In this document: in pieces, positions 1 to 64,000 of the stretch
Layout: every line of letters starts with the position of its first letter
Numbering within the stretch: the first letter of the stretch is position 1
Origin: Geminocystis sp. GBBB08
GTDB lineage: Bacteria > Cyanobacteriota > Cyanobacteriia > Cyanobacteriales > Cyanobacteriaceae
Length of the DNA stretch: 64,000 nt
NCBI RefSeq assembly: GCF_016743215.1
Contig: NZ_VRZC01000003.1
Coordinates: 8,222 to 72,221, forward strand
Direction of reading: 5' to 3'
Translations under genes and position numbers: made by a program
Notes under the pieces: generated by a model
What the model was told of the DNA's origin: nothing
The model's input: the letters and a program-made list of their open reading frames with translations, nothing else
Databases searched by the model: none

Positions 1-99
1 GAGAATATCAATTAGTCAGTAAACTTGAGTAAACTTTAAGTTTCTGAGGAGGGATTTAAAATTATAGCAATAGTAAGTAAATTTGAAACAATAAATGAA

Positions 100-1185
100 A
101 TGCCTATGGTCAGTCAGACACAAACCCTAAATAATAATAATAATATCGGCTTTACCCATGAAGACTTTGCCGCCTTATTAGATCAATATGATTATCATTT
201 CAGTCCTGGTGACATCGTTGCTGGAACTGTTTTTAGTATGGAGCCAAGGGGAGCTCTGATTGATATAGGAGCAAAAACCGCCGCTTATATTCCTGTTCAA
301 GAGCTTTCTATCAATAGAGTTGATGATCCCAAAGAGGTATTACAATCTAATGAAACTAGAGAGTTTTTTATTCTAACCGATGAAAATGAAGATGGTCAAT
401 TAACTCTTTCTATTCGTCGTATTGAGTATATGCGTGCTTGGCAGAGAGTTCGTCAATTACAAGAAGAAGATGCTACTGTTTATTCTAATGTTTTCGCTAC
501 TAATCGTGGTGGTGCATTAGTCAGAGTTGAAGGTTTAAGAGGTTTTATACCAGGATCTCATATTAGTGCTAAAGATACTAAAGAAGATTTAGTTGGTCAA
601 GATTTACCTCTCAAATTTTTAGAGGTCGATGAAGAGCGTAATCGTCTTGTCCTCAGTCATCGTCGTGCCTTAGTTGAACGCAAGATGAACGGCTTAGAAG
701 TTAGCCAAGTAGTAATTGGTTCTGTTCGTGGTATTAAACCTTATGGTGCTTTCATCGATATTGGTGGTGTTAGCGGTTTATTACACATCTCCGAAATTTC
801 TCATGATCATATTGATACTCCTCATAGTGTATTTAATGTTAATGATGAGTTAAAAGTGATGATTATTGACTTAGACGCTGAAAGAGGACGTATTTCTCTC
901 TCCACTAAGCAATTAGAACCCGAACCAGGTGATATGCTTAAAAATCGTGATTTAGTCTTTGAAAAAGCCGAAGAAATGGCGGTTAAATTCAGAGAAAAAT
1001 TATTAGCAGGTGACACTACTACTATAGATCCAGCAGAATTAGAAGGTATTTCGGCGGAAGAAGATGTAACTATTGAAAATAATCCCAGGGATGATCGTGA
1101 AATTGTTTCTGTAGTATCTAATGATAACACAGATTCTCATGCCACTGCTCTAGATGAAGAGCTTATTCCGTCTGCGGTTGAGTAA
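100..1185 (+). CDS. rpsA: 30S ribosomal protein S1 (cyanobacterial, three S1 domains)
   Basis: GFTHEDFAALLDQYDYHFSPGDIVAGTV N-terminus; S1 repeats with GALIDIGAK, GFIPGSHIS and GAFIDIGGVSGLLHISEIS. Confidence 0.97.
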   Translation: MPMVSQTQTLNNNNNIGFTHEDFAALLDQYDYHFSPGDIVAGTVFSMEPRGALIDIGAKTAAYIPVQELSINRVDDPKEVLQSNETREFFILTDENEDGQLTLSIRRIEYMRAWQRVRQLQEEDATVYSNVFATNRGGALVRVEGLRGFIPGSHISAKDTKEDLVGQDLPLKFLEVDEERNRLVLSHRRALVERKMNGLEVSQVVIGSVRGIKPYGAFIDIGGVSGLLHISEISHDHIDTPHSVFNVNDELKVMIIDLDAERGRISLSTKQLEPEPGDMLKNRDLVFEKAEEMAVKFREKLLAGDTTTIDPAELEGISAEEDVTIENNPRDDREIVSVVSNDNTDSHATALDEELIPSAVE

Positions 1186-1245
1186 TTTTTTATTTTTAAT
1201 TTGTTGTGTAAGTATCAATTTCAGATACTTTTATCTAAAACATAG

Positions 1246-1277
1246 CAAGGGGTTTTCAAATATCCCTTGTTTTTTAT
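1246..1277 (+). terminator. Probable intrinsic terminator between convergent rps1 and transglutaminase genes
   Basis: CAAGGG...CCCTTG stem followed by a T run. Confidence 0.5.
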
Positions 1278-1280
1278 TGT

Positions 1281-2750
1281 TTATTTGTATTCTAATAAAG
1301 CCCAATAACGGGAATCCTCTGGAAATTTAGCAAATACGATTATTTTTCCTGAATCTATATTGATATTCCCCGTAAAAACATTTCCATAACGGGTTAAATC
1401 TTGCCATTGATTAGTTGATTGATTAAATACTTTTACTTCTATTGCTGAATCAATTTTTAGTTTAAAATAAGTACTTGGATTGGCAGATAAATTCGCCATT
1501 AACGGTGATTCTAAATAACCATTATTATCAACAAAATGTTTAAAAGTTGTCGGAAATTTATCGCTACTACTACTTGCCGAAATTTGATACGTTACTATTA
1601 AAGGATAATTATTACTACCATCTTTTGGTTTCGCAAATATCTCCAATTCATAATCCCCTTTTTCAGGAAACCCCGTATTAACTATAATATTTTTTCCCTG
1701 TTTCTGCACAAAAGTATAATTATCTGATAACTCTTTTTCTCCTGATTTTAATTTGGCGATCGCCACAACATTTGTAGGAGCATTTAAAGTAATATTAAGA
1801 CGATTATTAGTATTAATTTTAAAATTTTTATGACTAACTAACTTTATATCATATTCAAATAAAGTAGAAGAAACATCAGGTAAAGTATCAAATTGAGAAC
1901 GAGAAATAGGTATATTTAATAATTGCCATTGGGGATTTTCAGGGAAATGACTATAAACAAATTCCTCTGGTTTTGTGGCAAAATAATAGGGATTAAAATT
2001 AGCATAAAAAACATTATTACTAACAGTACCTGCTCACCAAGTAGTATCAATTATATACCAGTTTTGATTAATTTTAACTGCATTCCAAGCATGATTAACT
2101 TCATTATCATCTCCGACAACATAGTTAATACCTTTAGCATATCCAGTAACAATAACAGATTTTAACCCCATATATTGAGCCAATTGTTGATATAAATTAG
2201 CATAACCAGAACAAATAGTTGATCGAGTATTTAAGACAGTTTCAACTTTTATATCAGGATAAATATTGTTTTCAAATAAATCAGCTAAAGCCGCTACATC
2301 ATAAGTAATATTATCGGTAATCCATGTATAAATAATTCGAGCTTTTTCTTCTTCAGTGTCAGCATATTGAGATAAAATATTAGCTAACTCTTGAACAGAA
2401 TTGCCATTATATTGAATATTTCTAGCAGTATTATCAATACTAGTAAATCTTTTTTCTTGAAGATTAACAGGATTATTAATAACAATAGGTTCATCAATTT
2501 TTGTAACAAATTCTTCTGTGATGAATTTAAGAGAATTAGGAGAAAAAGACAAAAAGTTAGCAATATTTTTCCAGGTTAATAATTCAGAATTTAAGCCAAA
2601 AAATTGTGGATAATTTTTAATCGTCAACCCAAAAGATAAAAATATAATTATTATCAATAAATTTGAAATAAAACTACTCTTTTGTTGATGATTTTTTCGA
2701 GCTTTATTTATGCGTCTTTCCCATTCTTGATATTCTCTATTTGTCGCCAT
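1281..2750 (-). pseudogene. Transglutaminase-like (Cys-His-Asp) domain membrane protein with one in-frame TGA
   Basis: ORFs 2034..2750 and 1281..1766 share a frame and the 89 codons between them are open; reads ...ICSGYA...HAWNAV...IDTTW-TGA-AGTVS...YFATKPEEFVYSHFPENPQWQLL. Confidence 0.8.
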
Positions 2751-2805
2751 AAAAATAGTTAGTAGTTAATAGTTTTACTTTAGGCATCTTGTCATTTCCT
2801 AATTT

Positions 2806-3153
2806 TTAATTATTAAGAATTTCTTCCATAAAAAGTCTTAATTTTTGTTTAGCAATGATTAACTTATTTTCGTCAAATTGAAACTCTTGTAACTCAGATA
2901 AAAATTCTATATATTCAGTATCAAAAACTATTCTAAAATCATTAATGTTCCATAATAAATCAGAAGTAAAACGTAAATCATGAATGGTATCTTTCTGAGA
3001 AAAATAATTATGATTTTGAGCTTGTAAATCAACTAAAAGTATAGGTCTAACCCAACATATTTTACGCTCATTAATTACTTCAATAACTTCACAATATAAA
3101 GAATTTTTGGTACTATCTAAACACACTATTTGACGGTTAATAAATTGTGCCAT
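2806..3153 (-). CDS. Hypothetical protein
   Basis: 115-aa ORF co-oriented upstream of the transglutaminase gene; no motif recognised. Confidence 0.65.
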   Translation of the reverse strand: MAQFINRQIVCLDSTKNSLYCEVIEVINERKICWVRPILLVDLQAQNHNYFSQKDTIHDLRFTSDLLWNINDFRIVFDTEYIEFLSELQEFQFDENKLIIAKQKLRLFMEEILNN

Positions 3154-3461
3154 TTTTTAGTTAATAGTTTTTGAATGTTTAGCAAGATGCAAAGGTTAGT
3201 TATATAGCAATCCTATGTGAGTTATAAGATTTAAAGAGGTGTTAGCTATCAGCTTTCAGTAGTCAGCTTTAAGGTATAGTAAGATTTACAGATTTATTTT
3301 TTAGTCTTTAATTCTTCCCGAATGATTTAGGATTGCAATAGAAAAGACAAAGAGATAAAATAGAATTTATGTTGTAGAATAAAACCCCTAAGTTACCATT
3401 GAAAAAAGATAAAATAGAGGTAAATAATAACTTATTTTGAATTATTGAAAAATAATTAAAT

Positions 3462-3602
3462 TTAAACTACAACATAGGCAAATTTAAGTGCCCAGATAAT
3501 TAAAGCGATAATGCTTCCCAGAATAACGACAGCGGAAATACCGATAATAATAGGCTTGTCTGCACCATCAAACTTCATGATGCCACGATTTAAGTCAGAC
3601 AT
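3462..3602 (-). CDS. ndhQ: NDH-1L complex small subunit NdhQ (46 aa; absent from the ORF track)
   Basis: Hand translation MSDLNRGIMKFDGADKPIIIGISAVVILGSIIALIIWALKFAYVVV; NRGIMKFDGAD plus one TM helix matches NdhQ as I recall it. Confidence 0.85.
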   Translation of the reverse strand: MSDLNRGIMKFDGADKPIIIGISAVVILGSIIALIIWALKFAYVVV

Positions 3603-3752
3603 AAAATTCTCTAAAGGAATATAAGATTATTTCTTATTTTCTAGGTTAGCTTAAAAAAAGCGATAATTATCAAATCTGAGAGAAAAATTCACCATTCTTA
3701 ATCTTTTTCTCACCAATTATAGAGTTTAAACCCCTTGCCTATTTATCATTTT

Positions 3753-5225
3753 TCATTCCTCATCATTAGCTTTCCAACTGCCATGCAATCCATAAGGGAT
3801 ATGTTGCTTTAAATGTAATGTTGTTATTGGGTTACTAATATCTTTCCCCTCAAATATAACTAATTTTGAATGATGAGAACTAGAATCATAGATTAAAACC
3901 AATATCCAACCATCATCTTCTGATTCTGGATTCTTTTTAGGTATAAATACTGGTTCACCGGCAAAGCCTTTCGGGGCAAAGGAGTATAATTCTTCTTTTT
4001 GGGTAGTTAAATCTAGTTTCAGCAAACCTTGTAAAGGAGCATTTTTTGTGGGATGATCTACAGCACCAATAAAAATATAACGGTAATTTCTGCCTACATT
4101 TTTTGGATTGATAGAGGGAAATTCGACACAACGATTATTAATTAATTCTTGACTAACTTTTTTATTAATTAAATCAAGTTTAAACCGCCATAATTTTCCG
4201 GGTGCAAGTTTCTCGAAATCCACTTCTTTATAACTATTATCAGGATCAATTTGACTTAATTGGGCATAACAAATGGAGTCGATAGCAATTTCATTACTAT
4301 TCACCTCAAAGGCATTAGCATGATGGAAAATGAAACCTGCTTTTGTTTCAATAGTAATAACTTTTTCATGGGGTGCATGACGAGGAATTAAAATAATTTT
4401 AGTGGGTTGGTTACTATCAAAATTTACACATTCTCCAGCACCTTTAAAACCGAAAATAAAAGGAAAAGGGTTATAGGTGGTAGGATTTTGAAAAAAGATG
4501 CAATAGTTAGAGGTGATCAAAAAATCATGGATAAAAGAAAATCCAGGAGTTGTATGACTATATCGATCAATAATTTTGCCTAATTCGTCAAATTCATAAA
4601 CAGTAATAGTGCTAGAAAGTCCAGGTTTGATACCAAAATTGACTAAAGAAGGTTTATCGTGATTCAATGGGGAATAAGGATCTATTCTAGGATGAGCACT
4701 AAATACATCTCCTTTTTGTAAAATACCATCTAAATTATCTAAACCCATGGTTTCTAAATTTTCAGGATTAAGACGATAGGGGTGTGCTGCTTCCCATAAA
4801 GCTAATAATTTATTTCCCCAATAAATAATGTTAGTATTAGCAATATTTTTTACCCGTATATCAAATAAGTTAGCTAACAATCCCCCCGGTTTTTGACTAC
4901 CAAAGACTCCCCGATAAAGCATTTTACCTGCTTTTTGCTCTTCTAAATATTCCTTAGTTTTTACAAAGCGATTACGAAAAAAACACCGCCCATTTTTAAA
5001 AGTAAAAGCACAAATCATACCGTCACCATCGAAGGGATGTTGTAAAGGTGTACCATGAACTTCTAATAATCCTGGTCCATTACGATATAATGTTCCCGAT
5101 AATTCTAAAGGTATCTCTCCTTCTATCTCTTCAATCAAATATTCTAATTCTTGGAATTGGGATTCATAACCTTGTCGCCAATCTGATAATGAGTATGATT
5201 GAGACGGTTTTTCTAACTGTTGCAT
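3753..5225 (-). CDS. Carotenoid oxygenase (RPE65 family, apocarotenoid oxygenase-like)
   Basis: GTLYRNGPG, HPFDGDG, FSAHP, FIHDF, EFPSINP and C-terminal GLHGSW motifs. Confidence 0.93.
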   Translation of the reverse strand: MQQLEKPSQSYSLSDWRQGYESQFQELEYLIEEIEGEIPLELSGTLYRNGPGLLEVHGTPLQHPFDGDGMICAFTFKNGRCFFRNRFVKTKEYLEEQKAGKMLYRGVFGSQKPGGLLANLFDIRVKNIANTNIIYWGNKLLALWEAAHPYRLNPENLETMGLDNLDGILQKGDVFSAHPRIDPYSPLNHDKPSLVNFGIKPGLSSTITVYEFDELGKIIDRYSHTTPGFSFIHDFLITSNYCIFFQNPTTYNPFPFIFGFKGAGECVNFDSNQPTKIILIPRHAPHEKVITIETKAGFIFHHANAFEVNSNEIAIDSICYAQLSQIDPDNSYKEVDFEKLAPGKLWRFKLDLINKKVSQELINNRCVEFPSINPKNVGRNYRYIFIGAVDHPTKNAPLQGLLKLDLTTQKEELYSFAPKGFAGEPVFIPKKNPESEDDGWILVLIYDSSSHHSKLVIFEGKDISNPITTLHLKQHIPYGLHGSWKANDEE

Positions 5226-5473
5226 CGTATTTGCTTAAAATAAGTTAATATTTATTAATAATTCTTTACCAATTATAAATTAATTAGCCATTAGAAATTA
5301 GAAATTAATCACTTCCCTCTCTTCTCATTATTGATGTTATAATGCAGAGGGTGATTTTTGTTACAAAACTTCACATTATTGACAACTACTAACCTGATAC
5401 TCTAATAACAGAAGCTAGTTAAAGTTTAAATCCAATCTAGTTTACTAACTTAAAAAGGAAAGCAATATTTATC

Positions 5474-6202
5474 ATGGAATATTCCCCAAATCAACGAACA
5501 GCTATCATTACCGGAGCTAGTAGTGGAATTGGTAAAGCAACCGCCATCGCTTTTGCAAAATCAGGCATTAATTTATGTTTAATTAGTCGTCAACAAGCAA
5601 AATTACAGGCAGTAGCAGATATAGTTTCTGAATATGGAGTAAAAGTTAAAATAGTTGCCACTGATTTAGCTGAAGTATCTACCGTAAAAGCACAAATAGA
5701 AACCATTGCCAAGGAATTGGGAACGATCGATATTCTTGTGAATAATGCAGGAATAGGTTATACAAACCTTCTTCGAGAAACATCCTTAACAGACTGGCAA
5801 GAAGTATTAAATCTAAATTTGACTAGCGTTTTTCAATGCGTTATGGGGGTACTACCGCACATGAGAAAACAAGGTCAAGGTACAATTATTAATGTAGCGT
5901 CTATTGCTGCCAATAATGCTTTTCCAGAATGGGGAGCTTATGGTATAAGTAAAGCGGCTTTAGTTACTTTTAGTCAGTGTTTAGCTGTAGAAGAAAGAAG
6001 CAACGGCATTCGAGTCACAATCATTTCTCCGGGTGCAGTTAATACACCAATTTGGGATACTGATACAGTACAATTGGATCTTAATCGAGGGGCAATGCTT
6101 AAACCGGAAACTATCGCTCAAACTATCTTACAAGCAGTATTACTTCCTCCAGAAGCAGTTATCGAACAATTAACCATAACCCCTAGTCTTGGGGTGTTAT
6201 AG
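5474..6202 (+). CDS. Short-chain dehydrogenase/reductase
   Basis: TGASSGIG, NNAG and YGISK catalytic motif; directly upstream of folE. Confidence 0.9.
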   Translation: MEYSPNQRTAIITGASSGIGKATAIAFAKSGINLCLISRQQAKLQAVADIVSEYGVKVKIVATDLAEVSTVKAQIETIAKELGTIDILVNNAGIGYTNLLRETSLTDWQEVLNLNLTSVFQCVMGVLPHMRKQGQGTIINVASIAANNAFPEWGAYGISKAALVTFSQCLAVEERSNGIRVTIISPGAVNTPIWDTDTVQLDLNRGAMLKPETIAQTILQAVLLPPEAVIEQLTITPSLGVL

Positions 6203-6365
6203 ATTAATATTTACTTTTCAAACCACGAATTTCATTAACTTTTTTGTGGTGGTGTTTTTGCTGGATAAATCCCTAAAACATCTTAATTTGTTGAGCTTTT
6301 TTGGTTCAAGTAACGAAAATCCCTCCCCTAAAATCACACCATTAAACTAATTTGTTAACTTAACT

Positions 6366-7091
6366 ATGACAGACTTTTCCAACGGTTCTAATTCTAACAA
6401 GACTTATCCTGATATTTCTTCTTCCATTCTCACAGATGTGTATAACAATGTAGCGACAAGACCCGATCGTAATACCCATAACGGACAAGTAGCCCAAATT
6501 CATCTTAGTCAAGAAGAAGAAAATAAACAGCAAATGATGGATGCTGTCACCACAATGTTAAAATCAGTGGGAGAAGATCCCCAAAGAGAAGGACTACTCA
6601 AAACCCCTAAAAGAGTAGCAGAAGCCATGCAGTTTTTAACCCAAGGTTATAGCCAATCGTTGGAAAAACTGGTTAATGGTGCTATTTTTGATGAAGGTCA
6701 TAACGAAATGGTATTAGTCAGAGATATTGATTTTTTCAGTCTTTGTGAACATCATATGTTGCCTTTTATGGGCAGAGCTCACGTTGCTTATATTCCGAAT
6801 CAAAAAGTAGTTGGTTTAAGTAAATTAGCCCGTATTGTAGAAATGTATTCTAGAAGATTGCAAGTACAAGAACGCCTTACTCGTCAAATCGCTGAAGCAA
6901 TCCAAACCATTCTCGATCCTCAAGGAGTAGCTGTGGTAATGGAAGCGACTCATATGTGTATGGTAATGCGTGGAGTACAAAAACCCGGATCATGGACTGT
7001 CACCAGTGCTATGTTGGGAGCATTCCAAGACGAAAATAAAACCCGTGAGGAATTTTTAGGTTTAATTCGTCATAAACCCAGCTTTTTATAA
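6366..7091 (+). CDS. folE: GTP cyclohydrolase I
   Basis: [35 protein letters not shown] and HMCMVMRGV. Confidence 0.97.
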
Positions 7092-7589
7092 TAATTACTC
7101 ATTCCTAATTAGGGTTTGCGTCAAAAAATTACAGAGGATAGAGACACCCTTTTTACCCACCCCTTGTTTTGCAGGGCTTTTTCATTCTCCCAATTTGATT
7201 TAACTCAAAACTATAATTGACAAGAAATCTAGAGATTTTTTCATATTAGCAAATCAATTATTGAAAAAAAACAGGATATTTTCGAAGCAAATTAACTCAC
7301 TTTAGTAGAGTTGGGCTCTGAGCAATGAAATTTATTTCTTTGCCGGATAATGATTTTCATCAATAACTCGCTTTGCAATAAATTGACAAAACTAATAAAT
7401 AGCTAAAGTCAGAAGACAGCGACTCCAAAAAATGCAATTTAGCCCCGACTTTGAAAAAACCCTGCTTAAAAAGAGGGAAGAGAATGGACACTCTTACAAT
7501 TAACAATTAACAATTGATTTGGGCAATGGCTCAATTCTTAATTCTCAGATTTTTATTGCCTTATAACTATTTTAGTATTACTAAGCACT

Positions 7590-9029
7590 TCAATGATCGA
7601 AATTATCAATGATTGCCTGTGCAAACTCTGAACATTTCAACGGTGGTTCAACAGGAGGTGTCATCATCCTTGCTAAATCGTAAGTAACTTGTCGAGAGGC
7701 GATCGCCTTACTAATTCCGTGACGAATTAAATCTGCCGCTTCTTGCCAACCCAAATATTCTAACATCATCACACCTGAAAGGATAACAGATCCTGGATTA
7801 ATGCGATCAAGTCCTGCGTGTTTCGGTGCTGTTCCATGAGTAGCCTCAAAAATAGCACAACTATCACCAATATTAGCACCTGGCCCCATACCTAAACCCC
7901 CGACAATGGCAGCGGCGGCATCAGATAAATAATCGCCATTGAGGTTCATAGTTGCTAAAATAGAATATTCATCGGGACGAGTTTGGATTTGTTGGAATAT
8001 ACTATCAGCAATGCGATCATTCACCATAATTTTATCTTTCCATTGTCCATTACCGTGAGTATTCCAGATAGCATCTAAAACCTTTGTTACTTCTGCATTG
8101 ATTTGAGCTTGTTTTTCAGGGGTTAAAGCATCATATCCGGGTTCAATTTTACGAGCATTATCTTCTATCGAAAGATTAGGATTAGCCTCTTTATTACTTA
8201 ATATCCATGATTCAGTTTCGGTAACGCAAACATTCCGAAATTCAGTAGTCGCAACTTCATAACCCCAGTCACGAAAAGCACCTTCGGTATATTTCATAAT
8301 ATTGCCTTTGTGGACTAAAGTCACCATTTGCTTATGTTTCGGTAAACGTAAGGCATTTTGAATAGCACGACGCACTAAACGCTGTGAGCCTTTTTTACTA
8401 ATAGGTTTAATGCCAATACCAGCATCGAGGGGAATTTGTTTATTTTTATGTTCAGGAGTAGCAGGAATTAATTCCTCATTGAGAATTTTAATCAATTTTT
8501 GTCCAATTTCTGAACCTTCCTTCCATTCAATACCTAAATAAATATCTTCGGTGTTTTCCCGATAAACAATAACATCTAATTTTTCAGGAGTTTTATGGGG
8601 GGATGGTGTCCCTTCATAGTAACGACAAGGACGAACACAAGTATAAAGATCAAAAATCTGTCTCAAAGCTACGTTAAGAGAGCGAATACCGCCACCAATG
8701 GGCGTTGTTAAAGGGCCTTTAATAGCAATACCATATTCTTTAATAGCGGTTAAAGTGTCTTCAGGTAAATATTGATAAGTGCCGTATTTTTCACAAGCCT
8801 CATCCCCAGCATAAATTTTAAACCAGTTAATTTTCTTTTTGCCACCATAAGCTTTTTCCACCGCAGCGTTAATGACTTTTTCCGAAGCCGGCCAAATATC
8901 TACCCCTGTACCATCACCCCGAATGAAAGGAATAATCGGATTATCAGGTACAATAGGCAAACCGTTGTCAAATTTAATTTTATTACCAACTTCAGGCAGT
9001 GTCAATTTTTCAAACATATTATTTTTCAA
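7590..9029 (-). CDS. icd: NADP-dependent isocitrate dehydrogenase (start may be 9017)
   Basis: [45 protein letters not shown] and [12 protein letters not shown]. Confidence 0.97.
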
Positions 9030-9164
9030 AGTTATATTTTTTCTTCTTTAGAATAATATGATAAAGGATATTGAATAGTGAATAGTGAACAGTTAATAAT
9101 TAGGAAGTTAAGATTAAGGGTTGATTTTTCCGTATTTATTTTATCTTCTGTATTATGATCGAAA

Positions 9165-9968
9165 TCAGTTATTAATGGTTTTAATACCTAAACTTAAAAA
9201 ATAAGCAAATCCTGACACCACAATAATAGTTGCCCCTGAAGTCAGGTTCAAGGTATAAGAAAGCCATAAACCAATTAAAATGAATAAGATACCTAAAATA
9301 CTGCTTAATATGATCATCTGTTTGATTTCTCTGACAAATTGATTAGCTACCGCCGCAGGTATAGTTAGTAAAGCGATTACCATAATTAATCCTACTACTT
9401 GCATCACCATCACAATGGTTAAGGCGATTGCACTTATTAACATCAAGTATAATTTATTTACTGGAATATTTCTAGTCGTGGCGAAAACAGGATCAAATGA
9501 TATTGCTAATAACTCCTTATAAAATAAGCATACCATCATCACGATAATCACATCTAAAATAACCATGATTAATAAGTCACTTTTTGGCACAGCTAAAATA
9601 CTACCGAAAAGATAACTCATCAAATTGGCTTTATAACCTTTAGTTAAGTCAATCAAAATGATACCAATACCCATACCAATTGCCCACATTGTGCCTATAA
9701 TAGTATCTGCTCTTTCTTTTGTATTTTTTTCTACTAATGCCATACCTAACCCTGATAATACGGCAAAGGCGATCGCCCCTATAATGGGATTAAAACCAAA
9801 AAAATAGCCTAAACCAATTCCACCATAAGCAGAATGAGCGATACCACCACTAATAAACACAATGCGATTAACTACGACAAAAGTACCGATAAGACCACAG
9901 GCAATGCTAACTAAAACACCCGCCATTATGGCATTTTGCATAAATTCTAATTGTAAAATCTCGAACAT
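9165..9968 (-). CDS. Zn/Mn-type metal ABC transporter permease (ZnuB/MntB family)
   Basis: Multi-TM protein with GGIAHSAYGG, YLFGSIL and VGLIMVIALLTIPA. Confidence 0.88.
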   Translation of the reverse strand: MFEILQLEFMQNAIMAGVLVSIACGLIGTFVVVNRIVFISGGIAHSAYGGIGLGYFFGFNPIIGAIAFAVLSGLGMALVEKNTKERADTIIGTMWAIGMGIGIILIDLTKGYKANLMSYLFGSILAVPKSDLLIMVILDVIIVMMVCLFYKELLAISFDPVFATTRNIPVNKLYLMLISAIALTIVMVMQVVGLIMVIALLTIPAAVANQFVREIKQMIILSSILGILFILIGLWLSYTLNLTSGATIIVVSGFAYFLSLGIKTINN

Positions 9969-10349
9969 AATTTAGGAATGAGGAATAAGGGGAGGAGATA
10001 CCTAATATTTAATTTTAATTATTAGTCAATTTATAAATTAAGATAACTTCATTTCTTCGATAATCTTAATCGTAAAGATTCGTTCCCATTTTGGATTAAA
10101 ACGGCAGTTTTGGTATCTTCAAATAAAATATTGTCCGTAGGATAAACTTTCTTCGGTTTTGCCTCAATTTCTGCGTCTAGGCTATCCTTTTCGTCTTTAG
10201 CTTCTCACTATCATCCCCAATCTAGCTTTAAAGTATCTTTAATTCCTCTAATTCAATGGAAACTGAAAAAAATAACTTTTGTTTTTCAAATTGAATCCGA
10301 GAATGAAAATCCCCTGCTTGAAAAAGGGGACTTCAATCTTCTTCTATAT

Positions 10350-11771
10350 TTAACAATCGTAATATAAAGAGAACTCGTAAGGATGAGGACGAAGACGCAT
10401 AGGGTTAACTTCATTGTCTAGTTTATACTCAATCCAGTTTTCAATGAAATCTAGGGTAAAGACACCTGTATCAGTTAAGAAACTATGATCTTTTTCTAAG
10501 GCTTCCAATGCCGCTTCTAATGATCCTGGAGTAGAAGGAATTTTGCTTAATTCTTCAGGAGACAAATCATAAATATCCACATCTAAAGGTTCACCCGGAT
10601 CGATTTGATTCTTAATACCGTCAATACCTGCACATAACATCGCAGCAAATGCTAAATAAGGATTACTGGTAGCATCCGGACATCGAAATTCTAAACGCTT
10701 GGCTTTGGGGTTAGTACCAGATAAAGGAATACGAATAGAAGCAGAACGATTACCTTGAGAATAAGCTAAGTTTACAGGAGCTTCAAAACCCGGAACTAAA
10801 CGCTTATAAGAGTTGGTGGTAGGATTGGTTAAGGCTAAAAGAGCGGGAGCGTGTTTGATGATACCACCAATATAGTGTAACGCCATTTGACTTAAACCTG
10901 CGTATTTATCTCCAGCAAATAAAGGTACTCCTCTATCCCAGATAGACTGGTGAGTGTGCATACCAGAACCATTATCATTGAATAAAGGCTTAGGCATAAA
11001 GGTAACAGTTTTACCATATTTTTTAGCAACGTTTTTGATGACATATTTATAAGTCATTAAATAGTCTGCCGCTTTTACTAAAGTCGCAAATTTAATCCCT
11101 AACTCATTTTGTCCACCAGTTGCAACTTCATGGTGATGTTTTTCGATGGGTACACCACAAGCCGCCATCGTTAAGAGCATTTCAGTACGAATGTCTTGTT
11201 GGGTGTCTGTAGGAGCTACGGGGAAATATCCTTGTTTGTAACCCGGTTTATAACCTAAGTTACCACCTTCTTCTACTCGCCCAGAATTCCAACGTCCTTC
11301 AACACTATCAACGTAGTAATAACCTTTATTTTCAGTTTGATCAAAACGGACATCATCAAAGATGAAAAATTCGGCTTCCGGACCAAAATAAGCAGTATCA
11401 CCAATACCACAAGTTGCTAAATATTCCACTGCTTTAGCCGCAATACTACGGGGATCTCTCGAATACCATTCCCCAGTACGAGGTTCTTTAATACGACAAA
11501 TCATGCTTAAAGTCGGTTCAGCATAAAAAGGATCGATCCATGCGGTGGTAGGATCAGGTACCATTGCCATATCAGAGTCGTTAATAGCTTTCCAACCACG
11601 AATACTTGAACCATCAAAAGCTACACCATCCACAAAAGAACTTTCGTCTATTTGATCATAATAAAAAGAACAGTGTTGCCAAATACCGGGCATATCAATA
11701 AATTTGAGGTCAATAATTTTAATATTATTATCTCGAATCATTTGTAAGACTTCTTGTGCTGTTTCTGGCAT
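10350..11771 (-). CDS. glnA: Glutamine synthetase type I
   Basis: [37 protein letters not shown] and RLRPHPYEF. Confidence 0.98.
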
Positions 11772-11823
11772 TAATTATTTCTCCTTTAACTTTACTTACT
11801 TTATTTTGTCGCTCAAACACTTA

Positions 11824-11865
11824 ATGCTAAGGATAGATTTATTTTAATTTTGTAGCAATTGATAC
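11824..11865 (-). promoter_or_regulatory. NtcA-activated promoter of glnA
   Basis: Minus strand reads GTA-TCAATTGC-TAC, 22 nt, then TAGCAT (TAN3T), the canonical GTA-N8-TAC-N22-TAN3T layout. Confidence 0.88.
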
Positions 11866-11894
11866 ATAATCAAGAAAACAGACAACGATGCACA

Positions 11895-11929
11895 GGCAAT
11901 GGGCAATGGGCAATGGGCAATGGGCAATG
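11895..11929. repeat. Heptamer tandem repeat (GGCAATG)x5
   Basis: Five exact units in the intergenic region upstream of glnA. Confidence 0.9.
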
Positions 11930-11989
11930 GCTAAATTCTTCAGGGAATAGTTATTAAAATTGATAATTTCTCACCTAAAATAGATTTTC

Positions 11990-12057
11990 AGTACCAGTGT
12001 AAAATTAATCAATGCCCTTTGTTTTTCTCAAATCTATGATAACAAGGGGTTTAAACT
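11990..12057 (+). repeat. 68-bp dispersed repeat, copy 1 (inverted copy at 20159..20226)
   Basis: 66 of 68 positions identical by manual alignment; ends in the CAAGGGGTTTAAAC palindrome arm. Confidence 0.85.
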
Positions 12058-12162
12058 CCTTGCCTATATACAATTAATTTTGCCTACTTACTTAATTTTT
12101 ATTTTGCACTCGTGTCTAATATCTATTATCTTAAATTTGTTCTAAAAATAGTTCATTTTCAC

Positions 12163-13035
12163 TTATGTACCTATAGTCATTCTGCCAACCCAAAATAAAA
12201 ATAATAAAAATAAAGATAAAAAATCAGATATATTTAACTTTAATTTATGCCATTTTACTTGATGTTTATTCGGAGTAGTAAATCCTCTTATTTCCATCGC
12301 AATCGCAATTTGTTCTGCCCTTAATAGGATATTTTCTAATAATCTTTCTACCACAATTAACCAAATTTTGATACTTTTTTTGATCCCTAATTTTTTCCAT
12401 TTTATTGCTCTTGTATGAATTGATCTAATTAAATTTTGGATTTCTTCTAATACTAAAGGAATAAATCTTAAAGATAAAGTTAAGGTTAAAATTATCTCTG
12501 TAATCGGTAATTTAAACTTTCTAAAAGGTAATAATAATTCTTCAATTCCTGCGGTAATTTCTTCAGGTGCAGTAGTTAATAAATATAAAATGCTACTATA
12601 AATTAAAGTAAAAAATAAAGTGCTAACTCTAATGGCTAAATCAAGCGATCGCAAAGTAACTTTAAAATTATTAATTTGAAATAAAATATATTGATAATCT
12701 TTAGGTTGCTTGATAAGAATATCGCTACTAGGTAACCTTGGTTGATAAGAGAAAGTTAAACCATCAGGGGCAAAAGATGTTAGGCGAAAAATAATACCAG
12801 CAAAAAATAATAGCCAAGTCATCTGTTTTTTCTGTACTCGCCAAGGAATTAAAGCTAGACTGGTGACAATTACTAAAAATAATACTAAAAAAATACGCCA
12901 ATAAGGATTAGCTAATAATGGAGAAAGAATCAGACTCATCAACCATGCTAATTTAACTCTTGGATCGAGTTTATGTAACCATGTTAAAGGTTTCTCTAAG
13001 TATAAACCAATGGGAAGCGATCGCAATAAATCCAT
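12163..13035 (-). CDS. Energy-coupling factor transporter transmembrane subunit (EcfT/CbiQ family)
   Basis: LHKLDPRVKL, LSLRFIPLVLEE and AIAMEIRGF motifs. Confidence 0.88.
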   Translation of the reverse strand: MDLLRSLPIGLYLEKPLTWLHKLDPRVKLAWLMSLILSPLLANPYWRIFLVLFLVIVTSLALIPWRVQKKQMTWLLFFAGIIFRLTSFAPDGLTFSYQPRLPSSDILIKQPKDYQYILFQINNFKVTLRSLDLAIRVSTLFFTLIYSSILYLLTTAPEEITAGIEELLLPFRKFKLPITEIILTLTLSLRFIPLVLEEIQNLIRSIHTRAIKWKKLGIKKSIKIWLIVVERLLENILLRAEQIAIAMEIRGFTTPNKHQVKWHKLKLNISDFLSLFLLFLFWVGRMTIGT

Positions 13036-13301
13036 AATTGATAGTTAATAATAAATTGTGCTAATTCTTAAACAAGGGGTTTAAACCCTTTAATAATAGA
13101 CTTTTTGCAGAAGTTAGGGAAAAGGGAAGGGGGAAAGTAAAGAAATTTCAGATTAAACTTGATCAATTTGATCTTAGTTTTTCTACAAGAGATTTAATGA
13201 TTAATTGCTATATCATAGTTTGGTTTTTTTCGTAATAATTGCAACATTTTTTAACAATCATTTCTGTTAAATTTAAAAAAAGGACTAGAGGTGAAAAAAA
13301 G

Positions 13302-13736
13302 ATGTCACTAAAAAGAAAAATTGAAATCAAAAAATTAGAATCAATTCAAGGAGGAATGTCTCAATTTTATACTCCTCAATCTAGCCACGAAACAATGTTA
13401 GTGCAAATACCACCCCAAAGTATTGATGATTTATTTGTACATCATTTTCAAACGGATCAATTATTAGTTGTTAAGGGTAATTTTGTTTTAATAATTTTGC
13501 AAAATCGACAATATCAATATATATATTTAACGGAGGATAATCCTCAAGTAGTCACAATTCCTCCTGGAATCCCCCATAGTTCTATAAATTTCAATGATGA
13601 ACTTTGTTTATTAGTTAATGCAGTATTACGTCATGGAAAACCTCACCCAAAAGATTATCAATCTATTAAAAAACCTTTTCCCTATGACTTGAATCAAGTT
13701 AAACAAATAAGCTCATCACTTGTGCTAAAGTCTTAG
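13302..13736 (+). CDS. Cupin-fold protein (dTDP-sugar epimerase-like); ATG at 13302 preferred over TTG at 13239
   Basis: FVHHFQTDQLLVVKG and VTIPPGIPHSSIN cupin motifs. Confidence 0.7.
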   Translation: MSLKRKIEIKKLESIQGGMSQFYTPQSSHETMLVQIPPQSIDDLFVHHFQTDQLLVVKGNFVLIILQNRQYQYIYLTEDNPQVVTIPPGIPHSSINFNDELCLLVNAVLRHGKPHPKDYQSIKKPFPYDLNQVKQISSSLVLKS

Positions 13737-14859
13737 TCAGATTATCCATACTATAGTTATTAATACAAAGTTGCCTCGCTAAATTACCTTTATTCTCCCC
13801 TTGGGAGTAATCATTGAAAATAAGATTAATCTTTTCGGCGATCGCATGAGGAGATTGAGGTTCAATCAAATATCCCGTATCTTTTAAAATATTAGGGATT
13901 TCTCCGACTTTAGTGGCAATAATCGGTTTTCCCATGGCCATTCCCTCAATTAACTCCAAGGGAAACTTGGCAACAGTGGTTAAACTTTCCTTCGGTGTTA
14001 CTATTACGATATGACTCATGGCGATAAATTCTGCCATGTCATCAAAGGCTACAGGGATTATTTGTATTATCCAACGTTCCCATTTATCTATTAAAGTTTT
14101 TAAATAAGAAGATTGATTTTTATTACCTCCAATTAATACTAATCTGAGATCATTTTGATTTAAACTATCTAAGGCGGTAAATATATCTTCTAAACCCTGA
14201 TCTGGTTTCGGTGTACCTGTAAACATTAATAATCTATAATCTGATAAGCCATATTTTGCCCGAATAGCCATAGGATCAAATTTACTAGGATCAAATAAAT
14301 CCGTGTCTTTTACATTAGGCAGATAAGTGCCACCATAACGATATTCTAAAAATTTACTGCTTAAGGTTATACCATTTACCTTTTCGATAACTTTTTCTAA
14401 CCATTTAACATATAAAGGATGTTGGGGTTTTTTCAACTCCCCATTACCAGACAAAAAATCGCCAATCAAACTACCTTGATATTGCCAATCATCACCCCCA
14501 AAAGCCCCCATTTCCCAATCATCAATATCTAAAATGATGGGTTTTTTACTACGCCATGCTTTAAATAATCCCAATCCAAAACTACTTAATTGCGGTTTAA
14601 TAACATAAAGAATATCCCCATCAATTTGTGCCGATAAATCTAACCCCAATTTAATCAAACTAGGTAAATTTACACCATGAAAATAGGTAATTGGTAAACC
14701 AACAGGAGGTTCAGGGTATATTTGTTCTCCAAATAAAAAACCAAAAATATTAACTTGATAACCTAATTTTTGTAAACCCTGGGCAATAATATAACCCCTA
14801 GTAGTGCCTTGAGATGATAAATCAGGAATTAAAACAGAAACTTTACTTTTATTCGTCAT
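13699..14859 (-). CDS. Glycosyltransferase family 4
   Basis: LDIDDWE, KFPLELIEGMAMGKPIIATKVGEIP (GT-B fold). Confidence 0.88.
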   Translation of the reverse strand: MTNKSKVSVLIPDLSSQGTTRGYIIAQGLQKLGYQVNIFGFLFGEQIYPEPPVGLPITYFHGVNLPSLIKLGLDLSAQIDGDILYVIKPQLSSFGLGLFKAWRSKKPIILDIDDWEMGAFGGDDWQYQGSLIGDFLSGNGELKKPQHPLYVKWLEKVIEKVNGITLSSKFLEYRYGGTYLPNVKDTDLFDPSKFDPMAIRAKYGLSDYRLLMFTGTPKPDQGLEDIFTALDSLNQNDLRLVLIGGNKNQSSYLKTLIDKWERWIIQIIPVAFDDMAEFIAMSHIVIVTPKESLTTVAKFPLELIEGMAMGKPIIATKVGEIPNILKDTGYLIEPQSPHAIAEKINLIFNDYSQGENKGNLARQLCINNYSMDNLTKTLAQVMSLFV

Positions 14860-15027
14860 AGCATCAAATGCGATCACATGAGGTTAACTAGAATGGTGAA
14901 GCAGTTAAGAATGAGTAATCATTGTATCATGAATTGAAAACGAGAAAATAGAGCTACTGATCGATCTGAAATAGTATAATATTAGATATTAGTACTTAAT
15001 AAGGCTTAACTGTAACGGCAAAAAGCT

Positions 15028-15744
15028 ATGCTAAAATCTCAATCACCTCGAAGTTTATTCCACAATAGTTATAAACCTAATCTATATTCCATTAGGCCAG
15101 AAAATATAATTAATAACGCTATACCGATGGTAGTTGAATCTTCCGGCATGGGAGAAAAAGTTTTTGATGTTTATTCAAGACTACTGAGAGAAAGAATTAT
15201 TTTTGTGGGTACGGCTATTGATGATAAATTAGCAAATTCTGTCGTAGCTCAGTTACTATACTTAGAAGCCGAAAATCCGACAAAAGATATTTATCTTTAT
15301 ATCAATTCACCAGGAGGTTCAGTTTACTCAGGTTTTGCTATTTATGACACGATACAACATATTCAACCCGATGTTTCTACTATTTGTTATGGTATAGCCG
15401 CTAGTATGGGGGCATTTTTACTCTCTGGAGGAACAAAAGGAAAACGTCTAGGTTTACCCAATTCTAGGTTTATGATACACCAACCTCTCGGCGGAGCAGA
15501 AGGTCAAGCCAGTGACATTGAAATTCAGGCAAAAGAAATTCTCCATGTGAAGAAAAGATTGAATCAGTTATTATCAGATCATACCAGTCAACCTCTTGAA
15601 AAAATTATCGAAGACACGGAAAGGGATTTTTATATGTCATCCACAGAAGCTAAGGATTATGGACTAATAGATGACGTAATTATCCGAGATGGTATTGATC
15701 TTCCCATTAGTCGCCAATCCTTAGATTTAAGCGAACTTCTATAG
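15028..15744 (+). CDS. clpP: ATP-dependent Clp protease proteolytic subunit
   Basis: [31 protein letters not shown] and MIHQPLGG. Confidence 0.95.
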
Positions 15745-15791
15745 TTAATTACTTCTTCTTTTGAGCAAAAATATTTATTAATCTTAATCCT

Positions 15792-17132
15792 ATGGCTAAA
15801 TACGACTCTCATCTTAAATGTTCCTTTTGTGGTAAATCTCAAGAACAAGTACGCAAATTAATCGCTGGACCGGGTGTTTATATTTGTGACGAATGTGTGG
15901 AACTTTGTAACGAAATTTTGGAAGAAGAATTGATACCCAGTGAGAGACAAAATTATCCACCGAAATCAAAAGCCAATAATAAATCAGCTACCTCCAGTCA
16001 TCGTAAACCCCTTACTTTTCATAAGTTACCAAAACCAGTTGAAATCAAAAAAAGATTAGATGAATACGTTATTGGGCAAGATGAAGCGAAAAAAGTTCTT
16101 TCAGTGGCTGTCTATAATCACTATAAACGTTTGACTGTTGCTGAACAGGATCAATCTTATGGCGTTAATCCTGAAAATTCTGTTGAACTTCAAAAATCGA
16201 ATATACTATTAATCGGTCCCACAGGATCAGGTAAAACCCTATTAGCTCAAACTTTAGCAAAAATTCTTGATGTGCCTTTTGCTATTGCTGATGCTACTAC
16301 CCTTACAGAAGCAGGATACGTTGGGGAAGATGTAGAAAATATCCTCTTACGCTTATTACAAGTCGCTAATTTGGATTTAGAAGAAGCTCAACGGGGTATT
16401 ATCTATATTGACGAAATTGATAAAATTGCTCGTAAAAGTGAAAATCCTTCCATTACTAGAGATGTATCAGGAGAAGGTGTACAACAGGCATTATTAAAAA
16501 TGTTAGAAGGTACAGTGGCAAATGTACCACCTCAAGGAGGCAGAAAACATCCTTATCAAGACTGTATTACTATCGATACTAGCAATATCTTATTTATTTG
16601 TGGTGGTGCTTTTGTAGGTTTAGATAAAATTATAGAACAAAATAAAGAGAAAAAAGTTTTAGGCTTTGAAATTGTCCCTGACATCTCCACCAAAGAACAA
16701 AGAGTATCTGATGCTGCTCGTCAGTTACAACCAGATGATTTAGTGCGTTTTGGTTTAATACCTGAATTTGCAGGGCGTTTACCCGTAGTAGCTGTGTTAG
16801 ATTCTCTTAATGAAGAAACTTTAATTTCTATTCTCACTCAACCTCGAAATGCTTTAGTTAAACAATTTCAAAAATTAATAGGTATGGATAATGTTACTTT
16901 AGATTTTGAACCTGAAGCCATCCGGGCGATCGCCAAAGAAGCCTACAGACGTAAAACTGGTGCAAGAGCTTTAAGAGGAATTGTGGAAGAAATCATGTTA
17001 GATGTGATGTATGAGTTACCTTCTCGTCAAGATGTTCAACACTGTGTCATCACCAAAGAAATGGTCGATAAACGCAGTACAGCAGAACTATTACTTCTTC
17101 CCTCATCCTTACCTAAACCAGAATCAGCTTAA
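15792..17132 (+). CDS. clpX: Clp protease ATP-binding subunit ClpX
   Basis: CSFCGK zinc finger, [14 protein letters not shown] and [14 protein letters not shown]. Confidence 0.98.
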
Positions 17133-17297
17133 ATTAATTAAGGTGTGCTATTGGGAATCAGAAAGCTATTAAAATTTTAGAATTTAGAATTTAGAATGAA
17201 GATTTTACCAGAATATCCGAGCATCGGAGCATCATTGCCTATTTCCCCGTGCATCGTTGCCTATTAATTATTCCCTATCACTCATTATCTACTATCA

Positions 17298-18146
17298 ATG
17301 ACTTCTAAAAATGTCGTTTCTACCACTAGATTAAAAAATCGTCGTGATGAAATTAAAAATCAGCGTAGATGGCAAACTTTTGTTGCTGTAAGTCGTGGTT
17401 TGATGATTATGTGTTTTGCCGGAGGAGTTTTTTGGGTGTTAACCTTACCTCATTGGGTGATTCGAGATAGTAAACAAATTAGGCTACAAGGTAATGATTT
17501 ACTTAGCGATGAGGAACTTCGTAGTTTAATCCCTCTTCAATATCCTCAATCTTTACTAAAATTATCTACTTCCCAATTAACAGAAGATTTACAAAAAAAA
17601 GTTCCTTTAGCGAATATTGTCGTCACCAGAGAATTATTACCTCCTAGTCTCACGATCAAAGTTACTGAGAAAAAACCAGTGGCGATCGCCTTAGCTCCAG
17701 TGGTATCTCCAAAAACGAAAAAATTAGAGATGAAACAAATCGGTTATATTGACATAGATGGTATTTTTGTGTCCAATAAAGTATATAAAAAAATACACCA
17801 AAAACCTGAGCAACTTCCGTCATTAAAAATTTTTGGCACACCACAATTTTATTTGCCCTATTGGCAAGATTTATATGATTTAATTAATCAATCTAATGTA
17901 AAAATTACAGAAATCGATTGGCAAAATCCCACAAATCTTATTTTAACGACGGAATTAGGAAAAGTTCACCTAGGGGGGTATAACTCAAAATTTCCTCAAC
18001 AATTAATGATATTAGAAAAATTAAAAGTTATCACCGCCAAAATTCCCAGAGAAAGAATTATTTATATTGATTTAACAGATCCAGAAACGCCTTCAATTAA
18101 GGAGAAAAAACCGCCAAAAGAGGAAAAAGAGGAGAAAAAAGAATAA
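17298..18146 (+). CDS. ftsQ: Cell division protein FtsQ/DivIB
   Basis: Basic N-terminus, one TM helix, POTRA-like region, VHLG and IYIDLTDPETP C-terminus. Confidence 0.85.
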   Translation: MTSKNVVSTTRLKNRRDEIKNQRRWQTFVAVSRGLMIMCFAGGVFWVLTLPHWVIRDSKQIRLQGNDLLSDEELRSLIPLQYPQSLLKLSTSQLTEDLQKKVPLANIVVTRELLPPSLTIKVTEKKPVAIALAPVVSPKTKKLEMKQIGYIDIDGIFVSNKVYKKIHQKPEQLPSLKIFGTPQFYLPYWQDLYDLINQSNVKITEIDWQNPTNLILTTELGKVHLGGYNSKFPQQLMILEKLKVITAKIPRERIIYIDLTDPETPSIKEKKPPKEEKEEKKE

Positions 18147-18149
18147 TTC

Positions 18150-19154
18150 TTAATCTTTTAAATGACTTTCATATTTATTATAGATAGTTAATGCAGGTAT
18201 TTCTTCACTAAAAATAAAAGGTTGTTTAAATTCTTCTGGAGGATATTCTTGACGAATAGCAATTAAAGAATTATAGAATTTTTCCCAATCTTTTAATAAA
18301 GTTAATAATGACTGAAATTGTGCAAAAGATTTTCCGTGTCGATTTCTTAAGGCAATATATTGTAACATTAAAGCATAGGTTTCTGGTTTATTTTGTTTCT
18401 GGGGTACTTGAATAATTTGTCCTAATTTCAAGAAGATCTCCGAATTTACCTGCACTACTACCATAAATTCCTTAGTACTTTCTAAATTTTTATCATAAAA
18501 AGTATCAGCAATGTCGCCAACAGTACGCAATAGAGCAAAATTACTTAAGTCGTATTGTTTGAATAACCAAAGTAGTTTTAATCCTAGCTTATCTTTACTA
18601 ACGATTTCTAATGAGTTAACATAGCTTTGTATTGCCGCCTTACCTTCATCAGTTTTAATTTGAGGGATAATATCTATCAATTTACGTTCTACTAATTCTT
18701 TAAACTGATCTACTTCTAAATCTTGTTGTAAATATTCATAAATATATTCATAAAAATCCTGTTGTGCATAACTGCGATAACGGGTTTCTGTAGCTTCAAT
18801 TTTCAAAAAACTTTCTTTTGTTTCTAATGCTACCCGTAATAAGTCCATACTATATTTTAAACCTTCATAAGAGCCAGTATTCTGCTCAAGTTGACGATTT
18901 ATCATCAAAAATTTGACAAATTCTCGGCTACTAAATTTTTCATTATCAATGGCTTTGACCATCACGGAAACATTTTTTAAGGAATTAAAACAATCACGAT
19001 ATAAGGCTTGAGTTGTCTCAGGAATTTCCTCTTTCCTCCCACCGAAAAGAGATTGAAGCCATGCAAAAAAAGATTTATTACCCCATAAAGGGCGATTATA
19101 CCAAGTATAAAAATTAATTTCTTTTCCGTCTTTTTCTTTAATGTTTGAATTCAT
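18150..19154 (-). CDS. Hypothetical protein
   Basis: 334-aa ORF with WYNRPLWG N-terminal motif; no function recognised. Confidence 0.75.
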   Translation of the reverse strand: MNSNIKEKDGKEINFYTWYNRPLWGNKSFFAWLQSLFGGRKEEIPETTQALYRDCFNSLKNVSVMVKAIDNEKFSSREFVKFLMINRQLEQNTGSYEGLKYSMDLLRVALETKESFLKIEATETRYRSYAQQDFYEYIYEYLQQDLEVDQFKELVERKLIDIIPQIKTDEGKAAIQSYVNSLEIVSKDKLGLKLLWLFKQYDLSNFALLRTVGDIADTFYDKNLESTKEFMVVVQVNSEIFLKLGQIIQVPQKQNKPETYALMLQYIALRNRHGKSFAQFQSLLTLLKDWEKFYNSLIAIRQEYPPEEFKQPFIFSEEIPALTIYNKYESHLKD

Positions 19155-19260
19155 GATTACAATTAGTGAAACTAATTAATATGCTAAAATTGATCCTAGT
19201 ATTACACAAAAATATCTAAAACAACAATTAATTTTTTTGACATTTTTCTCCGTAACTTAA

Positions 19261-19905
19261 ATGAATATACCCATTGCTGATTTAAGAAAAAACTATACCC
19301 AAGGCGGTTTAACAGAAACACAAGCCAATTTAAACCCTTTTGATCAATTTCGGCATTGGTTTCAAGAAGCAGTATCCGCAGAAATACTCGAACCTAATGC
19401 CATGACTTTAGCTACTATCAATGAAGGAGGTAAACCAAGTGCTAGAATTGTACTCCTAAAGAATTTAGATGATCGAGGCTTTACTTTTTTCACTAATTAT
19501 GACAGCCATAAAGGGAAAAATATAGAAAAAAATCCTTGGGTATCTTTAGTTTTTTGGTGGGGAAAATTAGAACGTCAAGTGAGAGTAGAAGGTAAAGTAG
19601 AGAAAATAACCTCCGAAGAATCAGATCAATACTTTTATAGTCGTCCTATAGGATCACAATTAGGTGCATGGGCTTCAAATCAAAGTCAAGTCATACCCAA
19701 CCGAGAAGTGTTAGAGATTAAATTAGAAGAAATAACTCAAAAATATCAAAAACAAATAATACCCCGTCCAGAACACTGGGGAGGTTATCGAGTATTACCT
19801 TATTTAATTGAGTTTTGGCAAGGGCGAGAAAATCGTTTACATGATCGATTATGCTATACCCTTAAAGAGGATCAACAATGGATTAGAGAGCGTTTAGCTC
19901 CTTAA
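19261..19905 (+). CDS. pdxH: Pyridoxamine 5'-phosphate oxidase
   Basis: EPNAMTLAT, ARIVLLK, FFTNYDSHKG and EFWQGRENRLHDR. Confidence 0.96.
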   Translation: MNIPIADLRKNYTQGGLTETQANLNPFDQFRHWFQEAVSAEILEPNAMTLATINEGGKPSARIVLLKNLDDRGFTFFTNYDSHKGKNIEKNPWVSLVFWWGKLERQVRVEGKVEKITSEESDQYFYSRPIGSQLGAWASNQSQVIPNREVLEIKLEEITQKYQKQIIPRPEHWGGYRVLPYLIEFWQGRENRLHDRLCYTLKEDQQWIRERLAP

Positions 19906-19920
19906 ATAATTAGGAGTTTT

Positions 19921-19990
19921 AGAATTTGGAATTTAGAATTTAGAATTTAGAATTTAGAATTTAGAATTTAGAATTTAGAATTTAGAATTT
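19921..19990. repeat. Heptamer tandem repeat (AGAATTT)x10
   Basis: Ten units, one with an A-to-G change; shorter runs of the same unit near 17175 and, inverted, near 32052. Confidence 0.92.
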
Positions 19991-20158
19991 ACCATTCTCC
20001 ATTGCCTATTACCTATAGTTGCCCATTCCTTTACCACCTTCAACCTTTCTCCAAATATATTAAGTAAGTAGGGGCTGCTGAATTAATGAGAAAGCTATAA
20101 GAATAAATGATTTAAACACACTACATTAACAACAAAAAAATGCACAGTTTTAGCAAGT

Positions 20159-20226
20159 AGTTTAAACCCCTTGTTATCATAGATTTGAGAAAAACAAAGG
20201 GCATCGATTAATTTTGCACTGGTACT
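20159..20226 (-). repeat. 68-bp dispersed repeat, copy 2
   Basis: Reverse complement of 11990..12057 with two mismatches; abuts the stop codon of the Crp-family gene. Confidence 0.85.
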
Positions 20227-21017
20227 TAACGTAAAGGCCACCATGAAACTTTGTCTCTAGTGGCACTATAAACTTCTTTTAATTCTTCAGGTCTTAAAAT
20301 ATTAATCACATCTTCCGAAGTCTCGTTATCCTTGTCTAAACTGATTAATCCCTCTTTTTGCATACCCTTCAAAACCTGCTCAACAGTACGCTGATTCAAT
20401 TGACAAGCTTTTGCAATTACATCTACGGACAGATCAAACACATAAATCCCTTTTTCATTAGGTTGACTTTGTAATTCTCTTTCTTGATAAATTAAGGCTC
20501 TTAACAATGAGGCTACAGCTTGAGGTGGATAGCTACTACAATTTAATAAATGGTAAGTAAATTTTTCTCTTAATTCAAATAATGTAGTATAGCGATCACG
20601 CACTATCTCAAAATGATCGTAAATTTTTTGTAAAGATTGTAAAGGAATTTTAGTGATATAGGTAGTTTTATAAGCCTCGACTAAACTAGGGAAACTTTTA
20701 GTAGCAAAACCATGACTAAAAGGTAAACTACGCATTCCAAAACATCCACCAGCATAAGTAATAGAGATGATTCTATCTAAGGGATTACTACGGGCAATAA
20801 TAGGACCACCTTCTAAAATTACATATAGATTATCTACACTTTCATCAGGTAAAAAGGCAGTGAATACTGGGCGATTAGAAAATAGTTTTTCCTTAACAAG
20901 ACTATCCTTTGGTAAATAAAAACTCAATTCTTCTTGATTTAATCCTTTAAACAAATAAGAATTTTCTGTCAGTAAATTAATAATGTTAGTTTCATCAGGA
21001 ATCTTTTTTTTTGCCAT
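20226..21017 (-). CDS. Crp/Fnr family transcriptional regulator (ATG 21017 preferred; ORF extends to 21056)
   Basis: cNMP-binding-like region (LYVILEGG, GGCFG) plus C-terminal HTH (LSVDVIAKACQLNQRTVEQVLK). Confidence 0.75.
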   Translation of the reverse strand: MAKKKIPDETNIINLLTENSYLFKGLNQEELSFYLPKDSLVKEKLFSNRPVFTAFLPDESVDNLYVILEGGPIIARSNPLDRIISITYAGGCFGMRSLPFSHGFATKSFPSLVEAYKTTYITKIPLQSLQKIYDHFEIVRDRYTTLFELREKFTYHLLNCSSYPPQAVASLLRALIYQERELQSQPNEKGIYVFDLSVDVIAKACQLNQRTVEQVLKGMQKEGLISLDKDNETSEDVINILRPEELKEVYSATRDKVSWWPLR

Positions 21018-21107
21018 AGTCTTGTAACTTAAATTTATTATTTTCAATAATATCATCTTATAACAACCCCTAAGATTTGGTTATTCAGATATTTCGATAG
21101 AAAAATT

Positions 21108-21410
21108 TTATAATTCTGATTGAGAGGTTTGCCAAATTTTCCAAGCAGCGATACATAAAGTAAGATTCCCTATCACTGTAGTTAAGGCTTGAATTGTCAC
21201 TAACCACTCCCATGATTCAGCGTTATCAAATAAATGCCAAGTACAAGCGCACATAGCACTAATTAAAGCAGGTAACATTCCGTAGGCTAACCAATACCAA
21301 CTATCATCCTCCGTTAATTCTCCGAAACGCCAAATAAACCAAATTGCCGCTACCCATTCTATAACGCTGGAAACATGAACAATCCATGTAGGAATTGATA
21401 AAGTGTGCAT
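21108..21410 (-). CDS. Ycf49-like (DUF2499) membrane protein
   Basis: MHTLSIPTWIVHVSSVIEW and MLPALISAMCACTWHLFDN. Confidence 0.85.
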   Translation of the reverse strand: MHTLSIPTWIVHVSSVIEWVAAIWFIWRFGELTEDDSWYWLAYGMLPALISAMCACTWHLFDNAESWEWLVTIQALTTVIGNLTLCIAAWKIWQTSQSEL

Positions 21411-21442
21411 TGATCATCAAAATTTGAGTTCTCATTGTTGTT

Positions 21443-22630
21443 TTAAATTATACCATCTTGAGACACAAAAGATCGATCTTGCGGTAAAGGTGCAACGGGT
21501 TCTGATAGAGTAAAATCACCGTCTAAAATCCATTTTTTCAAGGTTTCTGCAACTTTTCGCCCTAAATACATACTTGCCACAGAGGCCACTGTGACGGTTT
21601 GTCCTTCTATTTTTATTTTACCGTGTTTCAACTGAGCATAATTCACTAAACCAAAACTAGGACGCACCCGTCTAGGTATGGAAAAATCTACCACTGGGGC
21701 GACTATATTTTCATCTTCTACGGAACAATGTTCGATGATTTTTTCGTTTAACACTGGAAAAGGTATTCCTACCCCTAACATTAAGGATGAGCCGTAATTT
21801 TTGAAATAACAACCCCTAACCCATTCTCTACTCATTTTCTTGGCATCCCCCACTAAAGCTAAAGTTGCCGCTGGTCCTATAGGGGTATCATTAGGTAATC
21901 TTTTTTGTAGCGGAAAATGTTGTGTCCCTTCCCACACAATCATACCTTGTGCACCACCTAAAAATATTTTTGTGCCAATACCGATAGCTTCTAAATGAGG
22001 ATCATTTAATAAGGGTGACATTGCCCCAATACTAGAATATACCGCATTACCTAGACGGGGTAACAAAGGACCTAAATAAGTATATAATATGCGATCGCCT
22101 CCGTTCACCCCCACAATGAAATTTTGATACAGATTACGGGGGTTATATAAGTAAAACTGATTGATAGTTTCGGCCGTGATGTTAGACTCAAAAGAAGCAC
22201 GGGGATAACAGTCTGTAACTTGCCCAATGGCTTTGATGGTGACAGATTTACCGGCAATTAAATTTTCAATGACGTGAGAACCGCCTTTTTCAGCAATATG
22301 GGAAGGAAAATTATCACCATGATCATTAATAGAGCTATAATCACTTAACGCAGTGGCTCCCAAATACAGATCTACAGCACCAAAACCAGCATAGGCTGGA
22401 ACTCCATCTAACCAACATTTACGAATTTTCATCGGGGGATCTGTGTGTCCTAAATTTAAAATTGCCCCTGACGACTCCATTGGTTCAAATGTACCCGTAC
22501 AAATTACATCGACTTTTTCATAAGTTTTCTTTATACCTAGTTTTTTAACTTTGGCTTTTAATTCTTCAATAGTCCAAACTGTAGCTTTACCACTGAGGAT
22601 TTTTTCGTTAATTTCGGCGATCGTGCGCAT
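21443..22630 (-). CDS. DUF39 family protein (homocysteine biosynthesis-associated)
   Basis: MRTIAEINEKI, VDVICTGTFEPM, YLYNPRNLYQN and GIGTKIFLGG. Confidence 0.8.
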   Translation of the reverse strand: MRTIAEINEKILSGKATVWTIEELKAKVKKLGIKKTYEKVDVICTGTFEPMESSGAILNLGHTDPPMKIRKCWLDGVPAYAGFGAVDLYLGATALSDYSSINDHGDNFPSHIAEKGGSHVIENLIAGKSVTIKAIGQVTDCYPRASFESNITAETINQFYLYNPRNLYQNFIVGVNGGDRILYTYLGPLLPRLGNAVYSSIGAMSPLLNDPHLEAIGIGTKIFLGGAQGMIVWEGTQHFPLQKRLPNDTPIGPAATLALVGDAKKMSREWVRGCYFKNYGSSLMLGVGIPFPVLNEKIIEHCSVEDENIVAPVVDFSIPRRVRPSFGLVNYAQLKHGKIKIEGQTVTVASVASMYLGRKVAETLKKWILDGDFTLSEPVAPLPQDRSFVSQDGII

Positions 22631-22648
22631 AAGTATGAGTAGATTAAA

Positions 22649-22846
22649 TTATATGTTTGTTGTTTGATGAATTTCTCTAATTATTGACTCAGGAAGCTCT
22701 AAATTTTTTTCAATCATTTGTTTTCGTCTTTCAATAATTTCATAAGTTTTTCCAATTCTAGTAGTATGAGAAGCAAAATAAGTATCAATTATTTCTTCTC
22801 CCGTTTCAATTTTTTGTTCTAGTTGTTCAATAGAAATATTGTTCAT
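22649..22846 (-). CDS. Probable antitoxin of the BrnT pair, possibly C-terminally truncated
   Basis: Overlaps the toxin 3' end; EQKIETGEEIIDTYF and NLELPESII resemble CopG/BrnA-type antitoxins. Confidence 0.55.
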   Translation of the reverse strand: MNNISIEQLEQKIETGEEIIDTYFASHTTRIGKTYEIIERRKQMIEKNLELPESIIREIHQTTNI

Positions 22847-23102
22847 AAATTTGTCTCTCTTTTTTGGTACTTTTCCAGTAAGTAATTAACCAAATATATT
22901 CTCCTTCTTCATCATACCGAATTTCATAAATGACGGAAACAAGAATATTACCCAGATAAGCAATAGCAATAAATTGTTCTGGAGCATCATTTTTGATTCT
23001 TTCTACATAATCATTCCTAAATATATTGGCTACTTCTTGTAAAGTATATCCTCTTGTTTGTTTTAGTATCTTGCTTTTAGAATCATCCCAATCAAATCGC
23101 AT
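22827..23102 (-). CDS. BrnT family toxin
   Basis: MRFDWDDSKS N-terminus and ITYWKSTKKERQIYE C-terminus. Confidence 0.75.
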   Translation of the reverse strand: MRFDWDDSKSKILKQTRGYTLQEVANIFRNDYVERIKNDAPEQFIAIAYLGNILVSVIYEIRYDEEGEYIWLITYWKSTKKERQIYEQYFY

Positions 23103-23209
23103 TATGTTATCGATTTCAGCATAATTTACTTAAAATTGTTCTGATTATAACAAAACCGATAATTTTATTCGATCTACTGAAATTAAGTAATTAATTGATC
23201 TAAACTAGC

Positions 23210-23244
23210 AACCTGAAACCTGAAACCTAAAACCTGAAACCTGA
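23210..23244. repeat. Heptamer tandem repeat (AACCTGA)x5
   Basis: Five units, one variant, upstream of the porin gene. Confidence 0.85.
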
Positions 23245-23379
23245 AAATCACAGAATTGATAATTTGCATAAAATTAATTCAATAATTGTGTTCTAAAACA
23301 CTAAAACACTGGTCAAGGATAAAATTTTGTGCTAATAATTATATGTAGATAAAAAAAGGTGTGAGAAACTTTTAAAATT

Positions 23380-25203
23380 ATGTTTAAATCTGTAAAGAGT
23401 TATGCCATCGCAACTCCTGCGATTCTTGCTTTAAGTATTGTCACCAATAGTGTCGTTGTCAAATCAGCTAGTGCTAACGAAGTAAATGCTGATGCCACTT
23501 TAGAGCAAATCTCTAATTACAACGAAGCACAACCGATGAATCAAGTAACTTCCGTTTCTCAATTAAGAGATGTTTCTCCCACAGACTGGGCTTTTGAAGC
23601 ATTAAGAAGCTTAGTTGAACGTTATGGTTGTATTGTAGGTTATCCTGATCGTACCTTCAGAGGAAACCGTGCCTTAAGTCGTTACGAATTTGCCGCAGGT
23701 TTAAACGCTTGTATGCAACAAATGGAACGTTTAATTGCTGCTAGTGAAGCCGTTACCAGAGAAGATATTGAAAAATTAAAACGCTTGATGGCTGAATTTG
23801 AAACTGAATTAGCTGCCTTAGGTGCAAGAGTTGATAACTTAGAAGGAAGAGTCGCTTTCTTAGAAGATCATCAGTTCTCCACTACTACCAAGTTAAAAGG
23901 GGAAGTAATTATCGCCGCTACAGCACAAACAGGTCCTGATTTCAAATTAAATGAAGTCTATAATACAAGAGACTCAAATGTTTCCGTTACTAATACTGGT
24001 ACACCTAAAATAACCAATAGAAACAATGCTGAAAATCGTGCGACAGATTCTGATGAACAAGCAACCCTTAGCAATCGGGTTCGTTTAACCTTAGATACCA
24101 GTTTTACTGGTAAAGACTTGTTAAGAACTCGTTTAGCCGCTGGAAATGTTCCTAACCTTGGTGCTGCTTATGGTACTGACTCTGCTCGTCTTAACTTTGA
24201 ACAATCAGATAGTACCAATAATGATGTTATTATTGATCGCCTTTATTATAAAACTCCCCTAGGCAAAAAAACGACTTTTTGGGTTGGTACAGCTTTACCC
24301 TCTAATGATATTTACGATACAGTAAGTCCTTACACTTCTAGTGATGCTACTGGTGCCTTAGCTCGTGTTAACCGCTATAACCCCTTCATTTATCGTCAAC
24401 CCGGTGATACAGGGGTGGGTTTCAAATATAGCTTTAATAAACAATTTGATATTACTGCTTCTTACTTAGCCGGTGGTGCATCTGGATACGCTGCTAATCC
24501 TGTCGGTGGAGCTGGATTATTTGATGGTACTTACAGTACTGGTGTTCAATTAGGTTTCCGTCCTACCAAAAACTTCAACATAGCGGCCGCTTATATGCAC
24601 TCGTATTTTACGGGGCAGAGAACAGGAATACCAGCTGATGTGGCGTCGAGAGCCAATTTAACTGGTGGTACTGGTAGTGATTATACCAGTGGTGTGTCTA
24701 ACGGTATTCGTGATTTAGGCGGCGGTGCTAAGGCTGGTAATGGTGGTTTCCGTGGTTCAAGAGATCCTTTCAGTGGGGCGGCAACATCCTCCGATAACCT
24801 TGGTTTACAAGTAAGTTGGAAACTAGCTAAAAGCGTTAACGTTGCTGGTTGGGTAGGTTGGGCATTTGCAGAAGCACACTCCTATGACAGCACTGGTGTT
24901 AATCGTGATGGTGATAGTGCCGATTTATTTACATGGAATGCTAACGTTTCTTTCCTTGATTTAGGTAAAGAAGGTTCTGTATTAACTCTTGCTGGTGGGC
25001 AACTTCCCCGAGCTGGTAGTGTAGATGGTACGGTAGGGCGAGATCGTGGTCAATCTTGGATTGTTGAAGGACAGTATTTATATCCTGTAACTGATAATAT
25101 CTCTATCACTCCGGGTGTTTATGCGGTTTTTGATCCAAATAATACTAACAGTGGCGAAAACACTATTGTTGTCGGGGTACTCCGTACTGTCTTCAAATTC
25201 TAA
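23380..25203 (+). CDS. SLH-domain outer-membrane porin (OprB/SomA-like)
   Basis: Signal peptide, QVTSVSQLRDVSPTDWAFEAL, YPDRTFRGNRALSRYEFAAGLN, QFSTTTKL and terminal LRTVFKF. Confidence 0.93.
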   Translation: MFKSVKSYAIATPAILALSIVTNSVVVKSASANEVNADATLEQISNYNEAQPMNQVTSVSQLRDVSPTDWAFEALRSLVERYGCIVGYPDRTFRGNRALSRYEFAAGLNACMQQMERLIAASEAVTREDIEKLKRLMAEFETELAALGARVDNLEGRVAFLEDHQFSTTTKLKGEVIIAATAQTGPDFKLNEVYNTRDSNVSVTNTGTPKITNRNNAENRATDSDEQATLSNRVRLTLDTSFTGKDLLRTRLAAGNVPNLGAAYGTDSARLNFEQSDSTNNDVIIDRLYYKTPLGKKTTFWVGTALPSNDIYDTVSPYTSSDATGALARVNRYNPFIYRQPGDTGVGFKYSFNKQFDITASYLAGGASGYAANPVGGAGLFDGTYSTGVQLGFRPTKNFNIAAAYMHSYFTGQRTGIPADVASRANLTGGTGSDYTSGVSNGIRDLGGGAKAGNGGFRGSRDPFSGAATSSDNLGLQVSWKLAKSVNVAGWVGWAFAEAHSYDSTGVNRDGDSADLFTWNANVSFLDLGKEGSVLTLAGGQLPRAGSVDGTVGRDRGQSWIVEGQYLYPVTDNISITPGVYAVFDPNNTNSGENTIVVGVLRTVFKF

Positions 25204-25225
25204 GATAGATAAACTAATATTCCAA

Positions 25226-25246
25226 GTAGGGTGGGCATTGCCCACC
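25226..25246 (+). repeat. GTAG-type REP-like palindrome
   Basis: GTAG followed by GGTGGGCA-T-TGCCCACC just after the porin stop codon. Confidence 0.7.
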
Positions 25247-25338
25247 ATTAATCCCCGTACATTGAAGACCTGTTAACTGTTGATTAATAGTTAATCAAAC
25301 TTTGCTTACCTAAAAAGGATAAAATTTCTTAATTATTT

Positions 25339-25830
25339 TTAATTAAAATTAACATCGGTATATAAATTTAATATGGGAAAAGATACTTCAATAGATTCTA
25401 AATTAACCTCGATATTTTCTCCTTGAGTTTCTTGAAATAACCACTGATTTTCACCCGTTTTGACATAATTTTCAATGGTATATTCTGACTGACTAATTAA
25501 TAAATATTGTTTTAAAGTAGGAATAGAACGATAATAACGAAATTTATCTCCTCGATCATAATTTTCAGTGGCGGGAGATAAAACTTCAATAATTAAACAG
25601 GGATTTAACACCTCATCTTGACGATTATTATTTAACATTACCTCCCCTTCAATTACCATAATATCAGGATAAGTTGCTTTATTATGAGCAGGAATATATA
25701 ATCTTAAATCACTGATGAAAACTTCACAATTTTTATTTTGAAAAGCTAAATCTAAGATACGAACTAGGTTACGAATAATGCGATTATGATTAATTGTACC
25801 ACATGTCATATCTTTAATTTTTCCATTATG
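25339..25830 (-). pseudogene. Uma2 family endonuclease, 5'-truncated
   Basis: Frame reads TAA then YHNGKIKDMTCGTINHNRI...YPD...IIEVLSPATENYDRGDKF; the usual N-terminus is absent. Confidence 0.7.
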
Positions 25831-25848
25831 ATATTATTGTATTATAAG

Positions 25849-25867
25849 CAAGGGGTTTAAACCCCTT
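25849..25867. repeat. CAAGGGGTTTAAACCCCTT palindrome; related copies at 3727, 12043, 13073 and 20159
   Basis: Near-perfect palindrome seen repeatedly in intergenic regions. Confidence 0.8.
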
Positions 25868-25921
25868 ATGTAGCTATGAAAGCAATTTCATTAAATGAGA
25901 GAGTTAATCAAAGTTAACTAA

Positions 25922-26809
25922 TTAACGGCGACGACGACTACCAAAACCTCCGCTTCTTCTGGCAGGTGTAGTGCGACGAACACCACTAGATTTATTACTA
26001 CCAAAACTATTTTTACTAGGTTGTTTAGCTTTGGTGGATGTACCATTAGTTTTAAGATTACTAGATCCTACACCAGAACCTGTTCCTTTACTGCTATTGC
26101 TATTAACTCGATTAATGGTATTACCTGAACTATTTTTTATCGTACCTGTTGAGCGGAAAGATTGACGATTTTTCTCCACAGATGGCACAGAATTATTATT
26201 ATTATTACTATAGTTTTGCACGGCTTGATTATAACTACTGCCATAACCGCCAAAACCTGTTAAGTTACCACCAGGTTGATATACTGGCGGAATATAATAC
26301 TGTGGTCTAAATAGCATACTACCTAATGCTTGTCCTGCTAATGCACCAGCAAACGGACTCCAGAAACTTGATTGTTGTCTAACGATTACGGTTTCTTGTT
26401 TTCCCGTATCGGGATTAGTGACGATTTCTGTCTCATTATGGACATATTCTATCTTAAAGTCTTCGGTTAGGTGCATAATTGCTTCATTACCGTTAATTTC
26501 TACGAAGGTTTTTTGTCCATTTTTGATGTCTTCATTGCTTAATCTTGCCATTTGTAAGTTAGTTGTCCTAAAAGTAGGTGTACTTCCTGCTGGAGTATTT
26601 AATAACATTAAGGTATATTCGCCGTCAACATCGTTAAAAGTCGCCTGTTGTACGTCATATCGTCCACTAGCAAGATTATTTTTAGAAATGCTGGTATTAT
26701 TAGTTAAAGTAGCAGGATTTTTGGTACTTACACTATTAGATGAACCACAAGCAACAGTACTGAAACTAAGGATAATAGTTAAAAAAATGGCTATAATTGA
26801 CTTAAACAT
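25922..26809 (-). CDS. Lipoprotein with Gly/Ser/Arg-rich disordered tail
   Basis: Lipobox STVAC; SFWSPFAGALAGQALG; ends RRSGGFGSRRRR. Confidence 0.8.
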   Translation of the reverse strand: MFKSIIAIFLTIILSFSTVACGSSNSVSTKNPATLTNNTSISKNNLASGRYDVQQATFNDVDGEYTLMLLNTPAGSTPTFRTTNLQMARLSNEDIKNGQKTFVEINGNEAIMHLTEDFKIEYVHNETEIVTNPDTGKQETVIVRQQSSFWSPFAGALAGQALGSMLFRPQYYIPPVYQPGGNLTGFGGYGSSYNQAVQNYSNNNNNSVPSVEKNRQSFRSTGTIKNSSGNTINRVNSNSSKGTGSGVGSSNLKTNGTSTKAKQPSKNSFGSNKSSGVRRTTPARRSGGFGSRRRR

Positions 26810-26838
26810 TATGGGGATTCTTTTTAAATTTGTTACTT

Positions 26839-27435
26839 TTATAACGGAATTAATTCGGGAAAGTTTATTATAATTTGGTCAGAAGTTAATCTTTCTCCTA
26901 ATCTAGCAGGGGAAAAATGAAAAGCGATCGCCCTATATTTATTTTTGTAATTAAGATTAATAAGAGCTTTCAAACCATTAGTTAAGGCTTCCATATCTGC
27001 TAAATCAGTTTCAATATCTAAAACTTCACCTTCAAGGGCTACTATGATCATAACAATAATATTGTCAGTAACGGGGAGAGATAGGGGTGTGTTTTTCTCT
27101 ACTTCCTCTAAATCAGGCTGACTAAGATACCGTTGTGCCGAATCTGTAAATAATTCAGTAACAAAATCTCCGGCTTCGCCTTCATCCCAGAATACATCCC
27201 CTTCATTAGAAGCACTTTGCCAATAGGTTTTATATTGTAATATTGCTTCACAAAGATTAACTAAACATTCTCCCATTACCTCCATATCCCCGTCTGCATC
27301 TACCGCTATCCGAGCATTTTGGTTTAAAACTCCTAATAAAGGTGCAATGTCGTTTCCTTGTAAATGAATAAAAATTCTTGAAACAACATACCTTGTTTTA
27401 CCTACAAATTGATTAAAACGATCGGCTATACTCAT
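26839..27435 (-). CDS. DUF1517 family protein
   Basis: KTRYVVSRIFIHL, YWQSASNEGDVF and WSPA-like FSPARLGERLTSDQIIINFPELIPL end. Confidence 0.7.
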   Translation of the reverse strand: MSIADRFNQFVGKTRYVVSRIFIHLQGNDIAPLLGVLNQNARIAVDADGDMEVMGECLVNLCEAILQYKTYWQSASNEGDVFWDEGEAGDFVTELFTDSAQRYLSQPDLEEVEKNTPLSLPVTDNIIVMIIVALEGEVLDIETDLADMEALTNGLKALINLNYKNKYRAIAFHFSPARLGERLTSDQIIINFPELIPL

Positions 27436-27536
27436 AAATAATTAATAATTGATAGTTAATCATCAGGGAAGAGAATAGAAGAAGGAAGAGAAAAGAGTAA
27501 AAAATTGATGATTCCTCATTCCTTATTCTTTTTTTG

Positions 27537-28379
27537 TTATTTACGCACTAATAAAACAGGACAATTTGCATTTACTCGAACATAGTCGGATAAAGAAGTA
27601 CCTAATAAACGGTCTAAATCAATCAAGTTTTTGGCAATAGAAGGACGGCGATCAGGTGAACCTAATAATAATAAATCAATATTTTTATCCTCAACTAATT
27701 GACAAATTTGTTTACTCGGTCTGCCCCCAGTGACGATACACTTAGTATTTATCCCCATACGTTTCGCTTTGGCTAAAGCAGGTGCTAAGATAGCATTCTG
27801 TTCCATGTCGGCGGTAGATAATTCTAAATCAGGATTCATGTCTGGGTTAACTCTAACTAAGTATAACTGAGCTTCAGAATAGTCTTTAAGCAGGTATAGA
27901 GCTAATTCTAGGGCATAATCAGAAGCAGCAGATTTATCTAAGGCTAACATTACTCGTTTGATTTTACGCACATATATATCATCTTTCACCAGTAGCATAG
28001 GGCGATCGGTAAGTTGAAAGACATATTGACTAACAGAGTTTTCTAAGAAAGATTCTAAACGAGTTAAACCCCTCGATCCCATTAAAATAAGATCAGCATT
28101 AATCTCTTTTGCTGTGCTACAGACAGTATCTTTAGGATCACCTTGTTTTAAGATAGTAGAAACTTTAGTAGGATTGATATTGACATTTTTGACTATATCT
28201 GAGAGAATTTTTCCCCCTTCTTCCCATTTTTCCGCTAAAGCATCGGCGGAGACTTGAGGAGGTATGATGTGAAGAATAGTAATTTCACTTTGTTGAAATG
28301 TGGGAATATCTAACAACATTTTCAACATTTCTTGAGTGTGACCAGTCCCAGAATCAGCATATAAAACTTTATTTAACAT
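27537..28379 (-). CDS. Tandem universal stress protein
   Basis: Two USP domains: LILMGSRG...SVSQYV and LLLLGS...SLSDYVRVNANCPVLLV. Confidence 0.9.
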   Translation of the reverse strand: MLNKVLYADSGTGHTQEMLKMLLDIPTFQQSEITILHIIPPQVSADALAEKWEEGGKILSDIVKNVNINPTKVSTILKQGDPKDTVCSTAKEINADLILMGSRGLTRLESFLENSVSQYVFQLTDRPMLLVKDDIYVRKIKRVMLALDKSAASDYALELALYLLKDYSEAQLYLVRVNPDMNPDLELSTADMEQNAILAPALAKAKRMGINTKCIVTGGRPSKQICQLVEDKNIDLLLLGSPDRRPSIAKNLIDLDRLLGTSLSDYVRVNANCPVLLVRK

Positions 28380-28538
28380 ATTGAACTATTTATTGTTTTT
28401 TCATAAGGATCTTTATTTCTAAAATACAGCGATTCGTCACTGCATAATTTAACATTTTGTAACGAAGAGGGGATATTTCCGTTAATGATAAAAAATGTTG
28501 CTCAAAGATCATTAAACCTTTATCATAGTTAATAAGTT

Positions 28539-28713
28539 GACTACTACGTTGGTGACTGCCAATCAAGTTTTTTGATCTATACTTGAGTTATAAGGAAACT
28601 AACTGAGTTCTCGTAGCAGTAAACCGAGCATTTGTACTCGGAAACGAACACAGAAACGTTGGTATCCCCCTGGTTTTCCAGGTCATAAACTGAGGTAAAA
28701 CGGCGTAGCGGTC
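28539..28713 (+). ncRNA. ssrS: 6S RNA
   Basis: 175-nt non-coding stretch whose ends pair (GACUACUACGUUG with CGGCGUAGCGGUC), with an inner stem CUGAGUUC/GAACACAG and an apical CCGAG/CUCGG hairpin; G-U pairs favour the + strand; GUAAAACGGC motif as I recall from cyanobacterial 6S. Confidence 0.75.
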
Positions 28714-28871
28714 ATATACATCGCTTTTCAGATAAATAAGCCACATTTTTTATTTCTCGCTCATGAAGCTCATGGTGCCAAGGCACCCTTGGCAGAATCC
28801 AAAGTGTGGTTTAAGGAAATAAAAACTGTTGTAATCAGTTATTAGCAACTTATGGTTTTATTTATTAAGGT

Positions 28872-29942
28872 TTAACGGTATTGAGGTTGACAATAAGGGG
28901 AATCTTGACAAGGAAAAGTGTTGATAACGTTAATCATCGAATAAAGACGGCTAAATTTTCTTGATTGTAGATAAAAGCTAATACCTGGTAAATAATCGGT
29001 TTCTGCTTTTTGTTTTTGTGGAGTTGGTAATTTTTCAATTTTTCCTTTGATTAGTATATCACTAAATTTTTCGTTTAATTGTTCAATTTCTAGAGGAGTT
29101 AAGTCATAATTTAATCTCATGACAAATAAATCTTTCAGATAACGACAAGAATGATATACTCGATAAAATTCTTGGATAGCTTTACAAGCACTCTCAACAT
29201 TATCGGTAATAGTGTAAATTTGTGTATCTTCAGGTTGAATATAACCGTTTTCTAAAAGATGATCACAAATATAATTATGCCAACTTTTCCAGTAATTACC
29301 CTCCGGTTTATCGATTAAAATTAAAGGAATAGGCGGTTGTCTTCCTGTTTGACATAAAGTTATGGTTTCAAATGCTTCATCTTGAGTGCCAAATCCACCA
29401 GGGAAAAGTACGATAGCATCACTTTCCTTTAAAAAGAATAATTTGCGAGTAAAAAAATACTTAAAACTAATTAGTTTAGGATCATTTTTGATAAAAGAAT
29501 TAGCATTTTGTTCAAAAGGTAATTTGATATTTAAACCAAAGGATTTTTTTGAGGTTGCTCCTTGATTTCCCGCTGCCATAATACCTCCTCCTGCACCAGT
29601 TAACACCATAAAACCTAACTCAGTAACTTTTTGAGCAAAATCTTTAGCTAATTTATATTCTAAGGTATCAACAGGTGTTCTAGCTGATCCAAAAATGGTT
29701 ATTTTACGACACTGACGATAATCAGAAAAAACTCTAAATCCTTTTTCTAAATCTTTTAAGGTAGCTGTCAAAATTTTCCATTCTAAAGAATCAACTTGAT
29801 TTTTTTTGACAATTTTTGCTAATATCTTTAAAGATCTTTTTAACCATTTATTATTTTCATAATCTGGCAATTTATTTAACAAACGTTGAAGATTTTTCGG
29901 TTGATATAAATAAGTTTTATCAGACGGTGTTAATAAAGACAT
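28872..29942 (-). CDS. LOG family nucleotide-binding protein
   Basis: ITIFGSAR, TGAGGGIMAAGN, FKYFFTRK and FPGGFGTQDE. Confidence 0.88.
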   Translation of the reverse strand: MSLLTPSDKTYLYQPKNLQRLLNKLPDYENNKWLKRSLKILAKIVKKNQVDSLEWKILTATLKDLEKGFRVFSDYRQCRKITIFGSARTPVDTLEYKLAKDFAQKVTELGFMVLTGAGGGIMAAGNQGATSKKSFGLNIKLPFEQNANSFIKNDPKLISFKYFFTRKLFFLKESDAIVLFPGGFGTQDEAFETITLCQTGRQPPIPLILIDKPEGNYWKSWHNYICDHLLENGYIQPEDTQIYTITDNVESACKAIQEFYRVYHSCRYLKDLFVMRLNYDLTPLEIEQLNEKFSDILIKGKIEKLPTPQKQKAETDYLPGISFYLQSRKFSRLYSMINVINTFPCQDSPYCQPQYR

Positions 29943-29950
29943 TTTCTTTC

Positions 29951-29987
29951 AAATAAAAAATTCCCACGAAATAATCATAACGTGGGA
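29951..29987 (-). terminator. Probable intrinsic terminator after trxA
   Basis: Minus strand TCCCACG-loop-CGTGGGA followed by ATTTTTTATTT. Confidence 0.5.
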
Positions 29988-30007
29988 TAATGCAAAGGTT
30001 ACAGTAA

Positions 30008-30334
30008 CTAATCAATATACTTATCTAAAGTATTAGAAAGAGTATTTTTAGGCACCGCACCAACTACAGTTTCTTTAACTTCCCCTTCGTTAAATACAAT
30101 CAAGGTAGGAATGCTACGAATTCCATAATCAGTAGCAATTTTAGCATTTTCATCGGTGTTGACTTTTACTACTTTGACTTTGCCGTCATATTGTTGAGCA
30201 ATTTCGTCAACTACAGGAGCTACCATGCGACAAGGACCACACCAAGGCGCCCAAAAATCAACCAATACAGGAAGATTACTCTCTAAGACAACCTCTTTAA
30301 AATCCGCTTCTTTGACTTCTGTCACTTCTGACAT
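30008..30334 (-). CDS. trxA: Thioredoxin (m-type)
   Basis: [18 protein letters not shown] and YGIRSIPTL. Confidence 0.97.
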
Positions 30335-30584
30335 TTTACTTATCCCTTAACTAGATTATTTGCATTTAAAATATTATCAGATTTTACCATAGCAAATATT
30401 TGATCTCTTGCTCTCAATTATTTCTATAAGTTTACATAATTTGACTTAAATACCATTTTAATGTACTTGAGGCGATCGACTGAGAATAAGTAACAATTAA
30501 GAATTAATCAGTAATAGGGATTGCTATAGTATGCTTAGAAAAGGACTATTGCCAAATTTTAGGGACTTTTTTTGTCAATTTCTA

Positions 30585-31796
30585 ATGTTTTTAAGTACTT
30601 TTATTGTTGATAATTTACCTTTCGATATTGATTTATTACCTTCTGATGGTTATTTAGTAGGCGGTGCAGTTAGGGATGTATTACTAAATCGGACTAAAAA
30701 ATATTTAGATTTAGATTTTGTGTTACCTCATTCGGTAATTAAAATAGCGAAAAATATTGCTAATTTATATCATGCTGGTTTTGTGGTGTTAGATTCAGAA
30801 CGAAACATTGCTAGGGTAGTTTTTCCTCATGCTACCATCGATTTTGCTCAACAGGAAGGTGATTCCATCGAAAAAGATTTATTGAGACGAGATTATACGA
30901 TTAATGCCATCGCTTATAATTGTCAGGAAAAAAAATTAATTGATCCTTTAAATGGTCAAAAAGATTTAAAACAGAAGATAATGAGAATGATCTTGATGAA
31001 AAACTTGGAAGATGATCCTTTACGATTGTTAAGAGGTTATCGTCAGGCTTGTCAACTTAATTTTACCATTGAATCTGAAACCCGTAAAGCCATTAGAGAA
31101 TTAACTCCCCTTTTAATAAAAGTTGCACCTGAAAGAATTAATAGTGAATTTACTTATTTATTAGAGAGTGAGAATGGCACTTATTGGCTAAAAGAGGCTT
31201 TTAAAGATGGTTTATTATCTATTTATTGGCAAAATCTCGATGAAGAAAAGATAAAATATTTAAACAAAATTGATTTTTGGATTGGATGGTTACGAGAAAA
31301 TTTTAATGATTTTAAAAATATTAATGTAGAGGCTTATAGCAGTGCAAAATTAGCTTGTTTAACAGACAATAATATAGACATTGCACAAAAAGAATTAGTG
31401 AATCTAAAATATTCTCGTCAAGAAATTAAAGCAGTAATAATTATTCTGAAATATACTTCTCGTTTATTAGAAGAAGATTTTTCGACTAATTTATCGTCAC
31501 AATATTTTTTCTTTTTATCCGTAGGTAAAATATTCCCTAATTTAGCAATTTTTGCTCTTGCCCATGATATTTCTCCTAATTTAATTACTATGTTATTTGA
31601 GCGTTATTTAGATAATCAAGATTCTGTGGCACATCCACAACCCTTACTAACAGGGAAGGATTTAATGGAGTCTTTGAAAATTCCTCCTAGCCCATTAATT
31701 AAACAATTATTAATAGATGTGCAAATTGCTTATATAGAAGGCAAATTTATTGATAAAAATGGGGCGTTACAGTGGATAATGAATCATAGACTATAA
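30585..31796 (+). CDS. tRNA nucleotidyltransferase, probably CC-adding (start 30585 preferred)
   Basis: LVGGAVRD, DLDF, RRDYTINAIA and DDPLRLLRGYR; short segment before RRD (no flexible loop) and no CBS domains, as in split CC-adding enzymes. Confidence 0.85.
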   Translation: MFLSTFIVDNLPFDIDLLPSDGYLVGGAVRDVLLNRTKKYLDLDFVLPHSVIKIAKNIANLYHAGFVVLDSERNIARVVFPHATIDFAQQEGDSIEKDLLRRDYTINAIAYNCQEKKLIDPLNGQKDLKQKIMRMILMKNLEDDPLRLLRGYRQACQLNFTIESETRKAIRELTPLLIKVAPERINSEFTYLLESENGTYWLKEAFKDGLLSIYWQNLDEEKIKYLNKIDFWIGWLRENFNDFKNINVEAYSSAKLACLTDNNIDIAQKELVNLKYSRQEIKAVIIILKYTSRLLEEDFSTNLSSQYFFFLSVGKIFPNLAIFALAHDISPNLITMLFERYLDNQDSVAHPQPLLTGKDLMESLKIPPSPLIKQLLIDVQIAYIEGKFIDKNGALQWIMNHRL

Positions 31797-31816
31797 TTAT
31801 TTTAGATCTTAAGATT

Positions 31817-31984
31817 ATGACCAAAGCTATTATCAATCAAATTAATTCTATCGCTAATAAAAGACAATTATTAATAAAACTATTAGACAAACCGGACTTG
31901 GGTAGTTTGCGTTTAGATGTAAACCAAGCCATTGAGGAGATAGACGAATTAATCGAAGACTTAAATAAAACTTTTAAAAATTGA
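31817..31984 (+). CDS. Small hypothetical protein (55 aa; absent from the ORF track)
   Basis: Hand translation MTKAIINQINSIANKRQLLIKLLDKPDLGSLRLDVNQAIEEIDELIEDLNKTFKN; amphipathic; resembles a conserved cyanobacterial small protein as I recall. Confidence 0.65.
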   Translation: MTKAIINQINSIANKRQLLIKLLDKPDLGSLRLDVNQAIEEIDELIEDLNKTFKN

Positions 31985-32176
31985 TAATAGACTTTTTGCA
32001 CAAGTCGCGGCAACAATGCAATAAGCAACGATGCACAGGGCAAATTTCTTCATTCTAAACTCTAAATTCTAAAGTAGGTTTTGAATTGATATACAAGATT
32101 TAACTATTTATTTCTTATTTCTTATTTCTCATTACGAATTTGAATTCTTTATAAAAAAATTTTTTGACAATAATTC

Positions 32177-32659
32177 ATGATGATTTTATTAAAATTAATT
32201 AGTCTAACGTTAGCATTAATAATCAGTTTTATAACGATAGTTAATCCTGTAGAAGCCTTAGATTATACCAAAAGAGATCTATTTGAAAGTGATTTTTCAG
32301 GACAAGATTTAGTAGGATCAACTTTTAATAAAGCTAATCTTCGTAGTAGCAATTTTAGTCACGCAAATTTACAAGGAGTTAGTTTTTTCGGGGCTAATAT
32401 GGATTCAGCAAATTTAGAAGGTGCTAATTTAACTAACGCAGTATTAGATTCAGCGAGAATGACAAGAGTTAATCTTCATAACGCTATTCTTGAAGGTGCA
32501 TTTGCTACGAATACTAAATTTGAAAAAGCGAATATAGAAGGTGCTGATTTTACAGATGTAATTTTACGTCCTGATTTAGAAGAGTTGCTATGTGAAATGG
32601 CCAGTGGTACTAATCCTGTTACTGGTAGAAATACCCGTGATACTCTTTATTGCTCATGA
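32177..32659 (+). CDS. Exported pentapeptide repeat protein
   Basis: Signal peptide, A(N/D)LXX repeats and C-terminal LC...[14 protein letters not shown]. Confidence 0.92.
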
Positions 32660-32909
32660 TTTTCTTGATTTCAAGTATTATTTCACTTTTATTTTACGGC
32701 CGTTTTTAGATCAATGAACCACAAAAATTTATTATAAATGTACTCTGTGGTGTGCATTGCAAGTTTAGGCAGTGGTTTTCCAATTTGAAAAGTACTATAT
32801 GTTTTAAACATACTGATATATCACAGATTTGCTCACTTTTACCCTAGTTTTTTCTGTTTTAAAGTGGCATAATTCACCCTGAATTAAATCAGGTTTTTAA
32901 TGATTTACC

Positions 32910-33178
32910 TTAAGGGAATATTTGGTAAATTTCTCTACGATGTGTCACTCGTTGACAGATAATAGTTTGATTGGTTTTATCAATGGTTAAGCCAATTCTA
33001 TAATCTCCCACCCTAATTTTATACTTATCTTTATAGCCTTTCATTTTGTTGAGATAACCTAATTCAAAAGGATTCTCGGTTTCTAATTGATTGAAAACAA
33101 TTAACTCTATACGAGATTGTATATCATTTGGTAAAACTGTTATTTCTTTTACAAACTTTTTGATTCAATTTTCCACAT
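32910..33178 (-). pseudogene. RelE/ParE family toxin, frameshifted near the start
   Basis: ATG TGG AAA ATT GAA (MWKIE), then a frame change to KKFVKEI...YKIRVGDYRIGLTID...VTHRREIYQIFP; span of 269 nt is not a multiple of 3. Confidence 0.8.
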
Positions 33179-33377
33179 TCTGATTTTTGATTTCTGCTAA
33201 ATAGTCTAAGGCTTTTTCTTTAGAAAGAGTTTCTTCCTTTTCAACTTCTTCTATCAGTTTTCCTAGTCCATAATCTTCAAGAATTTCTTCGATTTTTTCA
33301 AATTCAGTAATGGAAATCTGAACCGCAATCGGTTTTTGATTAGTGTCTAAGACATAGTTTTTATTGATTTCTAGCAT
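33165..33377 (-). CDS. Putative antitoxin paired with the RelE pseudogene
   Basis: 70-aa acidic ORF overlapping the toxin start; YVLDTNQKPIAVQISITEFEKIEEILED. Confidence 0.7.
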   Translation of the reverse strand: MLEINKNYVLDTNQKPIAVQISITEFEKIEEILEDYGLGKLIEEVEKEETLSKEKALDYLAEIKNQNVEN

Positions 33378-33426
33378 CTACTTTTCTCCAAAAGTCCTCT
33401 ACACTATTATAAACCATCACTTTTTC

Positions 33427-33500
33427 AAAAATCGATGCCAAAGGCACCCGGTGCGCCCGAACCTCCCAAAATCAAGGTAAATTAATCGCTTCAGCAGATT
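33427..33500 (+). repeat. About 73-bp direct repeat R1 (partner R2 at 33741..33813)
   Basis: AAAAATCGAT.CCAAA.GCAC...CCAAAATCAAGGTAAA.TAATCGCTT.AGC.GATT shared by both copies. Confidence 0.8.
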
Positions 33501-33672
33501 CTGGTTGACATTTGCCCTCAGCATACTCTTGTTGAGCTTCCTTGACATCTTTTACTAATTCGGCTCGTTTTTATTCAATAAGACGATTTTTTAAAATCTG
33601 AATTAAGTTTCTTGATCTTCTAAGGGAAGTTGTTGGGAGGCATCTAATATTTCCCTAAAAATTGCTTGTATT
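33477..33672 (-). pseudogene. Degraded small antitoxin-like gene
   Basis: FREILDASQQLPLEDQET, frameshift, IQILKNRLIE-stop-KRAELVKDVKEAQQEYAEGKCQPESAEAI running into R1. Confidence 0.6.
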
Positions 33673-33740
33673 ATAATTCTATTTTATTTCTGATAGTTTT
33701 ATCTTTTCAATTATAAATCTAACAAATTTCCCCCCCCCAC

Positions 33741-33813
33741 AAAAATCGATACCAAATGCACACTGCTTGATCGTACCACCAAAATCAAGGTAAACTAATC
33801 GCTTGAGCCGATT
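33741..33813 (+). repeat. Direct repeat R2
   Basis: Diverged copy of R1. Confidence 0.8.
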
Positions 33814-33891
33814 TAAACTATTGGGAATGTCTGTGAAGATTGTAAAGCGAGTCATGAAGACAACCAACAGTCTTTATCTTCAATTTTCCCC

Positions 33892-34041
33892 TTATTCTGG
33901 ATAATGATACCGACAGGAGATAATGGTTAAATAATCATCAACTCCAGTTTGAGGATTAATCCAGGGGGAGTGAGAAGAACCTTCTCGTTTAAGATAGCAA
34001 CCAGCTATGCGTAACTTCTTTTCTAATTTCTTACGTTTCAT
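33892..34041 (-). pseudogene. HicA toxin 5' half, frameshifted and joined to a YoeB-like 3' end
   Basis: MKRKKLEKKLRIAGCYLKREGSSHS, frameshift, WINPQTGV, then DDYLTIISCRYHYPE-stop. Confidence 0.7.
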
Positions 34042-34244
34042 GGAATGCAAATTTTCTCCTCGATCGCTTCTTGACGAATATCTGCTAAACGATCTTCAAA
34101 AATTAATTGAATGGTACTTTTTAGGCTTTCCTTTGCTTCTTCAATCGTTTCTCCCTGTCCATTTGCTCCGGGTACTTCAGGACAAATAGGCCAGTAACCT
34201 CCTTCAGTTGCTAATTCAATAATGGCGGTAAACTCTGCTTTCAT
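34038..34244 (-). CDS. HicB family antitoxin
   Basis: GGYWPICPEVPGANGQGETIEEAKESL; ATGA overlap with the hicA remnant. Confidence 0.85.
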   Translation of the reverse strand: MKAEFTAIIELATEGGYWPICPEVPGANGQGETIEEAKESLKSTIQLIFEDRLADIRQEAIEEKICIP

Positions 34245-34323
34245 AATAATTTTTTATGCACAATTTCATATTGATTATAGCTTTTTAAGAGTAAATTCAG
34301 GGATGGGTATTGGCTTTGATCTT

Positions 34324-34358
34324 CAAAACCGATCGCGCTCCCAAAACCGATGGCATTA
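34324..34358 (+). repeat. HIP1-like tandem cluster R3
   Basis: CAAAACCGATCGCGCTCC-CAAAACCGATGGCATTA. Confidence 0.75.
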
Positions 34359-34431
34359 CTTAAAAAATTTATAAAATAAAATCACTTAAAAGTTGTAAAA
34401 TCAAAAAATCAAAAAATAGAGGAAAATAATA

Positions 34432-34623
34432 TTGCCGACAGTTAATCAAATGCGACAAGTGGTGATTATATGTCAATATCTATCTAATTTTTATCAGCCA
34501 ATTTATCTATTCAGATATGATGTAGATAGAGAAGAAATATTTATCATTGCTGGTGACCTTGAAAGTATTGAAATAACAATTTTTAGGGATGGTACATGGA
34601 GGTACGAAATTGTTGAACTTTAA
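34432..34623 (+). CDS. DUF6888-like small protein
   Basis: MPT.NQ...CQYLSNFYQPIYLFRYD...IFIIAGD..IEITIFRDGTW; family recognised from memory. Confidence 0.6.
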   Translation: MPTVNQMRQVVIICQYLSNFYQPIYLFRYDVDREEIFIIAGDLESIEITIFRDGTWRYEIVEL

Positions 34624-34804
34624 AGAAATGTCCTTAAATGAATTAAGAAAATATATTTTGAAAAATAGAAAAGATGAAATTGCTTGGAAAGAGTTTGTTA
34701 GTCGTCCTCGCCCTCATGCAATCATCGTAACGGCTGAAACATCACTGGAAGAACAAGAGCGTATTTTGCAAGAAGCTAGTAGAAAAAAACATAGTAGCAA
34801 CTAA
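34589..34804 (+). CDS. DUF6887-like small protein (true start probably 34610-34628)
   Basis: MSLNELRKYILKNRKDEIAWKEFVSR; overlaps the previous ORF like a TA pair. Confidence 0.6.
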   Translation: MVHGGTKLLNFKEMSLNELRKYILKNRKDEIAWKEFVSRPRPHAIIVTAETSLEEQERILQEASRKKHSSN

Positions 34805-34828
34805 AATTAAAATATTATCAATAGGTAG

Positions 34829-34900
34829 GATCGCTCTCCCAAAACTCGATCAAACTTCCAAAACCGATGGCACTCTCTAAAACTCGATCGCACTCCCTCA
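34829..34900 (+). repeat. HIP1-like tandem cluster R4
   Basis: Three to four units of CCAAAAC(T)CGATCGCACTC-like sequence. Confidence 0.8.
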
Positions 34901-34936
34901 AAAAAAATATGCTAAAGGTACGCTGTACACCCATAA

Positions 34937-35194
34937 TTAATAATGAAACTTACAAGAAATAATAACAATCTCTTGATCACAAACACGATATACTAAGCGA
35001 TGCTCTCTCGTAATACGTCGTGATCATAATCCTGATAATTCGTGTTTTAATGCTTCTGGTTTTCCTAATCCAGAAAAAAGATTTCTTTGTATATCTTTAA
35101 TGAGATCAACTATTTTAGTGTAAATTTTTTTGTCGTTAATTGCCCATTGGTTAAATTCATCGAAACTTCTGATTAGAAAAGCTACCTTTCTCAT
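34937..35194 (-). pseudogene. Txe/YoeB family toxin with TGG-to-TGA at codon 57
   Basis: Near-identical to 36193..36450 but reads LSGL-stop-SRRIT; stop at 35024..35026. Confidence 0.9.
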
Positions 35195-35424
35195 AATTTA
35201 GCAGGATCTACATAAATATAGTTATCAGGATTTTTAAGGGATTCTATGGCTTCTTGGAGATGCTGACGGTTAGCAGATGTTGAAAGCAGATAATCTGTTT
35301 CATCCATTTCCGTTGATTCTTGAATTAATAAAATTGCCTCAACCACTGTTCCTTCAGGTAAGTCAATAGTAGGTAAGTTGAGTTGACCGTTTTTTACAGT
35401 TGCTTTATATTTTAGTGCATTCAT
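35191..35424 (-). CDS. YefM-like antitoxin
   Basis: DETDYLLSTSANRQHLQEAI motif; ATGA overlap with the yoeB pseudogene. Confidence 0.8.
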   Translation of the reverse strand: MNALKYKATVKNGQLNLPTIDLPEGTVVEAILLIQESTEMDETDYLLSTSANRQHLQEAIESLKNPDNYIYVDPAKL

Positions 35425-35476
35425 TATGAGTATGTTATGCTAACAACTTTTTAATTTTAACAGTTTTAAGGTTGCT

Positions 35477-35504
35477 TTGGGTTCATCTTCACAACCCAAC
35501 CTAC
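35477..35504 (-). repeat. GTAG-type REP-like palindrome
   Basis: Minus strand GTAG-GTTGGGTT-loop-AACCCAA. Confidence 0.65.
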
Positions 35505-35514
35505 AAACTCAATT

Positions 35515-35570
35515 CCCAAAACCGATTGCCCTCTAAAATTGATCGAACTCCCTAAAACCGATCGCACTCA
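35515..35570 (+). repeat. HIP1-like tandem cluster R5
   Basis: CCCAAAACCGATTGCCCTC-TAAAATTGATCGAACTCC-CTAAAACCGATCGCACTC. Confidence 0.8.
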
Positions 35571-35643
35571 AAAAAAATACTAAGAGAAATCATCTTCAAT
35601 CATGCTAGGATCAAAATGATAAAATTTTATCGACAAATCACTG

Positions 35644-35850
35644 ATGAGACAAGTAATTATCTATCCTGGAGAAAACGGTTATTGGGTTGCTCAATGTCCC
35701 AGTTTACCTCCTTGTATTAGTCAAGGAAAAACAAAAGAGGAGGCAATCTTTAATATTCAAGAAGCAATAGAATTATATCTTGAACTTCTTCGGGAAGAAG
35801 GACGTATTATTCCTGAAGATAAAGTTGACACAGTAACACTTTCCCTATGA
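35644..35850 (+). CDS. HicB family antitoxin
   Basis: GYWVAQCPSLPPCISQGKTKEEAIFNIQEAI. Confidence 0.88.
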   Translation: MRQVIIYPGENGYWVAQCPSLPPCISQGKTKEEAIFNIQEAIELYLELLREEGRIIPEDKVDTVTLSL

Positions 35851-36077
35851 GTAAATTACCTCAAATTTCGGGCAAAGAGTGTATTCAAACATTGGGAAAA
35901 ACAGGTTTTTGCATTAAGCGTCAAAAAGGAAGTCATATTATTCTCTGTCGAGATGATCCTTTTGCTGAAGTAGTAGTTCCTAATCATAAAAATCTTGATA
36001 AAGGAACTCTAAGAGCTATTATCCGACAAGCTGACTTAGAAGTGGACGAATTTATTGAGTTATTAAAGAATAAATAA
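35847..36077 (+). CDS. HicA family toxin
   Basis: GFCIKRQKGSHIIL, VVPNHKNLDKGTLRAIIRQA; ATGA overlap with hicB. Confidence 0.9.
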   Translation: MSKLPQISGKECIQTLGKTGFCIKRQKGSHIILCRDDPFAEVVVPNHKNLDKGTLRAIIRQADLEVDEFIELLKNK

Positions 36078-36100
36078 TTTTTATCAAAATATTGGGGAAA

Positions 36101-36156
36101 TACCCGAACTCCCAAAACTGATCGCACTCTCTCCAAAACTCGATCGCACTCCCTCA
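36101..36156 (+). repeat. HIP1-like tandem cluster R6
   Basis: CCCAAAACTGATCGCACTCTCT-CCAAAACTCGATCGCACTCCC. Confidence 0.8.
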
Positions 36157-36192
36157 AAAAAAATATGCTAAAGGTATGCTGTACACCCATGA

Positions 36193-36450
36193 TTAATAAT
36201 GAAACTTACAAGAAATAATAACAATCTCTTGATCACAAACACGATATACTAAGCGATGCTCTCTCGTAATACGTTGTGACCATAATCCTGATAATTCCTG
36301 TTTTAATGCTTCTGGTTTTCCTAATCCAGAAAAAGGATTTCTTTGTATATCTTTAATGAGATCAACTATTTTAGCGTAAATTTTTTTGTCGTTAATTGCC
36401 CATTGGTTAAATTCATCGAAACTTCTGGTTAGAAAAGCTACCTTTCTCAT
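36193..36450 (-). CDS. Txe/YoeB family toxin, intact
   Basis: NPFSGLGKPEALKQELSGLWSQRITREHRLVY and ISCKFHY. Confidence 0.92.
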   Translation of the reverse strand: MRKVAFLTRSFDEFNQWAINDKKIYAKIVDLIKDIQRNPFSGLGKPEALKQELSGLWSQRITREHRLVYRVCDQEIVIISCKFHY

Positions 36451-36806
36451 AATTTAGCAGGATCTACATAAATTACCTGAGTTCGATATAATCATAAACC
36501 TGAAAATATTTTCTAGTAACGGTTTTCAGTTTTTCCCTCATTTTCTTTGATAAGTTGATATTCCTCAATCACTTGGGCGTATTGCTGTTGATTCTTGTCA
36601 ATTAAGAAGCGAGTCTCCTCACCATCCACATTAATCGCTACTCGGATACCATTATGATCATACTCAAACTCTCAGAAAATGTTGTCGTTATCATACACTA
36701 TTGATAGACTTATGTCAACTCTTTGATAAAATTGACAAAAATAAGATGTATTTGCACAATTAATTTAAACTAGCTATATAAGTTAATTAATAATATAATT
36801 AAGATT

Positions 36807-37346
36807 ATGAGTAAAATTAAAACTCAAGAAGAAGTTGATAAAGAACAACAAAATTTACAAGAGATTTTAATACTTTTAGATCAATTATTTAGACGAGAAG
36901 AAGCTACTGCTAAAAGTATTGTTGGGTGTTTATATGATATTGCAATGATAAATTTAATCAATAAATATTGTCCTTTATGGGGTATTAATTTAACTCTAAA
37001 ATATTTAACTCGTTTACCTCGTCCTGTGGCTCAATCTTTAGGAGTAAAATTATATTTACAGCCAAAATGTCCTCAACTTATCACTGACTGGCTTTATACT
37101 CTTGTAGAGTTTCCTGATAAACCAACGACAACTTTAGAAGCAGAAGTGATAGCCCATGAATTATTTCCTACTCTTCAAGAAAGTAAATTAGAAATCAAAT
37201 CTTTACACCAAAAAGTAAAATTATTGACAAGTGCATTAGTAGTAACAATAGCAATTTTTAGCGGTGGTTTTGCGTGGATTGCCTATAATTTAGACATGAA
37301 TCCAATGCAATTACTGACTACCTCTCAAGGAAATTTAAGAGATTAG
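36807..37346 (+). CDS. Hypothetical membrane protein
   Basis: DQLFRREEATAK...GCLYDI...YLQPKCPQLITDWL, coiled coil and C-terminal TM. Confidence 0.75.
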   Translation: MSKIKTQEEVDKEQQNLQEILILLDQLFRREEATAKSIVGCLYDIAMINLINKYCPLWGINLTLKYLTRLPRPVAQSLGVKLYLQPKCPQLITDWLYTLVEFPDKPTTTLEAEVIAHELFPTLQESKLEIKSLHQKVKLLTSALVVTIAIFSGGFAWIAYNLDMNPMQLLTTSQGNLRD

Positions 37347-37544
37347 ACTTTCATTAATTCATTTGATTAATAATTTTAATTGTTTCAACACTAACAGTAG
37401 TTACTTTTTTTAATAACTCAATTACTTCCTGTTTATAATCAGCAAATCGATAATTATTAAACTTTTGTGCAATAGTTAAATCTTTCAATTTTTTTTCTTT
37501 ATATTGATCTAAAATCTACTCTACAGCTGATAATTGTAGCCTAG

Positions 37545-38615
37545 TTATCTTGTTAATGTCATCAAATGAGAAGCGATAGCATGATCTGGTAGAACTTTTT
37601 TAGCACCACCTAAACGAATAGCTTCCCCGGGCATACCGAAAACTACGGAACTAGCTTCATCTTGAGCGATGGTGTAAGCACCTTGTTGAGACATGGCTAG
37701 TAAACCTTGAGCACCATCTTTACCCATACCTGTCAATAAAACACCAATGGCATTTTTACCGAAAACTTTGGCACAGGAATTAAATGTAACGGTTACAGAA
37801 GGGCAATGCCCATCAACAGGAAGCCCAGTAAAACAGAAAAATCTCCCATTACGATCAAATTCTAAATGATGTTTTTCTCGGGGAAAATAAATATAACCTC
37901 CTTGGGGTTTTTCTCCCGTCATCGCAACTTTTACTTTTAATTGACAATTATTGTTCAACCAATCAATTAAACCATCTAAAAAACCTTCACTGATATGTTG
38001 TACACAGACAATGGGCACAGAAAAATGAGCTGGGATTTTACCTAAAATTTCTAACAATACTTGCGGGCCACCAGTTGAAGTGCCAATAGCAATCATTTGA
38101 ATTTTCTTATGGGAAGAAATAGTTGAAGGAGTACTTTTTACTGGGGTGGATTGGGAAGTAGAGGAACTAGGGATAGGTAGAATAGATGTAGAGGATGATT
38201 TCCGACGAAAAACCTTGATACCCGATAATACTCGAATTTTGGTTAGTAAAGATTCAGTGATAAAATCATAATCTTTAGGTTGTCCGCTACGGGGTTTTGG
38301 AAATATATCTACTGCACCGGCATTTAAAACATCAAAAACGTGTTTTGTATCTTCTTCTTGTACCGACGCACTAATAACTAAAATTGGTTTGGGGAAATTA
38401 GCCATAACTTCCTTTGTAAATTCTAAGCCGTTCATTTTTGGCATATGTAAATCACTACAAATAACGTCTGGATTTAATTTTTTCAGTAATTCCAAACCTT
38501 CAAGACCATTTTTAGCCGTACCGACAACTTGAATATCAGAGGAAGCATTGATAATTTTTTGTAATAATATAGTAGCAACAGGAGAGTCTTCAACGAGTAG
38601 TACTTTTATGGTCAT
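37545..38615 (-). CDS. cheB: Chemotaxis response regulator protein-glutamate methylesterase
   Basis: Receiver domain plus GTSTGGP, VQHIS, HCPSV, LTGMGKDGA and VFGMP. Confidence 0.95.
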   Translation of the reverse strand: MTIKVLLVEDSPVATILLQKIINASSDIQVVGTAKNGLEGLELLKKLNPDVICSDLHMPKMNGLEFTKEVMANFPKPILVISASVQEEDTKHVFDVLNAGAVDIFPKPRSGQPKDYDFITESLLTKIRVLSGIKVFRRKSSSTSILPIPSSSTSQSTPVKSTPSTISSHKKIQMIAIGTSTGGPQVLLEILGKIPAHFSVPIVCVQHISEGFLDGLIDWLNNNCQLKVKVAMTGEKPQGGYIYFPREKHHLEFDRNGRFFCFTGLPVDGHCPSVTVTFNSCAKVFGKNAIGVLLTGMGKDGAQGLLAMSQQGAYTIAQDEASSVVFGMPGEAIRLGGAKKVLPDHAIASHLMTLTR

Positions 38616-38640
38616 TTTTTTAAGAAAAGGTATTTAAAAT

Positions 38641-39717
38641 TTAAGGAGTGGCGATAATGTGTAAATCAATTTGTTTTTTCCAGATTAACTTTATTAATTT
38701 TTGAGTAAAAGAACCTTTAAGAAATTGTTTCCAACGGGATTGTTGACTTTCTCCGATGACAATTTGAGTGATTTTTTCTTTTTCAGCAACTTCGGTGATG
38801 GTATTAGGAACATTATAACTCTTAATTACTAAAAAATTACCCCCAAAATCTTGACACAATTGTTCACAGGTTTCAATATGTAAGGCTTCTGCTTTGGAGA
38901 GAAAATGGTCAGGATTTTGAACAAACAAAACGAATAGAGGGGCATTCATATAATTAGCTAATCTTGCACCCCGACGTAATAAACGTAAAGAATTAGGATA
39001 GGTAGATACACAAACTAACACCCTTTCTTGAATAGAATAAGATTGAGCTGGAGATAAAGATTCTTCTCCTTCTTCTTCAACGGTATCCGCCACTTCCCTT
39101 AAAGCTAGTTCCCTTAAAGCGATTAAATTTTTACGTTGAAAAAAATTTCTTAAAGATTGCTCAATTTTATTACTAGCGTAAATTTTACCTGCTAATAAAC
39201 GTTCTTCTAAGGTTTCTGGGGTAACATCAATGACAACGACTTGATCAGCTTCTTCTAAAATACGATCAGGGATACGTTCTCTAACCACTACACCAGTAAT
39301 TTTTGCTACAAGATCATTAAGGCTTTCTAGGTGTTGAATATTAACAGTAGAATAGACATCAATTCCGGCGTTAAGAATTTCTTCCACATCTTGATAACGC
39401 TTTGGATAACGAGAGTTAGGGATATTAGTATGGGCTAATTCATCAATTAACACTAATTGGGGATGGCGATCGACAATCGCTTTCGTGTCCATTTCTGTTA
39501 GAGTGGGATTAGTTTGAGAAATAGACTTCCGGGGGATAACTTCTAAACCTTTAGCCTGTAATAAAGTCTCTTGACGGTTATGGGTTTCTAAAAGTCCAAT
39601 GACTACATCAATACCTTGTTGTTTAAGACTTTTAGCATCCTGAAGCATTTTATAGGTTTTACCTACTCCTGGTGCCATACCGATAAATATTTTATGTCTG
39701 CCTCGTTTTTTATTCAT
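38641..39717 (-). CDS. kdpD: Truncated KdpD (N-terminal sensor plus USP domain; no TM or kinase domain)
   Basis: KIFIGMAPGVGKTYKML, LIDELAHTN, TVNIQHLESLND and LIALRELAL; ends after the USP domain. Confidence 0.92.
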   Translation of the reverse strand: MNKKRGRHKIFIGMAPGVGKTYKMLQDAKSLKQQGIDVVIGLLETHNRQETLLQAKGLEVIPRKSISQTNPTLTEMDTKAIVDRHPQLVLIDELAHTNIPNSRYPKRYQDVEEILNAGIDVYSTVNIQHLESLNDLVAKITGVVVRERIPDRILEEADQVVVIDVTPETLEERLLAGKIYASNKIEQSLRNFFQRKNLIALRELALREVADTVEEEGEESLSPAQSYSIQERVLVCVSTYPNSLRLLRRGARLANYMNAPLFVLFVQNPDHFLSKAEALHIETCEQLCQDFGGNFLVIKSYNVPNTITEVAEKEKITQIVIGESQQSRWKQFLKGSFTQKLIKLIWKKQIDLHIIATP

Positions 39718-39924
39718 TTTTTTTTCTCGCAAAGGCGCAAAGTCGCAAAGAAATGTACAAAGAGATAATGGTAAGATAAGGACAAGAAATAATTGAGAAG
39801 TGTTATATTAGTTTTAGAAAGTCCTAAAAGTCAACAATTATCTGAAATATAAGTAAATAACTTTGCTGTTAATTGCCTTATATTATACTTATTGCAGAAG
39901 TCAGGGAATAAAGATTAACGAATA

Positions 39925-40197
39925 TTAAAATAGGGTTAATTGCCCTTCTCCTTTTAATTTCCAATGGTTTTCGCAGACTTTTTCGGCAATGTCTTCTAAA
40001 ACAGTCAAAATTGTCTGATTTTCTGGAGTTGTGCCATTTTTTAATAAGGGTAAAATATTTAACACAATCTCATCAAATGTCGTAGTTTTATTTTCCCTTT
40101 CCATTCTTCTTAAATAACTGATTAAATAATATTTAATTCTCAGTTTTACATCAAGATGAGACTTGAATATAGTTTCACGATTTTGTATTACTGTTAC
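39925..40197 (-). pseudogene. Start-less C-terminal gene fragment of unknown parent
   Basis: 90 open codons after a TAG: ...SHLDVKLRIKYYLISYLRRMERENK...DEIVLNILPLLKNGTTPENQTILTVLEDIAE...GQLTLF. Confidence 0.5.
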
Positions 40198-40248
40198 CTA
40201 AAATTTGGTTTTGTGAGGGAAGAGGAATAAATAATCAAATCAAACAGG

Positions 40249-41400
40249 TTATTTTTTGAAAAATAAAGATAGAATGACAACAAAAAGAAAAATTCCCAAA
40301 TAGACGATATAATATTTGATTAATTTATCAAAATCGCTTTTTCTCGGTAAATTTCCTTCTTGTAAAATAATTTTATTAACCTCATTAATACTGTCAATTA
40401 GTTCAATCTGTTTAATTTGAATTTCTTGTAACTGATTCATAAAATTTTCTATCAAATTTTTAGCTGCTTCTTTAGCGTAAATTTCTGCAGGATTAACTAA
40501 TTCTTCCGTAGTGGGTAAAACATCTTTTACTGACTGAATTAAATCATATTTATTAGGTAATTTTTCTTCAATAATATTAATAATTTGCTCGGAAATAAGT
40601 TGTGTTTTTAGCTCAATTTCTTGTGGTTCTTTATGTTCTTTTAAACGAGGTAAAATATGATCATTAATATAAATTTCGGTATTTAATAATAATTGAGATT
40701 CCATTTTTTCTACTATCACTAAAGGAATCATCACCATGACACTTAAAAATAATGCTAATAAAGTAGTATCAAAGGCGATCGCCAATCCCGTAGTTACAGT
40801 AGCAATACCCTCTTTAATTTGATCAACTTGTGCAGTATTGTTAAGGAAACCATTAAAACCATTAACAGCCTGACTAATACCCAATACCGTACCGATAAAT
40901 CCCAATAAAGGAATAGCCCAGACTAAAATTCGGGGTAAAGCATAAGAAGATTCGGAAGCACTAAGATAAAACGAGCTATCATCTAAGGCTAATTCCGTCA
41001 CAATTTTACGACTACCAGAGAGAATATAAGCATTTAAAATACGACTTAATCGCTTAGTAATCATTGTAGGGGTACGAGCAAAATCTTCTTGAAGAGAAAC
41101 TAATTGATATGATTTATGATCATGAAAATTAATATTATCAGGTACTCCAATTTTATTTAAAATATTGGTTTCTTTGATAATCTTTTGATACTTATTTACT
41201 GTAATAATAGCAACAATACAAGAGAAAAAAATAGCTAAATGTTGGGTAAAACCTCTTTGGTAAAGAAGAATACCTAAATAAGATTGTTGGAAAGGAAAAA
41301 GGATTGCATAAATGATAATTGTTAATCCTAATGCACCGAGAAAAACCTGAATAAAATTAATATCTAATTCGGCTCTACTATTATTATTTATTTGTCGCAT
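40249..41400 (-). CDS. MotA/TolQ/ExbB proton channel family protein
   Basis: WAIPLLGFIGTVLGISQAV and GLAIAFDTTLLAL. Confidence 0.85.
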   Translation of the reverse strand: MRQINNNSRAELDINFIQVFLGALGLTIIIYAILFPFQQSYLGILLYQRGFTQHLAIFFSCIVAIITVNKYQKIIKETNILNKIGVPDNINFHDHKSYQLVSLQEDFARTPTMITKRLSRILNAYILSGSRKIVTELALDDSSFYLSASESSYALPRILVWAIPLLGFIGTVLGISQAVNGFNGFLNNTAQVDQIKEGIATVTTGLAIAFDTTLLALFLSVMVMIPLVIVEKMESQLLLNTEIYINDHILPRLKEHKEPQEIELKTQLISEQIINIIEEKLPNKYDLIQSVKDVLPTTEELVNPAEIYAKEAAKNLIENFMNQLQEIQIKQIELIDSINEVNKIILQEGNLPRKSDFDKLIKYYIVYLGIFLFVVILSLFFKK

Positions 41401-41693
41401 ATTTTAGTATATTTACTTCTTGAAAATAAAAAAATAAATTATTATTTAACAATCTAAATTTTGTATAAATTAAGTCACTTTAGTCAAAAAAATTATGTAG
41501 ATTGGGCTATACCCACCAATGAAAGTTTTTGAGAATTTTTAATATTATTAAACTGTTTCATTCTTATTTGAAATAACTATATCTCATTATAGGATAATGG
41601 TTACGAACTACCTATTACTAACAAACACAGTATAACATAGGCTTCATCATTCATAGGCTAATGCTTCAAGACAGACTTCCGTTCGACTTTTAA

Positions 41694-41785
41694 TTTTACT
41701 GATGCACAGGCAAGATGCTTGTTTACTGATGCACAGGCAAGATGCCTGTTTTACTGATGCACAACAGGCAAGATGTTTGTTTTAC
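41694..41785. repeat. Three tandem 27-31-bp units, each with an ACAGGCAAGATGCCTGT-type hairpin
   Basis: TTTTACTGATGCACAGGCAAGATGC(C/T)TG repeated just downstream of the ABC ATPase stop codon. Confidence 0.85.
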
Positions 41786-41806
41786 GATCGAGGCAGAGAA
41801 AAAACC

Positions 41807-42589
41807 CTACTGATAATTTTCCAGAAAATCTAACGCCTCATTACGCAAATGATAATATTCCGTTGTCTCTCGTAATTCATGGGCATGACGGGGGCGTGGT
41901 AAAGGAATATCAAGTACCTTACCAATCGTAGCGTTTGGGCTATTTGTCATCATCACAACTTTATCAGACATAAAAATAGCCTCATCCACATCGTGAGTAA
42001 TCATCATCACAGCCTGACGGTGATTTTCCCAAATATCGATTACCTGCTGTTGTAACTTCGGGCGAGTTAAAGCATCTAACGCTCCAAAAGGTTCATCTAA
42101 CAATAATAATTTAGGACGAGTAGCTAAGGCACGGGCAACCCCAACTCTTTGTTTCATACCTCCTGAAAGTTCGTGAGGATACTTGTCGGCGGCGGGAGTT
42201 AATTTTACCATTTCGATATGTTTATTCACAATGCTGATTTTTTCAGCAACGGTGGCTTTTTTAAATACTTCATCAACCGCTAATCTGATATTTTCCCTGA
42301 CGGTTAACCAAGGTAAGAGAGCGTATCCTTGAAATACCATCATGCGATCGGCACCGGGTTTAGTGATTCGTTTTCCTTCTAGTGTCACCATGCCAGAGGT
42401 AGGCTTTTCTAATCCCGCAACGATTCTGACGAGGGTTGATTTGCCACAGCCTGAATGTCCGATTACGGAGACATATTCTTTTTCTCCTACACTTAGGTGA
42501 ATACCGTTTAAAACGACAAAATCACTGCCGTCTGGTTTTTTGAAGGATTTGACTACGTTTTCGATAGTTAAAAATTGTTGTTGTGTCAT
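41807..42589 (-). CDS. NrtD/CmpD-family ABC ATPase (ATG 42589 preferred)
   Basis: GHSGCGKST, LSGGMKQRVGVARAL, LLLDEPFGALD and MITHDVDEA. Confidence 0.93.
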   Translation of the reverse strand: MTQQQFLTIENVVKSFKKPDGSDFVVLNGIHLSVGEKEYVSVIGHSGCGKSTLVRIVAGLEKPTSGMVTLEGKRITKPGADRMMVFQGYALLPWLTVRENIRLAVDEVFKKATVAEKISIVNKHIEMVKLTPAADKYPHELSGGMKQRVGVARALATRPKLLLLDEPFGALDALTRPKLQQQVIDIWENHRQAVMMITHDVDEAIFMSDKVVMMTNSPNATIGKVLDIPLPRPRHAHELRETTEYYHLRNEALDFLENYQ

Positions 42590-42652
42590 TTTCTTTTGAT
42601 GGGTTATTGTTTCTCGCAAAGGCGCAAAGGCGCAAAGAGGTACAAAGAATTC

Positions 42653-44050
42653 CTAAGTAAAACTATAAATTTGTGGGCGATTAGCTCGAATGTCGAAGGA
42701 GTTAATGTAGTTAATTGGGTTACTCGCATCAAAGGATTTTCCATCAATAAAGGCTTTTCCGTCCACTATTTTATAATCGTCTTGAGGGCAGTTGATGCCC
42801 ATTTCGGTAGCTATTTCTCGGTATAAGTCGGTACGCCACGCTTTTTTGGCTATTTCTTCGGCATTACGAGGAAATTCAGGAATTTGCCCCCACCTTGTGG
42901 CTTGTGTCATTAACCAGAAGCTATCGGATTGCCATAGGAAGGTTGAATGATCGTTTTCGATATTTGATACTTCGGGAGGTAAGTCAAAAAATAGAGTCGT
43001 TTCTAAACTTTTTTTTATTCTCGGTTGATCATCAAAGCCTCCATAATTAAAGTTACCGATTATACCGGCTTCTGTATATTTACTTTTAGCACCAGTAAAT
43101 GATCGTTGAGAGATAATTTGGGCTACTTCTTCTCGATTTTCTTGTTTACTGCAATATTGACAGGCTTCTATCATGGCTTTCACTAATGAGCGATAGGTTT
43201 TGGGGTTTTGCTCAATGAAAGATTCTTGTACTGCTAAGAGTCTGTCTGGATGCCCTCGCCATATTTCTCGCCCTTGAGCAAAGGTAAAGCCGATGCCTTC
43301 ATTGCCACTGATAGCCCTTGTATTCCAAGGTTCAGCTACCATATAGGCTTGCATTGCTCCGATTCTCATATTACTTACCATTTGCGGTGGAGGGGTGATG
43401 ATTACTCGCAATTCATCGATGGGATTTAAACCCACAGAAGCCACAAGATAACGAACAAAATACTCATAAATAGCGGAACTCAGCACCACAGCCCAAACTC
43501 GTTCATTAAGGGGAGCTTTTTGCCAAAAATTGCGTAAATCCTGTCCAAAAGCGTCTAAATTACCATTATAGGTGAACCAAGGTCTTATTCCCCCTTCCCA
43601 TAGTTTACGATTCATGGTTAAAGCGTTGCCGTGACGGTGAATTGTCATAGCCGCACACAAGGGAAATTTTCTCGCCCCTTCTGCCCCTAATCTGGCGTTT
43701 GTTATCGAACCTGAGACAACAGGAGAAGCATCTAAACGACCAAAAATAATCCCGTCTCTGGAGTTTGCCCAACTCGCTTCCCGACTCAAAGTTACATTTA
43801 AACCATACTTGCGAAAAAAGCCTTTTTCCCATGCGATCGCAAAAGGGGCGCAGTCATTAACAGGAACAAAACCAACGGTTAAATTAGGTTTTTCAAGGGT
43901 TTCTGGCTTGATAATCGGTTCAACGGCTAAAGCAGTATCAGGGATATTTGAGGGTTGATTACTTTGTGTTTTGGTACAACTATTAAGGGTGATGGCACCA
44001 ACGGTTGCCCCTATGCCTTGCAAAAATAAACGACGATGATAATTTGTCAT
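42653..44050 (-). CDS. NrtA/CmpA-family substrate-binding lipoprotein
   Basis: Tat signal RRLFL with lipobox LNSC; GFVPVNDCAP, PPPQMVSNM, AEPWN and WLMTQATRWG. Confidence 0.92.
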   Translation of the reverse strand: MTNYHRRLFLQGIGATVGAITLNSCTKTQSNQPSNIPDTALAVEPIIKPETLEKPNLTVGFVPVNDCAPFAIAWEKGFFRKYGLNVTLSREASWANSRDGIIFGRLDASPVVSGSITNARLGAEGARKFPLCAAMTIHRHGNALTMNRKLWEGGIRPWFTYNGNLDAFGQDLRNFWQKAPLNERVWAVVLSSAIYEYFVRYLVASVGLNPIDELRVIITPPPQMVSNMRIGAMQAYMVAEPWNTRAISGNEGIGFTFAQGREIWRGHPDRLLAVQESFIEQNPKTYRSLVKAMIEACQYCSKQENREEVAQIISQRSFTGAKSKYTEAGIIGNFNYGGFDDQPRIKKSLETTLFFDLPPEVSNIENDHSTFLWQSDSFWLMTQATRWGQIPEFPRNAEEIAKKAWRTDLYREIATEMGINCPQDDYKIVDGKAFIDGKSFDASNPINYINSFDIRANRPQIYSFT

Positions 44051-44055
44051 AAATT

Positions 44056-44904
44056 TTACCCCCTCGCAGGACGATGAGTAACGAGAGTTTGTAATTTAGC
44101 AAGGGCATAATCAAGAATTAACCCCGTAATACCAATGACAAATACCGCTAAAAATACCGAACTAACATTAAGACGATTCCACTCATCCCAGACAAAAAAG
44201 CCAATACCGATACCTCCTGTCAACATTTCTACGGCTACGATGACTAACCATGCAATCCCTAAACTGATGCGTAACCCGGTGAAAATATAGGGCAAACTAG
44301 CAGGAAGCATTACCGTTACCAACTGTTTCCAACGAGGCATTTCCAACACTTGAGCCACTTCTAAATATTCCGCAGGAACGTTTTTAACTCCCTCTGCGGT
44401 ATTGATAATCGTTGACCATAAAGAAGTAATAAAAATTACAAAAATAGCTGAAGGTTCAGCAGAATTGAAGATTGCTAAAGCGATGGGCAACCAAACAAGA
44501 GGAGAAACAGGTTTAAAAACTTGAATAACAGGGTTGAGAATTTGCCATGCGGTGTTATTCATCCCGATTAAAAAACCTACAGGAATAGCGACGATCGCAC
44601 CCAATAAAAAACCAATACAGACTCGCCTCAAACTAGCTAATAGTAACCATCCTAACCCTAAATCTCCTGGTCCTCGACGGTAAAAAGGATGTAAAATAAA
44701 GTCAAGATTTTTCGCTAACGCTTCGGGAGGAGTAGGCATCATTTCACTACGAAAAAGAGCAATAATCCACCATAAAACTATGATTCCTGCAAAACCAATT
44801 AACGGTAAAAAAACCTGAGAATTAGTAAATTTTTCGAGAAAATTATTTTTTTTAAAACCCATATAAAAAGCCTTATTTACTTTATTTTTACTAAAAATAT
44901 TCAT
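44056..44904 (-). CDS. NrtB/CmpB-family ABC permease (start 44904 or 44862; the extension to 45003 crosses a repeat)
   Basis: ASLRRVCIGF, KPVSPLVWLPI, GLRISLGIAWLVIVAVEML and GIGFFVWDEWN. Confidence 0.92.
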   Translation of the reverse strand: MNIFSKNKVNKAFYMGFKKNNFLEKFTNSQVFLPLIGFAGIIVLWWIIALFRSEMMPTPPEALAKNLDFILHPFYRRGPGDLGLGWLLLASLRRVCIGFLLGAIVAIPVGFLIGMNNTAWQILNPVIQVFKPVSPLVWLPIALAIFNSAEPSAIFVIFITSLWSTIINTAEGVKNVPAEYLEVAQVLEMPRWKQLVTVMLPASLPYIFTGLRISLGIAWLVIVAVEMLTGGIGIGFFVWDEWNRLNVSSVFLAVFVIGITGLILDYALAKLQTLVTHRPARG

Positions 44905-45181
44905 GAGTACTACTAAAAAGCAACATCCACAAAGACTTTTAAACCTTTGCGTCCTTTGCGCCTTTGCGTGAAAATATCTCTTTAAAATTAAGTACAAAAA
45001 CAAGTAACCTTGCTTAAAAATTAAAGCAAAATCAATCAGTTTTTATAGTTAATAAAAATTAGAAAATTAACAATAATTCATATTAAATTACACCTCAAAG
45101 TCAAATAAAGGTAATCGAATGTAGAGATTTGTCAAAGTCGGAATACCTAAATGAAATTGAGACAAAAAATGCTCATTCTTT

Positions 45182-45310
45182 AGTCTCCTCTCAATGCCTA
45201 CGAAGTTAGCTGACGGGCTAGGACTGAGAGATGTCCCTTTTTACTGTTAAAGTAAAAATAAGCCCCCAATTTGGTTCCTCCGCTTCTTTTTAACTCGGAA
45301 TTAGGCTGAC
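45182..45310 (-). promoter_or_regulatory. Cyclic di-AMP riboswitch (ydaO/yuaA)
   Basis: Minus strand GCCUAAUUCC...AGCGGAGGAACCA...GGGGG...AGGG...CCCGUCAGCUAACUUCGUAGGC matches the ydaO core motifs in order; P1 GCCUA/UAGGC; hairpin UUUUUACU/AGUAAAAA. Confidence 0.92.
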
Positions 45311-45503
45311 TCACTCTAAAAGTTGATTATATCTTATAGATTCTATTTTCGCTGTAATGGTGAACACAAAATTTAAGGATTGTTTCTCGCAAAGGCGCAA
45401 AGCCCCAAAGAAAGGTACAAAGAATTATTAGTGTCTTAGTTAGTTTTTCTACGAGAGCCAATCCTGTCTCTTTTACTTGTCTTAATTTATCTATAACTGC
45501 TAC

Positions 45504-45983
45504 TCAAGTTTTTTTATGAAGCTGAATTTGTCCTCCATTTAAAAAACTTGAGTATTTTTCGATCGACATAAAATCAGTATAACGAGAACTCATTTCTGGT
45601 GGGATAAATTCAAACATGAAATGGTTTTCTACCCACACTTCTATTAAATCAAAAGGACCTCGATCGCAATACCGATGTAGCCAACCTTCATTTTCTGCGA
45701 TCGCTTCAATTTCGGCTTGACTACTAGGTACTGTCATAGCGGCATGAGTCGAACTAAAACTAGAAGGAGAAGTATTTGTTTGGGAAATAACTGCTGTTTC
45801 ACCCGGTATCAATTCTAAGCCTAGGGGTTGAATTTCAATGGCAGTACCATATTTATCTCCCACTATCACAATATATGAATTAGGAAAAACAGGAAAAGGA
45901 AATTCTTGTCCTTGTACAATCTTTGCAAGTACTCGGGCAACATGAGCTGGATTTTTGACTGCGATTGACAGATGATGTAACAT
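45504..45983 (-). CDS. VOC/glyoxalase-like protein (ATG 45983 preferred)
   Basis: MLHHLSIAV, GTAIEI, THAAMTV and DLIEVWVENHFMFEF pattern. Confidence 0.65.
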   Translation of the reverse strand: MLHHLSIAVKNPAHVARVLAKIVQGQEFPFPVFPNSYIVIVGDKYGTAIEIQPLGLELIPGETAVISQTNTSPSSFSSTHAAMTVPSSQAEIEAIAENEGWLHRYCDRGPFDLIEVWVENHFMFEFIPPEMSSRYTDFMSIEKYSSFLNGGQIQLHKKT

Positions 45984-46140
45984 AATTTTTATTCCTTTAA
46001 AACTATTGTTAATTGAAAATCTCTTTGACTGAACAATTAACTTTCTTTGTCTCAATTCTAATTAAATTCTCATCAAGTTTATGTAATAATTTGTTTCAAT
46101 GTCATCGATCAACTGTTATATTATTGATACATAAAAAACT

Positions 46141-46380
46141 ATGGAAAATGCAGAATGTAGAATTAACAATCTCATTGCTTTTACTTCTTACTTTTTAGAA
46201 AAAGAAGCTAATTTATCGGCGAATATTAGGGCTTTTTTAAGAAAAAATGGTACTTCTATTGGTGCTTATGATATTTTAATTGGAGCTAAGGCATTATCAA
46301 CAGGATTAACTTTAATTACTGCAAATACTAAAGAATTTGAAAGAATCCCCAATTTAGAATTTATTAATTGGCGAAAATAA
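46141..46380 (+). pseudogene. VapC/PIN toxin C-terminal fragment
   Basis: LRKNGTSIGAYDILIGAKAL and LITANTKEFERIPNL; N-terminal catalytic Asp region missing; no vapB nearby. Confidence 0.7.
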
Positions 46381-46401
46381 AAAATTCATCACTATTATTT
46401 T

Positions 46402-47529
46402 CTATTTTTTGAGGTTATCTAGGTTACTAAACCAACCTTTTCGCCAAAAAAAGAGAATCATCCCACTGCCTACTATTAACATTAATATCCAGACAAACAC
46501 ATATCCCCAATACCAATTTAATTCTGGCATATTATAGGGAGATTTATCAGTGTTGAAATTCATGCCATAAATCCCTGCAATAAAGGTTAAGGGAATAAAC
46601 ACGCTGGAAACCACCGTTAAGGTTTTCATGATCTCATTCATACGGTTACTTACTGAGGAAAGATATATATCTGTTAAACTAGATGCTAAGTCTCGATAGT
46701 TTTCTACCATGTCGAGAATTTGAATGAGATGATCATAACAATCCCGTAAATAAACCCTTGTTTCATCAGATATTAATTCATTTCCATCTCTGAGTAAGGA
46801 ATTAACCGCATCTCTTAAAGGCCAAACTGCACGACGTATTAAGAGTAAATCTTGTTGTAATTGATGAATTTTTGTTAATGATTGACGGGTAGGAGTGGTG
46901 ACAACTTCATTCTGCAATAATTGCACCAATTCTCCATATATCTCCATCACGGGGAAAAAATCGTCTATGATAGCATCAATAAGAGCGTAAAATAAATAAT
47001 CCACCCCTTTTTCCCTAATTAATCCTTTTTGATGACGAATTCTGTCTCTTACTTCATTAAAACCATCGGAATCAAATTTTTCGTGGATGGTTAAGAGATA
47101 ATGTCTTCCTAAAACGAAGCTAATTTGCTCACTGACGAAGAAATTCGATTGTTTATCTATCGTCACCATACGAGAAATCAAGACTAAATGATCATCGTAT
47201 TCTACTATTTTTGGACGCTGAGGAACATTAACAATATCTTCAAGGGTAATCGGATGAAGGTTAAACACTTCCCCTAATTGCCTCCAAATTGTTTCATTCC
47301 CTAACCCGTCAAGATTCATCCATGATACCGATTCTGTATCCAGATACACGGCACAATCTAAAGGGTTTTCTAATTCTTTGCGAAAGGCTTGGTTTTTGTT
47401 ATAGTCGATTAAAGTAATTTTAGGTGCGATCGCACGAGGTTGAAGATTAAGACTGCCAGGTATAGTATTATGAGCATTATTAAAGTAATTAAAATGATTT
47501 CTCAAATGGGATGGACGAAAATAAGTCAT
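46402..47529 (-). CDS. corA: Magnesium/cobalt transporter CorA
   Basis: LEDIVNVPQRPK, RMNEIMKTLT and FIAGIYGMNF signature. Confidence 0.96.
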   Translation of the reverse strand: MTYFRPSHLRNHFNYFNNAHNTIPGSLNLQPRAIAPKITLIDYNKNQAFRKELENPLDCAVYLDTESVSWMNLDGLGNETIWRQLGEVFNLHPITLEDIVNVPQRPKIVEYDDHLVLISRMVTIDKQSNFFVSEQISFVLGRHYLLTIHEKFDSDGFNEVRDRIRHQKGLIREKGVDYLFYALIDAIIDDFFPVMEIYGELVQLLQNEVVTTPTRQSLTKIHQLQQDLLLIRRAVWPLRDAVNSLLRDGNELISDETRVYLRDCYDHLIQILDMVENYRDLASSLTDIYLSSVSNRMNEIMKTLTVVSSVFIPLTFIAGIYGMNFNTDKSPYNMPELNWYWGYVFVWILMLIVGSGMILFFWRKGWFSNLDNLKK

Positions 47530-47547
47530 AGTCGTTAGTTAATTATG

Positions 47548-48126
47548 TTATAGTTGATCAAGTTCAAGATTAAGTTTTAGTATATTTATTCTAGGTTCGC
47601 CAAAAATACCTAACAATCTTCCTTCAGTATGGCTTTTAACTAACTCTTGTAGTTGAGTGGATTCAAGGTTACGAGCGATCGCAATTCTGTCAACTTGATT
47701 TAAGGCAGACTGGGGAGTAATATGAGGATCTAAACCTGAGCCTGAAGTGTAAACTAAATCAGCAGTAGGAGTAATATTAGCTTGTCTAAGTTTTGTAATT
47801 TCTGTTTCGATATTTTTGATTAAATCGGGGTTACTAGGGGCTAAATTACTTGCACTGGAAACACCAGTGATACCTGCATTTTCTTCAGTACTATAATTAA
47901 TGGTACTAGGGCGACTCCAAAAATATTTATCAGACTGAAAAGGTTGACCAATTAAACTAGAACCAATAATATTATTTTGATTATCTTTAATAAGACTACC
48001 ATTAGCTTGATATGGTAAAAATATTTGTCCAAAAATTAAGATAAATAAAGGATAAATAATAGCTGTAATTGTCCATAAAATAAAAGTTACACGAATAGCT
48101 TTTAAAAAATCATTAATAGAAAGCAT
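47548..48126 (-). CDS. kdpC: K+-transporting ATPase subunit C (ATG 48126 preferred)
   Basis: QANGSL, GSSLIGQPF...YFWSRPS, SASNLAPSN and YTSGSGLDPHI. Confidence 0.95.
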   Translation of the reverse strand: MLSINDFLKAIRVTFILWTITAIIYPLFILIFGQIFLPYQANGSLIKDNQNNIIGSSLIGQPFQSDKYFWSRPSTINYSTEENAGITGVSSASNLAPSNPDLIKNIETEITKLRQANITPTADLVYTSGSGLDPHITPQSALNQVDRIAIARNLESTQLQELVKSHTEGRLLGIFGEPRINILKLNLELDQL

Positions 48127-48202
48127 TTTAATTCTTCTCCATTTAAAAATGAGCAACAAAAAATTGATTATTAATTATGTAAAAAAACAAGAAATAATTA
48201 AT

Positions 48203-48802
48203 TTAACTATTTAGAGGGCGTAACATTTCCGATACCTTAATTTCAGTTTCAGGAAAATTTAAAGGTGAGATCGACTCTTGATCACTTAAAATCATGGTAG
48301 TTTGATAATCTTGACTATTAGACTCTCGATAAACATAGAGTTGACGTTGTTTGAGATCTAATACCCAATATTCAGGTATATTTGCAGAAGCGTACAATTG
48401 ACGTTTAACTTCTAAGTCGGTTTTCAAGGTAGTGTCTGCAATTTCAATGATTAAATAAACTTCCGTAGCGTTAGGATGTCGATCATCGTAATCTAAAGAA
48501 TCATACTTGACAATGGCAATATCAGGCTCAGGTTGGGAAAAATCGTTAACAATAATCGGTAATTGTAGTCTAATTAATACTTGATTGAAGTCTTTTGTAA
48601 ATAAACGATTTGTACGGGTAATAGCGGCGGCGTGAAAACTTCCTTGAGGTGACATAGTAATAATTTGTCCGTTAATTAATTCTACTTTTTCTTGATGAGT
48701 TAAAATACCGACTTCTGCCATGAGATTATATTCTCTGACGGTTAAGAGTCTCAAGGGTAAAGAATAAACATTGGGGGAAGTTTCAGTGATTAGCATATTC
48801 AT
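48203..48802 (-). CDS. Uma2 family endonuclease
   Basis: VELINGQII, PEPDIAIV, LIIEIADTT and YASANIPEYWVLDL. Confidence 0.9.
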   Translation of the reverse strand: MNMLITETSPNVYSLPLRLLTVREYNLMAEVGILTHQEKVELINGQIITMSPQGSFHAAAITRTNRLFTKDFNQVLIRLQLPIIVNDFSQPEPDIAIVKYDSLDYDDRHPNATEVYLIIEIADTTLKTDLEVKRQLYASANIPEYWVLDLKQRQLYVYRESNSQDYQTTMILSDQESISPLNFPETEIKVSEMLRPLNS

Positions 48803-48908
48803 ATTTAGATTGTGAATATTATAGAAATATTATAGTTTTTTATCTCGCAAAGGCGCAAAGACGCAAAGAAGAAAAAAGTTTTTTGGAGGTGAGAGAAGCT
48901 AAATAAAG

Positions 48909-49193
48909 TTAAAATTTTTCGGGTTGAAAAATAACGATAAAAAGGTAAATAAATAAGCTAATGGTTACTAATCCTAATAAAGTTAAAGCATAAGATTGTC
49001 CTTTAGATAAAATTTGATTTGTACCTGCATAAACGAGAGGGGAAATAATGATATTAATCAGTAAAATTGAGAGAAGATAAATCGGTAATTTTCTTGATAA
49101 AAATTTAGCCACAATTTCTAAAATTACTTCTCGCATATTAGGTGAATTAATTTTAGTGCTTATTTCCTCAGAATTAAAAATCTTGATAGCCAT
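48909..49193 (-). CDS. kdpF: KdpF/KdpG-like small subunit with N-terminal extension
   Basis: C-terminal YALTLLGLVTISLFIYLFIVIFQPEKF resembles KdpF (Y-L...PE.F); lies between kdpB and kdpC. Confidence 0.75.
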   Translation of the reverse strand: MAIKIFNSEEISTKINSPNMREVILEIVAKFLSRKLPIYLLSILLINIIISPLVYAGTNQILSKGQSYALTLLGLVTISLFIYLFIVIFQPEKF

Positions 49194-49252
49194 AAAGATA
49201 TTTTCTTTGTAAAATTTAAAGTGGTGAATAAAACTGTGTTGAAAAACAGATT

Positions 49253-49423
49253 ATGCGTTATTTAGTGAAATTAGAAAAAACAGAAGAAGGCTATACTATC
49301 TGGTGTCCTAGTTTACCCGGATGTTGGTCTCAGGGTGACACAGAAGAAGAAGCACTAGATAATATAAAAGATGCGATTCAGTGTTACTTAGAGACAATGG
49401 AAGAATTTAAACAACTCTTGTAA
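49253..49423 (+). CDS. Solo HicB-family antitoxin (56 aa; absent from the ORF track)
   Basis: MRYLVKLEKTEEGYTIWCPSLPGCWSQGDTEEEALDNIKDAIQCYLETMEEFKQLL. Confidence 0.75.
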   Translation: MRYLVKLEKTEEGYTIWCPSLPGCWSQGDTEEEALDNIKDAIQCYLETMEEFKQLL

Positions 49424-49467
49424 ATTTACTTTGTGACTTCTTTGCGCCTTTGCGCCTTTGCGTGAGA

Positions 49468-51531
49468 TTAACCCAAACCAACGGCACTAACCATCACATC
49501 AATAACCTTAATGGCAATAAAAGGAGCAATTACCCCACCTAAACCATAAATTAAGATATTCCGTTGCAATAATTGATCCGCCGTCAAAGCTCGAAATTTA
49601 ACTCCTTTAAGGGCGATCGGAATTAAGGCAGGAATAATCAAAGCATTGTAAATCAAAGCCGATAAAATAGCTGATTGAGAACTCGCTAAACCCATAATAT
49701 TTAATGCACCAATCCCCGTACTAGCAAAAATTGCGGGGATAATGGCAAAATACTTGGCAACATCATTGGCGATCGAAAATGTCGTTAACGCACCACGAGT
49801 AATCAGTAACTGTTTACCGATAGTGACAATATCAATTAACTTCGTGGGATCAGAGTCTAAATCCACCATGTTAGCGGCTTCTTTGGCGGCTTGTGTACCA
49901 GAGTTCATAGCAACCCCTACATTCGCTTGAGCTAAGGCTGGAGCGTCATTTGTACCGTCTCCCGTCATGGCGACTAACTTACCCTTAGCTTGTTCACGGC
50001 GTATTACTTCGATTTTGTCTTCAGGGGTGGCTTCGGCAATAAAATCATCAACTCCAGCCTCTTGAGCTATGACAGAAGCAGTAATTTGATTATCTCCCGT
50101 TAACATGATAGTACGAATACCCATACGTCTCATTTGGTCAAAACGCTCTCTAATACCGGGTTTAATAATATCTTTTAGGTAAATTACCCCATAAATATCA
50201 TCACCTTGACAGACGGCTAAAGGAGTGCCTCCTAAACGGGATACTTTTTCATAAGTTTGATCGAGATCATCTGGAATATTACCACCTCTAGAACGCACAA
50301 AACCTTTAATAGCATCCACTGCACCTTTACGAATTTCGATACCATTTTCTACATCTGTACCACTCATACGAGTACGAGCCGAAAATTCAATGCCTGTCGC
50401 TGTATTAATGTCAAAGTCCACTTGAGAGCCTAATTTGTGGGCTAAATCAACGATCGAACGTCCTTCAGGTGTTTCGTCAAAAAGACTGGAAATCAAGGCA
50501 ATATTCGCCACTTCTGTCACAGTATGACCATTTACAGGGATGAACTCCTCTGCTAAACGATTACCCAATGTAATAGTACCAGTTTTATCCAGTACAAGAG
50601 TATTAATATCGCCACAGGCTTCCACGGCTCTACCAGAGGTAGCAATGACGTTAAACTGTGCCACTCGATCCATCCCCGCAATGCCGATCGCACTCAGTAA
50701 ACCGCCTATAGTGGTAGGGATAAGGGCAACTAACAGAGAGATTAACACAGCGATACTAACAGGATTATTCACATAATTAGCGATCGGAGGCATAGTAGCG
50801 ATAACAATTAAGAAAACCTGAGTTAAAACTGCTAAAAGTACCGTTAAAGCTATTTCATTGGGGGTTTTGCTTCTTTCTGCTCCTTCGACTAAATTGATCA
50901 TGCGATCAATAAAACCCTTACCCGGATCGACTGTCACCCTGATTATAAGCTCATCAGAGATAATACGAGTACCCCCTGTCACCGAACTAGCAATATCTGT
51001 ACCCGGTTGCTTCAAAACAGGAGCGGATTCTCCCGTGATAGCCGATTCATCTACCGAAGCCATACCACCGATAACCTCACCATCTGCGGGAATAATATCT
51101 CCAGCAATAACCTTAATTTGGTCATCCCGTTTTAAAGTAGTAGAATTAACCTCTTGAATTGAACCATCAGGAAGAATTAAACGGGCAACAGTATCGCTTT
51201 TAGTAGCACGGAGAGCATCGGCTTGGGCTTTTCCTCTACCTTCTGCCACCGCTTCCGCAAAATTAGCAAATAAGACAGTGAAAAATAAAATAATAGTAAT
51301 TAAACCGTTAAAAAGTCTTTGATTAGAGTCATTAAAATCACCAAATAGACTAGGATTTATTGTTACTAAAAAGGTGATAATTGTACCAATCCAGACAAGA
51401 AACATGACGGGATTTTTGATAGCAATTTTCGGGTTTAATTTGATAAATGATTGTTTGATTGCTCTAGTATAAAGCCCTTGATTTTTGGCTTTGGGTGTAT
51501 GTTTTCGTTGCGATCGTGGTGGTTTATTCAT
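49468..51531 (-). CDS. kdpB: K+-transporting ATPase subunit B
   Basis: TGES, LDKTGT phosphorylation site, MLTGDN and [12 protein letters not shown]. Confidence 0.98.
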
Positions 51532-51540
51532 AATATTTAG

Positions 51541-51759
51541 TTAAATAGCTAAAGTTTCAAAAGCTATAGGTAAAGACTTATTTTGTGAGGAAAAATTTAA
51601 CTTTTCAAAACCGATAACTTTACCATTTTTATCTTTCATTAAAATGACTTCATTACCTGTTTCTTCTACCTCATACTCATTTTCAGGATTGTCAAACCAG
51701 ACAACTAAAGTATCTCCCATAGAGTCATAAAAAACTTTTATTTGTCTTACTTCTGCCAT
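51541..51759 (-). CDS. DUF2283-like small protein
   Basis: VFYDSMGDTLVVWF...VILMKDKNGKVIGFE. Confidence 0.7.
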   Translation of the reverse strand: MAEVRQIKVFYDSMGDTLVVWFDNPENEYEVEETGNEVILMKDKNGKVIGFEKLNFSSQNKSLPIAFETLAI

Positions 51760-52076
51760 AATAAAATTCCCTCCTTAATTGCACTGGTGCGATATGCTGT
51801 TATTAAAAATCCATCAATTTCTAGCTTTTTGGATACTGCACATACCCATCTTTTATTACCATCAGCTCGATAAAATAAGAACACTTTTTCATCATTTTTG
51901 CTAACACGAATCTCATCTGGTGACATTAAAGTTTGCATAACATCTTCTAATCGGTTTTGCATAATTGGATGTTTAACGGTGGAAATTATATTCCAATAAC
52001 CTACAGTTGTCCTAACTACAAAACCAAGAGGAGTTATTATTTCAAATAAAATAGCGTCTTTTTCTGAATTGTTCAT
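51747..52076 (-). CDS. DUF4258-like putative toxin
   Basis: KHP.M...L.SPDEIRVS and GFLITAY; overlaps the DUF2283-like ORF. Confidence 0.6.
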   Translation of the reverse strand: MNNSEKDAILFEIITPLGFVVRTTVGYWNIISTVKHPIMQNRLEDVMQTLMSPDEIRVSKNDEKVFLFYRADGNKRWVCAVSKKLEIDGFLITAYRTSAIKEGILLWQK

Positions 52077-52140
52077 GTTAATTGAGATAAAATACTCTCA
52101 CAAAAAAGATGATTTTTGCCTAAAATATCTATAGGATAGC

Positions 52141-53829
52141 TCATCCAGCTAATTGGAAACCCTCTGCGATCGCACCTAAAGCTAATACAGGAAAAAACGT
52201 CAATGCACCTAATATCAAAATCACACCTGCGGTTATACTGGTAAATAAAACTGTATCTGTCCGTAATGTACCAGAAGTTAAAGGTACTGGTTGTTTCCGT
52301 GACATATTATCGGCTAACAGCAATAAGGCAATTATCGGTACATATCTACCCAATATTAAGCTAAAAGTTGCACTAAGATTCCACCAAAGGGTATTATCTC
52401 CCAATCCTTCCAAGCCTGAACCGTTATTAGCAGCGGCGGAAGCATATTCAAATACGACTTGAGACAAGCCATGAAAGCCGGGGTTACTTATTCCGGCTAA
52501 GGTTTCGGGAAAGGCTAAGGTGATGGCACTGGGGATTAAAATAGCGATGGGATGCACTAATAAAATCACACTGGCTAAGACGATTTCAGGTTTTTCGATT
52601 TTTCGTCCTAAAAATTCGGGTGTCCTTCCTACCATTAATCCTGTCAAAAATACTGTTAAAATCAGGTAAATAAAGATGTAAGCCGTACCTGTACCTTGTC
52701 CTCCCCATATTATCTGTAAAAATAGGTTAAACATGGTACTAAATCCCCCCGTAGGCATTAAGGAGTCTAACATTCCATTGACTGCACCGCACATTGTACT
52801 AGTTGTCATCACTGCCCATAAGGCGGTTTGACTCCATCCAAATCTGACTTCTTTCCCTTCTAAATTTGGTTGGCTTTCTCCTAAAAGGTTATTATTAACA
52901 AGAGGATTACCGTGATATTCTCCTACTGCGGTTATTATAATCAAAAAGGCAAATATACTAAATATCATCCAATATATTAACCATGCTTGACGTTTATTGT
53001 TGGCAAATATTCCATAGGTATAAATCAAAGAGGTGGGAATACTCATCATCGCTAATATTGCCACTAGGTTAGAGAAAGGGTTGGGATTTTCGTAAGGGTG
53101 TGCTGAGTTAATGCCAAAAAAACCGCCTCCATTTTCCCCTAATTGTTTTATTATCTCAAAATGAGCGACAGGTCCAACAGCTATTACTTGATTTGCTCCT
53201 TCTAAGGTTGTTACTGTCACTGGTGGAAATAAGGTTTCGGGTACTCCTGATATAAGTAGCACGATCGCCCCTACTATAGATATAGGTAATAAAATCCGAG
53301 TAATAGCTAAGGTTAAATCCACATAAAAATTGCCTAATCTTTGCCCTGTTAAACCTCGAATGAATGCGATCGCCACCGCTAACCCCGTACCAGCCGAGGT
53401 AAACATTAAAAACCCTAAAGCTAAGACTTGAGAAGTATAACTCAAAGTAGTTTCCCCTGAATAATGTTGTTGATCAGTATTAGTGAGAAAAGATATAGTA
53501 GTATGTAAAGCTAAATGCCAACTAGGTGCAGATAAATTAGTGGGATTAAGGGGTAAAAATCCCTGAGTCATAAGGATTAGATAAACTAAAATACCCATAA
53601 CTAAGTTACTGGCGATGACATCCTTGACATACTGTAAACCAGTGCTGTTAGTTGCTTCGAGCATTCGTAACCCAAATAAAGGATATAACCGACTCTCTAT
53701 GGGTTTTAATAAATAGTCAAGAAAAGTCTGTTTTCCTAAAAATACACGAGCCATATAATTACCCAGTAAGGGAGTGATGATCACCACTAACACAAGGGTT
53801 AAAATAATTTGTAAAAATCCTTGCCCCAT
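52141..53829 (-). CDS. kdpA: K+-transporting ATPase subunit A
   Basis: [35 protein letters not shown] and SAAANNGSG. Confidence 0.97.
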
Positions 53830-54010
53830 AAGTTAAGAAAAATAAAATTCATTAACTAAATCTTAAAAAACTTAACTCCAAAAGTCTCTAAACAAACGTA
53901 TAACTTTGCGTTTATTTTTTCTAAACATTTATCTAAACAGTCTCAAATTTTACCTAAATTAAATAATCAATGTGAAAGTTTTTTGAAACTTAATTATTTA
54001 AAATGATTCC

Positions 54011-54024
54011 GTATTTAAAGATAC
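54011..54024 (+). promoter_or_regulatory. NtcA box upstream of amt
   Basis: GTA-TTTAAAGA-TAC; TATAAT at 54049, 24 nt downstream (canonical spacing is 22-23). Confidence 0.7.
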
Positions 54025-54078
54025 ATAATTATTCTGTATAAGTTTGCCTATAATTACTTGTTAACATAAAAAAAAACA

Positions 54079-55449
54079 ATGAAACAAATAGCCTTTTTTC
54101 CTTTACTGGTTATTCTTTTCCTCTTAATTTTAGCTTATCCTTTAGAACCAGCATTAGCTGGAGAATTAGAAGATGCGATCGCTAATGCTCAAATATCTGC
54201 TGACACCACATGGATGTTAGTATCTACTGGTTTAGTGATGCTAATGACACCGGCTTTGGCGTTTTTCTATGGTGGGTTTGTCGCTAAACGTAACATTCTC
54301 AATACCTTAATGATGAGCTTTCTTTTGATGGGTGTAGTCGGTGTTATTTGGGTTTTATTTGGTTACAGTCTTGCTTTTGCTCCTGGATCGCCTTTTATTG
54401 GCGGTTTAGAATGGTCATTTTTAAACAATGTAGGACTTGAAACTACTGATTATTTAGTAGGAACAGAACCAGCTGAGGTAGTATCTTATGCTCCAACAGT
54501 TCCTCATGAAGCCTTTATGATTTATCAAGGAATGTTTGCTGTCATTACTCCGGCTTTAATTTCTGGTGCGATTGTAGAGAGAGTTGGTTTTAAGGCTTAT
54601 ACATGGTTTGTCATATTATGGTTAATTGTTGTCTATTGTCCTATGGCTCACATGGTATGGGCTAAAGGCGGTTTATTAGGCTTATATGGTGGCATAGGAG
54701 CGTTAGATTTTGCTGGGGGAGCAGTAGTGCATATTACATCTGGTGCTTCTGCCCTTGTTTTGGCTATTTTAATTGGAAAACGTACCACTTATCCTGAACG
54801 TACTTCTCCACCGAATAATGTACCTTTTATTCTTTTAGGTGCTGGATTATTATGGTTTGGTTGGTTCGGATTTAATGGTGGTAGTGCTTTAGCATCTGGT
54901 CCATTAGCAGTAGCCGCAGTTGTTACTACTAACACATCCGCCGCCGCCGCAATGGTAACATGGCTTCTATTAGAACAGTTTTTGCGTGGTAAACCAACAG
55001 CAGTGGGTGCGGCAACTGGAGCTGTGGCCGGTTTAGTCGGAATTACTCCCGCCGCAGGTTTTGTGACTCCCATTGGTGCAATTCTGATTGGTAGTATTAC
55101 GGCAGTTTGTTGTTTCTTTGCTATTAGTTTAAAAGTAAAATTAGGTATTGACGATGCCCTAGATACTTTTCCTGTTCACGGAATAGGGGGAACAGTAGGA
55201 GCTATTCTTACAGGAGTATTTGCTACCACTGAAGTTAATGCTGCCGGAAAAGATGGTTTGATAACGGGTAATCCACAACAAGTTTTAATTCAAATAGCGT
55301 CTGTTATAGTTGCTTATGTGATTGCTATTGTTGGTACTTTTATTATTTTTCAAATCATTAAAGCAATTATGCCTTGGCGAGTTACTGATGAAGATGAGTT
55401 TCAAGGTATTGATATTAAAGAACATGGTGAAGAGGCTTACGGAGAATAA
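54079..55449 (+). CDS. amt: Ammonium transporter
   Basis: LMTPALAFFYGG, YQGMFAVIT, DFAGGAVVH, LWFGWFGFNGGS and DDALDTFPVHG. Confidence 0.96.
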   Translation: MKQIAFFPLLVILFLLILAYPLEPALAGELEDAIANAQISADTTWMLVSTGLVMLMTPALAFFYGGFVAKRNILNTLMMSFLLMGVVGVIWVLFGYSLAFAPGSPFIGGLEWSFLNNVGLETTDYLVGTEPAEVVSYAPTVPHEAFMIYQGMFAVITPALISGAIVERVGFKAYTWFVILWLIVVYCPMAHMVWAKGGLLGLYGGIGALDFAGGAVVHITSGASALVLAILIGKRTTYPERTSPPNNVPFILLGAGLLWFGWFGFNGGSALASGPLAVAAVVTTNTSAAAAMVTWLLLEQFLRGKPTAVGAATGAVAGLVGITPAAGFVTPIGAILIGSITAVCCFFAISLKVKLGIDDALDTFPVHGIGGTVGAILTGVFATTEVNAAGKDGLITGNPQQVLIQIASVIVAYVIAIVGTFIIFQIIKAIMPWRVTDEDEFQGIDIKEHGEEAYGE

Positions 55450-55557
55450 ATTAACGCTATTCTTTGTCTGTAATTAATAACTAACTGTTGAAGAATACAA
55501 AACAGCAAATCACGGAGAAGAAGTTTTAAACTCAAACCTTAATCCGTGATTATCAGT

Positions 55558-55625
55558 TAATTTGTATTAATCAGAAAAGAAATTGCAGTATGTAAAGCTA
55601 AATCCCAACTAGGTGCAGATAAATT
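55558..55625 (-). pseudogene. Short relic of a second kdpA copy
   Basis: 55587..55625 matches kdpA 53500..53538 at 38 of 39 positions; translates NLSAPSWDLALHTAISFLINTN-stop. Confidence 0.8.
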
Positions 55626-55662
55626 TATACTTAAAATATTTATTTATCTTTTTTTACTCAAA

Positions 55663-56991
55663 ATGTCTTCTCTTGCTATCGAAATTTTCATGATTCTTTT
55701 ATTAACTTTTGCTAATGGCATTTTTTCAGGTTCTGAAATTGCTGTGGTATCCGCTCGAAAAGTCCGATTAGAGCAGTTAGCTGAACGTGGCGATCGCAAT
55801 GCAAGAGTCGCTCTTAAATTAGCAAATAATCCCAATGATTTTCTCTCTACGGTACAAATTGGTATTACTTTGATTGGAATTTTGAGTGGTGCAGTAGGGG
55901 GTGCAACCCTAGCCCAAAGGTTAAAACCTGTCTTTGATGGTATCCCTATTTTACAGCCCTATAGTCAAGGCATTAGTGTTGGTATTGTTGTTACCATTAT
56001 CACTTACCTATCTCTTGTTATTGGTGAATTAGTGCCAAAAAGAGTTGCCCTTAACGCACCCGAACAAATTGCCTGTTTCATTGCCCCTCCCATGGGATTT
56101 CTTTCTCGTTTAACAACTCCTTTAGTGAATATTTTAGGTATCTCAACGGATACTCTCCTCAATTTATTGGGTATTAAGGCTTCTGATGAACCTGATCTCA
56201 CAGAAGAAGAAATCAAAGTATTAATTAGACAAGGGGCAGAATCAGGGATGTTTGAAGAAACAGAACATGATATGGTAGAAAGAGTATTTCAGCTAGGCGA
56301 TCGCCCTATTAAAGCCATGATGACACCTCGCCTCGATGTGGTTTGGTTAGATATTGAATCATCCCTAGAAGAAAATTTACAAGAAGTAATCAATAATAGT
56401 TATTCTCGTTTTCCAGTGGGGGAAGGTAGTTTAGATAATTGTGTAGGAGTGATTAGAACAAGAGATCTACTAACTACCCAACTTTTGGGAGAAGAAATCG
56501 ATTTACGCAAGATTATGAAACCACCTTTTTATATCCCCGAAAATGCTCGTACTCTTAGTGTAATCGAAGAATTTAAAAGAACTGGGATTCATATTGCCTT
56601 AGTAACCGATGAATATGGAGGTATTGAAGGCTTAGTTACCCTCAATGATTTAATGGAAGCCATAGTAGGAGATATACCATCTTTAGATCACTACGAAGAA
56701 CCTTTAATCATTCAAAGGGAAGACGGTTCATGGTTATTAGATGGTGGGCTTGACATCAATGAGTTAAAAGATTTATTTGATCTGGAATCTTTACCCGATG
56801 AAAATACTGATCGTTTCCACACCATCGGAGGATTGATGATGTATTGTTTAGGTCATGTACCACAATCAGGGGAATATTTTGAACAAGAAGGATTGCGTTT
56901 TGAAGTTGTTGACATGGATGGCACTAGAGTTGATAAAGTTCTAGTTTCCCCATACTCAAGACCAAATAAAGATGCTGATCAGATGCAATAA
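55663..56991 (+). CDS. Hemolysin-family CNNM/CBS/CorC_HlyC protein
   Basis: EIAVVSARK, FLSTVQIGIT, GELVPK, YSRFPV and DEYGGIEGLVT. Confidence 0.93.
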   Translation: MSSLAIEIFMILLLTFANGIFSGSEIAVVSARKVRLEQLAERGDRNARVALKLANNPNDFLSTVQIGITLIGILSGAVGGATLAQRLKPVFDGIPILQPYSQGISVGIVVTIITYLSLVIGELVPKRVALNAPEQIACFIAPPMGFLSRLTTPLVNILGISTDTLLNLLGIKASDEPDLTEEEIKVLIRQGAESGMFEETEHDMVERVFQLGDRPIKAMMTPRLDVVWLDIESSLEENLQEVINNSYSRFPVGEGSLDNCVGVIRTRDLLTTQLLGEEIDLRKIMKPPFYIPENARTLSVIEEFKRTGIHIALVTDEYGGIEGLVTLNDLMEAIVGDIPSLDHYEEPLIIQREDGSWLLDGGLDINELKDLFDLESLPDENTDRFHTIGGLMMYCLGHVPQSGEYFEQEGLRFEVVDMDGTRVDKVLVSPYSRPNKDADQMQ

Positions 56992-57047
56992 TATTAAACT
57001 TGATTCAGATTAATGATTACTAAAATTAAGAGGATATTTTATCTGTT

Positions 57048-57647
57048 ATGACTGAATGGATTATAAATACAATGAATTCTTTGGGATATGTGGGAATCGC
57101 TTTATTAATGTTTTCAGAGAATTTATTTCCGCCGATTCCCTCGGAATTAATCATGCCGTTAGCAGGTTTTTCCGTGTCTCAAGGGCAAATGGGATTAGTT
57201 CCTGCGATCGCATCTGGAGTCATTGGCACAATTTTAGGAGCTTTTCCTTGGTATTATTTAGGACGAATTTTTGATGAATCAAAATTAGAAAAATTAGCCA
57301 ACCAATACGGAAAATGGATTTTTGTTTCTGGGGGTGATATTCAAAAAGCCAATAAATGGTTCAACCGATACGGAAATATAGCTGTGTTATTGGGAAGATT
57401 AGTACCTGGGGTGAGAACATTAATTTCTCTTCCAGCGGGAATCAATAATATGAAAATGAGTTCTTTTATAATTTATTCTACTATTGGAACATTAATTTGG
57501 ATTTCATTATTAACAACTGCCGGTTATCTCTTGGGTGAAAATTATACTTTAATAGAAAAATATATAGCACCCATATCTAAAATAGCCTTATTAAGCATTG
57601 GATTTTTATTTGTCATTTGGGTAATCAGAAAACAAATGAAAAAATAA
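57048..57647 (+). CDS. DedA family membrane protein
   Basis: ENLFPPIPSELIMPLAG and GRLVPGVRTLISLPAG. Confidence 0.93.
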   Translation: MTEWIINTMNSLGYVGIALLMFSENLFPPIPSELIMPLAGFSVSQGQMGLVPAIASGVIGTILGAFPWYYLGRIFDESKLEKLANQYGKWIFVSGGDIQKANKWFNRYGNIAVLLGRLVPGVRTLISLPAGINNMKMSSFIIYSTIGTLIWISLLTTAGYLLGENYTLIEKYIAPISKIALLSIGFLFVIWVIRKQMKK

Positions 57648-57719
57648 ATATTCCTTATGTCAAACTATGCAACCAACCTTAAAACCCTTTGCGTCTTTGC
57701 GAGAGAAAAACCTCCCCCA

Positions 57720-59636
57720 TTAGTTAAAATTATCCTCTATTTCTTCTGAGTTAATTTCATTACTGTAATTTGATTGAGCAGTAAAATGAGAATCTGACAG
57801 GGAATCAATTAATTTATTACCCCAATCGCTCAATTTTGGATTTTTTAACATCTGACTAATAAGAGCGATCGCACTGGTTGCCATCACTAATTTAGTGGCT
57901 TCTCCTGCATCCTGTCCATTTTGATTACCTCCGGCTAAAATAATGGGATTACTACCTAAAACACCGGGTTGAGGTGCTAAAGCGGAGACAACTTCGGGCA
58001 ATACTTGAATAAATTGTCCCATATATTCTTCTGCTAATTGAATGGTAATTGCTTTAGTTGATAGAGTATTTTGAGCTTCAATCATTGCTTTTTCCCCTTG
58101 GGCTTTTTTCAATGCCTCTTCTAAACTAGCCTCCGCCTGAGTTTTGATTGCTTCCGCTTTTTCAAGGGCGATCGCTTTTTCCACTTCTGCCTCTAAGCGT
58201 TTTTGCTCTAAATCCCCCTGTTTAGCAATTAAAGCCGTCTCTTTATTACGTTGTGCGGTAATTAAAGCTAATTCTTTCACCCGATTTTCTTCCCCTGTTT
58301 TGATAGCCGTTTCTTTCAATACTTCTGCCATCGCAACTTCTTTTTGTTTTTCAATCAAGGCTTTTTCAGCTAAAGCTAATTCCTGATTTTTCTGTCTTAA
58401 GGCAACTTCTTTGCCTATTTCCGCTTGTTGTATAGCGACTTGTTTTTCAATATCTTTTTCTTTTAAGGCTTGTTGAGTAAGAATTTGTTGAGTTTTTAAA
58501 TCTTGATCTTTTAGTGTAATCGCAATTTGTCGATCGAGTTCAGTTTCTTGAATAGCCTGTTGTTGTTGAATTTCTTTTTCTTGTAATAATTGCTCACTAA
58601 TAATTTTACCCTCTTGAATTTCTTGAGCTTTTTGTACTTTAATTAACTCCTGTTTAGCTTGTTCAGTTTCCTTGATTTCCAAGACTTGACGGGCATTTTC
58701 TGCCTTTAATTGCTCCACTGCTAATGTATTTTGCAATTCTTTTTCAGTGAGAGAGCGTTCAGCCGCTAATTGTTTTTCCGTTTCCGTTAAGCGTAATTCC
58801 GCAATTTGAGTTTGTGTCTCTTGACGCACTTGCTCTAATTCCTTAAGATTTTTTTGGACGATAGATTCACGAGTTACAACCGCTTGAGAATCAAGATAAT
58901 TTTTCTCATCATAATCATTTAACTCATCAATATTAGTGATAGCAATATTTAATAACTCCAAGCCGAAACGCTCCAAATCGACTTTAACTTTTTCTCGCAG
59001 ATAAGTAGTAACAGTGTCAACTTTTCCTTGTAATTCACCTAAATTACTTTGTGCGGCCGCATCTCTCAAATGCCCTTCTAAAATATCATTAACACGGGTT
59101 TTGATCTCATTTTCCCCCACCAAAATTTCTTTTTCTCCCCGTTTACCAGCACCCAATAACATAGCCGCATTCAAAACGCTTTTTTCTTCAGGAAAGACAC
59201 GCACCTGTAAACTACCGTTAAAAATAGCCTTGAGTAAATCTTTGGTGCGTAAAGGTTTTTCTCTTGTATTACCTCGATTAATTGGTACAGTTACTTGATT
59301 TAGAGACACAATAGTAATAGTTTCAAAGCCCGGGAAGAAAAGAGCAGCCCGTGTAATTACTTGCTTATTACGAACAGGTCCAGAAATAACAAAGGCTTCG
59401 TTAGTATTGCAAACTCGATAAAACTTAGCAAATAGTAGGTAAGTAAAAATAACGAGAACAATTAAACCACCACCAAAAATTCCTACAGGTAATAGCCAAT
59501 TTAGAGAATTATTATTATAAGAATTAGTTTGAGCTAAAACGGGAGGATTAGGGGAAACAGCGATAATTTGTTGGGGAGAATTGATTTGAGATAAGAGAGT
59601 TAATTGTATTTTGGGATTCATAATATTTATCTCCAA
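57720..59636 (-). CDS. Flotillin/SPFH domain protein
   Basis: N-terminal TM, NEAFVISG SPFH region and long EA-rich coiled coil. Confidence 0.85.
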   Translation of the reverse strand: MEINIMNPKIQLTLLSQINSPQQIIAVSPNPPVLAQTNSYNNNSLNWLLPVGIFGGGLIVLVIFTYLLFAKFYRVCNTNEAFVISGPVRNKQVITRAALFFPGFETITIVSLNQVTVPINRGNTREKPLRTKDLLKAIFNGSLQVRVFPEEKSVLNAAMLLGAGKRGEKEILVGENEIKTRVNDILEGHLRDAAAQSNLGELQGKVDTVTTYLREKVKVDLERFGLELLNIAITNIDELNDYDEKNYLDSQAVVTRESIVQKNLKELEQVRQETQTQIAELRLTETEKQLAAERSLTEKELQNTLAVEQLKAENARQVLEIKETEQAKQELIKVQKAQEIQEGKIISEQLLQEKEIQQQQAIQETELDRQIAITLKDQDLKTQQILTQQALKEKDIEKQVAIQQAEIGKEVALRQKNQELALAEKALIEKQKEVAMAEVLKETAIKTGEENRVKELALITAQRNKETALIAKQGDLEQKRLEAEVEKAIALEKAEAIKTQAEASLEEALKKAQGEKAMIEAQNTLSTKAITIQLAEEYMGQFIQVLPEVVSALAPQPGVLGSNPIILAGGNQNGQDAGEATKLVMATSAIALISQMLKNPKLSDWGNKLIDSLSDSHFTAQSNYSNEINSEEIEDNFN

Positions 59637-59787
59637 TTAATCGAAAAAGAATCAATATTTTTTTGTAATTACATTATTAATTAAGTCAGGAAACCAAGTT
59701 AATGATAAATTTTATTTTCTTCAACCCTTTTTGATAACAAGATAGTTAATTTTTATTAATTTATATTACTAAATTGTAAATTTTTGG

Positions 59788-60477
59788 TTAATTTTCTTTG
59801 GGATTTAATAAATGATCGTGGGTAGAATGAGAGTTATTTAACTTTAAATGATCTATACTATTTAGTTTAACAACAGAATAATAATTTGGTTCAAGAAAAT
59901 CTACTAGATAAACTTTATTTCCTATGTGAAAATCTATGTCAATAGCCGGTGAATGAGGAAGGCAAAAAACATGAAGAGAAAATCTGCCAATTTCATCGTA
60001 AACAGAGACTTCTAAAATATCATTAGCTAAGATACGAGAAACTTCTCCTTCAATACCAATAAGACGTTCAGGAATTAATTGTACAGTATGAGTGCGAAGA
60101 ATTTGTCTTAAATTACCAACAATATCGATAAAAATAATAGTAGAAAAAAGACCAATAAAACGGACAGTTAAATAAGGAATAGGTAAAGAAGGATTAATAT
60201 TTAACCATAATAAACAAATAAGATTACCTGTTAAGCCAATAATACCAATGATAAAAGGATAAATGCCCAAGAGAAAGATTAAAGGTAGTTTTCCGATGCC
60301 AAAAAGAGAAAAAATAACACCAATTATAGGAATATTAAGAATAGATAATTTGCGGTTGATTTCTTCACCTAATAAATCAGGGGCTATGGCGGTAATAATT
60401 GCGATTAATAGCAATAAAAACCCCATAATTATTGCAAGTATAAATCCATAATTTACCGAATCAAAAATAATATTCAT
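59788..60477 (-). CDS. YqiJ/NfeD-like membrane protein with OB-fold
   Basis: GIGKLPLIFLL TM region, LIGIEGEV and VYDEIG OB-like region; upstream of flotillin. Confidence 0.6.
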   Translation of the reverse strand: MNIIFDSVNYGFILAIIMGFLLLLIAIITAIAPDLLGEEINRKLSILNIPIIGVIFSLFGIGKLPLIFLLGIYPFIIGIIGLTGNLICLLWLNINPSLPIPYLTVRFIGLFSTIIFIDIVGNLRQILRTHTVQLIPERLIGIEGEVSRILANDILEVSVYDEIGRFSLHVFCLPHSPAIDIDFHIGNKVYLVDFLEPNYYSVVKLNSIDHLKLNNSHSTHDHLLNPKEN

Positions 60478-60518
60478 AAAATTTAACTTCTATTATCTTT
60501 TATCTTAATCTAAAACTC

Positions 60519-61598
60519 ATGAACAAAACTTTTGCGTCTTTGCGCCTTTGCGAGAAAAAAAACCTTCTCATTATTTTCTTATTCATTATCGTTATCACCC
60601 TGGAATTTACCACTTCTCCAGCCTACGTCTTTGGATATCTTTACACTGGTGGAATTTTATTAGTCAATGTATTTTATGGAGGTAAAGCAACCTTAATCGC
60701 CACAATTATCTCCGTATTCCTCACCCTGCTTAACTTGTATGTGCATATCGGCACTGTTATTGAATTACCAACCCTTGCCAATCGGTTAATTACGACTCTC
60801 TCTTTAATCGTTACAGGATGGTTAAGTAACCGTAACCGCATCTATCAGCAAAAAATAGTCGAGCAACAAACTAAGCTACAATCTCAGGAAGAATTAGTCG
60901 GATTAAGACAGGATTTTGCTTCTACCCTCACCCACGACTTGAGAACACCCTTACTAGGTGCGATCGAAACCATCAAAGCCTTTCAGAATAAGCAATTTGG
61001 AGAGATTACTACCATTCAAGAAAAAGTCTTAGCTACTATGATTCGGTCTCATCAATCCAGTTTACAATTAGTGGATACCTTATTAGATGTGTATCGCAAT
61101 GACTTAGAAGGCTTAAATTTGAGACTATCTCCTTTAGATTTAACGGTTTTAGTGGAAGAAGTCGCTAACAGTTTGACTTCCTTAGCCTCAGCAAATCAGG
61201 TTTACCTTACCTTCAATTACGGTGATTCGGATTTTCGTCAATCTTTGTGGGTTAATGGGGATGCTTTTCAGTTAAAGCGAGTCTTGACAAATTTACTTAT
61301 CAATGCTGTTAATCATTCTCGACGGGGCGATCGCATCGAAATTATTTTATCTTCTCAAGGCAATGGGCTTAAGCCCCTTGTTAAAATATTAGACTATGGT
61401 TCGGGTATTAAACCAGAGGATTTTCCTTTTTTATTCGATCGATTTTACCAGTCTAACAGCGATCGACAAGCAAAAGGCACTGGTTTAGGTTTATATCTTT
61501 GTCGTCAAATTATTGAGGCTCACGGTGGTAAAATTTGGGCAGAAAATCATTCTCAAGGTGCTATTTTTAGTTTTTCTCTTCCTGTTTATCAAGGTTGA
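60519..61598 (+). CDS. Membrane sensor histidine kinase
   Basis: TM N-terminus; STLTHDLRTPL H-box, NLLINAVNHS N-box, DYGSGI and GTGLGLYLC. Confidence 0.93.
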   Translation: MNKTFASLRLCEKKNLLIIFLFIIVITLEFTTSPAYVFGYLYTGGILLVNVFYGGKATLIATIISVFLTLLNLYVHIGTVIELPTLANRLITTLSLIVTGWLSNRNRIYQQKIVEQQTKLQSQEELVGLRQDFASTLTHDLRTPLLGAIETIKAFQNKQFGEITTIQEKVLATMIRSHQSSLQLVDTLLDVYRNDLEGLNLRLSPLDLTVLVEEVANSLTSLASANQVYLTFNYGDSDFRQSLWVNGDAFQLKRVLTNLLINAVNHSRRGDRIEIILSSQGNGLKPLVKILDYGSGIKPEDFPFLFDRFYQSNSDRQAKGTGLGLYLCRQIIEAHGGKIWAENHSQGAIFSFSLPVYQG

Positions 61599-61848
61599 TT
61601 TTTCTCTCGCAAAGGTGCAAAGACGCATAGAAGGCACAAAGGAATAAGGTTAAGAGTTTATTACGGTATGTACCGTTTTATTCCGCATAAATGTATCAGA
61701 AAGACAAGACATGATTGAGAAATGCTATATTAGTTTTAGAAAGCCATAAATAAACACAGATAGGTATGAACCCAATATTTTATAGAAACTTATACAAAAA
61801 GCTCTATAAAATATCGTGGGCTTTGGCACTATCTAGCCACCTCATACC

Positions 61849-63843
61849 TTAGGTTGTAAAGTTACTTGTACTTAATGTACCACCTGTAATCCCAGTGATG
61901 TTAATGAGTGCATCTGTAGTAGCATCAAATCCGGGTGTGCTATCATTAATAGCTAAATAAGTACCACTTCCAAAAGTAAAAGTAGCCGCATTATTGGCTG
62001 CAAAATTACCAGTTGTTAATACTGCCGCAATACCCGATTGAGTTAAACCGGTGACAACTGACAAAGTATTATTAACCGGCCCGGGTATAGTAGAAACTCG
62101 GAATTTATCAGCACTAACATCAAAATCAGTGATTCGATCACGATTAGCTAACAGAGAATCAGTTAAGTTTGTATAGTTGAAAATATCATCACCAGCACCA
62201 CCGGTTAAGGTATCAATACCGGCACCACCAGTTAAGGTATCAATACCATCACCACCGATTAAGGTATCATTACCGACATCACCACTTAAACTGTCAGTAC
62301 CATCACCACCAATTAAGGTATCATTACCAATACCCCCATCAAGGTTATCATTACCAACATCACCGCTTAAGGTATCATTACCGACACCACCGCTTAGGGT
62401 AGCATTATCATCAGCACCGCTTAAGGTATCATTCCCCGCATCACCGAAGAGGGTATCATTCCCAGTACCACCGATTAAGGTATCAATACCATCACCACCA
62501 CTTAAGCTATCAGCATCGGCACCACCGAAGAGGGTATCATTTCCCGCATCCCCGCTTAGGGTATCAGCATCAGCACCACCGATTAAGGTATCATTTCCAG
62601 CACCACCGCTTAAGGTATTATCACCAGCACCACCATCAAGAGTATCATTTCCCGCATCCCCGCTTAGGGTATCATCATCATCCCCACCGAAGAGGGTATC
62701 ATTACCGGCACCACCAACTAAGGTATCATTTCCAGCACCACCATCGAGAGTATCATTCCCCGCATCACCGATTAAGGTATCATTACCGGCACCACCGCTT
62801 AAGGTATCATTTCCAGTACCACCATCGAGGTTATCGTTACCAGCACCACCATCGAGGGTATCATTACCAGTATTACCGATTAAGGTATCATTATCATCAC
62901 CACCGCTTAAGCTGTCATTACCGGCACCACCATCGAGGGTATCATTATCGGCACCACCATCGAGGGTATCATTACCGGCACCACCATTGAGGGTATCACT
63001 CCCACCATTAGCAGTTAAGGTATCATTACCGGCACCACCAACTAAGGTATCAGAAGCTGTACCTCCAGTTAAGCTATCATTACCGGCACCACCATCAAGG
63101 GTACTTTGTCCAACATTATTTGTGAGAATATCATCACCAACACCTCCCGTAAGAATATTATTACTACCACTAGTAGCCGTTAAGGTATCATTCCCACCAC
63201 TTCCCGTAAGAATATTAGTTCCACCAGAACCAGTTAAACTATCATCACCGACACCACCATCAAGGGTATTAGTAGTTCCAGAACCGGTTAAGGTATCATT
63301 ACCAGCACCACCAGTAAGGGTACTATCCCCACTAGTAGCGGTTAAACTATCATTACCCACCCCACCATCAAGGATATTAGTAGTTCCACTAGCGGTTAAA
63401 GTATCATTACCAGTACCACCATTGAGGGTATTAGTAGTTCCACCATTAGCAATTAAGGTATCATCACCGGTTCCTCCCGTAAGGGTATTAGTAGTTCCAC
63501 CACTAGTACTTAAACTATCATTACCGATGCCACCATCAAGGATATTAGTAGTTCCACTAGCGGTTAAAATATCATTACCAGCACCACCACTCAAATTTTG
63601 ATTCAAATTTCCATTAGCGGTTAAGCTATCATCACCAAGACCACCGATGAGGGTACTATTCTCACCAGAACTAACAAGAGTATCGTTACCGACACCACCA
63701 TCAATAAGATTCGTACTACTAGTACCAGTCCCACCTATAATGGAATCATTACCCAGTAGTCCGTAGATAATTAGTTCTAGATCACTAAAACCAGTAAAAC
63801 TGATAAGATCATCAACATTAGTGAGGTTAAAAGTAAAAGCCAT
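61849..63843 (-). CDS. RTX-type calcium-binding repeat surface protein with bluetail-like C-terminal domain
   Basis: Dozens of GGXGNDTLX nonapeptides; C-terminal DRITDF...AATFTFG..TYLAINDSTPGF...DALINITG. Confidence 0.92.
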   Translation of the reverse strand: MAFTFNLTNVDDLISFTGFSDLELIIYGLLGNDSIIGGTGTSSTNLIDGGVGNDTLVSSGENSTLIGGLGDDSLTANGNLNQNLSGGAGNDILTASGTTNILDGGIGNDSLSTSGGTTNTLTGGTGDDTLIANGGTTNTLNGGTGNDTLTASGTTNILDGGVGNDSLTATSGDSTLTGGAGNDTLTGSGTTNTLDGGVGDDSLTGSGGTNILTGSGGNDTLTATSGSNNILTGGVGDDILTNNVGQSTLDGGAGNDSLTGGTASDTLVGGAGNDTLTANGGSDTLNGGAGNDTLDGGADNDTLDGGAGNDSLSGGDDNDTLIGNTGNDTLDGGAGNDNLDGGTGNDTLSGGAGNDTLIGDAGNDTLDGGAGNDTLVGGAGNDTLFGGDDDDTLSGDAGNDTLDGGAGDNTLSGGAGNDTLIGGADADTLSGDAGNDTLFGGADADSLSGGDGIDTLIGGTGNDTLFGDAGNDTLSGADDNATLSGGVGNDTLSGDVGNDNLDGGIGNDTLIGGDGTDSLSGDVGNDTLIGGDGIDTLTGGAGIDTLTGGAGDDIFNYTNLTDSLLANRDRITDFDVSADKFRVSTIPGPVNNTLSVVTGLTQSGIAAVLTTGNFAANNAATFTFGSGTYLAINDSTPGFDATTDALINITGITGGTLSTSNFTT

Positions 63844-64000
63844 ATATATTTACCTCTAGAAATTATATTTTTGTTTTAAGTTTAATTAATTGTCGCAAAT
63901 CAAATTATGTAGAAATACCAAAGATGATCTTTCTGCAAATTTTGTCTCCTTTTTTTATTTGTAATTACCAAAAACTCAACTATAAAATTAACAATTTATA

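Follow-up and report, generated by a model that had tools for sequence, protein, structure and literature searches.

The pdif modules of Acinetobacter plasmids are small modules, often toxin-antitoxin (TA) pairs, that are bounded by short conserved XerC/XerD sites and occur in many contexts. Their sites are single 28-bp dyads of alternating orientation. In Neisseria, minimal mobile elements and cassettes flanked by uptake sequences are exchanged through transformation and homologous recombination aided by an abundant short motif, the homology arms being conserved flanking genes. Integrons (the Vibrio superintegron, sedentary chromosomal integrons and CALINs) also consist of small cassettes in a row, with similar, co-oriented repeats between them. 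Such arrays, as in the Vibrio superintegron, are TA-rich, the TA modules being able to stabilise them, and their cassette content varies between relatives. CALINs also have no nearby integrase (PMC4889954). In cyanobacteria, the HIP1 octamer raises the efficiency of transformation and integration, an effect that depends both on homology and on methylation (bioRxiv 10.1101/2024.09.10.611283), and DNA-uptake genes are correlated with HIP1 abundance (bioRxiv 10.64898/2026.06.24.733823). A review mentions links of HIP1, or of sites inside it, with site-specific recombination (PMC4390886). Among described repeats, SDR5 of Nostocaceae (Elhai et al. 2008) comes closest to the one reported here. It is a very short element of 21 nt, likewise tied to the HIP1 octamer and reported to insert between its nucleotides 3 and 4 (PMC4390886; PMC5861425). 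In these citing papers, SDR5 is dispersed, SDR-like repeats are reported only in Nostocaceae (PMC5861425) and no link to TA cassettes is mentioned. Our literature search found no paper connecting such HIP1-like repeats to TA cassettes.

The array described here lies in a 64-kb window of Geminocystis sp. GBBB08. Pfam matches, reading frames and repeat scans bear out the alternation proposed in the first-pass annotation: from 32910 to 36473, seven small TA or TA-like units, several of them decayed, are separated by six co-oriented repeat clusters (R1 to R6). The first unit includes an intact RelB-like antitoxin gene (33165-33377, minus strand; PF18506, E = 2e-27) and, in frame directly after its stop, a relE/parE-like toxin pseudogene without start codon (32910-33164, minus strand). 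The C-terminal 44 aa of the latter match Pfam ParE_toxin, and relatives have 4 extra bases at position 33162. The second unit is an antitoxin-like pseudogene whose reading frames show a frameshift and stops (33501-33724, minus strand). The third pairs a HicB-like antitoxin gene (34038-34244, minus strand; weak matches to HicB_lk_antitox and UPF0150) with a hicA/yoeB chimeric pseudogene (33892-34050, minus strand). This chimera, also noticed at first pass, is real: its N-terminal part matches Pfam HicA, and it ends in LTIISCRYHY, a tail that corresponds to the C-terminus of YoeB (identity between 33895-33930 and the C-terminal end of the second yoeB, yoeB-2, of locus L197 is 92%). The fourth is a TA-like pair on the plus strand, DUF6888 (34432-34623; PF21828, 7.5e-26) and DUF6887 (34589-34804; PF21826, 1.3e-15). 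The fifth consists of a yoeB pseudogene (34937-35194, minus strand), in which alignment to the intact copy reveals a TGG to TGA change and whose truncated 56-aa ORF matches YoeB_toxin, and of an intact 77-aa antitoxin gene in the yefM position (35191-35424, minus strand). The antitoxin has no Pfam match; it is kept upstream of yoeB in L192, L193, L194, L197 and L199. The sixth is an intact hicB-hicA pair recognised by Pfam (35644-35850 and 35847-36077, plus strand) and the seventh an intact yoeB toxin gene without adjacent antitoxin (36193-36450, minus strand; PF06769, E = 2.7e-33). The array is probably slightly longer at both ends, judging from a degenerate R1/R2-like unit at its left border (32719-32747, plus strand; family D9, 76% identical to 33737-33765) and a small-gene remnant at its right border (36476-36700, minus strand), identified from reading frames and partial matches in metagenome run X2. 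A promoter scan places a promoter-like site at 36718-36690, at this remnant.

Each of the clusters R3 to R6 carries 2-4 tandem units on the plus strand, repeated every 17-22 nt. R3 (34324-34359; pattern, motif and profile scans) has two units, R4 (34829-34896; TRF) a half unit and three units, R5 (35515-35569; repeat scans and profile) three, and R6 (36103-36152; repeat scans and profile) a partial unit and two units. The unit reads CCAAAAC(T)CGATCGCACTC in the window and belongs to a family found across the cyanobacterial phylum, with the consensus CCAAAA(N)CGATCGCACTCC. The DUF6888/6887 pair stands between direct repeats 76% identical to each other (34325-34365 and 34842-34882), and three copies of GATCGCACTC(CCTC)AAAAAAAATA occur at 34886, 35560 and 36142. 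R1 (33426-33500, plus strand; families D4 and D7) and the homologous R2 (33740-33813, plus strand; D4 at 73%, D7 at 91%) had been placed in the same set. They are indeed related to R3-R6, but are made of a longer unit type, CAAAAATCGATGCCAAAGGCAC..GATCG.ACC (subtype CAAAAATCGATGCCAAAGGCAC...CCCAAAATCAAGGTAAATTAATCGCTTCAGC in R1), which is present as a tandem pair in L197, where R1 is homologous to 1214-1255 and R2 to 1165-1260. Similarly, the HIP1-like core ascribed to the units holds as far as CGATCGC or GATCGC, whereas the full octamer is absent. The window has 24 true HIP1 sites. None of them shows unit-like flanks, and the stretch from 26932 to 40774 contains no such site. All clusters point in the same direction while genes face both ways, in this array and in four others.

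Cassettes and clusters recur together in other organisms, where their order and neighbours are different, and clusters contain the ends or overlaps of homology tracts. These comparisons show the modular cassette array proposed at first pass, with breakpoints inferred between species rather than between strains of one species. Cassettes with 90-96% DNA identity are common to organisms that show only 63% identity in their CCA enzymes. For example, 34831-35467 (R4, the yoeB pseudogene, yefM and the promoter region) is 95.3% identical to L192 of Geminocystis sp. CENA526, an organism whose CCA enzyme shows 63% protein identity with that of the window. The same yoeB/yefM cassette is found in L197 at 96.3% identity. 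A second segment, 34315-34856 (R3 and DUF6888/6887), is 90.7% identical to L277, R3 being conserved there jointly with the DUF6888 cassette. The tract homologous to L277 runs up to 34856 and the one homologous to L192 begins at 34831; therefore one unit of R4, the cluster in which the two cassettes join, is common to both. Metagenome contigs match the cassettes and not the flanking housekeeping genes, and the matches stop at 33436 and 33500, in R1, and at 33724. In runs X3 and X5 the antitoxin-like pseudogene (33501-33724) is a separate piece with R1 and R2 at its edges, and a contig from these runs joins DUF6888/6887 to unit 3. In L197, an R1-type end is joined directly to unit 3 sequence, and L277 has the order hicAB remnant, units, DUF6888/6887, units, relE. 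Assembly joins at repeats are an unlikely source of the differing orders in the metagenome contigs because exact shared stretches do not exceed 20 nt.

The same architecture is present in three metagenome contigs, in L199 and in CENA526 (L192). In L157, a TA array of 8 kb from an uncultured cyanobacterium, 30 units lie in one direction and 0 in the other, at no fewer than eight places between PIN, DUF6888/6887, BrnT, HigB, DUF433/DUF5615 and ParE cassettes. Repeat arrays of Microcoleus, Plectonema and Calothrix adjoin DUF433/DUF5615 pairs. When cyanobacterial loci were fetched by repeat pattern only, 4 of the 5 with at least three units lay beside TA-like pairs.

The locus is best explained as an island of self-contained TA and TA-like cassettes carrying one to a few repeat copies at their ends. 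From sequence comparison rather than from observed events, we infer that cassettes move by recombination at the repeats and that HIP1 is involved. With about even confidence, we propose that recombination within HIP1-derived repeats, probably homologous and HIP1-stimulated, leads to gain, loss, duplication and reshuffling of the cassettes that these repeats bound. Insertion would take a single crossover that joins a resident cluster with one on a circular segment, either incoming or excised; the cassette would then have direct clusters of the same orientation on both sides, whichever way its genes face. Recombination between these flanking clusters would delete it. The catalyst would most likely be general homologous recombination after natural transformation, a dedicated integrase being less likely, and the CGATCG/HIP1 core may signal DNA uptake or stimulate recombination in the manner of Chi. 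This working mode is that of the Neisseria system, proposed here by analogy; however, the arms would be the repeats themselves. TA modules would dominate because a segment between direct repeats is prone to loss, which only addictive segments withstand. Since the intact orphan yoeB (unit 7) would depend on the yefM of another cassette (unit 5), deletions removing yefM would be penalised.

Several observations do not favour recombination within the repeats. The units are only 70-90% alike and, at their length, short for RecA-dependent exchange, and some breakpoints lie off the repeats. The first-pass annotation had a cassette duplicated together with its adjacent repeat: a 367-nt duplication, 97% identical (34853-35219 and 36107-36475), does include yoeB together with two repeat units and 24 nt from the 3' end of yefM, but only its left end falls inside a cluster, the right one lying within yefM. 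The hicA/yoeB fusion point is inside the genes and not at a repeat, and L192, L197 and L199 do not agree in the position of the homology boundary on the yoeB side. Some copies of these cassettes stand alone, with no clusters beside them: yefM-yoeB in L193 and in G. herdmanii (L194), DUF6888/6887 in L278-L280, and hicB-hicA on a plasmid of Rippkaea PCC 8801 (86.5% identity, over the ORFs alone), where no repeats are present. The unit family of the window is absent from all 80 JGI yoeB loci.

It is possible, though rather unlikely, that the clusters are tandem pile-ups of a tiny selfish repeat of SDR5 type in HIP1-like sites, with no role in moving cassettes. Such a repeat recreates its own target at HIP1-like sites and would therefore accumulate wherever the DNA tolerates it, TA cassettes merely providing or carrying along tolerant spacers. 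The reported insertion of SDR5 into HIP1 fits this possibility, as do the periods of the Calothrix array L102 (29 nt, or 8 + 21) and of the Nostoc arrays (about 26 nt), which agree with HIP1 plus about 21 nt. These arrays have the core CAAAA.GCGATCGCACT in common with the window unit. Unit number is variable (2 to 12 per cluster across loci), ordinary cyanobacterial DNA often contains the wider family as single units, and the seven units of Nostoc linckia L181 have no TA gene nearby. However, the window units, compared with the description of SDR5, are shorter, carry CGATCGC and not full HIP1, and occur in a Geminocystis-like genome, outside the Nostocaceae, the only family for which SDR-like repeats were reported (PMC5861425). 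A purely selfish repeat would also leave unexplained why neighbouring homology tracts meet inside clusters, why cassette and cluster travel jointly at 95% identity, why all clusters of an array have one direction and why the other intergenic spacers of the window are free of units. Two or more units are present in 4 of the 8 intergenic spacers in the array and in 0 of the 43 outside (Fisher p = 2.8e-4), and pattern and motif scans of the 64 kb detected no CCAAAAC(T)CGATCGCACTC cluster outside it. A 19-mer with up to 3 mismatches has four matches, all in the array, where 0.02 are expected. When the profile came solely from units of other genomes, 6 of the 8 best window matches (E<0.1) fall in the array, and 97 kb of related Geminocystis loci contain only two comparable matches. 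The multi-unit clusters are not spread evenly through intergenic DNA.

The resemblance to integrons suggested at first pass extends to the modular, co-oriented arrangement; a closer likeness is not supported. Integron repeats are imperfect palindromes of 57-141 nt, whereas here each junction has several direct units in tandem, 17-29 nt long and built around CGATCG as core; there is no single-strand hairpin and no IntI, and the cassettes lie in both orientations with their own promoter regions. The spacers show no attC-like inverted symmetry, do not fold better than shuffled sequence and gave no Rfam match. As had been claimed, no integrase is near: among ORFs of at least 110 aa from 19 to 51.5 kb, about 14 kb on each side, none encodes an integrase, resolvase or transposase. 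Integron identity was rejected on account of spacer folding and of the missing recombinase within this distance. We regard as improbable that the unit is the target of a site-specific recombinase, encoded elsewhere, that cleaves within CGATCG or close to it, the clusters acting as attachment sites as in integrons or as for Xer at dif-like sites. Strict co-orientation in every array, the overlap of adjacent homology tracts by one unit and the HIP1 links mentioned in the review (PMC4390886) would agree with it. So would the conservation of about 20 nt of the unit from Geminocystis to Nostocales, which suggests a protein-binding site. However, no recombinase adjoins the arrays of L157, L192, L197 or L199 either, each junction has several tandem units and not one site, cassette boundaries vary, and the unit has no dyad arms apart from a 6-bp palindrome. 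In contrast to pdif sites, the units are tandem, co-oriented and not dyad-symmetric.

Finally, it is very doubtful that the clusters are cis-acting local elements (for example for insulation or termination between selfish operons, nucleoid-protein binding, dense CGATCG/GATC methylation) in an island shuffled by ordinary illegitimate recombination: on the minus strand the R1-type unit does form a small hairpin with a T run after it, the units contain methylation motifs and their sequence is conserved across the phylum, but clusters occur alike in divergent-promoter, convergent-3' and tandem contexts and thus stand in no constant relation to transcription, L199 has them inverted relative to yoeB as compared with the window, promoter-like and terminator-like sites are not in excess, and R3-R6 fold no better than shuffled sequence. 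A remnant of a hairpin element, GTTGGGTT..CAACCCAACCTACA, lies at 35490-35506 (plus strand) and the same motif adjoins cassettes in L199, L197, L201 and L277.

The array (32910-36473) is a modular series of small cassettes bounded by co-oriented repeat clusters. It occupies the only stretch of the window devoid of long ORFs, bordered by a pentapeptide-repeat gene (32177-32659) and by a gene encoding a 179-aa protein (36807-37346). Nearly every gene call of the first-pass annotation was borne out by Pfam. Several type II toxin-antitoxin (TA) families lie side by side: RelB/ParE-RelE, HicA/HicB (twice) and YoeB (twice) with its conserved upstream antitoxin. A ParE/RelE-like frame lacking a start codon (Pfam and frame analysis) is followed by an intact RelB-like antitoxin (Pfam). 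The other members are a broken antitoxin-like frame (frame analysis), a genuine HicA/YoeB fusion adjoining a HicB-like gene (Pfam and frame analysis), a DUF6888/DUF6887 pair identified by Pfam, which is TA-like by its layout only, a yoeB copy with a TGG>TGA change adjoining an intact 77-aa antitoxin (Pfam and alignment to the intact copy), an intact hicB-hicA pair and an intact yoeB (36193-36450), both recognized by Pfam. Cassettes are found on both strands, each as a complete operon with its own upstream region. Exact look-ups with the HicA and pentapeptide proteins of the window returned no records. The window has a G+C content of about 34% and carries 24 HIP1 octamers. The nearest matches of its CCA-adding enzyme are Geminocystis proteins (79% identity in relatives, 74% in NIES-3708, 63% in CENA526), and the source is accordingly a Geminocystis-like cyanobacterium.

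Clusters R3 (34324-34359), R4 (34829-34896), R5 (35515-35569) and R6 (36103-36152) each consist of two to four abutting short units of 17-22 nt; their consensus is CCAAAAC(T)CGATCGCACTC and every unit reads on the + strand. R1 (33426-33500, + strand) and R2 (33740-33813, + strand) are homologous to each other and use a longer unit type, which occurs as a tandem pair in the related metagenome contig L197. Window units include CGATCGC or GATCGC only and repeat with a period of 17-22 nt. The clusters had been described as pointing the same way while cassettes face both ways; this holds for six of six, all on the + strand. The units are strongly concentrated in the array. A window scan with a 19-mer allowing up to three mismatches gave 4 matches (0.02 expected), all in the array, and spacers with at least two units represent 4 of 8 in the array versus 0 of 43 elsewhere in the window (p = 2.8e-4). 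A profile of the unit, as had been suggested, was built from 23 units taken exclusively from other genomes: its three best window matches and six of the eight with E<0.1 fall in the array and on the + strand, while 97 kb of related Geminocystis loci yielded 2 such matches. No unit-type flanks accompany the window's ordinary HIP1 sites. A region of 13.8 kb (26932-40774), array included, is free of any full HIP1 octamer; the rest of the window has about one per 2 kb. ORFs crossing the clusters are translation artefacts and a protein-coding reading of the clusters was rejected.

The array includes an internal duplication (34853-35219 and 36107-36475) whose copies are 97% identical. Its left end lies within a cluster and its right end 24 nt into the 3' end of yefM. 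The first copy carries the nonsense yoeB with an intact antitoxin, the second an intact yoeB devoid of antitoxin. The only yefM matching this orphan toxin gene (36193-36450) lies 1 kb away (35191-35424), beside the inactivated yoeB copy, and the orphan may rely on this antitoxin of another cassette. The best promoter-like match of the region (36718-36690, - strand) precedes both the orphan toxin gene and a gene remnant.

In three relatives, peroxiredoxin and arginine decarboxylase genes come after the CCA gene, and both array and clusters are absent, which identifies the array as an island at a synteny break. Comparison of sequences shows that cassettes are common to different organisms, in a different order and with joins within clusters. 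Four unrelated metagenome runs yielded contigs with 90-99% identity to the cassettes and no match to the flanking housekeeping genes; these contigs lose the match at 33436, 33500 and 33724, corresponding to R1 and R2. In one contig of 855 nt, DUF6888/6887 adjoins the sequence located after R2 in the window. Geminocystis sp. CENA526 (L192) carries an array of small genes with three co-oriented clusters of the window-type unit. Window positions 34831-35467, comprising R4, the inactivated yoeB, yefM and the promoter region, are 95.3% identical to this locus, far above what would be expected from a CCA enzyme only 63% identical. In the JGI locus L277 the order is a hicAB remnant, two units, DUF6888/6887, two units and relE, and the region 34315-34856 of the window is 90.7% identical to it. 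The tract shared with L277 stops at 34856 and that shared with CENA526 begins at 34831; both ends lie in R4, and the two cassettes therefore meet inside a single R4 unit.

Contig L197 combines a pair of yefM-yoeB-type cassettes with both R1/R2-type and short units, and its cluster carries an inserted DUF559 gene. This arrangement explains an apparent deletion joint in one of the metagenome runs with contigs matching the cassettes (X2). The DUF559 gene (1272-1727, - strand), with a Vsr-like endonuclease fold, lies in the middle of a HIP1-type cluster between the two TA cassettes and is flanked by inverted CCCCCCTTACTAAGGGGGG motifs. In another comparison locus, L199, brnTA, yefM-yoeB and other cassettes alternate with four co-oriented clusters, each made of 5-7 units 26 nt in length, which have the core CAAAACGATCGCACT in common; their orientation relative to yoeB is opposite to that of the window. 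The hairpin element GTTGGGTTTC...CAACCCAACCTACA recurs, in full or as its right half only, beside TA cassettes and clusters in the window (35490-35506), L199 (~2205-2245), L197 (~2440-2500), L201 and L277 (~1770-1790).

The same design is present in several cyanobacterial lineages. The observation of the first-pass annotation is real, and wider in occurrence than could be seen from the window. A scan of the genome collection with a loose pattern gave at least 119 matches, mostly chance singles. A core-spacing scan of comparison loci (at least three GATCG cores 14-34 nt apart) then gave clusters in L073, L102, L157, L181 and L183, five loci fetched by repeat pattern alone, blind to TA genes. 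L157, from an uncultured cyanobacterium, carries an 8-kb array of PIN, DUF6888/6887, BrnT, DUF2281-PIN, HigB, two DUF433/DUF5615 pairs and ParE cassettes, with 30 strict units in at least eight places and in a single orientation. Clusters also adjoin DUF433/DUF5615 pairs in Microcoleus (L073), Plectonema (L183) and Calothrix NIES-22 (L102), while the Nostoc linckia cluster (L181) has no adjoining TA pair. Among the matches listed, clusters thus lie beside TA-like cassettes in four of five loci; if TA-flanked spacers make up a few percent of the total, by our own estimate, this result from a limited sample would be very unlikely by chance. Counting clusters rather than units, the chance probability of the co-orientation observed in four arrays is about 2^-17.

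The unit pattern gave 66 single, chance-like matches in viral contigs, the 22-mer of the yoeB junction had no match in the metagenome scan and the array unit family occurred in 0 of the 80 JGI metagenome yoeB loci. The plasmid collection yielded only hicBA on a Rippkaea plasmid, free of repeats, and nothing with the cluster query alone. In three of the 80 JGI loci, from other cyanobacteria, the yefM-yoeB cassette is flanked on both sides by another, 64-nt tandem unit containing HIP1 (L202, 923-1164; L203, 1466-1600; L215, 2722-2963).

Readings as a CRISPR array, a transposon or MITE, or Xer/dif modules were rejected. CRISPR arrays alternate identical repeats with unique spacers of uniform length (~30-40 nt), whereas the units abut and the segments between clusters are coding and 300-700 bp long. 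Transposons and MITEs carry terminal inverted repeats and a target-site duplication around the mobile segment; no cassette is bracketed by a pair in the inverted-repeat list. Xer/dif modules (pdif) are built on one 28-bp site in which two 11-bp arms enclose a 6-bp spacer, and the sites alternate in orientation around the modules; the array units are tandem and co-oriented and have no dyad arms. The likeness to integrons proposed from the sequence stands for the layout only. As in integrons and CALINs, co-oriented sites alternate with single cassettes. However, attC sites are imperfect inverted repeats (R''-L''...L'-R') of 57-141 nt forming single-stranded hairpins. The attC or structured-element reading was rejected since folding was near shuffled and Rfam empty: over both strands of the six spacers, attC-like folding was no better than for shuffled sequences for R2-R6 (z -0.3 to +0.9), the value of R1 (z about -2) was due to small local hairpins only, the list of inverted repeats contained no paired arms, and no Rfam family matched the spacers. 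An IntI tyrosine recombinase accompanies integrons and is optional in CALINs. Pfam searches of all ORFs of at least 110 aa in 19261-51531 identified no integron integrase or recombinase, only housekeeping families and two Uma2 genes. Finally, integron cassettes are mostly promoterless and co-oriented with their sites, in contrast to those of the array.

On the favoured reading, recombination in the units would account for insertion, deletion, duplication and reshuffling of cassettes. Integration of a circular segment by one crossover would leave the clusters co-oriented whichever way the genes face. HIP1-stimulated homologous recombination would be the most economical catalyst, and TA addiction may decide which cassettes last. 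Against such repeat-mediated exchange, the units are short and imperfect and several breakpoints lie outside the repeats. A wider proposal, which we regard as possible but doubtful, is that HIP1-derived tandem repeats are a phylum-wide, integrase-independent platform for cassette exchange. As portable homology arms with an uptake/Chi-like HIP1 signal, they would allow TA modules as selfish elements, and possibly further small accessory genes, to pass between cyanobacteria by natural transformation and to insert, excise and reshuffle in co-oriented arrays.

The main rival of repeat-mediated exchange is a passive pile-up of selfish repeats resembling SDR5, a 21-nt repeat reported to insert within HIP1 and solely from Nostocaceae (PMC4390886; PMC5861425; bioRxiv 10.64898/2026.06.24.733823). 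Such insertion in GCG^ATCGC would leave HIP1 on both sides and a 29-nt period. The Calothrix array (L102), with full HIP1 and a period of 27-30 nt, is compatible with SDR5 as so described, while the window units differ from this type in their 17-22-nt period and the lack of a full HIP1 octamer. The wider motif occurs frequently as single units in ordinary cyanobacterial DNA, and many copies of array-type cassettes stand alone, free of clusters. If the repeats are passive, SDR5-like repeats would still be extended past Nostocaceae, with a preference for TA loci. An unseen site-specific recombinase could also generate such arrays; homologous recombination is preferred because no recombinase lies nearby, junctions include several units and boundaries vary. 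A local cis-acting role of the clusters is a further rival; a promoter and terminator scan found no surplus of such sites.

Our literature search found no paper that connects tandem repeats of the HIP1 type with TA cassettes. The question of what HIP1 does is about 30 years old, newer work pointing to transformation and recombination, and arrays with HIP1-derived repeats exactly at cassette joins are natural substrates to probe its role. If true, the exchange platform would assign sequences of the HIP1 type a concrete part in horizontal gene transfer and would be a way of building cassette arrays that needs no integron integrase. It may also account for the spread and persistence of the very numerous cyanobacterial TA modules and may offer ready landing pads for cyanobacterial engineering.

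The window includes other repeats. The octamer CGCAAAGG or its complement occurs in about three tandem copies at seven intergenic sites (39728-39750, 42615-42637, 44944-44969, 45388-45410, 48846-48869, 49440-49462 and 60531-60552) and makes up a second dispersed family of short tandem repeats; a similar stretch is found in Geminocystis NIES-3708 (L187, ~17621-17667). Of the two Uma2-family (PF05685) genes (48203-48802 and 25339-25809, both - strand), one has kdpC on one side and a KdpB-like P-type ATPase gene on the other, with CGCAAAGG repeats at its flanks, as if inserted in the kdp operon. STRR-type heptamer arrays are located at 19918-19991 (TTTAGAA, 10.6 copies), 11895-11930 (GGCAATG, 5 copies) and 23210-23246 (AACCTGA, 5 copies). 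The 27-nt periodic tandem repeats at 62184-63700 are explained by the gene of an RTX/haemolysin-type calcium-binding repeat protein with 19 repeat matches (61849-63843, - strand). A further tandem repeat of 27-28 nt (41694-41785; 3.2 copies of the unit TTTTACTGATGCACAGGCAAGATGCTTG) follows closely on the 3' end of an ABC-transporter gene.

What the first reader, a model, noticed from the sequence alone, without database searches (positions are those of the whole stretch)
41807..45310. c-di-AMP riboswitch controlling a nitrate/bicarbonate-family ABC transporter of unknown substrate
A near-consensus ydaO/yuaA aptamer lies about 280-320 nt upstream of a permease-binding protein-ATPase operon on the same strand. 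It is followed by a GAGAC...GTCTC hairpin that overlaps the aptamer 3' flank and could be the expression platform. c-di-AMP is established as a K+ and osmotic homeostasis messenger. This operon sits among kdpABFC, kdpD, corA, a CorC-type protein and amt. The operon order is B-A-D and it lacks the NrtC/CmpC subunit with its regulatory extension. I infer an osmotically or K+-regulated anion importer, distinct from the NtcA-controlled Nrt and low-CO2-induced Cmp systems.
Basis: partly seen in the sequence, partly recalled or inferred. Interest (0 to 1): 0.82.

Follow-up and report, generated by a model that had tools for sequence, protein, structure and literature searches.

The report
c-di-AMP riboswitch before NrtB/A/D-like transporter
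A genuine c-di-AMP-sensing RNA sits in front of a three-gene ABC importer related to the nitrate and bicarbonate pumps; the pairing is widespread in cyanobacteria and already noted in passing in the literature, but what the pump carries is still unknown.

Summary
Rfam RF00379 matches window 45317..45180 (- strand) at 78.5 bits (threshold 38). It lies upstream, on the same strand, of permease, binding-protein and ATPase genes.

The pairing is not peculiar to this window. Sixty of 80 species-level orthologous loci carry the aptamer in the same place. All loci found with the operon keep the B-A-D order and none has an NrtC/CmpC-type subunit.

The pairing is already mentioned in a 2026 NAR survey. 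In Synechococcus PCC 7002 a c-di-AMP riboswitch heads an ABC transporter unit that stays silent; I infer this is the pAQ7 orthologue I located.

New here:
- A conserved leader shows covariation for the aptamer pseudoknot and for a hairpin after the aptamer.
- The 3' arm of that hairpin is complementary to the ribosome-binding site, which fits a translational OFF switch.
- In the window's clade the controlled start codon now opens only a 4-codon relic ORF. The permease starts about 180-220 nt further on, so coupling here is unresolved.
- The binding-protein pocket is W/Y/A/D-R instead of the nitrate-type W/H/G/K, invariant in 120 orthologues. The permease channel residues are kept.

Linkage to kdp recurs in a few lineages but is not general. 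This is a new member of a known kind, of moderate interest.

The parts
45326..45331 (-). TATAAT -10-like box, 9 nt upstream of the first aptamer base. It is the likely promoter of the riboswitch transcript.
   Evidence: Read from the sequence. 'aagaTATAAT' followed by 8-9 nt and then AGAG(T/A)GAGTC is conserved in L200, L203 and L208. The consensus scan did not flag it because the -35 is weak. Inference.
45180..45317 (-). c-di-AMP riboswitch aptamer (ydaO/yuaA class, RF00379).
   Evidence: cmscan: 78.5 bits, gathering score 38, E 1.5e-16, model positions 1-134.
45188..45230 (-). Aptamer pseudoknot. The loop CTCTCA (45230..45225) pairs with the 3' tail TGAGAG (45193..45188).
   Evidence: 97.5% of cells are paired across 47 leaders, and 4 of 6 pairs show changes on both sides (helix 2).
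45146..45184 (-). Conserved hairpin after the aptamer (P_A). Its 5' arm abuts or overlaps the aptamer tail. Its 3' arm (45161..45146) carries the anti-Shine-Dalgarno CTCA(A). In the window the stems are CTAA/TTAG, GAA/TTC and TGAG/CTCA.
   Evidence: Covariation, helices 3-4: all 7 inner pairs change on both sides. The window clade's substitutions are compensatory when read from alignment A2.
45159..45187 (-). It is an alternative, clade-specific conformer that consumes the aptamer tail.
   Evidence: It is part of the minimum-energy fold of the isolated leader, -24.7 kcal/mol, z -0.76 against shuffles. Leaders outside the window clade have no GTCTC at this position.
45067..45096 (-). Shine-Dalgarno GAGG (45096..45093) and a relic start ATG (45081..45079). 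The ATG opens a 4-codon ORF, MNYC* (45081..45067).
   Evidence: The ATG lies 123 nt after the aptamer core. In Nostocales the permease start lies at 122-124 nt. Relatives have MNCC* (L200, L208), MNFWKS* (L203) and MNCS* (L205).
44905..45066 (-). Clade-specific AT-rich spacer between the relic ORF and the permease start. It contains an octamer array (CGCAAAGG, 3 copies) at 44944..44969.
   Evidence: Typical leaders measure 98-154 nt from aptamer core to start, against 301 nt in the window. The spacer varies in length and sequence among relatives. Octamer array.
44056..44904 (-). Permease (NrtB-like, 282 aa). The start could instead be the ATG at 44862, which has a TAAGG 9 nt upstream.
   Evidence: TIGR01183, 243 bits (cut-off 209). 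NrtB 8w9m_B scores E 6e-67 and CmpB 9u9z_A E 2.8e-64. CmpB channel residues R129/L134/R210/L218 align to K131/L136/R/L (PMC13287603).
42653..44050 (-). Substrate-binding lipoprotein (465 aa). It has a Tat motif RRLFLQG and a lipobox LNSC. It belongs to the NrtA/CmpA family but forms a distinct orthogroup.
   Evidence: Pfam NMT1_2, 221 bits. PDB matches: CmpC/NrtC regulatory domains at about 230 bits, NrtA/CmpA at about 170 bits. Pocket W94/Y195/A239/D269-R270 is invariant in 120 orthologues, except A239 in 119 of 120.
41807..42589 (-). ATPase (NrtD-type, 260 aa from M11; the ORF opens at 42619). It has no C-terminal regulatory domain.
   Evidence: TIGR01184, 353 bits (cut-off 292). Orthologues are called at 260 aa.
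41694..41785 (.). Tandem repeat, 27-28 nt in 3.2 copies, just downstream of the ATPase stop. Its function is unknown; it may mark the transcript's end region.
   Evidence: Tandem Repeats Finder, score 136.

Best explanation
A c-di-AMP riboswitch at the 5' end of the mRNA governs a three-gene ABC importer. The importer consists of an NrtB-like permease, an exported NrtA/CmpA-family binding lipoprotein and an NrtD-like ATPase, with no regulatory NrtC/CmpC subunit. I read it as an OFF switch.

**Shown:** the aptamer, its pseudoknot and the hairpin after it (P_A) are conserved and covary. The 3' arm of P_A is complementary both to its own 5' arm, which abuts the aptamer tail, and to the Shine-Dalgarno region.

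**Inferred mechanism:**
- At high c-di-AMP the aptamer tail is locked into the pseudoknot and an extended closing helix (AGUC:GACU). P_A is weakened, its 3' arm pairs with the Shine-Dalgarno sequence, and translation initiation falls. The mRNA level probably falls as a consequence.
- At low c-di-AMP (K+ limitation or hyperosmotic stress) P_A or the GAGAC:GUCUC conformer forms, the Shine-Dalgarno sequence is free, and the operon is expressed.

**In this window's clade** the gated start codon is a 4-codon relic ORF, and the permease begins 180-220 nt further on. The link between the switch and the transporter is therefore indirect or weakened.

**Cargo (inferred):** most likely a small anion that is related to, but not the same as, nitrate.
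For: **Aptamer and linkage**
- Aptamer at 78.5 bits.
- The same aptamer lies on the same strand upstream of the permease in 58 of 80 loci by an exact 16-base core match. Two more come from Rfam, and 10 of 15 from an Rfam scan of a sample.
- 17 of the sampled riboswitch loci from a genome-wide pattern scan also carry the operon.

**Leader structure**
- Pseudoknot and P_A covariation: 90.9% of cells paired against 85.5% in shuffles, 70 cells changed on both sides against 24, and 28-44% paired when the partners are slid.
- The P_A 3' arm binds its own Shine-Dalgarno region at -10.7 kcal/mol against -8.5 for other loci's regions (0 of 2000 permutations). Two control segments show no such preference.
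- Blocking the tail lowers predicted Shine-Dalgarno accessibility in 26-31 of 51 leaders.

**Transcripts**
- RNA contigs from Microcystis metatranscriptomes run unbroken from the aptamer through the permease into the binding-protein gene.
- In PCC 7002 the riboswitch is transcribed while the downstream ABC genes are silent (PMC12789804). I infer that unit is the pAQ7 orthologue.

**Cargo**
- Pocket and channel residues.

**Regulon partners**
- Other cyanobacterial copies of the riboswitch head CitMHS/ArsB-type anion permeases, Usp proteins and a GT4 glycosyltransferase.
- In Synechocystis the riboswitch controls slr0753 (PMC10117731).
Against: - No RNA data exist for this genome; the best public run holds only 12% of the sampled words.
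- In the window clade the Shine-Dalgarno sequence is predicted to be mostly paired whether or not the tail is blocked (P unpaired 0.01-0.13). Its anti-SD duplex is weak (-7.3 kcal/mol).
- The gated ATG opens only MNYC*. The 160-220 nt AT-rich spacer could hold its own promoter, although no sigma-70-like site with 9 of 12 matches lies there on the operon strand.
- There is no canonical intrinsic terminator after the aptamer.
- The sense of the switch (OFF) is taken from other c-di-AMP riboswitches and the PCC 7002 expression pattern. It is not derived from this sequence.
- The sequences are related, so the shuffle and Wilcoxon figures overstate significance.
- 17 orthologous loci have lost or never had the aptamer.
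- The substrate is unknown. Arg-for-Lys and Tyr-for-His changes could still allow nitrate binding.
Confidence: 0.68

Rival explanations
1. The riboswitch works at the level of transcription, by premature termination or rapid decay after the aptamer, rather than by hiding the ribosome-binding site. The reader's GAGAC/GTCTC stem or P_A would be the attenuator.
For: - Characterised c-di-AMP riboswitches in Firmicutes act on transcription (PMC6488665, kdpFABC in B. thuringiensis).
- In PCC 7002 reads cover the riboswitch but not the transporter genes (PMC12789804).
- The window's minimum-energy stem is followed by a U-rich stretch, UUUAGGUAUU.
- Leaders of the Oscillatoriales/Pseudanabaena type carry U runs after a hairpin (L003).
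Against: - No terminator-like site lies between 45180 and 44904 on the operon strand.
- Most leaders have no U tract after P_A.
- The cognate-specific complementarity of the P_A 3' arm to the Shine-Dalgarno region is not needed by a terminator model.
- The window's minimum-energy fold is no better than shuffles.
- The PCC 7002 pattern also fits decay of an untranslated mRNA.
Confidence: 0.2
2. In this window's clade the riboswitch is a decoupled relic. An insertion behind the ancestral start codon separated it from the permease, which is now expressed from a promoter in the spacer or by read-through. c-di-AMP would no longer control the transporter here.
For: - A 4-6 codon relic ORF sits at the ancestral start in the window, L200/L208, L203 and L205.
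- The spacer is poorly conserved and measures about 180-340 nt.
- Elsewhere the aptamer has clearly decayed while the operon persists: relic halves are visible in L006, L019, L020, L026 and L028.
Against: - The aptamer still scores 78.5 bits.
- The clade's own substitutions in P_A are compensatory (CTAA/TTAG, GAA/TTC, TGAG/CTCA). The Shine-Dalgarno sequence and ATG are kept at +123 in four distinct sequences. Both point to continued selection after the insertion.
- No strong promoter match lies in the spacer.
Confidence: 0.12
3. The transporter is simply a second nitrate/nitrite, cyanate or bicarbonate importer, as RefSeq names it. c-di-AMP control would only add a stress override to ordinary N or C acquisition.
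For: - The permease and ATPase pass the NCBIfam nitrate-transporter cut-offs.
- Channel residues are conserved.
- The Trp and a cationic pocket residue are retained.
Against: - The pocket has His->Tyr, Gly->Ala and Lys->Arg with an added Asp, invariant in 120 orthologues.
- Identity to characterised relatives is only about 33%, against 66-93% within the family.
- No nirA, narB, cynS or carbonic-anhydrase gene appears among the recurrent neighbour clusters that were annotated in 82 loci.
- GTAN8TAC occurs in 1 of 17 aptamer-less leaders, which is the chance level.
- The PCC 7002 genes downstream of the riboswitch, which I infer are the orthologue, are silent in the cultures grown at every CO2 level from 0.04% to 30% (PMC12789804).
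Confidence: 0.25

Closest known systems
c-di-AMP (ydaO/yuaA) riboswitches of Firmicutes: B. subtilis ydaO/kimA and ktrAB leaders, B. thuringiensis kdpFABC leader (PMC6488665)
   Same: They share the aptamer family (RF00379, full-length match). They are OFF-type sensors of the same messenger and sit in 5' leaders of ion and osmolyte transport genes.
   Different: - The regulated genes here are a NitT-type ABC importer, not a K+ transporter.
- The conserved platform looks translational (anti-SD in the 3' arm of a hairpin) rather than a terminator.
- Cyanobacteria lack Rho (background knowledge).
Cyanobacterial c-di-AMP riboswitch upstream of Synechocystis slr0753 (PMC10117731, citing Mantovani et al. 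2022), and the 'ydaO-yuaA / nrtB K15577' pairing listed for 202 cyanobacterial genomes (PMC12873609)
   Same: They come from the same phylum and share the aptamer. The nrtB pairing is the same operon family as in this window. A PCC 7002 orthologue lies on pAQ7.
   Different: Those reports give no anatomy of the leader, no analysis of the transporter, and no statement of substrate. The window's clade has the extra relic ORF and spacer.
NrtABCD nitrate/nitrite transporter and CmpABCD (BCT1) bicarbonate transporter of cyanobacteria (PMC10945777, PMC13287603)
   Same: The permease, ATPase and binding-protein folds are homologous. Permease channel residues are conserved at 3 of 4 positions, and the fourth is Arg->Lys. 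The binding protein is a membrane-anchored lipoprotein.
   Different: - The gene order is B-A-D, and there is a single ATPase type.
- There is no C-terminal regulatory domain, so no PII or nitrate sensing.
- The pocket is W/Y/A/D-R instead of W/H/G/K.
- There is no linkage to nirA/narB or to CCM genes.
- Control is by an RNA sensor of c-di-AMP instead of NtcA/NtcB or CmpR.
- The binding protein is closer in sequence to the intracellular NrtC/CmpC regulatory domains (about 230 bits) than to NrtA/CmpA (about 170 bits).
CynABD cyanate transporter
   Same: It is also a three-component NitT-family importer with one ATPase type.
   Different: The cyn genes are ordered A-B-D and are linked to cyanase (background knowledge). 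Here the order is B-A-D, and no enzyme gene is a recurrent neighbour.

Membership tests
c-di-AMP riboswitch (Rfam RF00379) | Covariance-model score at or above the curated gathering score, over the full model | tested here: met
   78.5 bits against 38, model positions 1-134, E 1.5e-16.
c-di-AMP riboswitch (Rfam RF00379) | Conserved helices and the 3'-tail pseudoknot, maintained by compensatory changes | tested here: met
   P7-type hairpin 97.9% paired, with 3 of 4 pairs changed on both sides. Pseudoknot 97.5% paired, with 4 of 6. The other helices were not counted separately.
c-di-AMP riboswitch (Rfam RF00379) | Located in the 5' leader, on the same strand as the regulated genes, with the position conserved among relatives | tested here: met
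   60 of 80 orthologous loci. The core-to-start distance is 98-154 nt in 67 of 75 leaders.
c-di-AMP riboswitch (Rfam RF00379) | Binds c-di-AMP and changes gene expression | not testable with these tools
   This needs in-line probing or ITC, and reporters.
NitT family ABC importers (nitrate/nitrite/cyanate/bicarbonate; TC 3.A.1.16) | Permease and ATPase match the NrtB and NrtC/D models above the curated cut-offs; the binding protein has an NrtA/CmpA-type fold | tested here: met
   TIGR01183, 243 bits against 209. TIGR01184, 353 bits against 292. NMT1_2, 221 bits. PDB matches at E 3e-67 to 6e-49.
NrtABCD nitrate transporter | Nitrate-binding residues Trp/His/Gly/Lys in the binding protein | tested here: not met
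   They align to W94/Y195/A239/R270, invariant in the orthogroup (A239 in 119 of 120).
NrtABCD nitrate transporter | NrtC subunit with a C-terminal regulatory domain; linkage to nirA/narB; NtcA-type promoter | tested here: not met
   One 260-aa ATPase in every locus found with the operon. Neighbour census. GTAN8TAC in 1 of 17 leaders.
CmpABCD bicarbonate transporter (BCT1) | CmpC with a nitrate-sensing regulatory domain; induction at low CO2 | tested here: inconclusive
   There is no CmpC-type subunit. In PCC 7002 the ABC genes behind the riboswitch, which I infer are the orthologue, are silent at 0.04% CO2 (PMC12789804). This was not tested for this organism. CmpA's own bicarbonate/Ca2+ ligand residues could not be compared because no CmpA alignment was obtained.
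CynABD cyanate transporter | A-B-D gene order with an adjacent cyanase | tested here: not met
   The order is B-A-D, and no recurrent enzyme neighbour was found. The cyn arrangement itself is recalled from memory.

The most novel reading that the evidence does not exclude
The operon encodes a so-far uncharacterised, c-di-AMP-repressed ATP-driven importer for a small anion that is neither nitrate, bicarbonate nor cyanate (signature pocket W/Y/A/D-R). Many cyanobacteria would switch it on when c-di-AMP falls, alongside CitMHS/ArsB-type anion permeases and Usp proteins. That would be an anion arm of turgor and K+ homeostasis. As a corollary, this exported binding-protein family may be the nearest living relative of the intracellular NrtC/CmpC regulatory domains.
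Probability: 0.3. Interest if true: 0.65.

Novelty: new member of a known kind. Interest (0 to 1): 0.42.

Why it matters
c-di-AMP signalling in cyanobacteria is tied to night survival, carbon sensing through SbtB, and salt acclimation, yet few of its targets are known. In the loci sampled here this operon is the commonest gene set behind the cyanobacterial c-di-AMP riboswitch, and its substrate is unknown. Naming the substrate would add a concrete output to the pathway. RefSeq currently calls the genes 'nitrate ABC transporter' although the nitrate-binding residues are not conserved, and that label would need correcting. The leader also offers a clean, covariation-supported example of a translational expression platform for this riboswitch class. 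A tractable model exists for testing: the orthologue on plasmid pAQ7 of PCC 7002, probably G0015-G0017 (my mapping of the old locus tags).

Tried and rejected
- **RNA evidence for the window itself.** No public run holds it; the best share of sampled words is 0.12.
- **RNA runs for the PCC 7002 locus L204.** I used a Microcystis locus instead, which yields contigs only and so no quantitative profile.
- **RNAalifold on the leader alignment.** It found only aptamer helices, because of gaps. I replaced it with explicit pair counts and a cognate-versus-non-cognate duplex test.
- **H_B hairpin 3' arm as an alternative anti-SD.** It shows no cognate preference, so I rejected it.
- **Thermodynamic accessibility modelling.** The effect is modest overall and absent in the window clade.
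- **Inverted repeat flanking the riboswitch (45388-45403 / 44953-44968).** These are copies of a dispersed octamer repeat, with 14 arrays in the window. It is not a mobile-element boundary.
- **NtcA boxes in aptamer-less leaders.** At chance level.
- **Papers not held.** Nelson 2013 (PMC3830699) and Koropatkin 2006 (PMC1502537). The original gene-association table and the full NrtA and CmpA ligand lists could therefore not be checked.
- **Literature on PCC 7002 G0015-G0017.** None found.
- **Not run.** Structure prediction and fold search were judged unnecessary, because sequence matches to solved homologues are already unambiguous.

Full report
**1. Observation**

A scan of the whole window with Rfam gives two matches. 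One is the c-di-AMP riboswitch RF00379 at 45317..45180 on the - strand: 78.5 bits, gathering score 38, E 1.5e-16, full model. The other is a 6S RNA elsewhere in the window.

Three ORFs follow on the same strand:
- Permease, 44904..44056. It passes the NCBIfam nitrate-permease model TIGR01183 (243 bits against a cut-off of 209).
- Binding protein, 44050..42653, 465 aa. It matches Pfam NMT1_2. Its N-terminus, MTNYHRRLFLQGIGATVGAITLNSC, has a Tat motif and a lipobox.
- ATPase. The ORF opens at 42619; the likely start is M11 at 42589, ending at 41807. It passes TIGR01184 ntrCD (353 bits against 292).

There is no second, extended ATPase. The next gene on the strand is a MotA/ExbB-like protein.

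It comprises kdpA, kdpB, a Uma2 gene, kdpC, corA, an unassigned 183-aa ORF, then the riboswitch operon, and downstream a truncated kdpD (KdpD N-domain plus Usp). amt lies on the other strand.

GAGAC (45187..45183) and GTCTC (45163..45159) exist. Their pairing is part of the minimum-energy fold of the isolated leader, but that fold is not better than shuffled sequence (z -0.76).

**2. The pairing is conserved, not local**

The binding protein belongs to a tight orthogroup. The 120 best cluster representatives share 72-100% identity and come from many cyanobacterial orders. The next characterised relatives are at about 33%.

I fetched 80 loci from genomes of 80 different species.
- 58 carry an exact match to the 16-base aptamer core, CTAGCCCGNCAGCTAAC, upstream on the same strand.
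- Rfam adds two more with a diverged core.
- In a sample of 15 loci, 10 had RF00379 above threshold at the expected place.

Every locus keeps the order permease, binding protein, ATPase.

Seventeen loci with enough upstream DNA lack the aptamer. Several of them still show recognisable halves of it: L006 keeps the 5' half, and L019, L020, L026 and L028 keep a mutated 3' half. A Pseudanabaena group has a different conserved leader. Control by c-di-AMP therefore looks ancestral for much of the family and has been lost repeatedly.

**3. kdp linkage**

Besides the window, kdp genes flank the operon in three places:
- A Pleurocapsa MAG (L029: kdpB, kdpC, kdpD, then riboswitch-BAD, then corA).
- L205/L206, where kdpD follows the ATPase on the same strand.
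- A Nostoc locus where the riboswitch lies near kdpD and kdpC (L131).

A close relative with 89% binding-protein identity (L200) has a PIN toxin gene and a DUF6492 gene as neighbours instead. The linkage is therefore recurrent but lineage-specific, and it adds little beyond what the riboswitch itself says.

Across 82 loci the recurrent neighbours are these:
- A divergent RsbRD_N histidine kinase (15 loci).
- A Usp protein directly downstream (12 loci).
- A CitMHS/ArsB-type permease (12 loci). In L062 and L049 it has its own c-di-AMP riboswitch.
- A CitMHS permease with TrkA_C domains (3 loci).

No nitrate or nitrite reductase, cyanase or carbonic anhydrase recurs.

Other cyanobacterial copies of the riboswitch head ArsB/CitMHS permeases and a GT4 glycosyltransferase.

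**4. How the leader is built**

In 67 of 75 leaders the distance from the aptamer core to the permease start is 98-154 nt. The leader aligns well across orders. Explicit pair counts on 47 leaders give the following:
- The aptamer pseudoknot (loop CUCUCA with tail UGAGAG) is 97.5% paired, with changes on both sides at 4 of 6 pairs.
- A hairpin starting inside the aptamer's 3' flank (P_A) is 79-93% paired, with changes on both sides at all 7 inner pairs.
- A second small hairpin (GGUAC/GUACC) is 92% paired.
- Sliding the partners by 1-3 columns drops pairing to 28-44%.

The 3' arm of P_A (consensus CUCAUCAG) is also complementary to the Shine-Dalgarno region (CUGAGGAG or UUGAGGUCG). Each arm binds its own Shine-Dalgarno region more strongly than those of other loci: -10.7 against -8.5 kcal/mol, with 0 of 2000 permutations as low. 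The 5' arm and the second hairpin show no such preference. In Calothrix the duplex is 14 bp and -16.8 kcal/mol.

This is the classic three-strand arrangement: the 5' arm and the Shine-Dalgarno region compete for the same 3' arm.

The 5' arm directly follows the pseudoknot tail. It overlaps a possible extension of the closing helix (5' AGUC with 3' GACU), for which there is one compensatory case, L042.

I infer that ligand binding ties up the tail and weakens P_A, so that the 3' arm covers the Shine-Dalgarno sequence (OFF). Blocking the tail in silico lowers predicted Shine-Dalgarno accessibility in about half of the leaders. This is only suggestive, because the sequences are related.

The OFF sense rests on other members of the class and on PCC 7002, where the riboswitch is transcribed under all conditions while the ABC genes behind it are silent (PMC12789804). 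An orthologue with the aptamer core upstream of ntrB lies on plasmid pAQ7. I infer that this is the unit the paper describes.

In Microcystis, contigs from four RNA libraries run unbroken from upstream of the aptamer through the permease into the binding-protein gene. This shows co-transcription in a relative, provided the libraries are free of DNA.

**5. What is different in this window**

The window and its close relatives (L200/L208, L203, L205) keep the aptamer, and they keep P_A with their own compensatory substitutions: CUAA/UUAG, GAA/UUC, UGAG/CUCA. They also keep the Shine-Dalgarno GAGG and an ATG at +123, which is exactly where the permease starts in Nostocales.

Here, however, the ATG opens only MNYC*. 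The relatives have MNCC*, MNFWKS* and MNCS*. A poorly conserved AT-rich spacer of about 180-340 nt follows, and the permease has a new N-terminus. The ancestral N-terminus (MIFQLN... or MNLS...AVAGQ) is gone.

The GAGAC:GUCUC stem is a clade-specific alternative pairing that uses the aptamer tail. It would fit the ligand-free state, but it is not the conserved element.

How a switch on a 4-codon ORF would reach the permease is open. Cyanobacteria lack Rho (background knowledge), so polarity is unlikely; mRNA stability is the obvious candidate. Alternatively, coupling may be weakened. Continued selection on the aptamer and platform argues against complete decoupling. No sigma-70-like site lies in the spacer on the operon strand. 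A TATAAT at 45331..45326, conserved in relatives, lies 9 nt before the aptamer.

**6. What the transporter may carry**

The nitrate-bound structure of the CmpC regulatory domain names Trp319, His408, Gly452 and Lys481 as ligands, with Lys481 equivalent to NrtA Lys269 (PMC13287603). Using the printed alignment to that chain (offset 259), these map to W94, Y195, A239 and R270, with D269 preceding. In 120 orthologues W94, Y195, D269 and R270 are invariant, and A239 holds in 119.

In the permease, the CmpB channel residues R129, L134, R210 and L218 align to K131, L136, R and L.

The machine therefore looks built for a small anion, but the pocket is not the nitrate pocket. I could not obtain a CmpA alignment, so bicarbonate-type ligation is not excluded on sequence grounds. 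The silence of the PCC 7002 genes at 0.04% CO2 argues against a CCM role.

The binding protein is more similar to the intracellular NrtC/CmpC regulatory domains (about 230 bits) than to NrtA/CmpA (about 170 bits). This is an evolutionary curiosity worth a proper tree.

**7. Comparison and novelty**

- The riboswitch is a standard member of RF00379.
- Its pairing with 'nrtB (K15577)' is listed in a 2026 survey of 202 cyanobacterial genomes (PMC12873609).
- The PCC 7002 riboswitch-headed unit is described in PMC12789804.
- A 2013 regulon survey notes that ydaO-yuaA controls many transporters that probably act in osmoregulation (PMC3766115).
- A c-di-AMP riboswitch is reported for Synechocystis slr0753 (PMC10117731).
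- I found no functional study of this transporter.

The finding is a new member of a known kind. What this analysis adds is the extent of conservation, the covarying translational platform, the relic ORF in this clade, the repeated decay of the aptamer, and the non-nitrate pocket signature.

**8. Verdict**

- The expression platform and the significance of the kdp context need correcting.
- Interest is 0.42. The interest lies mainly in the unknown substrate and in the availability of a tractable orthologue.

Noticed in passing
window 28535-28718 (+): 6S RNA (RF00013), 84.2 bits, full length.
   Followed up: no
window 39728-39751, 42615-42638, 44944-44969, 45388-45403, 48846-48869, 49439-49462, 57686-57701, 60529-60552, 61608-61623: Short tandem arrays of the octamer CGCAAAGG, in both orientations, scattered through intergenic DNA. 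There are 14 matches against 0.03 expected. This is an STRR-like, genome-specific repeat. Two copies flank the riboswitch and at first looked like an inverted repeat.
   Followed up: partly
window 41694-41785: A 27-28 nt tandem repeat (3.2 copies, consensus TTTTACTGATGCACAGGCAAGATGCTTG) immediately downstream of the ATPase stop. Its function is unknown.
   Followed up: no
window 48203-48802 (-): A Uma2-family (putative restriction endonuclease-like) gene sits between kdpB and kdpC and interrupts the kdp cluster. corA and an unassigned 183-aa ORF (45504-46055) lie between kdpC and the riboswitch. kdpD (38641-39732) is the truncated cyanobacterial form (KdpD N-domain plus Usp) and is followed by a CheB-type response regulator.
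   Followed up: partly
L006, L019, L020, L026, L028 (upstream of the permease; sequences): Decayed c-di-AMP aptamers. L006 keeps only the 5' half fused to the Shine-Dalgarno region. L019, L026 and L028 keep a mutated 3' half. L020 has a near-complete copy with a changed core. These look like independent losses of riboswitch control with the operon retained. A Pseudanabaena group (L007, L010, L012, L021, L038) has a different conserved leader with a TTGACT-type promoter motif.
   Followed up: partly
L062 806-986 and 1319-2695; L049 5387-5403 and 6056-7405; L004 2367-2538 (-) with 1157-2275 (-): A second c-di-AMP riboswitch lies next to the operon. It heads a CitMHS/ArsB-type permease in L062 and L049. 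In L004 it is divergently oriented and heads two Usp genes. A CitMHS permease with two TrkA_C domains is a neighbour in L077.
   Followed up: partly
L032/L162, L154/L035, L052, L040: In Pleurocapsales-type loci the aptamer lies 524-887 nt from the permease, because extra DNA with small ORFs has been inserted behind the leader. The site behind the ancestral start seems prone to insertions.
   Followed up: no
L134 (Lyngbya sp. CCY1209), L111 (Nostoc sp.), L131 (Nostoc indistinguendum): Riboswitch copies followed by broken versions of the operon. L134 has a truncated permease-like ORF. L111 has only an ATPase fragment. L131 has a transposase-like ORF and then kdpD.
   Followed up: no
L066 2700-2823 and 6172-6400: Very high word depth in Microcystis metatranscriptome contigs at both flanks of the operon, and a contig that joins 2735 to 6332. 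This indicates repeat elements bracketing the locus and a form of the region that lacks the operon.
   Followed up: no
window 42653-44050 against PDB 9uai/9u9z/8wm7: The exported binding protein is closer in sequence to the cytoplasmic regulatory domains of NrtC/CmpC than to the periplasmic NrtA/CmpA.
   Followed up: partly
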